DNA of 49,217 nucleotides, filler included, from Catajapyx aquilonaris (lineage: Eukaryota): assembly GCA_000934665.2 (NCBI GenBank). It is 2 parts of 2 records of this genome, joined end to end, with 100 filler letters (N's around TTAATTAATTAA, not from the genome) between each part and the next. Parts side by side here need not be neighbours in the genome. Positions count along the whole stretch, not along the records: positions 24,706 to 49,217 come from JYFJ02005497.1; 1 more part is not named here. The stretch is one strand, 5' to 3'. The notes below the pieces were generated by a model. That model worked only from the letters and a program-made list of their open reading frames with translations, searched no databases and was not told the origin of the DNA. How positions within the stretch are numbered: position 1 is the stretch's first letter; every line of letters starts with the position of its first letter. Positions 1 through 49,217 of the stretch are shown here, piece after piece. The position numbers and the translations under genes are program-made.

Positions 1-283
1 GCTTGCCCCGGAATTATTAATGTTTCCGGCTTGTCAGCCGAACGGGATATTCTACTTTTCGACTACTTTTTCGAGAGCCGGTGCAACCCGCCCTAAATGC
101 TTATTACCTAATGGATAAGAAAATTCACCTTTAATGAATGAGGCGATAAATAATTTATCGCCTCATTCATTAGCGCTGAATATTATTAGTATTATCTCTA
201 TAAGCCCACCTTATATAATTATTATAAGGTGAGCTTATAGAGATAATATTTAAGAAAATACTGAAATGAATAACAATAATTGA

Positions 284-405
284 AATTAGTAATCATACAT
301 TTAATTTAATTAGTAATCATTCATTTAATTTAATTAGTAATCATTCATTTAATTTAATTAGTAATCATTCATTTAATTTAATTAGTAATCAATTAATCAT
401 TCATT
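284..405. repeat. 24-bp AT-rich tandem repeat
   Basis: AATTAGTAATCATTCATTTAATTT, about 4-5 copies. Confidence 0.85.
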
Positions 406-891
406 CAATTATAGAATTGATTTATTAATCAATGTAATTAATGACGAATAGATTATTGTCATCAATATAAGATAAACAATAAATAACATAATTATCTATC
501 ATATAAACAATAAATTGACAAATTACATATGATGCAAGACGTAATAATGTAATGTCATATTTATAATGGAATAAATAATAATTAGTAAGGGTTCATTTAA
601 TTTAATAAGCAATATTTCTCGAATTTAATATGTAATAATTATTTACGAATTTAATACCCATTAAATTATAGAATGTAATAATAATAATTAATCAAAGTTA
701 TTGTCTAAAAAATAATCCGTATCATTGACAATCGAGAAATTGATGTAATTAATAATCGAGAAATTATTTAATTTAAATTAATCGTATATATCCCTGGAAC
801 TGGTGATTGAAATATGGCGAAGCTCACACTCCATTTTCAGCCGACCGTGTCACCACCAGCACCTCACTAGCCCCCCCCCCCCCCCCCCCCC

Positions 892-1062
892 NNNNNNNNN
901 NNNNNNNNNNNNNNNNNNNNNNNNNNNNNNNNNNNNNNNNNNNNNNNNNNNNNNNNNNNNNNNNNNNNNNNNNNNNNNNNNNNNNNNNNNNNNNNNNNNN
1001 NNNNNNNNNNNNNNNNNNNNNNNNNNNNNNNNNNNNNNNNNNNNNNNNNNNNNNNNNNNNNN
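892..1062. other. Assembly gap flanked by poly-C
   Basis: 171 N. Confidence 0.99.
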
Positions 1063-3202
1063 CCCCCCCCCCCCATAGGGAGGTCCGGAGCTTAACCGTC
1101 CAAATAGTACAAAAGCGCAATAACAAAAGGGGAAAAGATTGCAGTTTTCCTACCCCCTCTGCCTGGTTGGGTTTGACAAGGGCAGAAGATAAAACTGTTG
1201 GGGGGAGGGTAAATCTACCCCCTTTTTTCCTCTTCCTCCTCCTTCTCCCTCCCCCACAGGTCCGTTCTCTTCGATTATCTCCCTGTCTGCAATTTAAAAA
1301 TGCATTACACGGTAACGACTCTTGTGGGGGTTTCATCCGCTTAGGTTGCCCGAACGGAATAATAATGGAAAATACATAATCGATGGCCATCCTTTTTTTT
1401 TCCTACCCAAAAAAAGCCGGATCCATTAAATAAATTTCCTTATCAAACATTCACGTCGCTCCCAGCCCTTCTCTCACTTCCGGGGAGAACTACCCCCCCA
1501 AAAAATAGATACATAGTTATCCTCCACAAAAAAAGTTATCTGCTGGCAAACTGATAATAAGTTTGATAATTTACTGCCCCTTTTGGGGGGGGGGGGGTCT
1601 GCCAACAATAGTGTGTCTCAGTGACGTATAATTTGGGAAATATGACAATCATGTCCGTTTCGGGTCAGGTTAAGGTGGAAGGGAGGTCCGGTCGAAATGG
1701 GTTAGTGTGACGTGGGTGTCAATCACACACTATGTTGGGTTGTCACTCTCTAAGGTTGTTAGGGGTCTGGTTTTTTATAGGGGGGGATAGTTAACCGAGT
1801 GTGTGACAGGTTTTTGGCAACAATGGACCTGGAATAAAAAAAAAGTGTATTGGTTGTTATCGACGTAAGTAATTGGATGGCAATTAAAGTGATAATGGAT
1901 GGTGATGGGGCGCAAACAGTGCTTCACTCGTCAGCCCCGAAATGCAAAGGGGGAGCCTATCTCACTTCAAACTAATTTGGGGATAAAAATCCACAACTTG
2001 TGATGTTTGGAGGAGGTGAAATTTGGACGGATTTGTTTGGTTTGGGGGAGGGGGGGGGGGCTAGAAGTGGACGTTTTGGCATTGGTTGCAATGAGAGCGT
2101 ACGGTCATACAATGTGGGGTGAATTTGGGAATTAACGAAATTTAAAAAAAATCCCAGGATTAAATTTAACGCTAATTATGCACGCTAATTTGGTCACATA
2201 ATCCGACAAATAATACTGCAAAAAAATCGAAAGTAATACCACTTATCGCAAATTCTAGAATTATAATTATTATAAATATAATAAATGCTGCATACATTTT
2301 TAAACATTAATTTTTAAGTGTAATACTTGTCACATTTCATTTGAATCGCTTATTAAGAAGATTTATGGGCCATAATTGTAGCATTAATTAGTTGATTTAT
2401 TAAATATTTTATTTGTATGATGCTGTAAAAATGTAATGGCATAATTTGAAATTGACGGGAAATCTGGGGCATAAAATTTTTAGCATTAATTTTTAATGAA
2501 ATATTTCATTAAAATACATCAGCCAAATTGATATAACTTGTATCATTTTATATTTATGTTCCACACCAGTTGCATCAGTTGTATAAAAAAAATTGTCAGC
2601 TGAAAAGTATCCTGAAAAGTTTGTCATTTATTGTTGAGCGTATTGTTGACAACAATTATAGCAAAGTTTTCTGGAGGTGGTGAAATGTATATTAATGTAT
2701 GCATTTAAGTTACATGTTTTTCTTAATTAATGATGTGTTGATAATTTTCATAACTGTTCGTCCAAAAAGTCACGTAGTATCACATGGGATTCGCAACTTT
2801 TTAATTCGTATTTTTCTTGTTTCTGTTATTATTTTAATCATTTATTATGATAATGTAGTTAGGGCATAATTTCAGCATAAGTTACTAACTTTTCGCCCTA
2901 ATTCCGAGGTAAATATACAAAACGTCCTCCTTTCCTGATTTAGAGTAGTTGAAAATAATGGTCAGGTGGAAAGTTCACGTCCAAAAACACAGATTCAGGT
3001 TGAGTACAGTGTAATGGAAAGGAAATGGGCACATGCAGTGGTTCCATCCAAAAATAATCCTGGTTTAAATTTATAACGAAGTGAATATTCTTCATTAATG
3101 TACAGTAGGTATATGCATTTCTGAAAGGTCATATAATCTGGATTTTTTTTTTGCACTTCAATGCAATTTTAAACAGACGCTCCCAATCTGCTAATATCAT
3201 CT

Positions 3203-3203
<1 letters not shown>

Positions 3204-3265
<62 letters not shown>

Positions 3266-3267
3266 GG

Positions 3268-3347
<80 letters not shown>
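3204..3347. repeat. Compound microsatellite (GAT)n-(ATT)n
   Basis: Direct reading. Confidence 0.97.
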
Positions 3348-3348
<1 letters not shown>

Positions 3349-3717
3349 CAGCTGTATTTCGATTTGTCGCTTTAAATCCACGAATCTATTAATCAGTCGA
3401 AGGGAGAAATTTCAGTTTTAAAAAAATCAGGTAATATTTCTTGTAGCATTTAAATGAACATTTTGTGATCATGATTTAGTGTCACTTAATATTACTCCTG
3501 CACGTAACAATGACCATTAATGGCCCAAAAAACATCTCGTCCTAATAAAACCTAGTTCGGTTGGACGAAATGTGTTCGGACGAATTATTTTGGACAAAAT
3601 AAAATTGTTTTGAAATTTCTGAAAATAATTTGGGATAAATTCCAATGGAAATAATTTGGGATAAAATTGTTGAAAATTGTTTTGAACGAAATTATGTAGA
3701 AATTATATTGGACACAT

Positions 3718-3990
3718 AATTTTGTTCAAAACAATTTTCAACAATTTTATACAAAATTATTATTTTCAAACTAAATTTCGTTTAAACAATAATTTTATCC
3801 AAAAATTTCCAATTGAATTTTATCCCCCCCAAAAAAATCCAATGGAATTTTATCCAAAATTATTTGCAATTGATTCTTTTTTTTGATAAGATTCAATTGG
3901 AAATTTTTTGGATAAAATTGTTTAAACGAAATTTAGTTTGAAAATAATAATTTTGGATGAAATTGCTGAAAATTGTTTTGAACAAAATTA
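3718..3990. repeat. AT-rich inverted repeat, ~100-bp arms, within a degenerate tandem array (3560-4040)
   Basis: 3718-3818 is the near reverse complement of 3891-3990. Confidence 0.8.
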
Positions 3991-5002
3991 TATTGGACAA
4001 AATCATGTGGAAATTATTTTGGGCAAAATTATTTATTGTAACGAAGTGTCTCCTTAGTTAAAAAGTGTGTCGGACTATCATACCTTCGAACGTGATAAGA
4101 GTGTGAATTCACGCTACGAAGTAAACTATTATGGCCAACCCATCTCTAGATACCTAAGGACACGTAACTGAAAAATGGCATCAGCTGTACGTGGCCCTTC
4201 CGACTGGCGATTGATCAAAACCTCCAACCGTGCTCTGCTGCGACCAATCAAACCGGAGTGTCTCCTCCTCCGTGCACGTACAGGCAACAAAAGAGGCCAC
4301 ACGACCTTTCGCAACTCATTACCGCACGTCCGTGACGTCACTTCCCCACAACCGCCCCAATTAAGCCTCCTTTGTCCAGCCCCTAACGTCTCGCCAACTG
4401 CTATTCCCCCGGTTGTTGCATCACCTTTAGGCAAATTTAGCCTTCCTTCTTCCTCCCTCCCCCCCCTTGCAAGATTGATGAAAGGCCTTTAGAAACCGCT
4501 TTTCCTTACTGCTCCTGCCCCCAATTTCCGTGTCTCAAGCTCTAGGTCGGTCCTAGGAGTAATCCGGAGGCGGCCACCCCTCCTGTTTTACTCCCCCACT
4601 CCGGATGACACAAGCATGTGGCCAGACCTGAATCCGGGGCCCCGCTAACTCGCACCTAATGAAACTCTTTGAAGTCTGGCAAACCCTCATTGATAATTCA
4701 GCGGGCGTCATAAGCATTCCTTTCTGCGCCTTGCCAAACCGCATTACGTGCGCAAGTCTCGGGCCGGAACGTCAGCTGGAAACACCTCTTTGGGAAGGGG
4801 GGGCGCCCCCAACGCCTTTTGTCGGCCCCCGCCTTCTTTTCCCCCCCTTCCCACCCCCGCTAACATCCAATCTCGACTTCACTTTGAGCGCCTGCCGCAC
4901 AAGGATTAGTGCAGTATTATGCGGGGATTAGTGCCCATTATATCTGGATTATTAGTCTGTCTGCCCCTTGGCCCCCCCTCTATCTGTGGGACAAGTCACC
5001 TA

Positions 5003-5830
5003 AGTTAGGGCACGCTAGGGCACGTCCTGGTGCCCTAATCAGAATATGCTCTAACTTGCCCTAATCCGGTCCTGCCCTAATGGTCGTAATGAGGACATGC
5101 CCTAGTTTGCCCTGATCAGGAAATCCCTAGCATGCCCTAGTTTGCCCTGATCAGGAAATCCCTAGCCTGCCCTAATCAGGTCATGTCCTAACATTCCCTT
5201 ATCAGGACATTCTTGGCGAGCCATAATAAGGACATGCCTTAGCCAGCACTAATCCGGTTTTGCCCTAATGACCGTAATTAGGGTATCCCCCAGCCGGCCA
5301 TAATCAGAACATACCCTAACTTCCCCTAATCAAATCCTGCCCTAGCATGCCCTAATACGGGTATACGGCCATGTCCTAACTTGCCTTGATAAGGATATGC
5401 CCTAACCAGCCCTAATCCGGTCCTACTCTAACGTGAGTCATCAGGGTGTGCAGTAGCCGGCCCATAATCAGAACCTACCATAGCTAGACCTAAACAGGAC
5501 CTGCTATAAGTGCCCTAATATGGCCATCCCTAGTTTTTCCTGGTTAGGGCACGTTAGGTTAGGTCCTCCTTACGGGCGTTAGGGCATGATCGGATTAGGG
5601 CACATCCTGATTAGCCCACGCTAGGACAGGCCCTGATTAGGCAAGGGCACGTCGTAATTAGGACAGTTGGGACATGCTCTGACTAGGGCAAATTAGGACA
5701 CATCTTGATTAGGGCACGTCGTGATTAGGGCAAGTCTAATAGACGTGTAGTATGACTCCGCCATTTTTGAATGCTCCAATCACAGTTCCTAACAGACCTA
5801 ATGCTGGTCCATATTAGGGCAGGCTTCGAG
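5003..5830. repeat. Degenerate GCCCTAA/TTAGGGC minisatellite with orientation switch near 5540
   Basis: Many TGCCCTAATCAGG-like units on the left, ATTAGGGCA units on the right. Confidence 0.8.
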
Positions 5831-8303
5831 TAACATAGCCTGTAATTACTTGTGGGCAATTGGGCGTGTTTCCAGGCATTAACAAGTAATCGCAGTATGA
5901 TTAGCAAAACAAAGAGTGCATTTGGCACATTTTACCATCAAAAGCGTGGGTTTCTCTCCACCCCAAAAGAATAACCTCCAGCCTGAGTCTAGTTTCACAG
6001 CCATGTTTCTCTCCAACCCACCTTGAGGCCTGCGGCTAATTATTCCATTATGCTTCTCTTGCAAAATCCTCCCTTCCTCCCCCCAGCTCCCCCTTCTGCT
6101 CCTTCCCCCCTTCCTGGTAGCTGCCTCTGCGTCTAATTGGTCTCCACGCTCCATTGGATTCTTTCCCTTCCAACTTAGGTAAACACTATTAAAGGCCTAA
6201 TGCCGCCCCTTTCTCTTTCCCTTTCACTTCCGTCTAGGTTTTGCCTCAATTTTCCCCTTTTCCGGGGGCCTGTGCCCCGGAAAACACCCAGGCAGTTTCA
6301 GGAGCTGCTACCAAAGCAGCTCCGGAATATGCACAAACAATTATCTCCGGTTTTGTTTACCGCTGCGACAGGGGTTGGCTGGACACTATGGGTCAGAGGA
6401 GGGCTTCCCTTTCTCTTAGGGAGTTAGGGACAAGGAAAGGCCTAGTTAGGGCACAAAAAGTTAGCCTAGGGAGTGTTTAATCATATTTAAAACTTAGGCA
6501 AAACTGTCCAGACTGTCCACCTAGTCTCTAACTCATCAGATGGCACATCCTTTGTACCCAGATGATGGCTCACCCCGGACGAACAGAAACACCTATTTTC
6601 AAAGGTTTTTGGTTTACTTTATTAAGGATGGTATTTTTGTCCCACTGCTAGTGACTGCTAACTTAGTAGCGTAAGGGTTGGCAATGGTGCTGCTAGGTTA
6701 GCTGTGGGTCGAAAATTCAACCCTAACAGATGTGTCTGGAGGTAGCTGTATGCGACTAAGTGTCTCACAAGGGCCTGTATAGGAGCCTCTCAGAGTTCCC
6801 AGACTGTGAAACCTAGTTGCGCTCTCGGCGTCCAATCAGAAGCTTCCAGGTAATTGAATGATTAAATATTTGTATCTCAATAATAGCAGACAGTGTTCTG
6901 CTTGGCTACAAAAACAACAATAATTTTTCTCGAGGGCATTTTTTTTTTCAAACAATATTTTCGCGTAGGTCCGATTGCGAAGGGAAACAGAGCGTAGCCT
7001 CCGGTAAACGAATATTTTCTTTGTTGTAACTGCTGTCTTTTCGCTGCAAACAAGCTTCAAAAAGATTGTACCAATATGTAATGTATTTTTTTTTTGATTG
7101 TTGTTTCTAGCTGGAATTGAAATAGCTTGTTTGCAGTACCAGAGTTTGTAAAGTATGTAGTGGGGGTTAATTAATGCGCGTGCCGTTAGGAGCCAAAACG
7201 GTTGTTTGGCAGGGCTTCTGTAAAGCCATTCACACGAGCGACAATGAGGGCAGCCTGCCTCTAACCGCAGCTGCCTACGTCTTTGTTGCTCATGAGCATG
7301 ACCTGTTTATGACTCTGGTTTGAGCGACGTCATAGTTTAATCCGACGCTTGGGGTATGGCAAAGTGGACAAGTATTGGACAGGAGATGAGTCTCGTTAGT
7401 TGCTAAACGAGTATGCATGTCTTTTAATTGTTTAAAACTGTGTATAGCTTTCGTCTTTTGGGCATGTCACACATTCTCGCACGTCAGATCACATTGAAGG
7501 TGACGTGGTAGGACCATTGTCACTATTTGTGGAAATATATAGCTTTGAAATTTTGATTATGGCCAAACTGTTGGATATCTATGTAATACAGGATACTTGT
7601 TAAATATTTTTGTGAATAAAACAATGCTTCATCATCTTTTCTAGTGAGGCTTCAGAAATAATTTGGGAAGAAACCTATTTAACTCTTTCGTCATCGTTAA
7701 TTTAAGTAGTTCAGAAAATTAGGCTTCCATAGCAATGCATTTTAAGAACTTCGCTAAAATGTAGCAAAATGTCAATTAAATAGTTCTGAGTCAAAAGCAA
7801 TAAATTGTTATAATCTATTAATTTATTTAAAATCAATAGCTTACAAATGAACCTAAAACTAATGAAAATTAAAAAGAATTTATGAAATTTTACAATAAAT
7901 TTGAAATAAATTACTGATGTAATTAAAATAAATTATGGCAATAAATTGAAAGTCTGGATATAAATTGGAACTCGTGAAAATAGAGCAAAAATAAATGTAA
8001 AGGTATATAGCGCTAATAAGGTAACGATTTATTTGAATAAAAATCATTCTAATATTATTTAAAAGTGAGCACGAATTCATTGAAATTGTAACATTAAATT
8101 AAATTGAAGACACTCAGTAAAATTAATACAGTATATTGAAATTAGTCAAAAATAAATAACAAAAAATAAAATAAATAAAATACTGGTACTGTAGCAAATA
8201 AATTATAAAATCCAGTAAATAGTACGTAGGCCTAATAACAAGTAAAGGTGTAATAAACCTTAACAGTAAAAAGTATAGTAAATGCAAATAAATAATAAAT
8301 AAA

Positions 8304-8400
8304 TACAGTCGAATCCGGATATAACAGCCTCGGCTATAACATACGTTCGGTTATAACAGACCTTGGTTATAACATACCTTTTTCACGGTCCCTTGATTCA
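8304..8400 (+). mobile_element. DNA transposon end fragment (TA-CAGTCGAATCCGGATATAAC with GTTATAAC sub-repeats)
   Basis: Repeated GG(T/C)TATAACA units then CGGTCCCTTGA; related fragment at ~35842-35900. Confidence 0.55.
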
Positions 8401-8564
8401 ACTGTAATTGAAATTAATAAGTCAAATAATAAATATCAGCTAACAAATTAAATACCAAATCGACATGAAATTATGATCCATATAAAATAATCATTCATGG
8501 TAAAAGTAGGCACATACGCACATTTAATAATTAAATTGAAATAGAAAAAATTAAAATACCGGTA

Positions 8565-8726
8565 CAGTGCTGGCCATATATCGAGGCAACTGCCAGCGAC
8601 ATTTTTCCGAAGCGGCAGAAGAAGGAATCAAAGATAAGCATACTACAAGCCGGGCGAACAATATTCCTTCTTCTGCCGCTTCGGAAAAATGTCGCTGGAG
8701 GTTGCCTCGATATATGACCAACACTG
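8565..8726. mobile_element. MITE, Tc1/mariner-type (TA target duplication)
   Basis: TA|CAGTGCTGGCCATATATCGAGGCAAC...GTTGCCTCGATATATGACCAACACTG|TA; ~63-bp inverted arms. Confidence 0.85.
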
Positions 8727-8746
8727 TACTACTCGTACTAGTTAAT

Positions 8747-8911
8747 GAGGCCGTGCAGACGGTCCAAGCTTGGCCGCGGCTGGCCCCGGCCCTGGCCAAC
8801 TTCCAGGAAGTTGGCCCGTGGCCTGGCCGTGGCGTTGCTAGGGGGCCGCTAGGTGTGAACCGTCGTGGCCGCGGCCAGCCGCGGCTAAGCTTGGCCCGTC
8901 TGCACGGCCCC
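8747..8911. mobile_element. GC-rich MITE with 3-bp target duplication (PIF/Harbinger-like)
   Basis: AAT|GAGGCCGTGCAGACGGTCCAAGCTT...AAGCTTGGCCCGTCTGCACGGCCCC|AAT; ~40-bp TIRs. Confidence 0.8.
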
Positions 8912-10739
8912 AATAACTTCACTTTCGGACACTCTTAAGCCCAATTATTGTAGACAACATATAGGGCCTACACCAGGATAGGCCACCTTGTCATCACGTG
9001 AAGGGGGCAGTGTTGCCTCAGTCACCTTTTCCACTCTCGAGACTCTGCAGTCATCAGTCATCAACGACCGTAATGTATGTCTTCGTCCACCTCCAAATTG
9101 GCAGCCAGGCTTCATGACCGCACACATAGCTCATAGTGAAGTAAATTTTCCAAACTAAAAATGAGCAGTTAGAGGAAAAGGTTGGGTTGGGTTGGCTGGA
9201 CATTCAGGGGGGGTGCGTTTGGGTTCCCATCACGCGAAGGCTCATGCAGAGCCGCCATATAATCAGTCCGAAAAGGTTTCAATGAAGTGGCTTGTATGCC
9301 CTGCAAAAGGGCTGCAGGAAATAATTACACACGCAAAATTTCCTCTCTCTCTCTTTCTCTCTCTATATACTACTGGGCCAGATTACAAGGTTGCTTGTCT
9401 CATTTACAACCGTCGCCGTCGACCCTCGAACGTCACATAACTCACCAACTTTCGTGCAATTTCCTAACCCACCTCTACCTCCACCCCCCCTCTCTTTAAC
9501 TATCCATTTCGGGGATTATGAGCACGTGACACATTTGTTGTAATCTGGAACCGGATGATACGGGTATCGATAGCTGATTGCGAGCCAGGGGACGGTGGTA
9601 TCGACCAGTGTTTAAGCTGGGTTCTGGGTCTGTTTTTTTCCCCCCCTCTACTACCGAAATGGTCAAGCTTTTAGCAAAATCATTAATAAATCAAAATGGT
9701 ACGGCGTACGGGGGAGAGTAATTTTACACGATTGAAGATAAATCATAATGACCCGGTCGGAGCTTTTCCCGGGCGATATAAATTCACTAATTGCAGAATA
9801 AATACGGGGCAAAGTTCGCATGTATGTTAGGGTGGGTCATAATTGCAGCTGGCGGTTGGGTAGGTTGTTCAGAAAGTAAGTTAAAAATGTAGCACGGTCA
9901 ACAATAAGCTCATTTACAGCCTCGGAAATGTTTATTGGAAGCTGCAGGTTGATTTTTTAAAACCCGTACATATTTGGAGCTAGTTTTCCTACATTTTGAC
10001 TCACCCTGTGCATGTCCCGGTAAGGTTTACGCATCCATAACTGAAACCACCGCTTTTGCAGTAATGTGTCAAAACGGCTGATCGAACCATAAATAAAATC
10101 AAAGTGTTGGGTATGATGCACTGGTGCCAGCTTCACGCACTGTAAAATATTGTGTGTAAACTGTAAGCTGTATTGGATTGGGCGATTCTGTGTGTCCTGA
10201 CTAAAAAGGACAGTTTGAATTGACTGTCAGAAGTGGACTGTAGAGAGTGTCACTTGCATATACTGGCTGGAATGTCAACAATCATTGTGTGCAAAATATT
10301 GTTGAATTATTAACTGTAGGCATGTAGGCTAATGTATAATTAGACTCGAGGATGCGTGCATCGAAAGGATTTAAGCCGAATTTTAATAATAATTTAAATT
10401 CTGATTTTTAACGACAATTAGCGTACGTTTTATGCCTTAAACCGGAATAATGAAGTTAAAAGTCTGAGTGTTTACATAATTATGGTTTTAAATCATGTTC
10501 TAGAAGTTCGAGCTTACTGAAATAAATTCTGAGATCATTCCTTGTAAACAGAAAAATATAATTATCACCCTAATCAGTGATCACAATTTTTAAAAATTAA
10601 TATTAATTTAATAAAACAGTGTGATAATTAATTTTAATTTGATAACTTAATAAAATAATACTAATTTAATAAAATAATATTAATTTAATAAAAATACACT
10701 GATATTAATTAATAAGACAATAATATTAATAAATTAAAA

Positions 10740-10970
10740 GGGAGACGGAGTGGCGCCGCGGTAACGCGCGCGCCCACGGAAGTTAAGGTCCCGGGTTCAA
10801 TCCCCACCCGGGGTTCCCACCTTCTTTCGTGCAGAGTTGGGCCATCTCTGGCTTCGTTTCGGGTGGCAATATCCGATAGACTAAGCCACCCGGGGGAGTT
10901 CACAAAATGACCAATTAACGACAGCGCACTTGCACTTTGCACATCCCCTCCTATACTTACCCTTGGAACA
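10740..10970 (+). mobile_element. tRNA-derived SINE, family A
   Basis: A box AGTGGCGCCGCGG, B box GGTTCAATCCC; diverged second copy on the minus strand at 30497-30730. Confidence 0.85.
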
Positions 10971-12267
10971 ATTAACATATATATATATTATATGGTTCCC
11001 AAAAAATAGTGGTATACCACTCCCCTAATAAGGGCCCAAGGTCCGATAATGGGGTACAGGCAAAAAAAATTAATAAATTAATAATACAATAATATTAATT
11101 AACAAATAATACAATAATATTAATTTAATAACTAGTAATTAATTTTACACTACGGTATAATAATTTAATTTTAATTTAATTTAATAACTAGTAATTAATT
11201 TTACGATACGGTAAAATAATTTAACTAGTAATTAATTTTACAATACAGTATAATAATTTAATTTAATTTAAATTTAATTACTAATAATTTCATTTTCAAT
11301 TTAATGAATCAGGGGGCAATCAACAAGTAATTTGCACCGCATCGTCGTTGTTGTCATATTTGGTTATAAATCATTCTAATTTTGATCCAAAACATGTAGA
11401 TTATTTCTAGTTTTCCCCAATTGTTCACCAAAGTCTCTAATAATTATATACTGCATATACTAGCCTGAAACCTAATAAGTGCTGAGAAACTCCAAAAATA
11501 TTTGCAATTTCAATCATGCCTTTAATATTACAAAAGTTTGTCCGCCCAATTCACTGCAACCTCTAATATGCACGTAGCAATATCTCCAACCAATTACGTC
11601 CATCTTCCTCCTCCTCCCCCCCCCCCACCGTCTCCTCCCTTCTTAAAAAAATTAGAAAACCTCCCCCCAGTTTCTTTACTCGTTGCGTTGATAGTTGGAG
11701 CAAAAATTTGTCGGCCCATTGGCATAGTGGTTGTAAAGGCAGTCACATGCGAAGTGGAAGAACCTTCTTCAAGATTGGAACAGATCTCGTTGGAGACGAA
11801 AGGGAAGTAGGGGGGTGGAGAATAAGAAAAAAAAAGAAGCTTGTGGGAGGGACCCCCCTCTCCCACTATTTTTTTTCAAAAAAAAAGAAGAAAAAAAAAG
11901 AAAAGGAGAAGAAGGTATTCCCATTTTTCTCTTGGGAACGTGGATACCAATTCGATTTGGCGTTTAAAGCCTCCAGTTTCTTCTCCCTGATCCGAGTTTC
12001 TCTCCTGCGAGCCCCAAATCTTCCACTCACCTCTCTGCTGGGAAGGGTAATACGGTTATTTTTATGCTAATGTTCCATATTTGATTGGGGCCCAGTTTAC
12101 GAGCGGTGCCGAATCAACTTTTCCAGAGTGCCCCAAAGGAGAAGAGAGAGAAAGAGAGAGTCCTTCTCTTGCTCACAAAAAAAAAAAAATCGGCTATACT
12201 ACTTGTTCGGACTTAGTGGCACGTAAAAGGGCTCGCAGGAGACGGATGATAAATAACAGAGAGCCTG

Positions 12268-12566
12268 TCAATTAAGTTTATCGTTTTACGGCCATTTTGG
12301 GTCTATATATTTGTAAGGAAGCTTGGATAGAAAAGGGGTAAAACGTTTGTACCTAACATAACCTGTTAGTAAGCTTCGCCTGGCACAATGGATGAGATGG
12401 ACTGCGCCTGCGCAGCTTCTATGACGCGCAGGCGCGCTTCAGCTAATCCTTTGTGCTGGGTGAAGCTGAAGTTCGGTTAGGTTCAAACATTTTAGACCTC
12501 TCAATCCAGATTCTTTACAAACACGGCATGGACCCAAAATGGCCGTAAAATGATAAACTTAATTGA
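12268..12566. mobile_element. MITE-like element with 36-bp terminal inverted repeats
   Basis: TCAATTAAGTTTATCGTTTTACGGCCATTTTGGGTC (12268-12303) versus its reverse complement at 12531-12566, 1 mismatch. Confidence 0.65.
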
Positions 12567-12599
12567 TATTGAAGATTTTATTAAGTTTTTCATTATTGT

Positions 12600-13130
12600 G
12601 ATTTATTGTAGTGGCCCAAAAATTATTTTATTCTCATTTATTTATTTATTTTAGTTAGTTTTATTTTTGATATTTTGTAATTGTTATTTTTTGTTTTATA
12701 TATATTTATTCTGACATTTATTTTTATTTCATGTTATGTATTTTATTTATTTATATTTATATTTATATTTTATTTATTTATTTATTTATTTTTATTGTAT
12801 TTATTTTATGTATGTATTATATTTATTATATTTATTTATATGTATTTGTATTTATTATTTAATTATATTAATGATATGTTTTTATTTTTATTTTTATTAT
12901 TTATATGCATTTATATTTATTTTTATATTTTTATATGCATTTATATTTATTTTTATATTTTTATTTTATGTATGTATTTATTTTTCAATATTTATATGTA
13001 TTTATATTTATTTTTATTTTTTTATTTTATGTATGTATTTATTTTTCAATATTATTTATATGTATTTATATTTATTTTTATATTTTTATTTTATGTATTT
13101 ATTTATTTATTATTTATTGTTGATAATTGA
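12600..13130. repeat. AT-rich low-complexity tandem region
   Basis: TATATTTATTTT-type units; explains the spurious F/I/Y-rich ORFs. Confidence 0.9.
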
Positions 13131-13132
13131 TA

Positions 13133-13293
13133 ATGACGCGCAGGCGCAACGACGATTTTTACCAAAGCTCCACCCATTAGCTGAATTGCACCTGCGCAGC
13201 TTCCATGACGCGCAGGCGCAACGACGATTTTTACCAAAGCTCCACCCATTAGCTGAATTGCACCTGCGCAGCTTCCATGACGCGCAGGCGCAA
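13133..13293. repeat. 72-bp tandem repeat, ~2.2 copies
   Basis: ATGACGCGCAGGCGCAACGACG...CTGCGCAGCTTCC; related motif inside the 12268-12566 element. Confidence 0.9.
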
Positions 13294-14480
13294 GGTGTAT
13301 ATTTAGCAACCCACGAGCTAGAGTGCCCCTGCGCGTCGTGGAAGTTGCACATGCGCACTGCAGAATTTGAGCGAGATTACTCCACAGTATGAATGGTGAC
13401 ACCTCATCACACGACATTTTTCCATAGTATCAGGCCCCATTATATGAACCCTACAAGATGGAAAACGAGCCACGCTTGCAAATGGCTACGAAATGGGGCC
13501 ATTTAAATTAATATTGACTCACCTTCATGCTGGTTTTGAGCCAAAAGCTCCATGAAAAGAAAGTAAGCCTTCGGGGATTGCATTTGGAGCTTCTTCGATT
13601 AAGGAGCGTCTTCTTCCTCACTCGATTTTTCAAAAGCTGAATGACAGGCAGGGAGAGCAAAAATGGGGCGGTACAATTTCCCAACAATAGTCGATTCGTA
13701 GCCGATTCCTATGGGTTTGAAATAGGAGGCTAGAAAGGGGGAAGAGGCATTCCTGCTGTCTAGGAGACTAAAAGGAGTTGGCGTTAATTAAGTTTAGGTT
13801 CCACGCCTCGGTAACGGATGCCATCAGCCCTGACAACTGCACTCCCCCAACCCTTACTCAACATACAGTAGATGGGGGAAGGAGGATAGAGGGAAGAGGG
13901 AAGAGGGGGAGACATTATGGATCATTGTCTGGCCGGAATTTAGCTTGTCACATTACCACCTGGAAATCGCGTTATTGGAGTTATTTGTCACCAACCTCCC
14001 GGACTTGAGGTTGGCTGTCTTGGGCTTAATGAGGGTGGAGGCTACGACAGAGCTTACTTATCCACTTTTTTTTAAGGGAGAGGGTTGACATTTTTTTGGC
14101 GATATCTGACAGGGAGGGTTGAGGGGGGGTAAAAAAAGGGCTTCTTTTAAGCTTGAGTGATGTAGTGGTTCCAATTGATTTTTTTACGGGACGCTTAACT
14201 CTAGCGGAGGTTCTTTTTTTGTCCGGACCTGTTTGTGGACAGACCATAAATTACCGGAGAGGCTGGTTTTGACGATTTTTGCAAAGTTCAAAAGTGCATC
14301 AAAATTGGGGAGGTGGCTGTTTCAAAAATATTTTTTTAGAGAGTGGGCTCCATATACTAGGAACCAAACATGATAAGGCAAGATACCACATGCTTCGAAG
14401 AATTTTGACTTCTGTAGGATTTTATTTTTTTAAGCATGATTATCGTGGAAATGCATAGGACACTTGTTTAGTCATTGTTA

Positions 14481-14481
<1 letters not shown>

Positions 14482-14534
<53 letters not shown>

Positions 14535-14647
14535 TTAGAGATAATAATTGGTAAATAATGAAAATTTTAATACGTACTACTCCTACTACTACGTACTCCT
14601 CCTCCTCCTACTACTACTACTACTACTACGTACTACTCCTCCTCCTT

Positions 14648-14681
<34 letters not shown>

Positions 14682-14700
14682 CACTACTACATGGCTACTG
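14482..14700. repeat. (TTA)n and (CTA/CTC)n microsatellites
   Basis: Direct reading. Confidence 0.92.
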
Positions 14701-17089
14701 CTCCTGCTGCTATTTATACTACTTATTATAATAATTTCACGATAATAAAATAATAATTTTACAATAAGATTATAATTTTGCAACAACAATAAAATACCGG
14801 TAATTTACAACGACAGTAATTTTACACTAATAAAGCATTTATTAATTAAAGATTTATTAATTTTACAGTAATAAAATATTAATTTACAATTTTAACTGGC
14901 AGTAATAAAATATTAATTTACAATAATATCATTTATGCAAGAATTTCTTGCGATATACTCATGATGCTCCAACCCATGCACATTTGAGTACCGCAATAAT
15001 ATTGCTCATGACATACCCGCCTTTCAAACGCGGATGCCAACGATGCCTAGATCTGACCTGAATCAGAAATAAATATAACCATGGAAACCTTTTAAACCGT
15101 TGTTTTCTCCTGTCCCGACCAATTACAGGAGTATACTGCTTTTTTTAAAAAACGTGCAAAAATAAGTGACACGTTACTAGCAAGGAACTTAAGCAAGGTC
15201 TGGTCGTTTGAAACGACAGCTGCAAATGAAAACCAACAAAGTCCATTTTGCCTCGGAGCAACATGGAGTTGCGCAAATAAATTCGCCAAGAGTGACATGC
15301 AAGGGGAGGCCTTAGGCCAAATAAAATTCATAAGAGGAGCTGTGCGAATGCTATTTTCGCGATATACTGCGGCCGTAACTGACTTTTTAACAGCTCGGAA
15401 GCGGTGTAATCAAATAAGAGCAACAATAATTAAGACACTTTAAAGCTGGCGTCAGAGCTAACGTGTAAAGTACGAGAGCCATTTTTTCTCATGGAGTTGC
15501 TACAAAAAACACTTATACTTATTCCACATTATGCTCCCATCTAATATTCTTAAAAACTCGTGATATAATAAAAACAATAAACAACAATGTGTCGGCGATC
15601 CATTTTATGTTGTGACTCTATAAACAGACACAACAAGCCCATGTTAATGTTTGTCGTCATAACTTAACAAGGCATAACTTTCGAATAATTTGTGTACACA
15701 CGCCATCATATTAATTTTATTCAAAAGCAAACTCCAACAAACATCGCATGAAACAACACTCACTCATATAAAGTTTGAATCAAATATTCCTGTCAGCAAC
15801 AATAATTGCGCAATATTATTTTGTGCTGATGTGGTAAATATATTTATATTTAATCTGACAGTTGTATTTAGGACGCGGAAAGCACTGACCTTTTATTAGG
15901 TTAATTGTAAGAGCAATCCGGACAGATTTGCTTTACTGCCTGTTTTACTGTAGTTCTCAGGAATCACAATTCTGGTAGAAAAATTTAAATTATCAAACAT
16001 ATTTGGGCAAAAAAAATTTTTTTTTTCAAAAATGCGTTCCACAGACAGACTTTATAAGTCTTTATAGGACTTTTTTCGATGATAAAAAAGTGTAAAGGCA
16101 CAACTAAAAGCTTCACATGTGCCATTAGTTTTTCACACACATATTCCCTCTTTCCTTAAGTGTCCCCCATATCAATAATGATTTCAACGCCTGTCACCCC
16201 ATATATTTATCAAATTGCATTTGCCCCCGGTAGCGTGAGCGTGAATAATTTGTGCGCACATGCGAGAGAAATCGCTGCACCGGAACAGCTCAGATTCCAG
16301 ATCAACTGTGTTGTATATCCCCCTCCCACATCTACCCCACCTCCAAACACCATATACACACTCTACAAACATTACAAAAAATATATCCCCCCTTGGAGAG
16401 TCCACCACTCGAAAAACAAACAACCAGAAGCAGTTCCCGGATGGGGGCCAAAAGCGGTCTTCAGAGACCTCTGGCTCCATTAGGCTAATTAAGCGGCAAT
16501 TTCCCAGGCCGGGCTTTTGCACCTGTTCTATTACCTATCTCCCCCCTCCTAGTATTTTTTCCCCCCCTTCTACCTACTACGGACTATGGCCCACCGCCCA
16601 ACCGGGAAGGCCGTCACGAAGCTTGATTAATGGCCGGAGTGCGTGCAAGTTCCTCGGGGCCAAGGTGTTGGTTTTTCCCTGGGCCACCAGGGGCGACAAA
16701 CACTCAACATCGGACCCAATTGTATTAAAGTCCAGCAATTCAAGCACACGATTGGTTATATATATAGAGAGAGGGAAAAAAAAACTAGTAGGATTGAAAT
16801 TGAAAAAAAAAATGTGCATATCGACCACTGTTGGAGTTCTTTCAGGAAGAGACATTAGGCATGAGAGGTCACAGCTGGAGGTTTAAAAGTAGGGATGAAA
16901 AATGGATGTCTTGTAAGCATACGGTTGAGACCGTAGGTCAGATACCTGTCGAGGGGATTACAGGATTTTGAGCTGATCTGATCCATTTCTCAGATTCGGA
17001 TTGGCGTGATTTATAGGAGGAAAATGTTTGGAGTCATATTTTGGCTCAAATCCTTCTAAATCATTTGGAGTCAGTTTTTATTCACTCGT

Positions 17090-17650
17090 GATCTATGAAT
17101 AAATATATAAAAAGTAAGAATAATTCCAGGTCCTATTTAATTATTTATTTATATATCGGTTAGGTTCATTCATATATTTTTGTTCATACATTCGTTTATT
17201 TATTCAAATCTATGAATGAATGTAAAAAAGAGAAGGAGTCCAGGTCCTGTTCATTAATTCATTAATTCATTAATTAATTCATTCCTTCATTCCTTCCTTC
17301 CTTCATTCCTTCATTCATTCATTCATCCCTTCATTCATTCATTCCTTCATTCATTCATTCATTCCTTCATTCATTCATTCATTCCTTCATTCATTCATTC
17401 ATTCATTCATTACTCATCTATTCCAATCTATGAGTGAAAGATAATGGGGTCCAGGTCCTATTAATTAATTCATTCACTCATCCATCCATCTATTCATTCC
17501 AATCTATGAGTGAAAGAGAATGAGTCCAGGTCCTATTCATTCATTCATTCATTCATTCATATATTAAATGTTTTGTTTATTTTTAAATTTATTTATTCCA
17601 ATCTCTGAATGAAGGTAAAGTAAGAAAATGAGACCAGATCCTATTCATTC
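17090..17650. repeat. Minisatellite of TCCAGGTCCTATT / AATCTATGA.TGAA units separated by (TTCA)n tracts
   Basis: Motif recurs at ~17125, 17239, 17450, 17526, 17633. Confidence 0.8.
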
Positions 17651-20614
17651 ATTGTTTTAATTATTCTTTAATGAATTAATTCACAATTTATTCCACCAAT
17701 TACATATAGTATGTGTTAACACCCATCTTTTGTGTACAATTCCCTGCAAAAATATTTCATACTGATCGACACGCCCAGTGATGAGTTTGGCAGGGCCTGG
17801 ACTTTAATGCGAAACTATGGCATGATCGGGAATAATCCTAACTCATGTCCGTGACACGAGTCGATTTTCCTAATTGTGTTTCCATTACTGATAGCTCAGC
17901 AGGGACACGCGCTCCGTTTCTATATCACTCATGTGTGTGACCACCAACTAAAAAAGAGAGAGAGAGAGAGTCGAGCTGAGGTCTGCACATGTGTCCATAT
18001 GTACATGCTATATGGTTTTTGGTCCCAGCAGCCCAGCTAGTTTCCGATACGGGTTATCTGCAAGGTAAAAAATGACACCATGAAAAATTATCTCCATTGA
18101 CGTTGATGCTGAGCCTAACGCCGGCGATGATGGCGGTATATTTCACTCCCGGATTTTCGAATCGCATCTCTCGACGCCTCGTAAAGAAAACCAGGGGGGG
18201 CTCCATTGCCAGCCAACCCCGGGTATATGGCAACTCTGCATTTTTATTTCACTTAAATCCTCTCCAAGTTTATATCTCCTGAATCCAGTGGAATCTTGAT
18301 GGGGCTACAGGCGGGAAAAGCCGCATTAAAAATTAGGCTAATATACCGTTGGGATGGGCCAAATGGGGTGTACGTATATGCATGGGTATGGGGAACATTG
18401 CGTACAGTACATGCAGGCTCCAAAAAAATATTTTCTGTGCAAAAATCTGAATTATGCCAACTTTCATCCTGGCATGATGCAACCCAACGAACATGATTTG
18501 CATAAAATCTGGAATTATATCGGAATGAGCTCAACAATTGACTCATACACATATCAAGTGTCCATACTCTCGCATAGGAAGTATTTCATCGCAATTTTGC
18601 ACCGAAAAAGTCAACATCATATGACCATTCAGCGGAATATTCAGGAGCACAAACCCTCCCAATTATTTAGCAGGCCAATCAATGCTCTGGAAACAGCCTT
18701 TTTGGAGCTTGCAACATTAGCCATTCTTTGAAAGTGACAAACGGGCAATTTGCTGGCAATATTATTGGTAATTGTGCACAATACGTTTTGGGAGCAATTA
18801 CAGGTCGCAGCTCTTTTGTCTCTTGTTTTTTTTTATCCATACTGTTTGTTCCCCTCTCGAAATGCAACAAAAAGCGTTGACCAAACCCCCCCTTTTTTCA
18901 CAACAAATATTGCGAATGCGGTTATGGTAATGTATTAGACAGACAATGAAGTATTTATTGCCAGCGCACCGATTATGTGGTGGGGTTAACGATCCGGCGA
19001 ACGTATTTAACTTCCCCAACCCATGGCTTGCCTGGTGAGGTTTTGGAAATTGCCCTTCTAACTACTTGCTGGGGCTGCGTGATAAGTCAATGGGACGCGG
19101 TATAAATACCGGGCCTGGAATTTGCAAAATGCGAGGAGAGAAAGGGAAACATACGATATTGTTTGTGTTTGTTTCCTCTCCAGAGTAGGTTTTGTATACA
19201 CACTCTTAGGACTGGTTCCAAATGGTAAGTGGAAAATATCCAGTTGCACATGGAATAGGTGATATGTATTTCCAATCAGAAATAGGAAATGTCAGTCATT
19301 TAGGTGATTTGGGACCGGTTGTATTTATGTTTTAATTTTAGCTCAGTTATTATTTTAGGTCGTTTATTTTCCATTCATTAATTTGTAATTTAATTTTTGG
19401 TTAATTTCTAATGAATTTATTTCCATTTACCTATTTAATACATTTATTTCAATTTATTTAATGAATTTTTGCCATTTGTCAATTTTTAATTAATTGTCCA
19501 ATTTTAAATTTTTATCTATTTTCCATTTATTAATTTTGAATTGATTTATTCTCCATATATATAAACTATAAATTTTCAATTGATTTTTCCCCTTTTTAAC
19601 ATATTTTTCGTTAATTTATTTTTCATCTTTTAAATTTTTAGTTGATTTATTTTCCATTTTTCAATTTTTCAATTTATTGGTTAATGTTTTAGTGAAGTTA
19701 TTTCCATTTACTTATTTCAATGAGCTTATTTCTGTTAGTAATTCTCAAATTAGGTTCAATTTTTTAAATTTCAAATTGTTTTCCAATTATTTATTTTATT
19801 TTATGTTCCACCCATCGATATGTAGTTAATTTATTTTTTATTAATTTTTTTACTCTGCTTAATATTCGTTATTAGTTAAAAATAATAGCTGGAAAATTTC
19901 AAACTTTTCCAATGAAAGCCTAAGTGTGCGGGGAAGAATCCGCTGAACAAACTGGCTTCAGATGGCAGCACTCTGGACGTGCCACCTAGCGACATCCATC
20001 AGAACCTGGCCATTACACCGTGATCACCCTCGATTCAAAAAGTAAAACTGGTAGCAAGCAATATAGCCTAATATTCAAGTCGCATATTTCGAATATGACT
20101 CAGGAATAATCCGTATAAAAAAGTTAGGAACAAATTTTAGGAAGATATGAAGATGCTAGAATTTTCGGATTTCATGGGCCAGGAAACACTTCCCAGAGCT
20201 GGGTATTAAAAATTCTGGACGTAAATTTTACCCTGATCACCCATAAAAATATTGCTGCGTCGTAACTCCCACCGGATCCTGAGTTTTAGTGCCTGCTCCC
20301 TCCCCTCTCTTTTTTGTCACTGGGGAACTATTTTTATGTGTATTAAATTTTTACAAGGTATGATCGGTTTTGTCCGGGGACGAATCATAAAAATGGTGAT
20401 AACTGTAAATTTCATCTTGGAATTTATTTGCCTCGCCTGTAATGCCGAGAAAATGTGGGCGGAGATAATGAAGTCAATTAAAGAGTGATATCATTTTTAT
20501 CTACTTGTCTACACTCGCTTCGGGAAGGAACCTAGGTCGTGACTTTTGACCGTGAGATGTCAGGTTCGTTGTGATGGTCCAATAGGATGCAAGGCAGCAA
20601 CCCAGCCTCACCAA

Positions 20615-21330
20615 AGACTACCAAGTTCTAGCCTCTCTCCAGGTCACCTGACCACGTTCTAGGCTTTCCCCAGACTACCTTAGGACTGACCAAGATGTAG
20701 TCTCTCCCAGGTCACCTTATTATTGACCACGTTCTAGCGTCTCCCCAGGCTACCTTCTGACTGACCACGTTCTACTCTCTCCCCAGGCTACTTTAGGACT
20801 GGCCCCGTTCTAGCCTTTTTCCAAGCTACCTTAGGACTGACCGCATTCTAGCCCAGGCTACTTTAGGACTGACTACGTTCTAGCCTTTTCCCAAGCTACC
20901 TTAGGACTGACCAGGTTCTAGCCTTTTTCCAAGCTACCTTAGGACTGACCGCATTCTAGCCCAGGCTACTTTAGGACTGACTACGTTCTAGCCTTTTCCC
21001 AGGCTACCTTAGGACTGACCACGGACTAGCCTCTCCCCAGGCTACCTTAGGACTGACTACGTTCTAGCCTTTTCCCAAGCTACCTTAGGACTGACCGCAT
21101 TCTAGCCCAGGCTACTTTAGGACTGACTACGTTCTAGCCTTTTCCCAAGCTACCTTAGGACTGACCACGTTCTAGCCTCTCTCTAGGCTACCTTAGGACT
21201 GACCGCATTCTAGCCCAGGCTACTTTAGGACTGACTACGTTCTAGCCTCTCTCTAGGCTACCTTAGGACTGACCAAGTTCCAGCCTTACCACAGGTTACC
21301 TGACCTGCTGACCAAGTTCAATCCTCTCCC
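20615..21330. repeat. ~33-41-bp GC-balanced tandem repeat with alternating unit variants
   Basis: GCTAC(C/T)TTAGGACTGAC....TTCTAGCC units, more than 15 copies. Confidence 0.93.
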
Positions 21331-22625
21331 AAGGTCCAAATAAAACACAAGAAACAACATGATGATATCCTCATCATAATTATGGATTTAATATATATAA
21401 TACACCTGAATAGTACAGTATCTTCAAACAGACACTTCTGTACACACGATGATGAGCAAATGACATCAACTGAAACAAAAGTGACCAAGCCCACCCATCA
21501 TTAGTCATCCGCCTCAAAACCTCACTGCCAATCATGGCTCCCGTCACCAGAAATTTTAACAGCCATTTCTCACGCAATATCCCACCCAATTTTATGTACT
21601 GACACGCCATAATTGTTCAAAAACATCATGTTTTACACATGTTCTCTTTCCCCTCTAGCGCACCACCATTTTCATGTCCCCAACACTTGAAGCTGCCTCT
21701 TTTTCCTCGATAAATCTTGCAGCTCTTGGTAGTGTCTAGAGACTTTTGGAGGATAGACCTTAAAAAAAAGAGTATGTACCAGGGTTAGGATGAAATATGA
21801 AGGAGTCGGGACCAGGGCGATAAGACGAGATTGGGGGGTAGGGTGTTTCTGAGGGGGAAGTTTGACCATTAGTCCGGAAGCAGGTGGGAAGTTTGAAGGA
21901 GTTATTGGGATCAAGAGACAACCCGATGAAGTCAAAGTGCCTCCGGGAAGGAACCTTTTCCACCTGTCCCTTGACTCCAGCAAGCCCTGGCTCTATGGAT
22001 TTATGAAGAGAGATGTCCCCGGGCAAACCTTCACCTCTCTTCTCTCTCTCTCCCTCTCTCTCTCCTTCTCTCTCCCTCTTTACCTTTTCGCCCATCACCT
22101 CCAGGCTGTTCATTTGCATACATAGAGAGAGGCAGGCAAGGCTGCGTCTCAAAATGTGGGGCAGGATTCCTTTCTCTTCTCCTGCCGCCAGCTACTTGCC
22201 GCCCTTTATTAAATGCCTAGAATAGCGTAGTGTTCAGATAGCCACATGATGGTGCACCCAGTAGTACCTTAAACCACCGCTACTGATATGTTGCCAACGA
22301 GGGTTTAACAACTGACATTTAAAAAAAAAAAGTTGATATAAGGTTGCGACAGTGACTCGTTGACCCTTTAAATTGATAGAAATGAGTTAGTTGAACACGA
22401 ATTTTTAAAGAATGTTGTAATTGCATTAGAGTTTTTATTATGTGTGGAGCATGTAAATTAATAATTGATTGAGGAACAGACGAAGGTTCAATGTTTACTA
22501 TTTACTAAGTTGTTATATTCAAAAACTATGTAAAGACGCACTAGGTACGGGTTAAACTCTCTTTGTAGTGTTATACTTGAATTTACATTAGGTTATTTAT
22601 TGAATTTATTGCATTCGTTGAATTT

Positions 22626-22823
22626 ATCGAAATCAGTGAATTGTCGAAATCAGGGAATTTGTCGAAATCAGGGAATTTGTCGAAATCAGTGAATTTGTCG
22701 AAATCAGTGAATTTGTCGAAATCAGTGAATTTGTGGAAATCAGTGAATTTGTGGAAATCAGTGAATTTGTGGAAATCAGTGAATTTGTCGCAATCAGTGA
22801 ATTTGTCGAATTCAACGAATTTG
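22626..22823. repeat. 18-bp tandem repeat
   Basis: GT(C/G)GAAATCAG(T/G)GAATTT, about 10-11 copies. Confidence 0.95.
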
Positions 22824-24164
22824 TGAGTAGGCCTATAGTCATTATCAAAACCAGGCTACCTTCTTCGGTAGGCTATGGTACGAACCTTCAGAAAACATGA
22901 AATATTTTATTGAATTTATATTATTTATTGAGAATTTATTATTCTACTATTTTATAGATAAATGGCGTTATGGATTTATTTTTAATTTTTGAGAATCAAT
23001 TAAATTAATTCTAACTGTAGGATGGCTCAACATCAGTTGTGAGGAGAAATGGACATTACAGACGCAATGAAATGGGCATGAAACGGGTATGAAGATCCAA
23101 GTAGTGACCAAATACCCTATAGAAGACTCTTTGACCTCCGATTTTCCAGGCTGCTCACCCCCACCATGCACGTGGGATTTCCCGATTTAAACGCTTTCAG
23201 GTGGTGTTTTGCCCCCGCATGGTGTCGGCGGGGATAACCGAATTTGGTCCCTGCAAAATTGCATCTGCCTGGTCTTTTGTGCCCAAGGCGTCAATCCATA
23301 CCCTCTTTTGCCACTGCTTACACTCGAATTTCCCCACCCACTTAACACCCCAGCCTATAGACGACTACAGGGCGCCTATAGCCACAGCCTAGATTTTATT
23401 TTAAACACCCTTGTTGCACAGTCCAATATTCCTTATTGCTTAATGAAACATGGCCGTAAGTAGGGGGTTGTTTATCGGTGAAGTACATTTATTGAGGGTT
23501 CATGAGAGGTGTTATTACATAGTTACGAGTGCTCTTATCTGGCGCTGAGATTGTTGACCGGGGGAAAATAAAGGCAAGGCCCCTCAGGAGCAAGTGAGGG
23601 GTCATATAAATGCATGCAGGCCATATTTGCCACTTTTATCGTACCCAAAGTTCCATAAAATGAGCTGCTCTCTACTTATGTATGGAATTTTAGAAAGGGG
23701 TGTCCAGAAGTCGAAGGTTTTTTTTTTTGGTCACAGAAAGCTGCCTAATTCTTATACAGACCATAATAGTGTACTTACAGACCATTGAATTGAACCTAAT
23801 ATTGCATGAATTATTGAAATACTGGTTATCATCTGTTCATGTTCACAATCATGCAGCAGAGTACTGTACGTTCTTCGCACTGCCTGTTTCCATGGCAATG
23901 TAATCAGCAACAACCAATCATTGTTTTTTGACGATATGGTAACCCGTTGCCACCGACAAACAAACAAACAAAATAAATAAACAACCAACCAACCAACCAA
24001 CCAAATACACAAACAAATAAAAAATAAGCAATAAAGAGTAAAATAAACGAATCAACGAACAAATGGTAAAATAAATAAATTGTAAAATAAATATTTATTT
24101 TACTATTTATTTTGTCATTTATTTTTCTATTTATTTGATTATTTATTTATTTTTTATTTATCAT

Positions 24165-24392
24165 ACCCCGTGCTGGAGCCTTTGGCTCCCTTAGGGGGGT
24201 GGATTACCACCATTGGATGGGACCAGGGATAGGGAAGGAAGGAAGCGGCTGTGGCCTATTTTTACGGAAACGACCCCAGAATTGTCCTGGGGGGACCATG
24301 GAAAACCACAGAAAACCATGGTCAGGGTCGCCGTCCCCGAGATTCGAACCCAGGCCCGATTAGCAGGCGGGCTCCTTATCCCCTACACCAAC
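24165..24392 (-). mobile_element. tRNA-derived SINE, family B
   Basis: GGTGTAGGGGATAAG A-box-like, GGTTCGAATC B box, then GGTTTTCTGTGGTTTTCC...CCAGG...AATAGGCCACAGCCGCTTCCTTCC, a body resembling from memory arthropod SINEs; A-rich tail downstream. Confidence 0.75.
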
Positions 24393-24605
24393 CTGCTTGG
24401 GTTTATTTATTTTACTATAAAATAAATAAAATGGACAATTAATAAACAAATAGAAAATATTCCCTTATAACTTACGTACATATTTATGTAAGAGAATCAT
24501 ACTAATTTTATGATATTGGTGTGATCATTTTGAGCCAATATCTCCTGGTGATCTTGTTATGAAACCTTTCCACCTGACAGCTTATTGTGGCTCACTGGCT
24601 ATGTA

Positions 24606-24705
24606 NNNNNNNNNNNNNNNNNNNNNNNNNNNNNNNNNNNNNNNNNNNNTTAATTAATTAANNNNNNNNNNNNNNNNNNNNNNNNNNNNNNNNNNNNNNN
24701 NNNNN
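24606..24705. other. Artificial contig join
   Basis: 44 N + TTAATTAATTAA (24650-24661, stops in all six frames) + 44 N. Confidence 0.95.
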
Positions 24706-25115
24706 TGACGCGTTGTTTACGTGAGGGCCCGCTCTGATTGGTCCGCGGCGTCGACGAGAACTAAAACCAAAACCGTCGACGGCCTGTGTGCATAACCAGG
24801 GACACTAAAATATTTTACGACCAATTTGTCCCTCTTACACTGTCTTGTTACATGTCCTAATACGATCTGACAAACACTTCAATATGAAACCTTGTGAAAA
24901 TAATTACCTATAGGGACATCAGCTTTACGAATGTGCATATCGTGTCGGATACTTACTCCCTTCATACAATAAAATGGAAATATGATATACCAAAAATTGT
25001 GACATTTCACTTTAATTGCTCTCATGCACTATTAGACCTGGTGCTTGAGCAGCACTGGTTTTACAGCAATTTACAGATTCCCAAGCTGGCGGGGTTGTCC
25101 CTTCTAGGCTACTTC

Positions 25116-25542
25116 CACCACCCAACAGCCCCTGGCGTGTGGCCCTCTCGCGAGTCCAGTCCCCTTTATGCGTCTCCCTAAGCTGGCCACGACCCACGGG
25201 CAGGGCGAGCAGCACTCAGGGGCGGCCCCGGGGGCCAGTTCGCCCCCTGTAAACAACCACTAACCTTGCTCAGGTCTAGGAAAGGCTGCAACGAGGCCTA
25301 TTTGGGCCACGTGCTGCTCACGTCGACTTGTACAGCGCATGCGTCAACACGTTCGATCCTAGAGCCAATCAGGGTGGTCGTTGGAGAGCGGAAATTTACA
25401 TGTGCCATTTCATCAACGAATGCGCATGCGTATGAAGTATGCTACTGCCTGATTGGCTGGTCAATTGGGGTGCTTGGTATGTGTAAATGGTAATTGAAAG
25501 TACGTAGGGGGAGGGGTCACTTTATGCGGTGTTGCCACATTC
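25116..25542 (-). repeat. Second, diverged direct copy of the promoter/first-exon unit at 33358-33799
   Basis: Aligns by eye from CACCACCCAACAGCCCC to GTTGCCACATTC; same CCAAT, GCGCATGCG, ATTTACAT, CACGTG and GTTAGT elements retained. Confidence 0.92.
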
Positions 25543-25682
25543 TCCCCGATGGCTGCTGCTTGAAAAAAAAAAATGAAACTGTAGAAATCTGATGATTCTG
25601 ATTGTGTGGAATATATTGTAATCTGGGAAAGAAATGGTACAATAATGGATGAGTCACATTCCAATAGTATGACCCACTGCTT

Positions 25683-25831
25683 TTACTCTCTCACACTTGT
25701 ACGGATATATATGCCACACTCTGAATCAGAACCACAGGAGGACTCGCTCTCCTCAGAATCTGAACTGTCCGATTGTGAACCACTCTCGCTGTCCGATCCT
25801 GATGATTCTTCTTCACTACACTCTCCGATCA
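25683..25831 (-). CDS. UBTF: Probable terminal exon: Ser/Glu/Asp-rich acidic tail
   Basis: tttctttgcag acceptor; IGECSEEESSGSDSESGSQSDSSDSEESESSCGSDSECG...RE* is open only in phase 1, but the preceding strong donor is phase 0. Confidence 0.6.
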
Positions 25832-28800
25832 CTGCAAAGAAACAAAATAAAAATATTTTAACACCAGGGTCAACAATGTGTTGATGTTTCTAGTATTGTA
25901 ACCCTCTATCTGATGCCCTCTTCTATACAATGCATGAGTTTGACATGTTCAGATCCAACGATAAGGCGGTAAAAAAAAAGAAGCAGCAGCTGAGGATATG
26001 GTTATGGTTGCATGCACTCATGTCCCATTCAATGCAGCCTTGCCTTACATTTCCTTCCTTACGCTAAAATAACCCATGTTGAAGCTAGTAATTACTGGGC
26101 ATCAATTAGTTACACTATAGTGAAAACCAAGGCACAACGAAGTACGTAATTAGAACAAATCCCATGATATGGCAGCCTACTTTGATATACATCATAGCAA
26201 TTAAGTTAATGGTGTAATTTCTTTCGCGACTTACTTCCTCAACTGTAATAAATGGTCATGAATTTCTTTATGCTCATTGGGCTAACAGTGAACGACTATG
26301 AATCAAGGACGTAACATTTCTGGACTTTGAATTTGGCATGTTACAGCTTATTTATTGGATGAAATGATGTAAAAATGCAATACATGTTGTCCCATAGGCA
26401 ATTATTGTCCATAGCTAGCTCTGGTTAAAAGGTTGGCTTTGGTGACCTTGGCGGTGAGGAAAAAAAAAAGACGGCTGGCTCATCCAGATGTGGCCGATGA
26501 CAAGGCGAGTGTGGTAAATATAATTAAACCCCACCCGCACGAAATTCCTTATGGCGGTAGACAAAAGGTTAAATCGATAATAATTAACACTCTTTGAAGG
26601 GCCTTAAATGGATGTAGTTGTCAGCTAATGTATTTTTTTTTTTCAAACATCTGATCCTGATCTGCAACAGACTGAACCTAATTCACAGCACACTTGCAAC
26701 CAAAAATCACCATCAATTTACCTCATTGTCACTCTCGTCTGAGTCACTGTCAGTCCCCTTGTCATTATCCTTTCCAGCTGCTTGCTGGCGACTTCCCTTG
26801 ATCACCGTGTATTCTGCTCGTTCCTCTAGACTTAGGCTCTATTTAAAATGAAGACAACAAACATTAAAGTTTGGGAATGGTACCTTTCAATGACACTAAC
26901 TCCACAACTACTCACCTTGATGAACTTCTCATGCTGCTTGATGTACTTCTGCTTCATGTCACTGAGTTGTTTACGGTACTTTGACTTTTCTATCTCTGGT
27001 AACTCTTGCCAATGGCGTGGCGCATCCTCCTTGCGGTCTGTTGGGGCAGTGGCATTTGCCTCCGTGACAAATGTTTGCAGAAAGAGTGCGTATGCCGTCC
27101 TGCAGGAGTTTTCAGTTGTCAGACAGAATAATAAAGTATTTATAGAAATCCAGTTTGGACTACTCACGTTGGGGGTGGTTCTGGTTCATTTTTGTAGAGC
27201 TTGCGACCTTTACGAGAGTCACTCTTGATAACTTGGGTTGACTGGAGAAAAATATGTTCACATTATTGACATCGTAACATGAGTGTTTCAAGAGAAAATT
27301 GGTAGCAAGTACAAACCGGGCGTACTTCTGGACGTGGCTGCTCATCCTCATCAGTTGCGTCTGACTCCTTCTTTACCTTCTTTGGGTTGATGGGAGCAGC
27401 TTTGCGCTTGCGCTTTCTTGGGGGATTGCTCTCTAGCTCCATCTGCCGCTGCACTTGTGACAGAGACTCAAGGTAGCTGGCATATTCCAGTTCGTACTTG
27501 TCCATCATCTAGAATGTAAATCACAAACTTCAGTCTACTTTCAGGTTTGCATTTTTCAGGATCAACAATCGTAATTATTCTTGTTTCATCAAAACAAACT
27601 TTTACTGCCGCTTCTACAATGGGCGATAGTTATATTTATTGCATTTTATCTTGTAAGTGACGCTTAATCAACACCGGATTGCTAAATAAAGTCTCAAATC
27701 TTCAATGCATTTACCTCCTTTGCCTGATCATTATACTTCTTCCGCTCATCATCCTCAAGTTTCCACCAACGTCGGGATATTTCTTGCAAACGATCAAAGC
27801 CGCTGATGTTCTTCAGCTCAGCACTGGGCATCATCACACTTGAGTATAGGAAGTGCCCTGATTGAGGTGGTCTCTCAGGCTTCCCGGCAAACCGGTCCCT
27901 TAGTTGCCTTTCTTTCTTGCTCAGAACTGACGTCAGAGGAATCTTCAATTCTGGGTGATCTCTCCTATACTTCTTCAAAGACTGGTAATAGCGCTGCTCC
28001 TGCTTGCACGTCTGGTTTATCCACTTCATCTTCATTTTCTCAGATAGATTTTTCCACTCTTCCTGGCAAGCCGCAGACAGAGATGCACGGTTGAAGTCGG
28101 TGTCATTCTTGCACTTCTCAAGGCGGGAGTTGTAGAACAGCTAATTGGACGAAACAAGTACAAGGGGTTTAGAAGCCTACAAACTGTGAATACCAGGATA
28201 ATATAATTATTATGAACTGCCAGTTTAAAAAAACATCATCAGGATTATGTGTAAGAATATTACAATTTCATACAACTAAGATAACAATCATTAGCTGTAA
28301 TGCAATCAGAAAGACAGCTACATCAATCTCAAAATCATAGCATTATTTTTGATGTTGCCTTCTCTTCCTTCAGTACATCATATGAAAGGAGATGTGCAGA
28401 AGTGGCGTTAATGTTATGCTGCATATTATCTCATCACAGATTACTTAGAGGAGTACTTGGAAAACTACGCAAGAATTTTCAGTGCTACTTTATCCTAACT
28501 TGCAACTACGCTACTTCTGCACTTCGCCTTGAATGGATTCAGTGGCTAGTTCTTCACAACATTAGGAATGGTCTTACTCACCATAAATGGTGTCTGAGGT
28601 TTGGCCTTGCCAATGTTGGGCTCTTGGACCTTGCGTTTCAAACGCGGATGATCCTTACTGGAGTTTTTAAAAAAGAAAGTAAATTCATTAGTAACGACAT
28701 TTACTCTTGGTAACGATCACTATAAATTGCATACATTATGCATAGTATTCTGCAAATTAGGCTACATCTCAAAGTCGATTTTCCTAATTTAAATGGGCAA

Positions 28801-31800
28801 AAAAGGAGAGCTATTAGAATTTACATGAGTGTCCAGCAATGGGGGGTGCGGACTGATTGAAGCAACATCCCAATGATCAGGAACATAACATTATCTGCCC
28901 GGAATATGCTGCTTCATCCAGCCAGTTTATCTTAGGCAATTGTTGCGGTAACGAAAGAAGGTTCGGACGATTTTTAAAACACTTTCATTGCGATTTGCCA
29001 TGACTGTGGAAAACCTTTGGGGGTTCTGTTTTTTCTATCAAGTTCCAGGCAGAGAGGACTGAATTTTGCCACAAATCCGACACAAAAGTATCATTTGATA
29101 GCGCCAGAGGAAAGAGAACAAACACGGCAACGAACCAAGGTTTTGAGGACACGCATGCACCTTGTTGCACTGCGTAATAACTCTGCAAATTCTGAGTGGT
29201 TGTGAGGGCAGTATAGAAATGCTCCAGTGAAGAAAAGTGTGAGGAATCCCTTGGTCACCTTGCCATACCGATATCTGCTTATATTTGCATCGAAGCGCAA
29301 CAAAACACGCGGTAACAAACCAAGAAAAAAGGTAACGAACCAAGGCGTGCGATTTTCTGTCGATGCAATGTTCAGAACCTTTTCATGGGGAGTATTTGTG
29401 AGCTGTTTTGCCTCTTCAGGACATAACAGGACACATCAGGACACCTGATCAGTCACCAGAGGATTCTCATGTATCGGTCGATTGAGATGGCTAGGTATGA
29501 CCAGGCCATACCTAGCCACCCCATTATGAGACAATGCCGTGATGAATGTTCTTGGATGTAACCCAGGATGAAAAGGGTGTTGCCTACCTACCGAACAGAG
29601 CCTTTGCGGACCAGGCTGACACAGACAGATTAATGAACTGACTAGAGCAGGAAATGTTTTAATAAGTGCTTATTAGAAATCAATAACAGCAAATGGCAAT
29701 TTGGCCCAAAAGAGGTGCCTACGGGAATTTGTTGTTATTTTTGGTACTAAACCAAGGCTTGCGGATGTCCCAGGTTCATTACTAACAATTACGCATTCAG
29801 AGATCACCATCCGACAATTTAAGCAATGCACATCAATATAAAGAGGACATCAAGCTGCATCCAACTGACATTCTTGAGAAGTGATCGAAATAATGGCAAT
29901 GATTCGAGTCGCCTAAAGCTGCACGTGTCCCCAGACGCCTAAAGGCCTTCGGCGTGCACAGTTGAACGTATGAGCAGCTGGTGCCAAAGAAGAGCAACAC
30001 TGGCCAATTTTAATGTTGGGATTGTTTAGTCGAGATGCTGAGCATCCGATTGGTGTGATAAAACGTGGGATTCAACGAAACAAATAATAATCGTCGTTTC
30101 ATGTCCGCTCTATGGAACAACTGAGCTTCAAATATTCACAACATACTTATATTGCTTCATCTTTTCCTCGTATTCTTGTCTCATCCTAGCTGCCTTCTCA
30201 GTGTACATTTGTTTCTTCTCTGCAGAAAGCTTCTCATACATCAGGTATATATGCTGGGACACTTGGCGCTGGAATAATCAATAACAAATAATAGCAGTAA
30301 AGTTCACTCAAGTATGAGTGCTGAGACTCACCTGGTTCATCCCAGGATTATCCTTGGACACCTTGTCCTTGTTGTCACGATAGAACAGCTTGTATGTACT
30401 CACTGGACGGGTAGGCTTGTCAGGGCGTCGAATCTGCAATGATATGACAACAAAATTTGAGTTACATTTTGGTGCCGATTCATTTGAATCGCCCAGGCCC
30501 ACGGGCAGGATGACAGGAGGGGATGTGCAATGTGCAGTGCAAAGTTGCCAAGATGGTACATAATTTGTGAACTCCCCCGGGTGGATATGTCTAGAGGAAA
30601 TTCCACCTGAGACGAAGCCAGAGACTACCCAACTCTGCACGAGATGAAGGGGATGTCCCCGAGCTGGGATCAAACCCGGGACCTTAACATCCGTGGGCGC
30701 ATACGTTACCGCAGCACCACTTCGCCTCCCTACTCGGACATGTATTAGAATTATATGCACACATTCCGATAACGTTTTTCTAGTTGCTCATAACGCCCCT
30801 TCATTACAAACATCCATGGAGCCTGCAGAGTTTGAATTAGATGATAAAAAACTGGATTCATTGTTCCCGACAATTTCTTTCGACATTCTTGGCCAATCCC
30901 GGGTTCAGTGTTGAATATCGCGGCCAATCCTGCTCAACCAACTCTCCCCACGGGGGTGCCAGGAAAGACCTTGTTTAAAAAACTGAATATTTTACTTTGT
31001 TTATATACTTCTATGGAGTCGCCACCACTGATAAACAACATCCCGTAGCCTATGTTCGGCTTGTTGTGCATGCTTGGAACAGGGGCCATTTGGAGGCGTC
31101 ATGGTAATAATATGTCGCAGTAACAATAGATGGGGGCCAATGGGCAGCAGTGGTGGCAACAATATGCCATGGACCACTCAGACGGCTCGGTCAAACAATG
31201 GAGGATTTTAATATTATAGATTTCTTCACAGCGTTCGAAATAGTCTTACTCACCTGAGGTTTGGCCTTGCCAACAGTGGCCTTCTGGGCCTTGGGTTTCA
31301 AATCAGGATGATCCTCACTGGGGTATTTAAGAAGGGAAGAAAATTCATTAGTAGCTATCCCTATAAATTACAAGCGATATGCATAGTAATATGCAAATTA
31401 CACTTCAGAGTTGATCCATATTTAAAAGGTGTAAAAAGGAGAGCTATTAGAATTCACATGAGTGTGCAGCATTGGGGGGTGCGGACTGATTGAAGCAACA
31501 TCCCAATGATCAAGAATATAACATTATTATCCGCCCTGAAGATGCTGCTTCATCCAGCCTGTTTATCTGCCGTATAAATCTGAAACAACTGAGCTTCAAA
31601 CGTTAACAACATACTGGAATTGCCTCATCTTTTCCTTGTATTCATGTCTCATCTTAGCCACCTTCTCTTGGTACATCTGTTTCTCCTTTTCAGAGAGGTT
31701 CTTGTACATCTGGGCAATATGCTTGGACACTTGGGGCTGGAATAATCAATCAATTAACAAATAATAGAGCCAAAGTTCACTCAAGTATGTGTGCCGAGAC

Positions 31801-33262
31801 TCACAATGTCCATCCCAGGATTTTCCTTGCACACCTTGTCCTTCGCGTCAAGAAAGAACAGCTTGTATTTCCTCAATGGACGGCGAGGCAAGTCAGGGTG
31901 TCGATCCTGCAATATGAGAACAAAATATAAGACCTCCACTACTGAATAAGCAGCAATTGGTCCAGCATTACACATCATGTAAACTATGACCTGAACTTTG
32001 TTTAGTCACTCTCTTTGTGCATTTTTTGGTACTCTGCATGCTTCTTTTGTATCACTTTTTACACTCAATTGTCAAATTTAAGCACAAGCTACTGAATCCC
32101 CGAACTTTAGGCCCCCACTCGCACATTTTTAACAGCAACATTATTTTAGAACAGAACCTGATGCATTCAAAAAAAATTGTTAAGGATCACAATTACGGAA
32201 ATCTACCTCAGTTATTGCGGCATGCCGGCCAAACCCCCCGGGTTATACTGGCATGCTGGTCGCCCCCTCACTTTATACCGGCATGCCGCTTTAAGTGAGA
32301 GGTAATACAGTATTAAGATTTCTTCACAACATTAGGAATGGTCTTACCTGCGATTGGACCTTGGGATGCAAATCTGGATGATCCTCACTGTGGTTTTTTA
32401 AAATGGAAAAAAATTCATTAGTAGCTATCACTATAAATTACATTCGACATGGATAGTATTCTGCAAATTGCACCTCAGCGTTGATCCATATTTAAAAGGC
32501 CAATGCGAATAGCTCTATAAGAATTTACGTGAGTGGCCAGCAAAGGGGCATGCGGACTGATTGAAGCAACATCCCAATGATCAAGAATATATCATTATTA
32601 TCTGCCCTGAAGACGCTGCTTCATCCAGCATGTTTAGCTGCCTTTTAAACCTGGAACAACTGAGTTTCAAACATTCACAACATACTAGAATTGCTCCATC
32701 TTTCCCTTGTATTCTTGTTTCTTCCTAGCTGCCTTCTCACGGTACATTTGTTTCTCATTTTCAGGACAGTTCCTGTACCTCAGGGAGATATGCTTGGTCA
32801 CTTGGGTCTGAAATAATCAATTAACAAATAATAGAGCCAAAGTTCACTCAAGTATGTGTGCCGAGACTCACCTCGTCCATCCCAGGATTCTCCTTGCACA
32901 CCTTGTCCTTCTTGTCAAGGTAGAACAGCATGTATGCAGTCAATGGACGGCGAGGCTTGTCAGGGTGTCGATTCTGCAATGATATGGGAACAAAATGTAA
33001 GGCAATAAGCCGCAATTGGTTCCAACATTACACATAATGTAAAATATGACTTTGTTCAGTCGCTCTCTCTGTATATTTTTTTGGTACTCGGCTTGCATCT
33101 TTTGTATCAATTTTTACATTCAATTTTCACAACCTTCTGGCTAGGTTCCGCTGTCCGCTTGTGCTTGTTGGGTATGGGCACCACTGACGTGTCCATTGCC
33201 GTTGCGCTATCAGACGCACCATCCTGTGCCAGCTTCCGTTTACGTGATGCCATCGGTGCCAT
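25683..33262 (-). CDS. UBTF: UBF (upstream binding factor 1)-like multi-HMG-box protein, spliced gene; 655 codons through exon 15 plus a possible acidic-tail exon
   Basis: GT-AG exons join in frame: 33262-33134, 32973-32872, 32807-32686, 32387-32348, 31906-31805, 31736-31615, 31317-31254, 30433-30332, 30268-30147, 28657-28582, 28140-27715, 27508-27326, 27241-27168, 27099-26916, 26838-26722, then 25831-25683 (phase uncertain). UBF-type motifs: HPDKPRRPLTAYMLF, EDHPDL, KPQTPFMLFY, WKNLSEKMKMKWI, DHPEL..LSKKERQLRDRFAGKPERPP, EPEPPPTTAYALF, SLSLEERAEY, Ser/Asp/Glu tail. Confidence 0.88.
26722..26838 (-). CDS. UBTF: UBF-like exon: end of last box, start of acidic tail
   Basis: aaatag|SLSLEERAEYTVIKGSRQQAAGKDNDKGTDSDSDESDNE|gtaaat, 117 nt. 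Confidence 0.82.
26916..27099 (-). CDS. UBTF: UBF-like last HMG box exon
   Basis: ctgcag|TAYALFLQTF...PRHWQELPEIEKSKYRKQLSDMKQKYIKQHEKFIK|gtgagt, 184 nt. Confidence 0.88.
27168..27241 (-). CDS. UBTF: UBF-like exon (STQVIKSDSRKGRKLYKNEPEPPP)
   Basis: ttttctccag|...|gtgagt, 74 nt. Confidence 0.82.
27326..27508 (-). CDS. UBTF: UBF-like exon: end of box 3 plus basic NLS-like linker
   Basis: ttctag|MMDKYELEYASYLESLS...PPRKRKRKAAPINPKKVKKE...RPE; donor GTACGC is weak, and an in-phase GTTTGT lies 9 nt further on. Confidence 0.8.
27715..28140 (-). CDS. UBTF: UBF-like exon encoding HMG boxes 2 and 3
   Basis: attag|LFYNSRLEKC...EEWKNLSEKMKMKWINQ...DHPELKIPLTSVLSKKERQLRDRFAGKPERPPQSGHFLYSS...ISRRWWKLEDDERKKYNDQAKE|gtaaat, 426 nt. 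Confidence 0.92.
28582..28657 (-). CDS. UBTF: UBF-like linker exon C and start of HMG box 2 (KDHPRLKRKVQEPNIGKAKPQTPFM)
   Basis: ctccag|...|gtgagt, 76 nt. Confidence 0.85.
28932..30110. mobile_element. ~1.2-kb insertion in the copy-C intron, possibly a degenerate LINE fragment
   Basis: The homologous introns in copies A and B are ~298 nt; this one matches them on both sides of the interval. Short plus-strand peptide VVIFGTKPRL near 29730 weakly resembles L2/CR1-group RT C-terminus. Confidence 0.5.
30147..30268 (-). CDS. UBTF: UBF-like HMG box 1 copy C, second half
   Basis: ttccag|RQVSQHIYLMYEKLSAEKKQMYTEKAARMRQEYEEKMKQY|gtatgt, 122 nt. Confidence 0.88.
30332..30433 (-). CDS. UBTF: UBF-like HMG box 1 copy C, first half
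   Basis: ttgcag|IRRPDKPTRPVSTYKLFYRDNKDKVSKDNPGMNQ|gtgagt, 102 nt. Confidence 0.88.
30497..30730 (-). mobile_element. tRNA-derived SINE, family A, in UBF-like intron
   Basis: Reverse complement shares GCGCCCACGGA.GTTAAGGTCCCGGGTT, CGTGCAGAGTTGGG, CCACCCGGGGGAGTTCACAAA and TTGCACATCCCCTCCT with 10740-10970. Confidence 0.85.
31254..31317 (-). CDS. UBTF: UBF-like linker exon B (EDHPDLKPKAQKATVGKAKPQ)
   Basis: cccag|...|gtgagt, 64 nt. Confidence 0.82.
31615..31736 (-). CDS. UBTF: UBF-like HMG box 1 copy B, second half
   Basis: ttccag|PQVSKHIAQMYKNLSEKEKQMYQEKVAKMRHEYKEKMRQF|gtatgt, 122 nt. Confidence 0.88.
31805..31906 (-). CDS. UBTF: UBF-like HMG box 1 copy B, first half
   Basis: ttgcag|DRHPDLPRRPLRKYKLFFLDAKDKVCKENPGMDI|gtgagt, 102 nt. 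Confidence 0.88.
32204..32311. mobile_element. Small inverted-repeat element (GCGGCATGCCGG family)
   Basis: TACCTC..GCGGCATGCCGG / CCGGCATGCCGC..GAGGTA; same motifs recur at 36220-36550. Confidence 0.5.
32348..32387 (-). CDS. UBTF: UBF-like linker exon A (EDHPDLHPKVQSQ)
   Basis: cacag|...|gtaaga, 40 nt, restores phase 0; EDHPDL follows box 1 in UBF. Confidence 0.8.
32686..32807 (-). CDS. UBTF: UBF-like HMG box 1 copy A, second half
   Basis: tttcag|TQVTKHISLRYRNCPENEKQMYREKAARKKQEYKGKMEQF|gtatgt, 122 nt. Confidence 0.88.
32872..32973 (-). CDS. UBTF: UBF-like HMG box 1 copy A, first half
   Basis: ttgcag|NRHPDKPRRPLTAYMLFYLDKKDKVCKENPGMDE|gtgagt, 102 nt. Confidence 0.88.
33134..33262 (-). CDS. 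UBTF: UBF-like coding exon 1 (MAPMASRKRK...EPSQK), basic NLS-like N-terminus
   Basis: Acceptor tgtcctgcag just upstream (exon starts 33271), ATG at 33262, donor AAG|GTTGTG; 129 nt, phase 0. Confidence 0.6.
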
Positions 33263-33357
33263 TGCGATTTCCTGCAGGACATAATGAGATCCTAAGTACT
33301 GTACATTGCACGGGTACTTAGGGCCGGCTCAAGGGCGCCAGGCTGAGCCGCCATTTT

Positions 33358-33799
33358 CACCACCCAACAGCCCCTGGCGTGTGGCCCTCTCGCGCGTCCA
33401 ATCCCCTTTATGCGTCTCCCTGAGCTGGCCTCCACCCACGGGCAGGGCGAGCAGCCCTCAGGGGCCGCCCCGGGGGCCAGTTCGCCCCCTTTAAACAACC
33501 ACTAACCTTTGCTAAATCCGGCTGAAACGAGCGTGCCTATTTCGACCACGTGCTCAACTCGATTCTACAAGGACGAAGGAGCGCATGCGTCAACATGCCC
33601 CGATCCTAGAGCCAATCAGGGTGGTCCGTGTTGAGCGGGAATTTACATGTGCAATTTGCTAATGAGAGCGCATGCGTGTCAAATATGCTGCTACCTGATT
33701 GGCGGACCAATTCGTGTGCTTGGAATGTGTAAATTTTAATTGAAGGTACGTAGGGGGAGGGGGTGGGTTGGGGTCACTTTATGCGGTGTTGCCACATTC
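33358..33799 (-). promoter_or_regulatory. Probable UBF-like gene promoter, short non-coding first exon and start of intron 1
   Basis: Two CCAAT boxes (~33611, ~33697), two GCGCATGCG NRF1-like sites (33581, 33668), octamer-like ATTTACAT 33641, E-box CACGTG 33547; donor AAG|GTTAGT at 33506 can pair with the acceptor at 33272. Confidence 0.6.
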
Positions 33800-34806
33800 G
33801 CGCACGGAGACATACGCCGGTGAGATTAATGACCTGTGACATTGTTGTACTGTACAGACATGAGCGCGGTACACTCTGTGTGCCTATATACCTACCATTT
33901 ATTCTCATTGTTAAAATAGAGGTGGCAATATTTAAGCATGCGGTATATATTTGCAAAAACTCGTAAAATTTTCAGTGCAATGTGTTTAGCACTTTAAAAC
34001 GGCAGCTATAATAGCAGGCATGCACATTTGACGTGTTTGGACAATACAACATTTTTGTGTATTACGAATTTTTTGGGGCCTTTTTTTTACAGTTGAAAAA
34101 TTGCATCTAGACGTGTACGACTATCTTGGCAACAATGTAAGGTATGAGAATTCCAATTAATCCTTAAGATTAAATTACCCCATAAAACCTTCATATGCTG
34201 CATATGCAACCGGTGCACACTGGGAAAAATTATTCAATAATAAATGTATAGCCAACCACCGGGTTATAGCTATATAAAAAACACACAAATTGTTGACATC
34301 AATTACAGTACTGTAATTACATGCATAACATTTTATAACGTGACCATTTTTGGGGACATTGGCGTTATAAAACCTTCCCTGTAATGACAAACCCGACCAA
34401 GTGCTGCGAGTTTGGTAATAATTATTTGGGCAACATGGGCAGTGATGGATATTGGCATGGTCGATTGCATATAGCAATATAGTGCTGCTCTATCTGCAAA
34501 ATATTGCGAATGTTTACATCCTTGCAGATTACGTGACATAATTTTAATGTAAAGGCATCGGCGTCCCCCTTCCACATAGATAAACAAGGTCATGATAGAG
34601 AGTGAAAAAATAGACAGGCGTACCTCTCTCCCTCTCTTTTTTCCCCCCCTCGTCCCCATCAGCAATTCCTCCCCACCACCCCACTTTTCTCCCAATGGGT
34701 GTGTACGGCTTGGTGTGTACGTGTGTCTGAAGTATATGTATGCATGCATGTGTGTGTGTCTGCTGGAGCGTGTGTGTGTGTGTACTCTTTTTTCACCCCC
34801 CTCTGG

Positions 34807-34846
34807 ATTTTCGGCGGGAACGGATGGAGGGCGGGAAGTTTCCGGT
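34807..34846. promoter_or_regulatory. Cluster of E2F-like sites in the intergenic region
   Basis: ATTTTCGGCGGGAA (12 nt identical to 36921-36932), GGCGGGAA, and ETS-like TTTCCGG within 40 nt. Confidence 0.45.
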
Positions 34847-36306
34847 TAGGAGCCCTCCACAGTGCTTAATGATTGTTGTCCACTTCAGGCTTTCCATGCT
34901 CGGTCTATGGCTCATCTGGATTTTAGGGGTTTGGCCTATCGTTATCCAAAAGCTCTGTTGGATTTATTTGGAAAGAAAAAGAGCGCCCTCTATTTCCCTC
35001 CCCTCCTATAAATCGTTAGTGTTGAATTCTATGTAAGCAAAGGCAGTGGAATGTTCGCTCCAGCAACCTATTAAAACGAAATCGATTGTCGAGCACTGCA
35101 ATTATTGCAGTGCTCGACAATCGATCCAGAATCTTATCTCTCTCCCGATTATCTCCCATTGAATAATTATTAGAGAGATAAGATTTTGGATTGTTTTCCC
35201 CAGCACGTCAATTTTTAATATTGGCAACACGACAGGGGCACAGGGCCCACACACTTGTCAAAAAGAAAAATTAAAATCCTATAACTTATTGTGACATAAC
35301 TGTACGGACCAGCCAACTTTTGTACTTAGGTATTTCACCTCTTGCATAGTTGGAGACGTGTGAAGCTGCCAATTGTGAATTACTTACACATAGTAGTTAC
35401 TATAGGTTACTTGGCAACACTGCTTGCCCCCCCCCCCCCCCCCCCCCCANCCCCCCCCCCCCGGAAGTAGTACTGTAGGCGACTGTAGGTCCCTACCAGT
35501 TGGCGCATAGGTTGTCCCTCTGCATACTACTGCCACCCTCAGGGGGAAAGTAGTACTACATGCACGTTGGTGATGAGTCACCGCGCGGACAAAGCCCACC
35601 AGGGCGCTGTAACCAGCGCGTGTCTCGCTTCCATTGAAGAGGTTCCCACCCTCTCTGACAGTGATGTGCTCTCTAATCGTTGAACATGGAAAATGAAAGT
35701 TATGGTAAACTACACTATACCTTGACTATACTCTACCTATAGGAGTATAGGTTATGAGTCGAATCGGACAAACAAGGCGGACGGAAAGAATAATTGGGAT
35801 TGGTAGTATGATGAAAATAAAAAAATAAAACTTCGTGCGTATTGGTTATAACATGGTTTTTTCTGCGGTCCCTTGAAGTCTTATATCCGGCGTCAACTAA
35901 CTATAAGTATAACACCCTATGCCAGTCTGCTTTTGTTAGAACATTGCACTCGAAATGTGTCAAATATGATTGCTCCGTTCATTACTATCAGGTCGGACAA
36001 ATGGACCGTGTTATGCAGTAATGTGTCAACCCACAAAATATGTCAAAATTGAGCTAAGCCCAGGAACATACACCTAAAGGATCCCACTTCATTCAGTTAA
36101 AATCACACTGGTGAAATCTGTACCAAAATGTCCCCTTTTCGATAGCCTCTACGTGAATTAATATTTTCAGCCAAATGTCATCGTCAAGTTCGGAAATGAT
36201 CATGTAACTTTAGTGAAAACCTCGCCTTATAGCGGCATATACCTCACCCTATATCGGCATGCCGGTATATAGGCGTATAGCCACCAGATCGTTCATATCT
36301 AAAAAA

Positions 36307-36693
36307 AACTGATCGACCTCGACTATACCGGCATGCCACTCTATCTTTGTGACTGCCCACCCCTTCATGTGATCAAGGCAATGAACGAATACTGTATACT
36401 TCTGCCATAAATGACCGAAAAGAACACTGAATTAATTTCACAGGTAATCCCTGTTCTCATGTGGGTTGACTCATTATTGCATAACACGTTCATTTCTAAA
36501 TAACTGATCGACCTCGGCTATACCGGCATGCCGCTTTATGTGAGGTAATCATCTTTGTGACTGCCCACCCCTTCATGTGATCAAGACCGTTGAATGAATA
36601 CTGTATACTTCTGCCATAAATGACCGAAAAGAACACTAAATTAATTTCACAGGTATCTGTTCTCATGTGGGTTGACTCATTATTGCATAACAC
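36307..36693. repeat. ~190-bp tandem duplication upstream of the E2F promoter
   Basis: 36307-36487 and 36502-36693 both run AACTGATCGACCTCG...TCATTATTGCATAACAC. Confidence 0.9.
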
Positions 36694-36794
36694 CAAGTAA
36701 TCCGACGGAGAGAATATGGCAATTAGGAGAAAGCACACTGACAAGTGAGAGCCAGAACCTACGGGAATAAAAGGCATGGTGTGGGCATTCCCCA

Positions 36795-37045
36795 AAAGTC
36801 ATTTCCGGTCCTGTTGTGTTCGATAAATCAATCAATCCGCCATGGAACATGTTTTCCCGCCATAACCTATCCGGACCCAAGATGGCGACTCTCGAAATCC
36901 AAACCTTCTTCCATCGGAATATTTTCGGCGGGCTGGTCTGATCGCTGATTGGCCAGCCGGTGGGGTGGCAGGGACGATCAGCGAAATAGCAGTTGCGAGG
37001 AACGGCTACTTTTGTGATTGAAATAGCGGGTTAAATAGCGGGCTC
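36795..37045 (+). promoter_or_regulatory. Probable E2F gene promoter
   Basis: ETS-like TTTCCGG ~36802, E2F site TTTTCCCGCCA 36852-36862, YY1-like CAAGATGGCG ~36878, E2F-like ATTTTCGGCGGG 36921-36932, inverted CCAAT CTGATTGG ~36945, TATA-like TTAAATAG 37031; CpG-rich region follows. Confidence 0.6.
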
Positions 37046-37749
37046 TTCATATGTTTGGCAGTGGGAATCATGGTGGGAATGGCTAGTTTCGGTGTGTGTG
37101 GAGCTGCTATGTGTTTGGTTTTCTGGGTGTTCCAGGAGTAGAGCCGGCTGGTGGCAAGGCTCGTAGTAGTGGAGGGTAGCCCCGTGTAGAACTGTGTAGA
37201 GAGGGGAAGGCGCGCGCGGGACACACACTCAGCGACACCCTCCCGCTGCCCACCCTCTCCCCTCTAAAACTCCCCCGGGAAAGGCCCATTAAAAAAAAAA
37301 AATTATAATAATTTTAGAACACCCCAAAAAAGTTAACGCTCCGACATCAAATCGGCCCGCGGTTCTGCCCAGGGGCCAGCAGCATACTTAAACCCTGAGA
37401 GCCTGGGGGAGGGGGGTCTGTTTCCCCCACTGTTACGGAGTTCACCCCGCGCTGTTCACCCCCCCCTCCCCCTCCCCCCAAACCCACCCACCCACCCACC
37501 CGACTCCCCGGCTCACCGTCGAATTCGCACCTGGCCCAGGGGTCGGCCCCCAGTGTAACACCAGGTACTGGGAGAGAGGGGTAAGCACAGCATGCATTTT
37601 TTTTGTCGTACCTTATGGAACACCCTGTAGTTTTTTTTTTGGAGGGGGGAACACACACACAAAGGGTTTGTTTATGGAGCACCCTGTAGGTAGGGAGAGG
37701 GGCTAAATGTACGTTGAATCACCCTGTAGTTTGGGTGGAGACACTTTAG

Positions 37750-38240
37750 GTTCATCCTGTAGTACAGGGTGAGTCAGGTCATGGGGGCGGAACACCACTG
37801 GTCGGTGCGTTCTAAAATGTAAGGTTGTTCCAGGTAGGATTCATCCTGTAGTACAGGGTGAGTCAGGTCATCGTGGGGCGGAACACCACTGGTCGGTGCG
37901 TTCTAAAATGTAAGGTTGTTCCAGGTAGGATTCATCCTGTAGTACAGGGTGAGTCGGATCAGCAGTTGTGGGGGCGGTTGTTCCGGGTAGTACAGGGTGA
38001 GTCAAGTCATGTAGGGCGGAACACCAGATCTGGTCAGTGTTCCATCTTGTAGTACAGGGTGAGTCAGGTCATCAGTTGTGGGGCGGAACACCGGATCTGG
38101 GCAGTGTTCTGTAGTACAGGGTGTCAGCTCAGTTGTGGATCGAACACTGGAGCTGTTCTGAAAGTAGGGTTCATCCTGTAGTACAGGGTGTCAGGTCAGT
38201 TGTGGAGCGGAACACTTGATATTGAGCTGTTCTAAAATGT
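37750..38240. repeat. Degenerate tandem array in the presumed first E2F intron
   Basis: CATCCTGTAGTACAGGGTGAGTCAGGTCAT..GGGCGGAACACC units, about 7 copies. Confidence 0.85.
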
Positions 38241-41200
38241 GGGGGTCATCAGGGGTCATCTGCTGCAAGGTACAGTTAGGTCGCAGGATCAGTTTGGATC
38301 GCCCTGTGTGCAGTGCGACTTGCATTGTTGGAAATATTAGGTCGACCTGAGGTCACTTGTGGGGTGGAACACCGGGTCATGATTGGGCGTTCTAAAATAT
38401 AGAAGGGTCATCGGACTAGGGTCAGACAAGCATATGTTGCAGGATCAGTTGGGAATGCACAGTGCGACTTGCATTTAATGGAAATGGTAGGTCACTTGCG
38501 GCAGATAGGTCGTGGATCATCAGACCATTCGCTGATGGGGGTCACTGGAGGTCAAAGGGCCCCAGCATCATTTTAGGCAGGTGACTCTACAGGGAGAGAA
38601 AAAAGGGGGGGAAAAAGTGAGAGCGAGCAGGGGGGCAGCATTGGGAGGAATTTGTGCCACACCCTGTACTTGGCTCCATTGAGTTGCCCAGCTCACCCAT
38701 TTTGGTAGTTGTGGCTCACCTTGTACTTTGCCACACAAAGGATGAAGGGGGGAGGTGTGTCAAGGGGGGTGGGGCCTAGAGATGGAGGAGCAGATTTGTG
38801 CTCTTTATTTTTGAGTTACCCTGTGCTTTTGGGTTGAGCACCTGGATCCAAATGTACTGACAGCTATGAATCGCATATTCAATAATAATGTACGATCGTA
38901 CGATCACTGCTACCTTAGCAAGAAATATCTGTACACATTTCGGTATTAAAATATAATTGATGCAATAGCAATTACCTGTAAAACACAACTCCTTCATTGC
39001 TGCGACTAATTTATTGTTTTCTGGTTCATGCTGCAAATTTATGAAGCGCCCCTCAATTTCTTGCGAATGTGTACAGCGCATGTTGCGATGACTGCAATTT
39101 TGTGCCGAAATGTTGGTGACACATAGTTGAAGGAAACATGTCCATATCCAACTGAAAATATCGTTGCATTTGGATACCATGTGAACTGGAAGAGAGGGTG
39201 GGAAAATCTACTGCAGAAATTTGCATCATTTTGCCAAAAATAGGGCAATTAGTTTGTGGATTGAAGTGCTCCATTGTTGAAGGCAACAGCTTTTTTTGTA
39301 GGTACATGCGAATGAATTTATGCCCTAGCTTTACTTCTCAAAATGTAGGACTGTTTGGGAATTGACATTGTTGCCATGTTCATACTGAATATTGATCATG
39401 CTGTAACCCACTTTTTTTTTTTTTGGAAACGATTTTGTTGCTACACTGTAGCACATTACTGGCACAGAGAATTCGTAAGCAGGCTAATTATGCTTAATTG
39501 CTAACTATGCACCTGTTAGCTCAACCTAACACAAGCCATGTGGACTTAGCCTAACTCGACCCTGTTTGGTAACAACAAGCTTATCGTGACATTGGGATAA
39601 GGGCAAATAGGCATCAAATCCTATCAATTTGACCGTTATAACTTGCCGGTTAGTATTGCCGAGGAGAGATGAGGGAAAAAAAAATTTCATAGTGTGCAGG
39701 TTTTCATGCCTATTGATGAACAGTGTCCAAAATGGCTTCTCTCCATCCCATTGCATGCTGAACTCTTTTTTTCTCTCTCTCTCCCCTTCCCCTCTCCCAA
39801 CCCTAGCATGGTCAGCATGCATGAAAGTGGGTAATATGAAGCATGAAGTTGGACAGGATTAACTACTCTCGTTATGTGATTCAGGGTGCACCCAGTTTTA
39901 TCACCTGAAGGTGTGTTTACTGATCGTGTATAGCGTGGATTGTAAAAATGCGGTGTGAAGGTGAAGGTCGTATATTTTTGTAAGTTAAATTTATTTTTTT
40001 CACCATGCGCATGTTAGACGATGCTTAGTGCTCCTAGTTCATAGAAAAAATAAGTGGATCCAACATTGTAACTTAACTTGCAATGGAACAAAGAGGTCGT
40101 GCGTTATTTTTTTTGCGGCGCATTCAAAGTGCATTGATAATGTTAGGGTGGCATATCATGCTTGCATTGAATATCTGTGTGATATTAGTCGGCTCTCGGT
40201 TAATTGCAGTTTCAGTTGTCCATGGTTTGAAAGTGTTGAATATTAATAAAAAATATCGCATTAAAATATGACACATTTGTATTGAAGTAGCACATTTCAT
40301 AACTAACCTATTTTATTGTTGTCTTTGCTGATGTCTCATTGTGTATAACAAATTACATATCCTAAGCATGTGTGTTTGCTAAAAACCATATATTACATAG
40401 AATTCCATTATCTGCAGGAGAGCTTGGGACCAATTATTGCGGATAACTGGGGAGCGGACTGTAACATGATAAGTTAATTGCCAATTTATTGCAAACTGCA
40501 TCCATGTAAAATTGTGTTAACAACAAAAAATTCTGGCTTCAATTAGAATAAAAGGGTTATTAATGTGCGTCCATAACTGTACGATCAGGTGCTTTTAAAT
40601 TTACAGTGAAGTGACACGCTTGCTGTACACTACATTGGCCTGTGGGGAACCCCATTAAATGCTGGTGTGTCAAAGTAATGCAGTTTCTATAATAAAATTG
40701 CAAAGAGTTAATTGGTGCTGCCAGCTAGGCGCACTAGATAACATTTGCAGTTACAGTTGGTGGCGGACTGCAAAAAAAAGCTGCTTGCATGAAAGTATGC
40801 GTTCAAATTAATGACAAGTTGAGCATCCACACTTGCTGGTACATTCGGGTTTGTCACGAATACATTTTGCCACCTTATGAGCATATGGTAGGCTATCACA
40901 TGTTAACGTGTCTCGTATTACCTGAGAATATTGTGGTGAGCTCGTATAGTACTTTGAGTAGATTCGGAGTAAATATAGCTTGGATGAATATTACATGTAA
41001 CATGCTCTAGTAGTAGCCTGGTAGTACTCGTAAGAGATTTTTTAAATCAAATGCTGATGAAGTGTTGCTCTTGTTGGTAGTTTTTTTTTTTCTCTCCCAA
41101 GCATTTTGTGGCAGCTCGTCAGACTTGCAGATAATATCATGGGAGGTTGGATATGACAAAAGTAGGATTATGCACAGAGCACAACCACTTGTTTCCTGGA

Positions 41201-41960
41201 TAATCTCATGGCTTCCTTTGTAGGTGTGGCATTGTCAGGTGACTGCTGCATGGCAAACAGAGTTGTGTGGTTTTTTTCCTTTTTTAAAAAAAAACTGAAT
41301 GGCAAAGTCGAAAGAAAAATTTCATATGCTGCCATTTTTGATGGTTTGATAGAGCTGTAATTTTGTGCCTTGTTCTCGCAAGCTGCACATTTTGAAGTAT
41401 TTTTGCTTAGTATTGTAACGGGATGTACTGATGTATAAGTTTGCTGCAGGTTTAAAATGAAATGTTCATCTCATTATCCATACGGCAACTTGTGTATTGG
41501 TCGACGTGAAAGTATCATCCTGATTACAAACAAAAGCTTGCACTCAGACCCATGTTCTGGTACTGAATAGGCTTGGGGTTTTGCCAGTTGTTCATTAACG
41601 TAGAACCACAATGAAAGTGTCACATTAAAAGGCCACCTGGATGATCCTGATGGCTGCATGAAATATTACAATTTTGCTAAAACGTGGATAGTGAAATAAG
41701 CAGCTGTTCATTGTTACGGTAGAAAGAATATATCCACCATCCTCTTGTGGTTCTCGGATTGGTCAAATGCACCGCAGGCAGAGGAGATAACGGACAGACA
41801 TACATGATACGCAACTTTTAGTATGAATTACATTGACCTTTATGAGTGTAGGTTCATCCAAAAGGATATAGTCATCTGCTGTTAGTAAACATTCATATCA
41901 CAGGCAATTAACTAATTGAACCCAACCAATTGTTGTGTTGCAGGTGGAGGCGGGGTGAAG

Positions 41961-42362
41961 ATGCCTCGGAGACCCCACCACCCCCAAGTGCTACAACAGG
42001 CAGGTGTTTCAAAATGCACTCCCTCCACACCCCAGCCCTCACCCCACCTGCGCTTCTCTCCATCTCCCTCCACATCCTCCTCTTCCTCCTCATCCTTATT
42101 CAGCCCTTCTCCTGCCTCCAGATCTGCAACATGTTCTACGCCATTGATGAACATGGTGGTGGTGAAGGAGGAGAGGTTTTCCCCAGCTCCTTCAGCTCCG
42201 TCCCCTTCCTCTTCCTTACACCTGGCCGTCAAGCACGAGACCCCATTATCAGAAGGGGTCTTGTCGACACTGGCTGGCCATGCCTGTCTTCTGGATCATG
42301 AGTACGGCCAGACCCCACAACATCAGGTCATCACCAGACAGATCACTCCCAGGAGGCCTGAG
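41961..42362 (+). CDS. E2F: E2F coding exon 1 (Ser/Pro-rich N-terminus, DHEY motif)
   Basis: Acceptor ttgcag ending 41943, ATG 41961 in AAGATGC context, donor GAG|GTCAGT. Confidence 0.82.
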
Positions 42363-45300
42363 GTCAGTTCTGTTGCCCACCTGCTTGACTTGCATGTACT
42401 CAGCTGTGTTTTTATGTTTTACTGTAATCGGTAATGAGAAGTGTGGTTGTCAGCGATGTCATTTTCATGTCTTAATTATTGCAATATAAAATGTAATATT
42501 TGATGCCCAGCTGAATGTGGCCGACATAAAATTTTTTAAATGATCTCATTCTTCATTGCTATTTTTGCTTCGACCAGAGAATTGTATTGACATCACAATG
42601 GCAGTAGCGGCTTTCAACAATGTCAGCAATGAAACTGGCAATTGAATTGTCAGCACCATCCTCTGGCTGCAGTAATTGCAGAGAACACATTGCATATGTT
42701 TGGTGATATCGAGTGCCTGGGAACCATTTCATGCATACTCACGAGTTCTAACTTTTTGATAGCTGGTTGGAAGAGCCGATACTGCTAAGGCCATTTGATG
42801 ATTTTTTTAAAAATTCTTTCATTAATGTTGATCATTTAAACAGGCCATGTACAGTACAGTTGGGACACTTGGATTGTTATGATGTCAGATACTCTCTCGC
42901 AGTCAGACGTTCTTGTGCAGTGAAACATGATAGTACATATGGACGGAAATAATCAGATATGCACACATGATCAATGGCTGGTGTGTGACGTATCCAACTG
43001 AACTACATTATGCCTCCTTTTACAACTCAGTGTTATCACACTTCCTCTGACGTACAGACTGTCATCACCACCTCATTTTTCTTTGGAATGGGTCAGGAAT
43101 GAACAGATGATGGAAGTGTAGCCTAGTGTAAGGTGTTTTTCTGCCCGAGAAATGTATTATTAGTCATTCCTGTGTGATGTAAACAAAGCAGGTGACGTGG
43201 AAAAAGGTGATGATAGACCCAAAGCTTGTGATATAATTGGACTGGAGTTTAAATGCAGCCCGGAAGTAACTAATTGATCGTATTATTGCGAGCAAAAAGA
43301 TGGCAGGTTGCAGGTTTGGTTTTTTATTGCAGCATACTAGCATAACTAGTTTACAAGAGTGGGGACTGTACATCAACTTCATGTTGCCAATATCTCCTGG
43401 CATTCCAGGGTGTTCTTTATCTTTTCATGACCATTCATCTCCCTCTCTGTGCACAATGGTACATAGCAAGGAGTTTAAGTTCAAACTGTATGATCCCTTT
43501 GCTTTGGAACTTTAAAAAAAATCGAACCTATCTGTGAGCATAACATTTCCTTTGGAAAATATGCCACTTTTTTTCCTCTGGATTATTGGCTTCATACCAG
43601 TGGCACGTCAAGTGCCAGAAGCATAAAAATCTAGATCAGGTGTTAGAAGTACAACTCTACATTATCCACCTTGATTGATGCTTTAACCTGCATTAGTTTT
43701 GATATTAGGAAGTGACGACACTGATTCAGGCACACCCTGTAAATGTTGCAGTCATGTTAAATCAATTGCATTCTGGGGTCCAGTATTGTGCAGTGACCAA
43801 TCACAGTGCAAACGAGTTCCTTGATAGATAAGCATGCTTGTTCGGATTTCTGATGTATCTGCGGTATGATGTTTTTACTTGCACAATGTGCACCTTGCAA
43901 TAGGGGGATCAATTTTTGTGTGTGTGTTGTGATGCAATGAATATGATATAAACTTGCTGATATACTCGGGACATTCACTGTTTTAACTAGTTTATTTGTT
44001 GTGTGGTCAATAGTAAGTCGTTGACTAGTAGCTGTTATTCACAAAGGATTAATTTCTTGTTCTGGATTTACAGTCACGCAACTGGTCCATAGTGAATGGA
44101 TAGTTTACTCGTCAATGTGGGATGGATGATAACTATAAAATCATTTATGACAGAGTGGCTCGTGGTGGATTGTGATTTAAAAATATTATTCTGAGGAAAT
44201 GAATGGGAATTGATCATATTGATCGAAAATTTTAGTTTTATCTGGCCGGTGCCAGGTGTGTGAACATGAGACTACATTGTGTGTCCCGGCAATCTTCCTA
44301 GAACAATTTACTTACGTGTTACTGGGTCTGTAAATGTGGAGTGTGTCATTATGTAGCTAATTCCAGTTTTGATTTTGCATTACACAGTTTGAAACGGTTT
44401 TTCATGTTGCCACAAGTGCTTTGGAAAGTGTTTGGCAGTAAGTTCATACTGTTGTTCCCGAAATAGTCCATATGCGTAGTTATAGGAAGTGCATAAGTTT
44501 AGGAAGTACACATCAGTGCGTGTTATTTGGTTAGATAACTCCAACCACCCTATCAATAGTGAAGCATAGTAAAACAAGGACATGGCTGGTCATTTTGCAC
44601 TCCTTGCATAATTCAGTATTAGCAATTGGTTCAACATTTAGTATTCATGGGTTATTCGTCCTTAAAGATGTATTGTAGTAGGGCATTATGGGTAGGAGTA
44701 TGAATATTTCATGCTTTCGTTGATGTGCTGTGATTTTGGTTTACGTTAGAACTCATTTTGATGAGTTAGGCTAATGATGTCCTAATTTAGAATAGTAGGA
44801 ACTGATGACAGCTGAACATGAAGTCAAGTGAATGACCATGTATTCATTTCAACAAAATGTTCATGGAGTGAATGATACTCAAATATTTCCGTGATATGGA
44901 AAATCCCGTTTCATACCTCCTCCTTGATATCACGTTATGCTTGTGATGTCCTGCACTGACCCTTTTTAAAATCTAATATTTATGTCGATGATTGAGCAGC
45001 AGGTGAAGCGGCGCCTGAACTTGGAAGTGACACCCAATCCTGCACCACCGAATTCTGCTGATGGGTTCAAGACGCCCAAGGCCAGGAGGATGAGGAGCCT
45101 GTCTGGAACCAGCTCCTTTTCTCCTAGTCCCACTGCCAAAGGTAAGATCAACTGGTTACAGGCATGTGTGTGTCTTGCTGTTTTTCCAACATGCAGCAGG
45201 TTTTTGACTAGTGCAAGTTGAATTGACATCTGGACCACATGCAAAGGTTTGTGAAAAGTACTTAATCATTCATTGTAAGCACACATTAGGGCAATTTATC

Positions 45301-48300
45301 CAACTGGTTCCTGGTAATGCATGATGTGGATTTTTGTTTGCACAGATGTAATGTTAGCACAGACAATTTCTGCCAGCTGTGATAACGGTCATTTGCGGCA
45401 GCCAGGAAGAGAGGGGCCATACTAATGCAGCAGCCTGTTGGTTCACGTTATACACATGGTTGCACTAGGTGTAACTCTTACTGGCCCATTACATTCCAAT
45501 CGTAACTGATGGAATTAAAGTCACTAATAAAATTCACCGGAATTATGCTGATTCTTGATGCTGATCTCCTTTCAGGTGTTAAATATAATCAAATGTGAAA
45601 ATGTGCCTTGAACTCGTCTTTTTAGGTAAGGCCCTCATGGAGAAAAGTCGCTACGACACTTCCCTGGGCCTTCTCACAAAACGTTTCGTGGAGCTGCTGC
45701 GCAGCTCCCCAAATGGAGTGGTGGATCTGAACAAGGCAGCCGAGAGGCTGAAGGTGCAGAAGCGGCGCATCTATGACATCACCAATGTGCTTGAAGGCAT
45801 TGGCCTTATTCAAAAGAAGCTGAAAAATATGATTCAATGGAAAGGGGGTCCTCTGCCAGGGGAGGAAGGAGGAGAGGAAGCACTGATGAAGCTGACGGAG
45901 CATCTTCAAGAACTGCAGGCAGAGGAAGATAACCTGGATGATCTCATAAGGACCACAGGTATGTGAATCAGAAGTTCTGAACCGAGAGCACGTGCTAACC
46001 AAATCCCCTATAAAACTATGATTGAAGAGAACAGTTGTAAAGTTCATTGCTATTACCAAGAACATGTCAGTGTCACTGAGATCTGATTAGGCATTTCGTG
46101 AACTTGTAATGTGGTGGGGATTGTGTACTATATCAGGCATTTGCTTTCCAGAGCTGGAGATAAAACAACTCTCGGAAAAAAATAAATACGCTTACATGAC
46201 CCACCACGACCTACGTTCCCTGCCTCAGTACAAGGGTCAGACACTCATGGTGATCAAAGCACCCCCTGAGGCCACACTGCAAGTGCCCAATCCTTCTGAG
46301 GTAAGGAGCCCGCTTGTCCAACCTGCATTCGTCCATGAGAATGACAAAATGGTACGCTACACACGTCAGAGGTTGATCGTAGGTAGTATTTGGTAACTCA
46401 AGAGCATGGTGGTTGCAGTGCAGCCTTTTGATGAAGATTGATGAATGCAGATTAGGAACGGTAGGGATGGAATAACCGGAATGATACTTTAACTTTCAAG
46501 TTGAAGAATTTTTACTGGAATGTGTGGGTTGAATTTACCAACATGTTGTTGACTACATTTAGTCATACTCGGAACTGGGGTGGTGCACTGTTCATATACG
46601 CATGGGTAGGGTCCCATGATGAGATGGTGACAATGATGACCCTGTACCGAGAGAGAGGGAGAATAAGACAGCCCCTTTCTGATAAAGGCAGTGCACCAAA
46701 TCGGTTATATTCATCATCATGCCGTTTCACCAGTCATAGCAACGATCTAAATGGAGCAAGCAAAAATTAACTTCTTTCACTCTTTCAGGGATACCAGCTG
46801 TACCTGAGCAGTAAGAAGGGGGAGATTGAAGTGTACCTGTGCCCAGAGGAGGGCAGCGTGGCTGAGGATAAGGGCAGTAGTGTCACTCCGGCTCCACACC
46901 CCTCCCCGATCTCCACTGCCATTACCTCCGCCCACCACCACACCCTGCATCCTCCCCGCGCACCCCATGTTCCAGTGGCTCCTTTCCCCTCCCCACGCAA
47001 ACAACACACACTTTCTCCAAGGTACACTTCCTCCCCAATCCGCCCTACTGCCTGGCGATCCCCCAGGAAGAGCAGGGACGAGGTGCTGGCCCACAGGGCT
47101 CTCATCAGTGAAACTGAAGACCTGGGGCCCATGGGAACACCTAAATTCCAGCTCCAGACAGAGGATCAGATCCAATCAGGTAATGTTTCATAAAGGTGAA
47201 CGTTAGATTCGTTTAGGTTATTACCAGTTGTGTCTTGGTGTAAGGGTTAAAACAGCATTGCACTATACTTTGCCTGTTGCGTGTATTGCTTATGTCATAG
47301 TTTGTGATACAAGGTGAATTTGTTATCTGTAAAGCAATATTTAATCATGTTCGGGAATCATTAAAAATGATTGTTTGCCAGTCAATCTTCCACCAAATTG
47401 TTGCAACAAATTTTCAGGTATTGTCATTGCCTAAGATGTGTGGACATGACCTTTTATGGAGGGGAAATGTCTCCAGAAACATGCTAAATACTAAGTAACC
47501 ACGCACTTTCTTGGCAAAGTGAGCTGGTAAACATTCACTTAATCCTTTGGACGTTGTTTGCATGAGAGACATACTTGTAAGCAGTGTTCAAAATGTTATT
47601 TATTTCTTAAGCAATTGGTTTATATTTTTTTGCCAAGGAAGTGATGGTGATATTGATGACTTGCGGAGGAGCCTCTTGTTGTCAGAGTGGTAGGAACTCC
47701 CACTGTGGTATGTGTAGAATTACTTAATCACATCACAGATGGAGCTCTTATCGTTCTGACAATCCCAGGTGGCAGCTTGACCAACGTGTCTCCTATTGCT
47801 TCAACTTCGAGGAAAGCATAGCAGTTTGTTCGCGCTGAATTACCTGGTTCATACAGTTTTATAATTGTAGCACCATGTGATTCAGCTTGGACCGGCTGAT
47901 CACTAAGCAACATGTTCCCGAAGAAGAGTCCTGGTAATATGAGCTGATCAGAGAAGATTTATTGATTTTCTAATTTGTACTGTGTGATAAAAGGGATTTA
48001 TTGTTTTCGTATTTTTTGTTTGCGCCATTGCTGCATTTTTTCATGCAATGTACACCCGCGAGCATAAAGATGGAGACTCCGGGCCCTCACCTTCGGCAGG
48101 CTGCTCTGCCAATCTCAGCTATTACGGTATCAAATATACTGTCATAAATACACGAACACACGCCTGAAGCAGCTAACTCCAAAAAGAGTTCATTAATTTG
48201 AGTCGGATAAAGAAAGGTCAGAAAAGGGCCTGTCGTCTCCATCTTTACGCTCGCAGGGGTACACTGCTGGACATATTAGCCGTCGCTGAATGTTTTTTTC

Positions 48301-49129
48301 CGGCGGCTGGGGCGGCGGCGTTACCTGGCAACCCTGTCCAGCGGGCCAGTTCAAACATCAGCCCATGGAGAGCGCTTCCATTGTTGCCACTGTTTACAAA
48401 TCGAGTGAGTGAGTGCGCAGGCAGAAGAGACCCGTCGCTGGGTCGTCCGCGTCACTCACTCGATTTGTAAACAGTGGCAACAATGGAAGCGCTCTCTATG
48501 GGCTGATGTTTGAGTTGGCCCGGCGGACAGGGTTGCCAGGTAACGCCGCCGCCGCAGCCACCGGAAAAAAAACATTCAGTGACGGCTAATATGTCCAGCA
48601 CTGTACAAGTTGATAAGAGGCTGGCATTGAAAACTACTTTCTCTCATTTTGTGACAAAAGTTTAGATCATCATTTATGAAGCTGCATATTCGTGAAATTC
48701 GTAAGGTTATTGGCGTAATTTTTTCTAATTGCCTGAAGTTTAATTGTAAACTCCGGCCAGGTTCTCTTTCATCCCAAATGGGTTACAACAGGTGGTGTTA
48801 TAAGTAGTTATTGAACTTGTCCATTATTGGAAAGTAAATATGTCTTTTGTGGCCCTGCTGTGATTTATCTGGAAAATTGTTCCCCATGAATCTAACCGAT
48901 GTTATAACCTGTCTGACATGTTAATGATTTTCATTCAACTCACTTGTCAGTGTTCATTATGCAATATTCTGGATCTAACGTCTTGTATCTCCCTCCTCTT
49001 GCAGAATTTCCACAGCTTGAAGCTGACGAGCCCCTGTTGACTCTGGAGGCCCCACTCTCGGAGACTGACTACTCATTCAGCCTCGATGAAAATGAAGGCC
49101 TAGTGGACCTGTTTGACTTCTCATTCTGA
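41961..49129 (+). CDS. E2F: Activator-class E2F transcription factor (E2F1/2/3-like), ~512 aa, six coding exons
   Basis: Exons 41961-42362, 45003-45141, 45626-45958, 46152-46300, 46789-47179, 49005-49129 join in frame (1539 nt including stop). HCF-binding DHEY; cyclin-binding [11 protein letters not shown]-binding [14 protein letters not shown]...[14 protein letters not shown]; dimerisation/marked box YAYMT..DL...IKAPPE...IEVYLCPEE; Rb-binding [17 protein letters not shown]. Confidence 0.95.
45003..45141 (+). CDS. E2F: E2F exon with cyclin-binding RxL motif
   Basis: cag|[13 protein letters not shown]...FKTPKARR...PTAK G|gtaaga. Confidence 0.9.
45626..45958 (+). CDS. E2F: E2F DNA-binding domain exon
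   Basis: tttttag|[21 protein letters not shown]...[26 protein letters not shown]...DDLIRTT|gtatgt, 333 nt. Confidence 0.96.
46152..46300 (+). CDS. E2F: E2F dimerisation / marked box exon
   Basis: ttccag|[21 protein letters not shown]...[17 protein letters not shown]|gtaagg. Confidence 0.93.
46789..47179 (+). CDS. E2F: E2F marked box end and Pro/Ser-rich region
   Basis: tttcag|[21 protein letters not shown]...[23 protein letters not shown]|gtaatg. Confidence 0.92.
48262..48603. mobile_element. Fold-back MITE in last E2F intron, TIR related to 8565-8726
   Basis: TA|CACTGCTGGACATATTAGCCGTC...GACGGCTAATATGTCCAGCACTG|TA; ~150-bp inverted arms. Confidence 0.9.
49005..49129 (+). CDS. E2F: E2F terminal exon, transactivation / Rb pocket-binding motif
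   Basis: ctcttgcag|[44 protein letters not shown]. Confidence 0.93.
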
Positions 49130-49217
49130 GCCAGCGGTTGCCTCCGATGTTATTTTATTTTTCGCAGACACAATATTATTATCACTATTTGGATTGACAC
49201 TTATCCAGAATCCCCCC

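Follow-up and report, generated by a model that had tools for sequence, protein, structure and literature searches.

In one model of ribosomal DNA (rDNA) chromatin, a UBF dimer bends DNA of about 140 bp into a loop, the enhancesome, using HMG boxes 1-3 of each monomer (as set out in the relevant part of PMC10435976). The first box of UBF has been called 'the most canonical', and the dimerisation module together with boxes 1 and 2 suffices to bind and bend rDNA (in passages of PMC3905846). An earlier note on the DNA analysed here described box 1 as the main rDNA-binding box, a statement that draws its support from these literature passages. The N-terminal architecture of UBF is otherwise stable, with one dimerisation domain followed by one each of boxes 1, 2 and 3. 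Among 150 representative relatives that we collected, the commonest architectures were box 1-box 2-box 3-last box (28 proteins) and the same with one (22) or two (5) additional middle boxes; the dimerisation domain is present in 82 of the 87 relatives that start with boxes 1, 2 and 3. Two further systems are relevant. Yeast Hmo1, an HMG-box factor of rDNA chromatin, combines a dimerisation module with a single canonical box that is followed by a conserved region (described in part of PMC3905846), and exon 13 of human UBTF undergoes somatic in-frame tandem duplications in acute myeloid leukaemia (excerpts of PMC9780084 and PMC11290532).

The window, by which we mean the whole 49,217-nucleotide stretch of Catajapyx aquilonaris DNA that was analysed, contains on its minus strand a UBF-related gene in which box 1 is tripled (Table 1). 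Our analysis confirms the tripled box 1 as a real, expressed and lineage-specific variant; its function we infer. The region 27000-35000 contains 11 families of direct repeats, seven of which have three copies (D1, D2, D4, D5, D7, D8 and D9). Repeat starts in the two upstream units are 1055-1098 apart, and the step to the third unit measures 1468-2672. Each unit of approximately 1.07 kb comprises a 102-nt exon (a), an intron of 64, 68 or 63 nt (units 1, 2 and 3, respectively), a 122-nt exon (b), a second intron and a DHPxL linker exon (c) of unit-specific length. Unit 1 (33129-32311) and unit 2 (32074-31212) are 82.8% identical over 797 nt. Unit 3 aligns in two pieces, 30456-30113 (81-84%) and 28932-28550 (73-76%), with roughly 1.18 kb of repetitive DNA inserted between them. 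The introns are alignable: the a-b introns of units 1 and 2 are identical at 63/64 positions and match that of unit 3 at 56/63 and 57/63, and the b-c introns of units 1 and 2 agree at 250/297. All nine unit exons have an AG acceptor and a GT donor, and the coding lengths of the three units (264, 288 and 300 nt) are multiples of three with phase 0 on entry and exit. Thus, the earlier note was right about three blocks of the same architecture, alignable introns and intact splice sites and frames; the low end that it gave, 28582, coincides exactly with the final base of the third linker exon, and its high end falls at the boundary of unit 1 (33129-33130). The units vary by 17-20% and in linker length, and contain unit-specific insertions; copies this diverged cannot be put down to a coincidental match or to a simple stutter of the assembly.

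Profile typing and a phylogenetic tree agree that the tripled box is UBF box 1. Against a box-1 profile built from 72 relatives, the three copies score 108.7, 101.8 and 85.2 bits, compared to at most 53 bits for the other box types; box-1 boxes of relatives outside the training set score 58-114 bits. The three split boxes also reach 60-68 bits against a 68-position box profile built in this analysis, and they retain the consensus residue in 46 of 57 cells across the 19 best-conserved columns of the family. The Pfam families (PF00505 and PF09011) were matched on the unspliced exon carrying boxes 2 and 3. The downstream boxes were typed as box 2 (89.6 bits), box 3 (97.9 bits) and last box, so that three box 1 copies precede boxes 2 and 3 and the last box, and types 1, 2 and 3 stand in UBF order. 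The spacing between boxes is 88, 96, 85 and 96 amino acids, and the distance from box 1 to box 2 in 87 relatives has a median of 90 amino acids (5-95% range, 80-136). In an IQ-TREE phylogeny of 103 rows rooted on box 2, the three copies form one clade (support 100/89), sister to box 1 of locust (Schistocerca) UBF at 95/88 and inside the box-1 group, the placement that the earlier note had named as a check. Since the copies are each other's closest kin, the triplication is lineage-specific, as had been claimed.

The best named relatives of the gene are proteins annotated as 'nucleolar transcription factor 1' of arthropods, and the best full-length protein matches are 24-37% identical over the box 2-3 exon. 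A word-index protein search with this exon gave one match; the same kind of search with the 40-residue exon b of unit 2 against longer proteins gave one candidate and none that scored. The premise that UBF has a single box 1 also holds: of the 97 representatives in which a box-1-type box was detected, 96 carry just one, and no second true box 1 was found among the 150 relatives. The 97th, P0109, was flagged with four box-1-type boxes and then rejected as a generic HMGB-type protein (margins of 12.7-28.4 bits, no box 2 or 3, no match to the dimerisation domain). In the one full-text literature library that we searched, no UBF with a repeated box 1 was found.

Transcript evidence comes from a set of contigs, X5, obtained from a second sample in another study. 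X5 is not recorded as RNA; we deduced its nature from the GT-AG joints that its contigs show and that three DNA runs (X1, X2 and X4) lack. X5 record 23 is one spliced contig of 771 nt that fits units 1, 2 and 3 in series, to the base. The three b exons, three of its eight pieces, were matched directly and the remainder placed by length arithmetic: the exon model predicts 40+102, 64+102 and 76 nt, and the contig has gaps of 142 and 166 nt followed by a tail of 76 nt. On this fit, one contig contains all three units, in keeping with the inclusion that the earlier note had looked to RNA to confirm. X5 contigs do not cover 32979-33532, which holds the predicted first exon, or 25500-26053, which holds an acidic open reading frame; this gap in cover speaks neither for nor against either feature. 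Additional box-1 exon variants that are absent from the window are present in both RNA and DNA contigs.

Table 1. Features of the gene and its surroundings, listed along the minus strand (positions in the window; a, b and c are the exons of a unit).
Feature	Position	Strand	Evidence or remark
Promoter-like 445-bp element upstream of gene	33355..33799	.	Second copy at 25113-25542, just beyond the 3' end of the gene
Predicted first coding exon, ATG at 33262, 43 codons, basic and Ser-rich, GT donor	33134..33262	-	Sequence only
Unit 1 exon a (102 nt), first half of box-1 copy 1	32872..32973	-	AG/GT, phase 0; joint 32807>32872 in 2 X5 contigs
Unit 1 exon b (122 nt), second half of box-1 copy 1	32686..32807	-	X5 record 23 positions 22-143, 0 other letters
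Conserved intronic hairpin, unit 1	32553..32632	-	MFE -26.2 kcal/mol, z -3.0; alignment
Unit 1 exon c (40 nt), EDHPDL linker	32348..32387	-	142-nt gap in X5 record 23
Unit 2 exon a (102 nt)	31805..31906	-	Splice sites; length arithmetic of X5 record 23
Unit 2 exon b (122 nt)	31615..31736	-	X5 record 23 positions 286-407, 0 other letters
Conserved intronic hairpin, unit 2	31482..31561	-	MFE -31.2 kcal/mol, z -4.8
Unit 2 exon c (64 nt), EDHPDL and basic linker	31254..31317	-	166-nt gap in X5 record 23
Unit 3 exon a (102 nt)	30332..30433	-	Splice sites; length arithmetic of X5 record 23
Unit 3 exon b (122 nt)	30147..30268	-	X5 record 23 positions 574-695, 0 other letters
Conserved intronic hairpin, unit 3	28849..28925	-	MFE -26.6 kcal/mol, z -2.6
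Unit 3 exon c (76 nt), KDHPRL linker and first box 2 residues	28582..28657	-	Last 76 nt of X5 record 23 (696-771) fit
Exon, most of box 2, HPEL linker, most of box 3	27715..28140	-	Pfam HMG_box 8.2e-08, HMG_box_2 1.3e-07; X5 record 22; joint 27508>27715
Exon after box 3 (192 nt)	27317..27508	-	X5 joints 27508>27715 and 27241>27317; low end set by RNA
Exon, start of last HMG box	27168..27241	-	X5 joints 27241>27317 and 27098>27167 (cut +1)
Exon, rest of last HMG box	26916..27099	-	Typed as last box, 83.2 bits; X5 joint 26838>26916
Exon ending with short acidic Ser/Asp stretch	26722..26838	-	X5 joint at 5' side
Predicted acidic Ser/Glu/Asp open reading frame, 47 codons, strong acceptor	25690..25831	-	Predicted from the DNA

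The earlier note had called the gene UBF-like. Its homology to UBF is borne out, but the window contains no N-terminal dimerisation domain: a profile of 88 UBF N-termini run against all 2157 six-frame open reading frames of the 49 kb gave a best E-value of 0.79, and tblastn searches of the window with P0001 and P0002 returned nothing. In a leave-out control at the same database size, thirds of eight held-out dimerisation domains were detected in 24 of 24 cases (E-values of 1.4e-4 to 1e-13), so that a dimerisation domain in the window would have been detected. This negative result covers the 49-kb window, and further exons may lie beyond it. Given the absence from the locus of this domain, the hallmark by which UBF is defined, we refer to a UBF-derived gene rather than to a plain UBF. 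The space upstream is bounded by an E2F gene on the opposite strand at 45.6-46.4 kb. The donor of the predicted first exon is 4 nt away from the unit 1 boundary; the exon itself bears a weak likeness to the N-termini of 65 UBF relatives (best z-score, 3.6, in low-complexity sequence).

At the 3' end, joining the predicted acidic open reading frame in phase 0 at 25831 leads to an immediate stop; an AG 11 nt further on (start at 25820) is in frame. The two copies of the promoter-like element are 81.9% identical over 453 nt and have the same orientation. A Pfam search of 150 open reading frames in the flanks (19.1-25.0 kb and 33.3-45.3 kb) found no families, and ARAGORN found no tRNA.

We consider it probable that this is a UBF-derived gene whose box-1 module was copied twice in tandem, with all units spliced into one mRNA, no dimerisation domain at the locus and the extra boxes acting as DNA-bending modules. 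On this reading, the three-exon module of box 1 and DHPxL linker would have been copied in an arthropod-like animal by unequal recombination within the flanking introns. As the unit of approximately 1.07 kb has phase 0 at both ends and is a multiple of three, every copy is in frame. Consecutive splicing of the three units would give a six-box protein with canonical box-to-box spacing, in which the extra boxes would serve as added DNA-bending modules in register. One six-box chain may thus wrap DNA like a UBF dimer with its two sets of boxes 1-3, and the length of the array may differ between haplotypes or gene copies.

The pattern of divergence tempers this reading. Amino-acid sites have diverged as fast as silent ones in copies whose frame stays open: pairwise dN/dS is 0.92, 2.38 and 1.13, with no excess of silent change, and the differences are spread evenly over the three codon positions (14/20/14, 21/21/10 and 18/22/15). 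The exons are no better conserved than the introns (81.8% versus 87.1% for units 1 and 2). A further point against it is that the columns at which the copies differ show only slightly greater variability across the family (mean entropy of 2.43 versus 2.01, p = 0.036). The open frame, on the other hand, speaks for it: under random substitution, the probability of finding no stop codon in the three copies is 0.014, and the copies have no indel although 3.6 would be expected at the intron rate (P = 0.027). The expandable array of DNA-binding modules proposed in the earlier note is therefore upheld in part: the further exon variants fit an array that changes in length, but with dN/dS of 0.92-2.38 and a flat codon-position profile, that its members work as DNA-binding modules is a matter of inference.

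A live rival is relaxed drift with only the frame maintained. The copies may drift at the neutral rate and be kept open solely because boxes 2 and 3 must be read through them, a stop or frameshift costing the protein these boxes; the duplication would then be real and expressed, and the extra boxes functionless. The dN/dS values of about 1 or above and the flat codon-position profile are what such passengers would show. Yet the copies are still good box 1s, with scores of 85-109 bits within the family range and most of the conserved cells intact, their spacing remains canonical, and a useless phase-symmetric unit could be harmlessly deleted or skipped, yet all three are present in the RNA contig. 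We regard functionless copies as somewhat unlikely, whether they are kept by chance or for the dosage of an intronic hairpin that may be a small-RNA precursor.

This hairpin of about 80 nt is the best-conserved part of each unit. Invariant columns make up 68/77 of the hairpin, compared to 187/261 of the exons (p = 0.0024) and 114/163 of the rest of the intron (p = 0.002), and are densest in the 3' arm (34/35; 5' arm, 21/26; loop, 13/16). It folds on the gene's own strand (-26 to -31 kcal/mol, z-scores of -2.6 to -4.8). These features favour hairpin dosage as a reason for keeping the copies; against it, none of the 32 pairs is compensatory, and Rfam gave no family above threshold over 25000-34500, the sole match being a weak one of the unit 2 hairpin to mir-458 (22.3 bits, where the gathering score is 59; E = 0.67). 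A better-kept intronic hairpin raises the question of what selection preserves the copies. A more ambitious version of our preferred reading makes the hairpin part of the system: dimerisation would have been exchanged for multiplication in cis, giving a six-box looping unit in one chain from an array that varies and diversifies, and each unit would add a small-RNA hairpin, with architecture and dosage changing together. We find this version doubtful.

Arthropod clusters of tandem duplicated exons usually consist of similar exons in tandem with conserved intronic elements, and the anatomy described here is like theirs. The units could accordingly be alternative or mutually exclusive cassettes, with one or two box-1 variants per protein and the hairpins involved in splice choice. 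Skipping a phase-symmetric unit would preserve the frame, rare forms drop out of contigs, and there are 21 further X5 joints besides those listed. We nevertheless judge this improbable: one tandem unit per mRNA is not what record 23 shows, as it carries units 1, 2 and 3 in series, and the X5 joints listed include none that skips a unit, with the proviso that contigs cannot reveal rarer isoforms of this kind. That haplotypes or paralogous copies were stitched in tandem during assembly, the true gene having one box 1, is most improbable, for although the variant exon contigs exist and the X1, X2 and X4 DNA contigs, which may share their source sample with the assembly, are short (at most 683 nt in the listed pieces) and none spans a unit, a spliced contig from another sample and study spans the three units in window order with exact b exons, and the units differ from each other in sequence, linker length and insertions.

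A UBF-derived gene with a tripled box 1 is of interest in two respects. A naturally occurring protein whose three box 1 modules are in canonical register, and which lacks the dimerisation domain, would be a ready-made test of the loop model: it could show whether the loop is set by how many boxes a particle contains rather than by dimerisation itself. The gene also illustrates clearly how an entire folded domain encoded by three exons can expand by phase-symmetric tandem duplication and then diverge fast.

The closest known system is UBF itself, for example that of Schistocerca gregaria (XP_049858540.1, P0002), which has boxes 1, 2, 3 and last in the same order. Shared features are the DHP and HPEL linkers, a segment of the 'YELEYASYLESLS' type that follows box 3 and, towards the C-terminus, an acidic stretch, which is short here; the locust protein is 56-58% identical in box 1 and 40% over 140 amino acids in the box 2-3 exon. 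UBF has one box 1 module and the present gene three; UBF carries a dimerisation domain, of which there is none in the locus; and the long acidic tail of UBF is here not joined in frame by the best acceptor. Among the relatives collected, the number of UBF boxes varies in the middle boxes and never in box 1, whereas here it is box 1 that is multiplied. The UBTF exon 13 duplications of leukaemia, as far as the excerpts cited above describe them, are likewise in-frame tandem duplications within a UBF gene, but they are short, somatic, confined to one exon and linked to disease, whereas the duplication described here is germline, diverged and comprises the whole three-exon box-1 module. As in Hmo1, going by the part of PMC3905846 that describes it, the copied unit is a canonical box plus a conserved stretch behind the box. 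Stimulation of Pol I by Hmo1 depends on its dimerisation module; the present locus, likened to it by description, has no such module and multiplies the box instead.

The UBF-like gene on the minus strand of the window contains three tandem copies (units 1-3) of a three-exon module for HMG box 1, consisting of exons a and b and a linker exon, c (Table). A window repeat search revealed direct repeats in three copies over 28.5-33.1 kb. Units 1 and 2 are 82.8% identical across 797 nt (33129-32311 vs 32074-31212); unit 3 aligns as two separate segments, 30456-30113 (81-84% identity) and 28932-28550 (73-76%), its second intron having received ~1.18 kb of repetitive DNA. A coordinate check of the minus-strand reading found AG or GT at 18 of 18 splice sites. 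The coding lengths are 264, 288 and 300 nt, so each unit starts and finishes in phase 0. The linker exon encodes EDHPDL in units 1 and 2 and KDHPRL in unit 3. The block architecture and coordinates proposed in an earlier note, made from the sequence alone, are correct. Intronic repetitive DNA is present at 32148-32424 and 28824-30208 (depth ~3000 and 450-1500), a set that includes the insertion splitting unit 3. The intron preceding unit 3 also contains a very high-copy short element (30486-30762; summed contig depth ~2x10^5 in the DNA runs), in which neither ARAGORN nor Rfam detected a tRNA.

Features of the UBF-like gene, with the best-matching box type of each predicted HMG box
Feature	Position	Strand	Best type (bits)	Next best (bits)	Remarks
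Putative first exon	ATG 33262, immediately ahead of unit 1	minus			43 codons; prediction from sequence only
Units 1/2/3		minus			exon 102 nt, intron 64/68/63 nt, exon 122 nt, second intron, linker exon 40/64/76 nt
Copy 1 (unit 1)			box 1 (108.7)	53 or less	
Copy 2 (unit 2)			box 1 (101.8)	53 or less	
Copy 3 (unit 3)			box 1 (85.2)	53 or less	
Hairpin, second intron of units 1/2/3	32632-32553, 31561-31482, 28925-28849	minus			conserved, ~80 nt
Exon with most of box 2 and box 3	28140-27715	minus			Pfam HMG_box and HMG_box_2
Fourth box			box 2 (89.6)	55.2	
Fifth box			box 3 (97.9)	74.2	
Segment after box 3	between box 2-3 exon and last box	minus			as in relatives
Last HMG box	27241-26916	minus			
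Sixth box			last (83.2)	54.8	
Short acidic stretch	26838-26722	minus			

Exhaustive profile searching with the box 2-3 exon as query returned 217 proteins with E of 0.001 or lower. The best named matches are arthropod 'nucleolar transcription factor 1' proteins (Schistocerca, Onthophagus, Frankliniella, Lycorma, Dinothrombium, Strigamia). Full-length matches are only 24-37% identical, and therefore neither the organism nor a close relative of it is represented in the protein libraries searched. A box profile built in this analysis located the boxes of the model (the predicted spliced product) and of 169 database proteins, and typing used profiles built by position from 72 relatives; for reference, relatives excluded from training give 58-114 bits for their box 1. 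At the 19 best-conserved family columns, the consensus residue is present in 46 of the 57 cells of copies 1-3. A tree combining the three copies with 96 box-1 sequences and, as outgroup, four box-2 sequences unites the copies in one clade (100/89) whose sister is Schistocerca box 1 (95/88), a grouping in line with the earlier prediction. Among the 150 representatives listed of the 217 matches, 96 have exactly one box-1-type box and 53 have none, all 53 being fragments; a repeated box 1 was not found in these relatives. P0109, a database protein with four box-1-type boxes, was rejected as generic HMGB-type, lacking box 2, box 3 and the dimerisation domain. With the copies grouping together in the tree, the triplication of box 1 is lineage-specific.

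Contigs of four runs, X5 and three DNA runs, were compared with 25500-33800. X5 derives from another sample and another study and is not on record as RNA; its RNA nature is read from its joints, which skip exactly GT-AG introns (26838>26916, 27098>27167, 27241>27317, 27508>27715, 32807>32872) and are absent from all three DNA runs. The joint 27241>27317 sets the low end of the exon after box 3 at 27317. In X5 record 23 (771 nt), positions 22-143, 286-407 and 574-695 correspond to the three b exons in unit order, with 0 other letters. The gaps of 142 and 166 nt equal 40+102 and 64+102, and the tail of 76 nt equals the 76 nt of the last linker exon. This single contig therefore begins 21 nt before the end of unit 1 exon a and extends through the whole of unit 3, skipping no exon, the b exons being matched directly and the remaining exons deduced from length arithmetic. 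The spliced-transcript check thus came out in favour of units 1-2-3 in series, in contig evidence that leaves room for rarer isoforms.

Some exon versions in the contigs are absent from the window. A variant of unit 1 exon a in X5, with eight changes at 32904-32939, also occurs as one contig in the DNA runs X2 and X4; in an X5 joint, an exon-a variant is preceded by a linker-type exon, not a first exon. In a 198-nt X5 contig, an exon b resembling that of unit 3 (12 other letters in 116) is joined to an exon a resembling that of unit 1, after which comes a further DHPDL-type linker. Exon 27508-27317 has two expressed versions, one identical to the window and the other with 19 other letters and 3 gaps. 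Diverged second exon versions, ~5-10% different, are found in X5, X2 and X4 contigs at 32904-32939, 30151-30266, 27317-27508 and 27106-27173. The variant exons and the linker-preceded exon a therefore indicate at least one more box-1 unit, in another haplotype or a second gene copy; the diverged versions point to an additional unit, haplotype or paralogue outside the window.

UBF typically starts with a dimerisation domain, present in 82 of 87 relatives beginning box 1-box 2-box 3. The other five (P0016, P0034, P0042, P0076, P0100), in which box 1 starts at residue 20-59, may have truncated gene models or represent genuine short forms of the kind proposed for this gene. We did not find the domain in the window: a profile of 88 domains gave a best E of 0.79 over all 2157 ORFs, and tblastn with two database proteins, P0001 and P0002, likewise detected none. 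As a control, eight proteins were held out with close kin and their domains cut in thirds; all 24 pieces were recovered, with E between 1.4e-4 and 1e-13 for an equally large database. Therefore, a split dimerisation domain in the window would have shown up. The putative first exon, whose donor is 4 nt from the unit 1 boundary, bears a weak likeness to UBF N-termini. The upstream space is bounded by a divergent plus-strand E2F-family gene at 45.6-46.4 kb (45589-46393; E2F_TDP 2.5e-29, E2F_CC-MB 6.7e-14).

The three copies share 57-67% protein identity, with dN/dS values of 0.92, 2.38 and 1.13 and differences spread evenly across codon positions (14/20/14, 21/21/10, 18/22/15). Between units 1 and 2, exons are 81.8% and introns 87.1% identical. 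Yet the frames are intact; 1.4% of simulations with as many random substitutions as were observed left all three copies stop-free, and 3.6 indels are expected in 264 nt at the intron rate (P of none, 0.027). Columns differing between copies are slightly more variable across the family (p 0.036). Fold core and frame have thus been kept, and the rest has evolved as fast as neutral sequence or faster. This pattern fits diversifying selection on working boxes; it also fits relaxed drift of redundant boxes, the frame being protected by downstream exons, and three sequences are compatible with both. Of the earlier note's UBF variant, triplication, box type and lineage-specific origin stand; the claim is amended in that the window has no dimerisation domain, most residues show no sign of purifying selection, and further units exist elsewhere.

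The best-kept part of the unit is the intronic hairpin, with 68 of 77 columns invariant vs 187 of 261 exonic columns (p 0.0024), and 34 of 35 invariant in its 3' arm. On the gene's strand its predicted fold is a long hairpin with an energy of -26 to -31 kcal/mol and z-scores from -2.6 to -4.8. Compensatory pairs were absent across the three copies, and Rfam gave a sub-threshold match only. We consider the hairpin a candidate intronic small-RNA precursor, tripled along with the unit.

An acidic Ser/Glu/Asp ORF, expected as UBF tail, lies behind a strong acceptor at 25690-25831 (minus strand); a phase-0 join from the exon ending at 26722 leads to an immediate stop, and an AG 11 nt on would be in frame. 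Shortly before the predicted start of the gene is a promoter-like GC-rich 445-bp element (33355-33799), with a second copy in the same orientation just beyond the 3' end (25113-25542); the two are 82% identical, a divergence about that of the box units. A tandem repeat at 22534-22900 has open frames on both strands, with KSVNLS-type repeats in one frame.

The protein predicted from the model has six boxes, with canonical spacings of 88, 96, 85 and 96 aa vs a family median of 90. In the enhancesome model, as described in PMC10435976, boxes 1-3 of each dimer half loop ~140 bp; according to PMC3905846, the dimerisation module and boxes 1-2 are enough to bind and bend rDNA. A phase-symmetric three-exon module was duplicated in tandem, as seen in the units, and all copies are included in the mRNA, as seen in X5. 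By analogy with the enhancesome, the extra boxes would add in-register bends, and could substitute for the absent dimerisation. UBF is reported in PMC4973289 throughout metazoans, except Drosophila and C. elegans. The UBF of the locust Schistocerca gregaria (P0002, XP_049858540.1) matches the window exon by exon, with 56-58% identity in box 1 and 40% in the box 2-3 exon, but has a single box 1, whereas the gene in the window has three.

Follow-up and report, generated by a model that had tools for sequence, protein, structure and literature searches.

PRDM9-type arrays consist of tandem DNA-binding modules whose contact residues differ, with concerted evolution elsewhere in the module. In gene families with accelerated evolution, such as the snake-venom PLA2 and the conotoxins, introns are more conserved than exons. 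Codon tests for selection have familiar sources of false positives, namely multi-nucleotide changes and gene conversion. UBF is usually seen as a conserved architectural factor, in which box 1 and the dimerisation domain shape rDNA chromatin. One passage on UBF describes the dimerisation module plus the first two boxes as enough to bind and bend rDNA (PMC3905846). For HMG boxes in general, a passage of PMC2691818 states that a nonpolar wedge occupies one of two sites in every box that binds DNA, and it links polar residues at a wedge site to loss of intercalation.

In the window analysed here, a stretch of 49,217 nucleotides from Catajapyx aquilonaris, the region with the HMG boxes makes up the 5' half of a minus-strand insect gene of the UBF type (nucleolar transcription factor 1-like), which is expressed. 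A previous sequence-only reading had described duplicated HMG boxes in this DNA, and had seen in them a signature of diversifying selection that reflected rapid adaptive change of DNA-binding specificity. The boxes are indeed genuine duplicated HMG boxes of a UBF-like gene. The claim of selection fared less well, as detailed below.

A UBF-type gene with three box-1 modules

A three-exon module, comprising HMG box 1 (two exons) and an exon for an EDHPDL linker, is present as a tandem triplication on the minus strand. Each box is made up of a 102-nt and a 122-nt exon: box A at 32973..32872 and 32807..32686, box B at 31906..31805 and 31736..31615, and box C at 30433..30332 and 30268..30147. The Pfam profile HMG_box (PF00505) matches both halves of all three boxes, with 27.1 + 30.5 bits for A, 16.6 + 37.6 for B and 21.5 + 24.8 for C; the halves were scanned exon by exon and span profile positions 1-27 and 29-68, and the cut-off of 25.4 is that of the whole domain. 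In box A, the first exon (34 codons, profile 1-26) encodes the N-terminal strand and helix 1, and the second (40 codons plus 2 nt, profile 29-68) encodes helices 2 and 3. The short introns between the box exons measure 64 nt in unit A (32808..32871), 68 nt in unit B (31737..31804) and 63 nt in unit C (30269..30331), the first two being near-identical. The linker exons are found at 32348..32387 (A; 40 nt, canonical AG/GT sites), 31254..31317 (B; 64 nt) and 28582..28657 (C; continuing in frame into the start of box 2). The EDHPDL motif of linker A matches the linker between boxes 1 and 2 of annotated insect UBFs. Upstream of box A, a predicted first coding exon (33134..33262, minus strand) would run from an ATG to a GT donor (GTTGTG) and encode 43 basic, NLS-like residues in phase with box A exon 1.

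Downstream of the modules, boxes 2, 3 and 4 and a basic linker are encoded by the minus-strand exons 28140..27715, 27508..27317, 27241..27168 and 27099..26916, which match Pfam HMG_box and HMG_box_2 and, as a block (26916..28140), are collinear with annotated insect UBF. The last exon with a confirmed start (26700..26838, minus strand) contains a short acidic Ser/Asp(/Glu) stretch and a stop. A longer acidic Ser-rich ORF lies at 25683-25889 and would provide an alternative 3' end if exon 26700..26838 were spliced onto it.

Splicing could be followed in the sequencing run X5. The kind of this run is unrecorded, and we treated it as RNA-type because its contigs carry splice joints; X1 is a DNA run. 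X5 contains 11 GT..AG joints at predicted exon borders, none of which occurs in X1. Among them are 32807->32872, which removes the short intron of box A, 31736->31805, which skips the 68 nt of unit B (ends CT..AC on the plus strand), and 30268->30332, which skips the 63 nt of unit C. Linker B is bordered by the joints 31317->31615 and 30433->31254, and linker C by 28657->30147 and 28140->28582. Four joints support the downstream exons, and 26838->26916 sets the start of the last one. The X5 contigs covered neither the predicted first exon (33134-33262) nor the acidic frame at 25683-25889, which is informative in neither direction, and no joint to the acidic frame appeared among them. A 771-nt X5 contig has listed pieces over both exons of box B (the first at 31805-31905) and both exons of box C, and its length and joint sides also fit the end of the first exon of box A, the second exon of box A and the linkers A, B and C. 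Splicing places the three modules one after another in one protein, ahead of boxes 2-4 and a probable acidic end. Mutually exclusive splicing of the duplicated exons was considered and rejected, since one contig has the units in series. All box reading frames are open. The lack of expression that the sequence-only reading had allowed for does not apply here, as the boxes are expressed and spliced in series in X5.

A tblastn search with the proteins P0001 and P0021 returned collinear matches from 32997 down to 26916, covering box types 1, 2, 3 and 4. The closest relative was P0021, a Schistocerca 'nucleolar transcription factor 1-A-like' protein, with an identity of 58.8% to box A, 52.7% to box B and 47.3% to box C; for the downstream exons the values were 39.7% (141 aa) and 46.7% (75 aa). 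The named relatives were all insect 'nucleolar transcription factor 1(-A)-like' or HMG-box proteins, and beetle and bug UBFs were also close. Searches with shorter queries returned little: the 148-aa frame of boxes 2-3 gave one match among 108 candidate proteins, and the aligned second-exon peptides of the three boxes, compared with longer proteins, gave none at E <= 0.01 among 75 candidates. In a box-1 tree with 25 rows, A, B and C formed a single clade (support 91/93), and the introns of the three units can still be aligned (approximately 80-88%), so that the triplication appears to be lineage-specific. By a crude assignment, none of the 150 best UBF relatives has three consecutive box-1-type segments. 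Literature searches on invertebrate UBF evolution and insect UBF duplication listed no paper on a triplicated box 1, which does not prove its absence. Tandem Repeats Finder, with 500 as the longest period, did not report the units.

An N-terminal dimerisation domain was assigned to roughly 135 of these 150 relatives, and none was found in the 49-kb window. Here, tblastn with the N-terminal 150-180 residues of UBFs gave no match within the window, and the corresponding exons may lie beyond it. When 120 UBF N-terminal domains were combined into a profile, its best result against 2157 six-frame pieces of the window was E 0.58 (6.9 bits).

Divergence of exons and introns between the units

The counts underlying the sequence-only reading were reproduced. 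Of the 74 full codons, 25 are replaced between boxes A and B and 3 differ only synonymously; the split 75th codon (Y/H) differs as well. The 102-nt exons of A and C differ by 13 amino acids and about one synonymous step. The helix-1 motifs LTAYML, LRKYKL and VSTYKL had been read correctly, and the introns at 32808-32871 and 31737-31804 are indeed distinguished by 1 substitution in 64 aligned sites and one 4-nt indel. The statement that exons diverge more than introns holds for this short intron, mainly in the pair A-B, and fails for introns as a class. Exons differ at 41 (A-B), 43 (A-C) and 47 (B-C) of 224 sites, or 18-21%, and the long introns at 47/297, 60/292 and 48/292 sites, respectively, or 16-21%. 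The upstream intron differs between A and B at 18 of 151 sites (12%), and even the short intron of copy C differs from those of A and B at 7 and 6 of 63 sites. When exons were compared with all intron sites, no pair showed a significant excess: 41/224 versus 66/512 for A-B (Fisher 0.069), 43/224 versus 71/330 for A-C, with the introns more diverged (Fisher 0.52), and 47/224 versus 56/329 for B-C (Fisher 0.27). Indels are absent from the 3 x 224 exon nucleotides, and several are present in the introns. The probability that neutral change would leave all three copies without a stop is 0.048. The A-B mismatches have a neighbouring mismatch in 25 of 41 cases in exons (P 0.0016) versus 19 of 66 in introns (P 0.25); this tighter clustering in exons counts against the boxes having drifted neutrally.

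The similarity of the short introns is confined to A and B. This pair differs at 1 of 64 sites there versus 47 of 297 in the long intron (Fisher 0.0009), and no stretch of the unit is identical between A and B over a greater length than the 60 nt in the short intron (permutation P 0.0056). Copy C has private changes at 22/224 exon, 19/248 long-intron and 6/63 short-intron sites. In the short intron, private changes number 1 in A, 0 in B and 6 in C; elsewhere there are 85 in A and B together and 46 in C (Fisher 0.012). Along the A-B alignment, mismatches per 40-nt window range from 0 to 14, in introns and exons alike, and the homogenised patch is a single one of about 100 nt, seen in A-B only. 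Since copy C changes in the short intron at the same rate as elsewhere, and A and B alone are alike, the near-identity points to a local patch of gene conversion. The sequence-only reading had proposed intron divergence as a neutral baseline and had itself named gene conversion as a contrary outcome. As a probable conversion patch with A-B-specific identity, the short intron cannot serve as a neutral yardstick.

The long introns contain a hairpin on the minus strand in each unit, at 32555..32632 in A (MFE -31.6 kcal/mol, z -2.05), 31482..31559 in B (MFE -31.2 kcal/mol, z -2.07) and 28852..28926 in C, where the intron is 1489 nt long (MFE -26.6 kcal/mol, z -0.94; arms identical to A and B). The arms are conserved, the loop is variable and covariation is seen in 0 of 28 pairs. 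Its size and conservation pattern resemble those of a candidate intronic pre-miRNA (about 60-80 nt). Rfam searches at E <= 1 over 28400-33300 gave only weak matches to mir-458 and ceN30, each of which fell far short of its threshold; the match of the unit B hairpin to mir-458 (22 bits versus a gathering score of 59, E 0.35) does not amount to membership. A high-copy interspersed repeat (30515..30731) is inserted in the intron that separates linker B from box C; it has an inverted 79% match at 10739-10952 and a word depth of about 130,000 in X1, versus about 50 beside it. ARAGORN detected no tRNA, and a tRNA origin of the repeat is thus not supported.

Codon tests and the DNA-contacting face

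Only about 40 of 222 sites in the boxes are synonymous, and raw codon counts ignore these site numbers. After correction, A and B are separated by 7.2 synonymous and 32.8 nonsynonymous steps, with a dN/dS of 1.02 (NG86). The corresponding values are 2.41 for A-C (bootstrap, one-sided, 0.035) and 1.26 for B-C, and the pairwise Fisher tests gave 1.0 (A-B), 0.12 (A-C) and 0.67 (B-C). Maximum likelihood with model M0 on the three-branch tree estimated omega at 1.73 or 1.93, which is not different from 1 (LRT p 0.17 or 0.087). dN was 0.21-0.25, approximately the long-intron distance (raw 16-21%); relative to long-intron divergence, it was not higher for A-C and 1.1-1.4 times as high for A-B and B-C. 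The proposed selection signature is therefore not supported for the boxes: their dN/dS is not significantly above 1, an outcome that had been named beforehand as speaking against it. Rapid adaptive change of DNA-binding specificity is possible and not demonstrated, with the boxes evolving at an approximately neutral rate.

Site models gave a mixed picture. M2a was preferred over M1a (p 0.006-0.007, LRT 10.3 or 9.9) and assigned approximately 22% of the codons an omega of about 7. With omega capped at 1 and two codon rate classes allowed, lnL reached -557.96, compared with -562.16 for M1a and -556.99 for M2a. We attribute the site-class signal to such rate heterogeneity; with omega freed, the two-class model gained an LRT of 2.38 (p 0.06). 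A three-rate-class model placed one class at omega of about 6 (LRT 5.8, p 0.008), with odd estimates. The M2a and three-class results favour a selected class and hence count against neutral drift. Furthermore, all point estimates of omega were at least 1 and every capped model hit the bound of 1, an upward leaning that counts against relaxation alone, which predicts omega <= 1. All these tests rest on three sequences of 74 codons each.

The copies are not alike in the residues that face the DNA, and both intercalation-wedge positions are among those that vary. In HMG-D, the wedge residues are Met13, Val32 and Thr33. Among solved structures, HMG-D/HMGB (1HMA, 1QRV) matched the first box exon best (E 3e-6). 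HMG-D aligns without gaps over the N-terminal strand and helix 1, where the helix-1 wedge coincides with the Met of box A; box exon 2 matches box B of HMGB1/3. In this alignment, the helix-1 wedge position 15 is occupied by M, K and K in A, B and C, and the helix-2 wedge positions 34/35 by E,T, I,P and Q,R, respectively; Schistocerca UBF has M at 15 and M,T at 34/35. Compared with the DNA-bending HMG boxes described in the cited passage (PMC2691818), B and C with their Lys at the helix-1 wedge, and C also in having no nonpolar helix-2 wedge, are atypical. Within a 104-nt tract of low A-B divergence, 3 of the 5 differences fall in codon 34, a wedge position next to the intron (P 0.0055), and this cluster counts against neutral drift. 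Conserved positions have also been replaced (L48C in A, F74Y in C, K55M in A, B and C), which fits relaxation and a functional shift alike.

Run X5 holds a further box variant that is absent from the window. Its joint from the end of box A exon 1 to box C exon 2 was considered as exon skipping and rejected, since the contig has differences of its own from both exons. We read this contig as a putative fourth box, with K at position 15 and M,P at 34/35 (five letters at the joint are our own reading). Among the differences listed relative to the nearest exons of the window, 10 codons are replacement and 2 synonymous, and this excess counts against plain neutral drift.

Competing explanations and comparison with known systems

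It is conceivable that the triplication is an assembly artefact, or that the extra boxes are dying exons. The window does contain assembly gaps (N runs at 892-1062, 24606-24649 and 24662-24705), and the fourth box is missing from it. However, units that are 18-21% different and carry different insertions argue against both a collapsed and a doubled assembly, DNA contigs of X1 cover all 30 bins of 25400-33700, the units are linked one after another across canonical splice sites in an RNA-type contig, and the frames are open throughout. We consider an artefact of either sort highly improbable. A second possibility is that functional elements, such as the splice signals of minimal introns or a hairpin RNA, constrain the introns, so that exon divergence only seems high. 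The hairpin of about 75 nt has a 20-bp stem that is invariant in the three units, and its 3' arm forms the second-longest identical A-B run (41 nt); in addition, the short introns are only 63-68 nt long, with identical splice-site ends. Against a general constraint, copy C accumulated its private short-intron changes at the rate of its exons and long intron, and the missing differences concern A-B only. The short introns also have no unusual fold (z -0.59, 0.21 and -0.02), and Rfam found no family at threshold in the whole window. It thus seems improbable that intron constraint accounts for the pattern.

Diversifying selection on the DNA-binding face, above all on the two wedges, would mean that the boxes bend or bind DNA differently. 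They would perhaps follow a fast-changing rDNA promoter or spacer, with conversion erasing neutral differences and selection sparing the contact codons. The M2a result, the M0 estimates of 1.7-1.9 and the bootstrap for A-C support this, as do the wedge residues. These differ in A, B, C and the fourth box and remain suggestive; a nonpolar wedge is described as general in DNA-binding HMG boxes (passage in PMC2691818). Codon 34 forms an island of three differences in a nearly identical A-B tract, and codon 35 also differs, across the 64-nt intron, so that the cluster is contiguous in the mRNA and not in the DNA. However, no robust test (M0, pairwise Fisher) rejects omega = 1, allowing omega above 1 adds little once two codon rate classes are present, and dN has no clear excess over long-intron divergence. 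The variable positions overlap those varying among UBF orthologues (Spearman 0.23, p 0.047), as low constraint would give. The Lys wedge in B and C and the lack of any nonpolar wedge in C could reflect a loss of function just as well as a new specificity, and with so small a sample, multi-nucleotide changes and conversion may mislead the tests. We therefore regard diversifying selection as a tentative alternative, on balance doubtful. Starting from the observed anatomy, splicing and divergence figures, and from the likewise observed loss of short-intron differences specific to A and B, we lean somewhat towards a UBF-type gene whose box-1 module was triplicated within the lineage and has since drifted almost neutrally, with a conversion patch at the short intron of A and B. 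In this scenario, the module of box 1 (two exons) and EDHPDL linker was triplicated in tandem, and the three boxes have since diverged at about the long-intron rate, with omega of about 1 to 2 and approximately half of the residues, the fold core, kept identical. The probable cause is relaxed constraint on redundant internal copies. The frames may have stayed open because the remainder of the protein would be lost with any frameshift or stop, and the tandem repeat would be a mosaic, patchily homogenised, in which local A-B gene conversion gave rise to the short-intron patch.

As things stand, this is an ordinary case of internal exon-block duplication with nearly neutral drift and one small conversion patch. 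It also teaches that raw counts of replacement and silent changes in a Lys/Glu-rich domain, set against a single minimal intron, overstate selection. A bolder idea, which we think unlikely, is that the box-1 array is an evolving DNA-reading module, in which the wedge combinations differ, the units vary between individuals or paralogues, and selection keeps the wedge codons apart. Judging from the aligned residues, the combinations would be Met in helix 1 for A, Ile in helix 2 for B, none for C and Met in helix 2 for the fourth copy. If this were true, the protein may lack a dimerisation domain, a built-in series of boxes replacing the two box-1s of the dimer, and it could co-evolve with the rDNA promoter or spacer, offering a UBF-side handle on the species-specificity of Pol I.

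Like PRDM9 arrays, the boxes described here are tandem DNA-binding modules with differing contact residues, and X5 hints that another individual may carry additional or variant modules. The analogy to PRDM9 made in the sequence-only reading nevertheless breaks down at concerted evolution, since a divergence of 18-21% between the units extends over all site classes and there is no homogenisation outside the contact residues. In addition, the PRDM9 repeat is a minisatellite within one exon, whereas the module here comprises three exons of a 1.1-2.7-kb unit, and a dN/dS above 1 is not established for it. As in snake-venom PLA2 and conotoxins, one intron, of 64 nt, has diverged far less between two copies than the exons on either side of it; in contrast to those families, the other introns have diverged (long 16-21%, upstream 12%) and the effect is limited to one copy pair. 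With annotated insect UBF/UBTF, the gene shares the box order 1-2-3-4, the basic spacer, the H-P-[DE]-L linker motif after box 1 and probably the acidic Ser/Asp end, and it matches the Schistocerca protein P0021 with an identity of 59% for box 1, 40% for boxes 2-3 and 47% for box 4. It differs from UBF in that box 1 and the linker are present three times in series. A UBF-type gene with three box 1s that differ in their wedges would be a natural experiment on the number of boxes needed, and on whether boxes adapt to the rDNA of their own species.

A triplicated HMG box in a UBF-type gene

The flagged stretch contains three homologous units on its minus strand, A (most upstream), B and C (most downstream). 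Each begins with a 102-nt exon for the first part of an HMG box, N-terminal strand plus helix 1, followed by a short intron of 63–68 nt, a 122-nt exon for helices 2 and 3, and a long intron leading to a short linker exon that starts with [EK]-D-H-P-[DR]-L. AG/GT is canonical at every exon border, the splice sites are nearly alike across the three units, and both halves of A, B and C match Pfam HMG_box. With the window as blastn target, unit B is 82.8% identical to unit A over 797 nt; its match to unit C is 81.1% in the box exons and 75.6% on the linker side, with about 1.2 kb of extra DNA between the two pieces. This extra DNA (28933–30112) has no counterpart in A or B; within the long intron of unit C it separates the conserved 5' end from a part carrying a hairpin. 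The linker exon of C (28582–28657) has 12 additional nucleotides coding for the start of box 2, so that the intron position of box 2 differs from that of box 1; linker exons A and B resemble shortened copies of it. A predicted basic first exon of 43 codons would lie 160 nt upstream of box A. The downstream exons encode three further HMG boxes along with a basic spacer and an acidic Asp/Ser end. A word-based database search with the box 2–3 frame had as its sole match a 755-aa protein with the full UBF architecture.

The hairpin, of about 75 nt, lies on the minus strand in the long intron of each unit (32555–32632, 31482–31559 and 28852–28926 in A, B and C, with minimum free energies of -31.6, -31.2 and -26.6 kcal/mol). 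The three copies have identical sequence in both arms of its 20-bp stem and differ in the loop, a pattern like that of pre-miRNAs; any small-RNA product is putative. No Rfam family matched at threshold (a weak mir-458 match had E 0.35).

Several repeats surround these units. The intron ahead of box C holds a very-high-copy interspersed repeat (30515–30731) with a word depth of ~130,000 in the DNA run X1, compared to ~50 in its flanks. ARAGORN called no tRNA in it, and an inverted second copy lies 20 kb off (10739–10952). Two copies of a ~440-nt direct repeat, 82% identical to each other, bracket the whole gene: one lies just downstream of the acidic frame (25113–25542), the other just upstream of the predicted first exon (33355–33799). 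The repeat could be part of a transposon or a remnant of a larger segmental duplication. Other local tandem or dispersed repeats beyond the gene are found at 20616–21334, 36290–36693 and 37747–38250, the last with a 91-nt repeat unit at 37747–37955.

Splicing and a fourth box

X5, a small sequencing run of unrecorded kind, contains 18% of the sampled words. Its contigs have 11 joints, with minus-strand GT..AG, that coincide precisely with the predicted introns and mark these contigs as transcript-type; none of these joints was found in X1. The listed pieces of one 771-nt contig cover both box exons of B and C, and, judged by its length and joint sides, it would also include the end of the first exon of A, the second exon of A and all three linker exons. 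Since this contig spans the units, the boxes are co-included, which rules out mutually exclusive box splicing.

X5 contigs also contain a further box (matched window positions 32873–32977 and 30150–30267) that is absent from the window, with linker-like exons on either side. Its first exon resembles that of A with T12R, A13P, M15K, Y18C, K24E and one silent change, and its second that of C with E12K, K13N, A16E, E17K, M21K and one silent change; of the codon differences listed, 10 are replacements and 2 are silent. This fourth box could be allelic or paralogous, or come from a collapsed unit. At position 32773, part of the depth in both X5 and X1 shows C>G (plus strand). The site is the second position of codon 12 in exon 2 of box A, so the change is a replacement, likely a segregating polymorphism.

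Divergence of boxes and introns

The sequence-only reading had proposed diversifying selection on the boxes from codon counts and the near-identical short intron. The counts themselves were reproduced: of 74 codons, 25 differ by replacement and 3 only silently between A and B, which also differ in a split codon; A and C differ by 13 replacements and 1 silent change in exon 1; and the short introns of A and B show a single substitution across 64 sites and a 4-nt indel. Such raw counts are misleading, because only ~40 of 222 sites are synonymous in this Lys/Glu/Arg-rich sequence and silent steps are hidden in codons with several changes. By the Nei-Gojobori method (NG86), A and B differ by 7.2 silent and 32.8 replacement steps, giving a dN/dS of 1.02; the ratio was 1.26 for B-C and 2.41 for A-C (bootstrap one-sided 0.035, Fisher 0.12). 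Fitted to the three-branch tree, a codon model gave an omega of 1.73 (F3x4) or 1.93 (F1x4), not significantly above 1 (likelihood-ratio test, LRT, p 0.17 or 0.087), so the proposed selection did not emerge from this comparison.

Exons were also said to diverge beyond the intron. This is true for the short intron of A-B (1/64, compared to 41/224 exon sites), but not for all introns pooled (Fisher 0.069 for A-B, 0.52 for A-C, 0.27 for B-C), as A-B differ at 47/297 sites of the long and 18/151 of the upstream intron. For A-C the differences are 43/224 in exons, 60/292 in the long and 7/63 in the short intron, and for B-C 47/224, 48/292 and 6/63; the upstream intron is not alignable in either pair. 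The short intron is therefore an unrepresentative yardstick, and dN (0.21–0.25) is close to the intronic rate.

Model M2a improved on M1a (LRT 10.3 or 9.9, p 0.006–0.007), with about 22% of codons at omega ~7. This signal is mostly plain rate heterogeneity, since a model with two codon rate classes and an omega of at most 1 has an lnL of -557.96 (M1a -562.16, M2a -556.99). Freeing omega gave an LRT of 2.38 (p 0.06), and a three-class model 5.8 (p 0.008) with implausible estimates. Mismatches cluster in the A-B exons (P 0.0016), but for the two pairs that include C those in introns are clustered as well (P 0.008 and 0.005). The most telling detail for selection is codon 34, the last ahead of the short intron: its three bases account for 3 of the 5 differences in a 104-nt A-B tract of low divergence (P 0.0055). 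The first codon past the intron also differs between A and B.

In a gap-free alignment with Drosophila HMG-D, box position 15 falls on the intercalating Met of helix 1 and positions 34/35 on the helix-2 wedge, using what we take to be the HMG-D wedge residue numbers. Position 15 is M in A and in locust UBF, and K in B, C and the fourth box. Positions 34/35 are E,T in A, I,P in B, Q,R in C, M,T in locust UBF and M,P in the fourth box. A passage in PMC2691818 places a nonpolar wedge at one of these two sites in DNA-binding HMG boxes and describes a polar residue there as accompanying loss of intercalation. The pattern fits a differentiation of bending behaviour, and equally a decay of redundant boxes, as both wedge sites of box C lack a nonpolar residue. 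Positions that differ between the copies tend to vary also among 83 UBF box-1 sequences (Spearman 0.23, p 0.047), although a few strongly conserved residues are replaced (L48C in A, F74Y in C, K55M in all three). The 3 x 224 exon nucleotides contain no indel, compared to several in the introns, and the probability of no stop in all three copies under neutral change is 0.048. These open frames are weak evidence for a function of the boxes themselves, because a frameshift or stop would also remove boxes 2–4; extra boxes with no function of their own would have their frames preserved too.

We lean slightly towards a lineage-specific internal triplication of box 1 in a UBF-type gene, with in-series expression, near-neutral divergence and patchy homogenisation. 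The near-identity of the short intron is limited to A-B, whose divergence along the unit is a mosaic in exons as in introns, ranging over 0–14 mismatches per 40 nt. When odd letters were sorted by copy, the short intron had 1 for A, 0 for B and 6 for C, compared to 85 for A and B together and 46 for C in the rest of the unit (Fisher 0.012). The A-B differences are thus erased there, the effect expected of a short gene-conversion patch, and one such patch would coincide with the short intron by chance. Private changes of C occur in the short intron at the rate of the exons and long intron (6/63, 22/224 and 19/248), so it is under no special constraint; a constrained intron is accordingly an improbable explanation. 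Diversifying selection on the DNA face of the boxes has real leads in codon 34 and the wedge pattern, but dN/dS is not significantly above 1, an outcome that the sequence-only reading had itself named as refuting it, and we regard it as possible rather than likely. An artefact or decay seems very improbable.

Comparison with known UBF proteins

A HMMER search with the 755-aa protein returned 2324 relatives at E <= 0.001, and the best 150 were used. A crude best-match assignment found three consecutive box-1-type segments in none of these 150, and a literature search on UBF evolution and duplication in invertebrates and insects yielded no description of a triplicated box 1. The N-terminal dimerisation domain of UBF (domain roles as described in part of PMC3905846) was assigned in ~135 of the same best 150. 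Within the window, tblastn gave no match to it, and a profile of 120 such domains reached a best E of 0.58 against 2157 six-frame pieces.

A tree of 25 box-1 sequences places A, B and C together in one clade (support 91/93), so the triplication is lineage-specific. With tip lengths of 0.19, 0.25 and 0.53, box A is the most conservative copy and box C the most changed. Among the best 150 of the 2324 relatives, the closest to the window boxes is P0021, named 'nucleolar transcription factor 1-A-like' (Schistocerca) by its sources; the next best named relatives come from beetles and bugs and carry that name too. Identity to P0021 is 58.8% for A, 52.7% for B and 47.3% for C, and the window gene and P0021 are collinear from box 1 through box 4.
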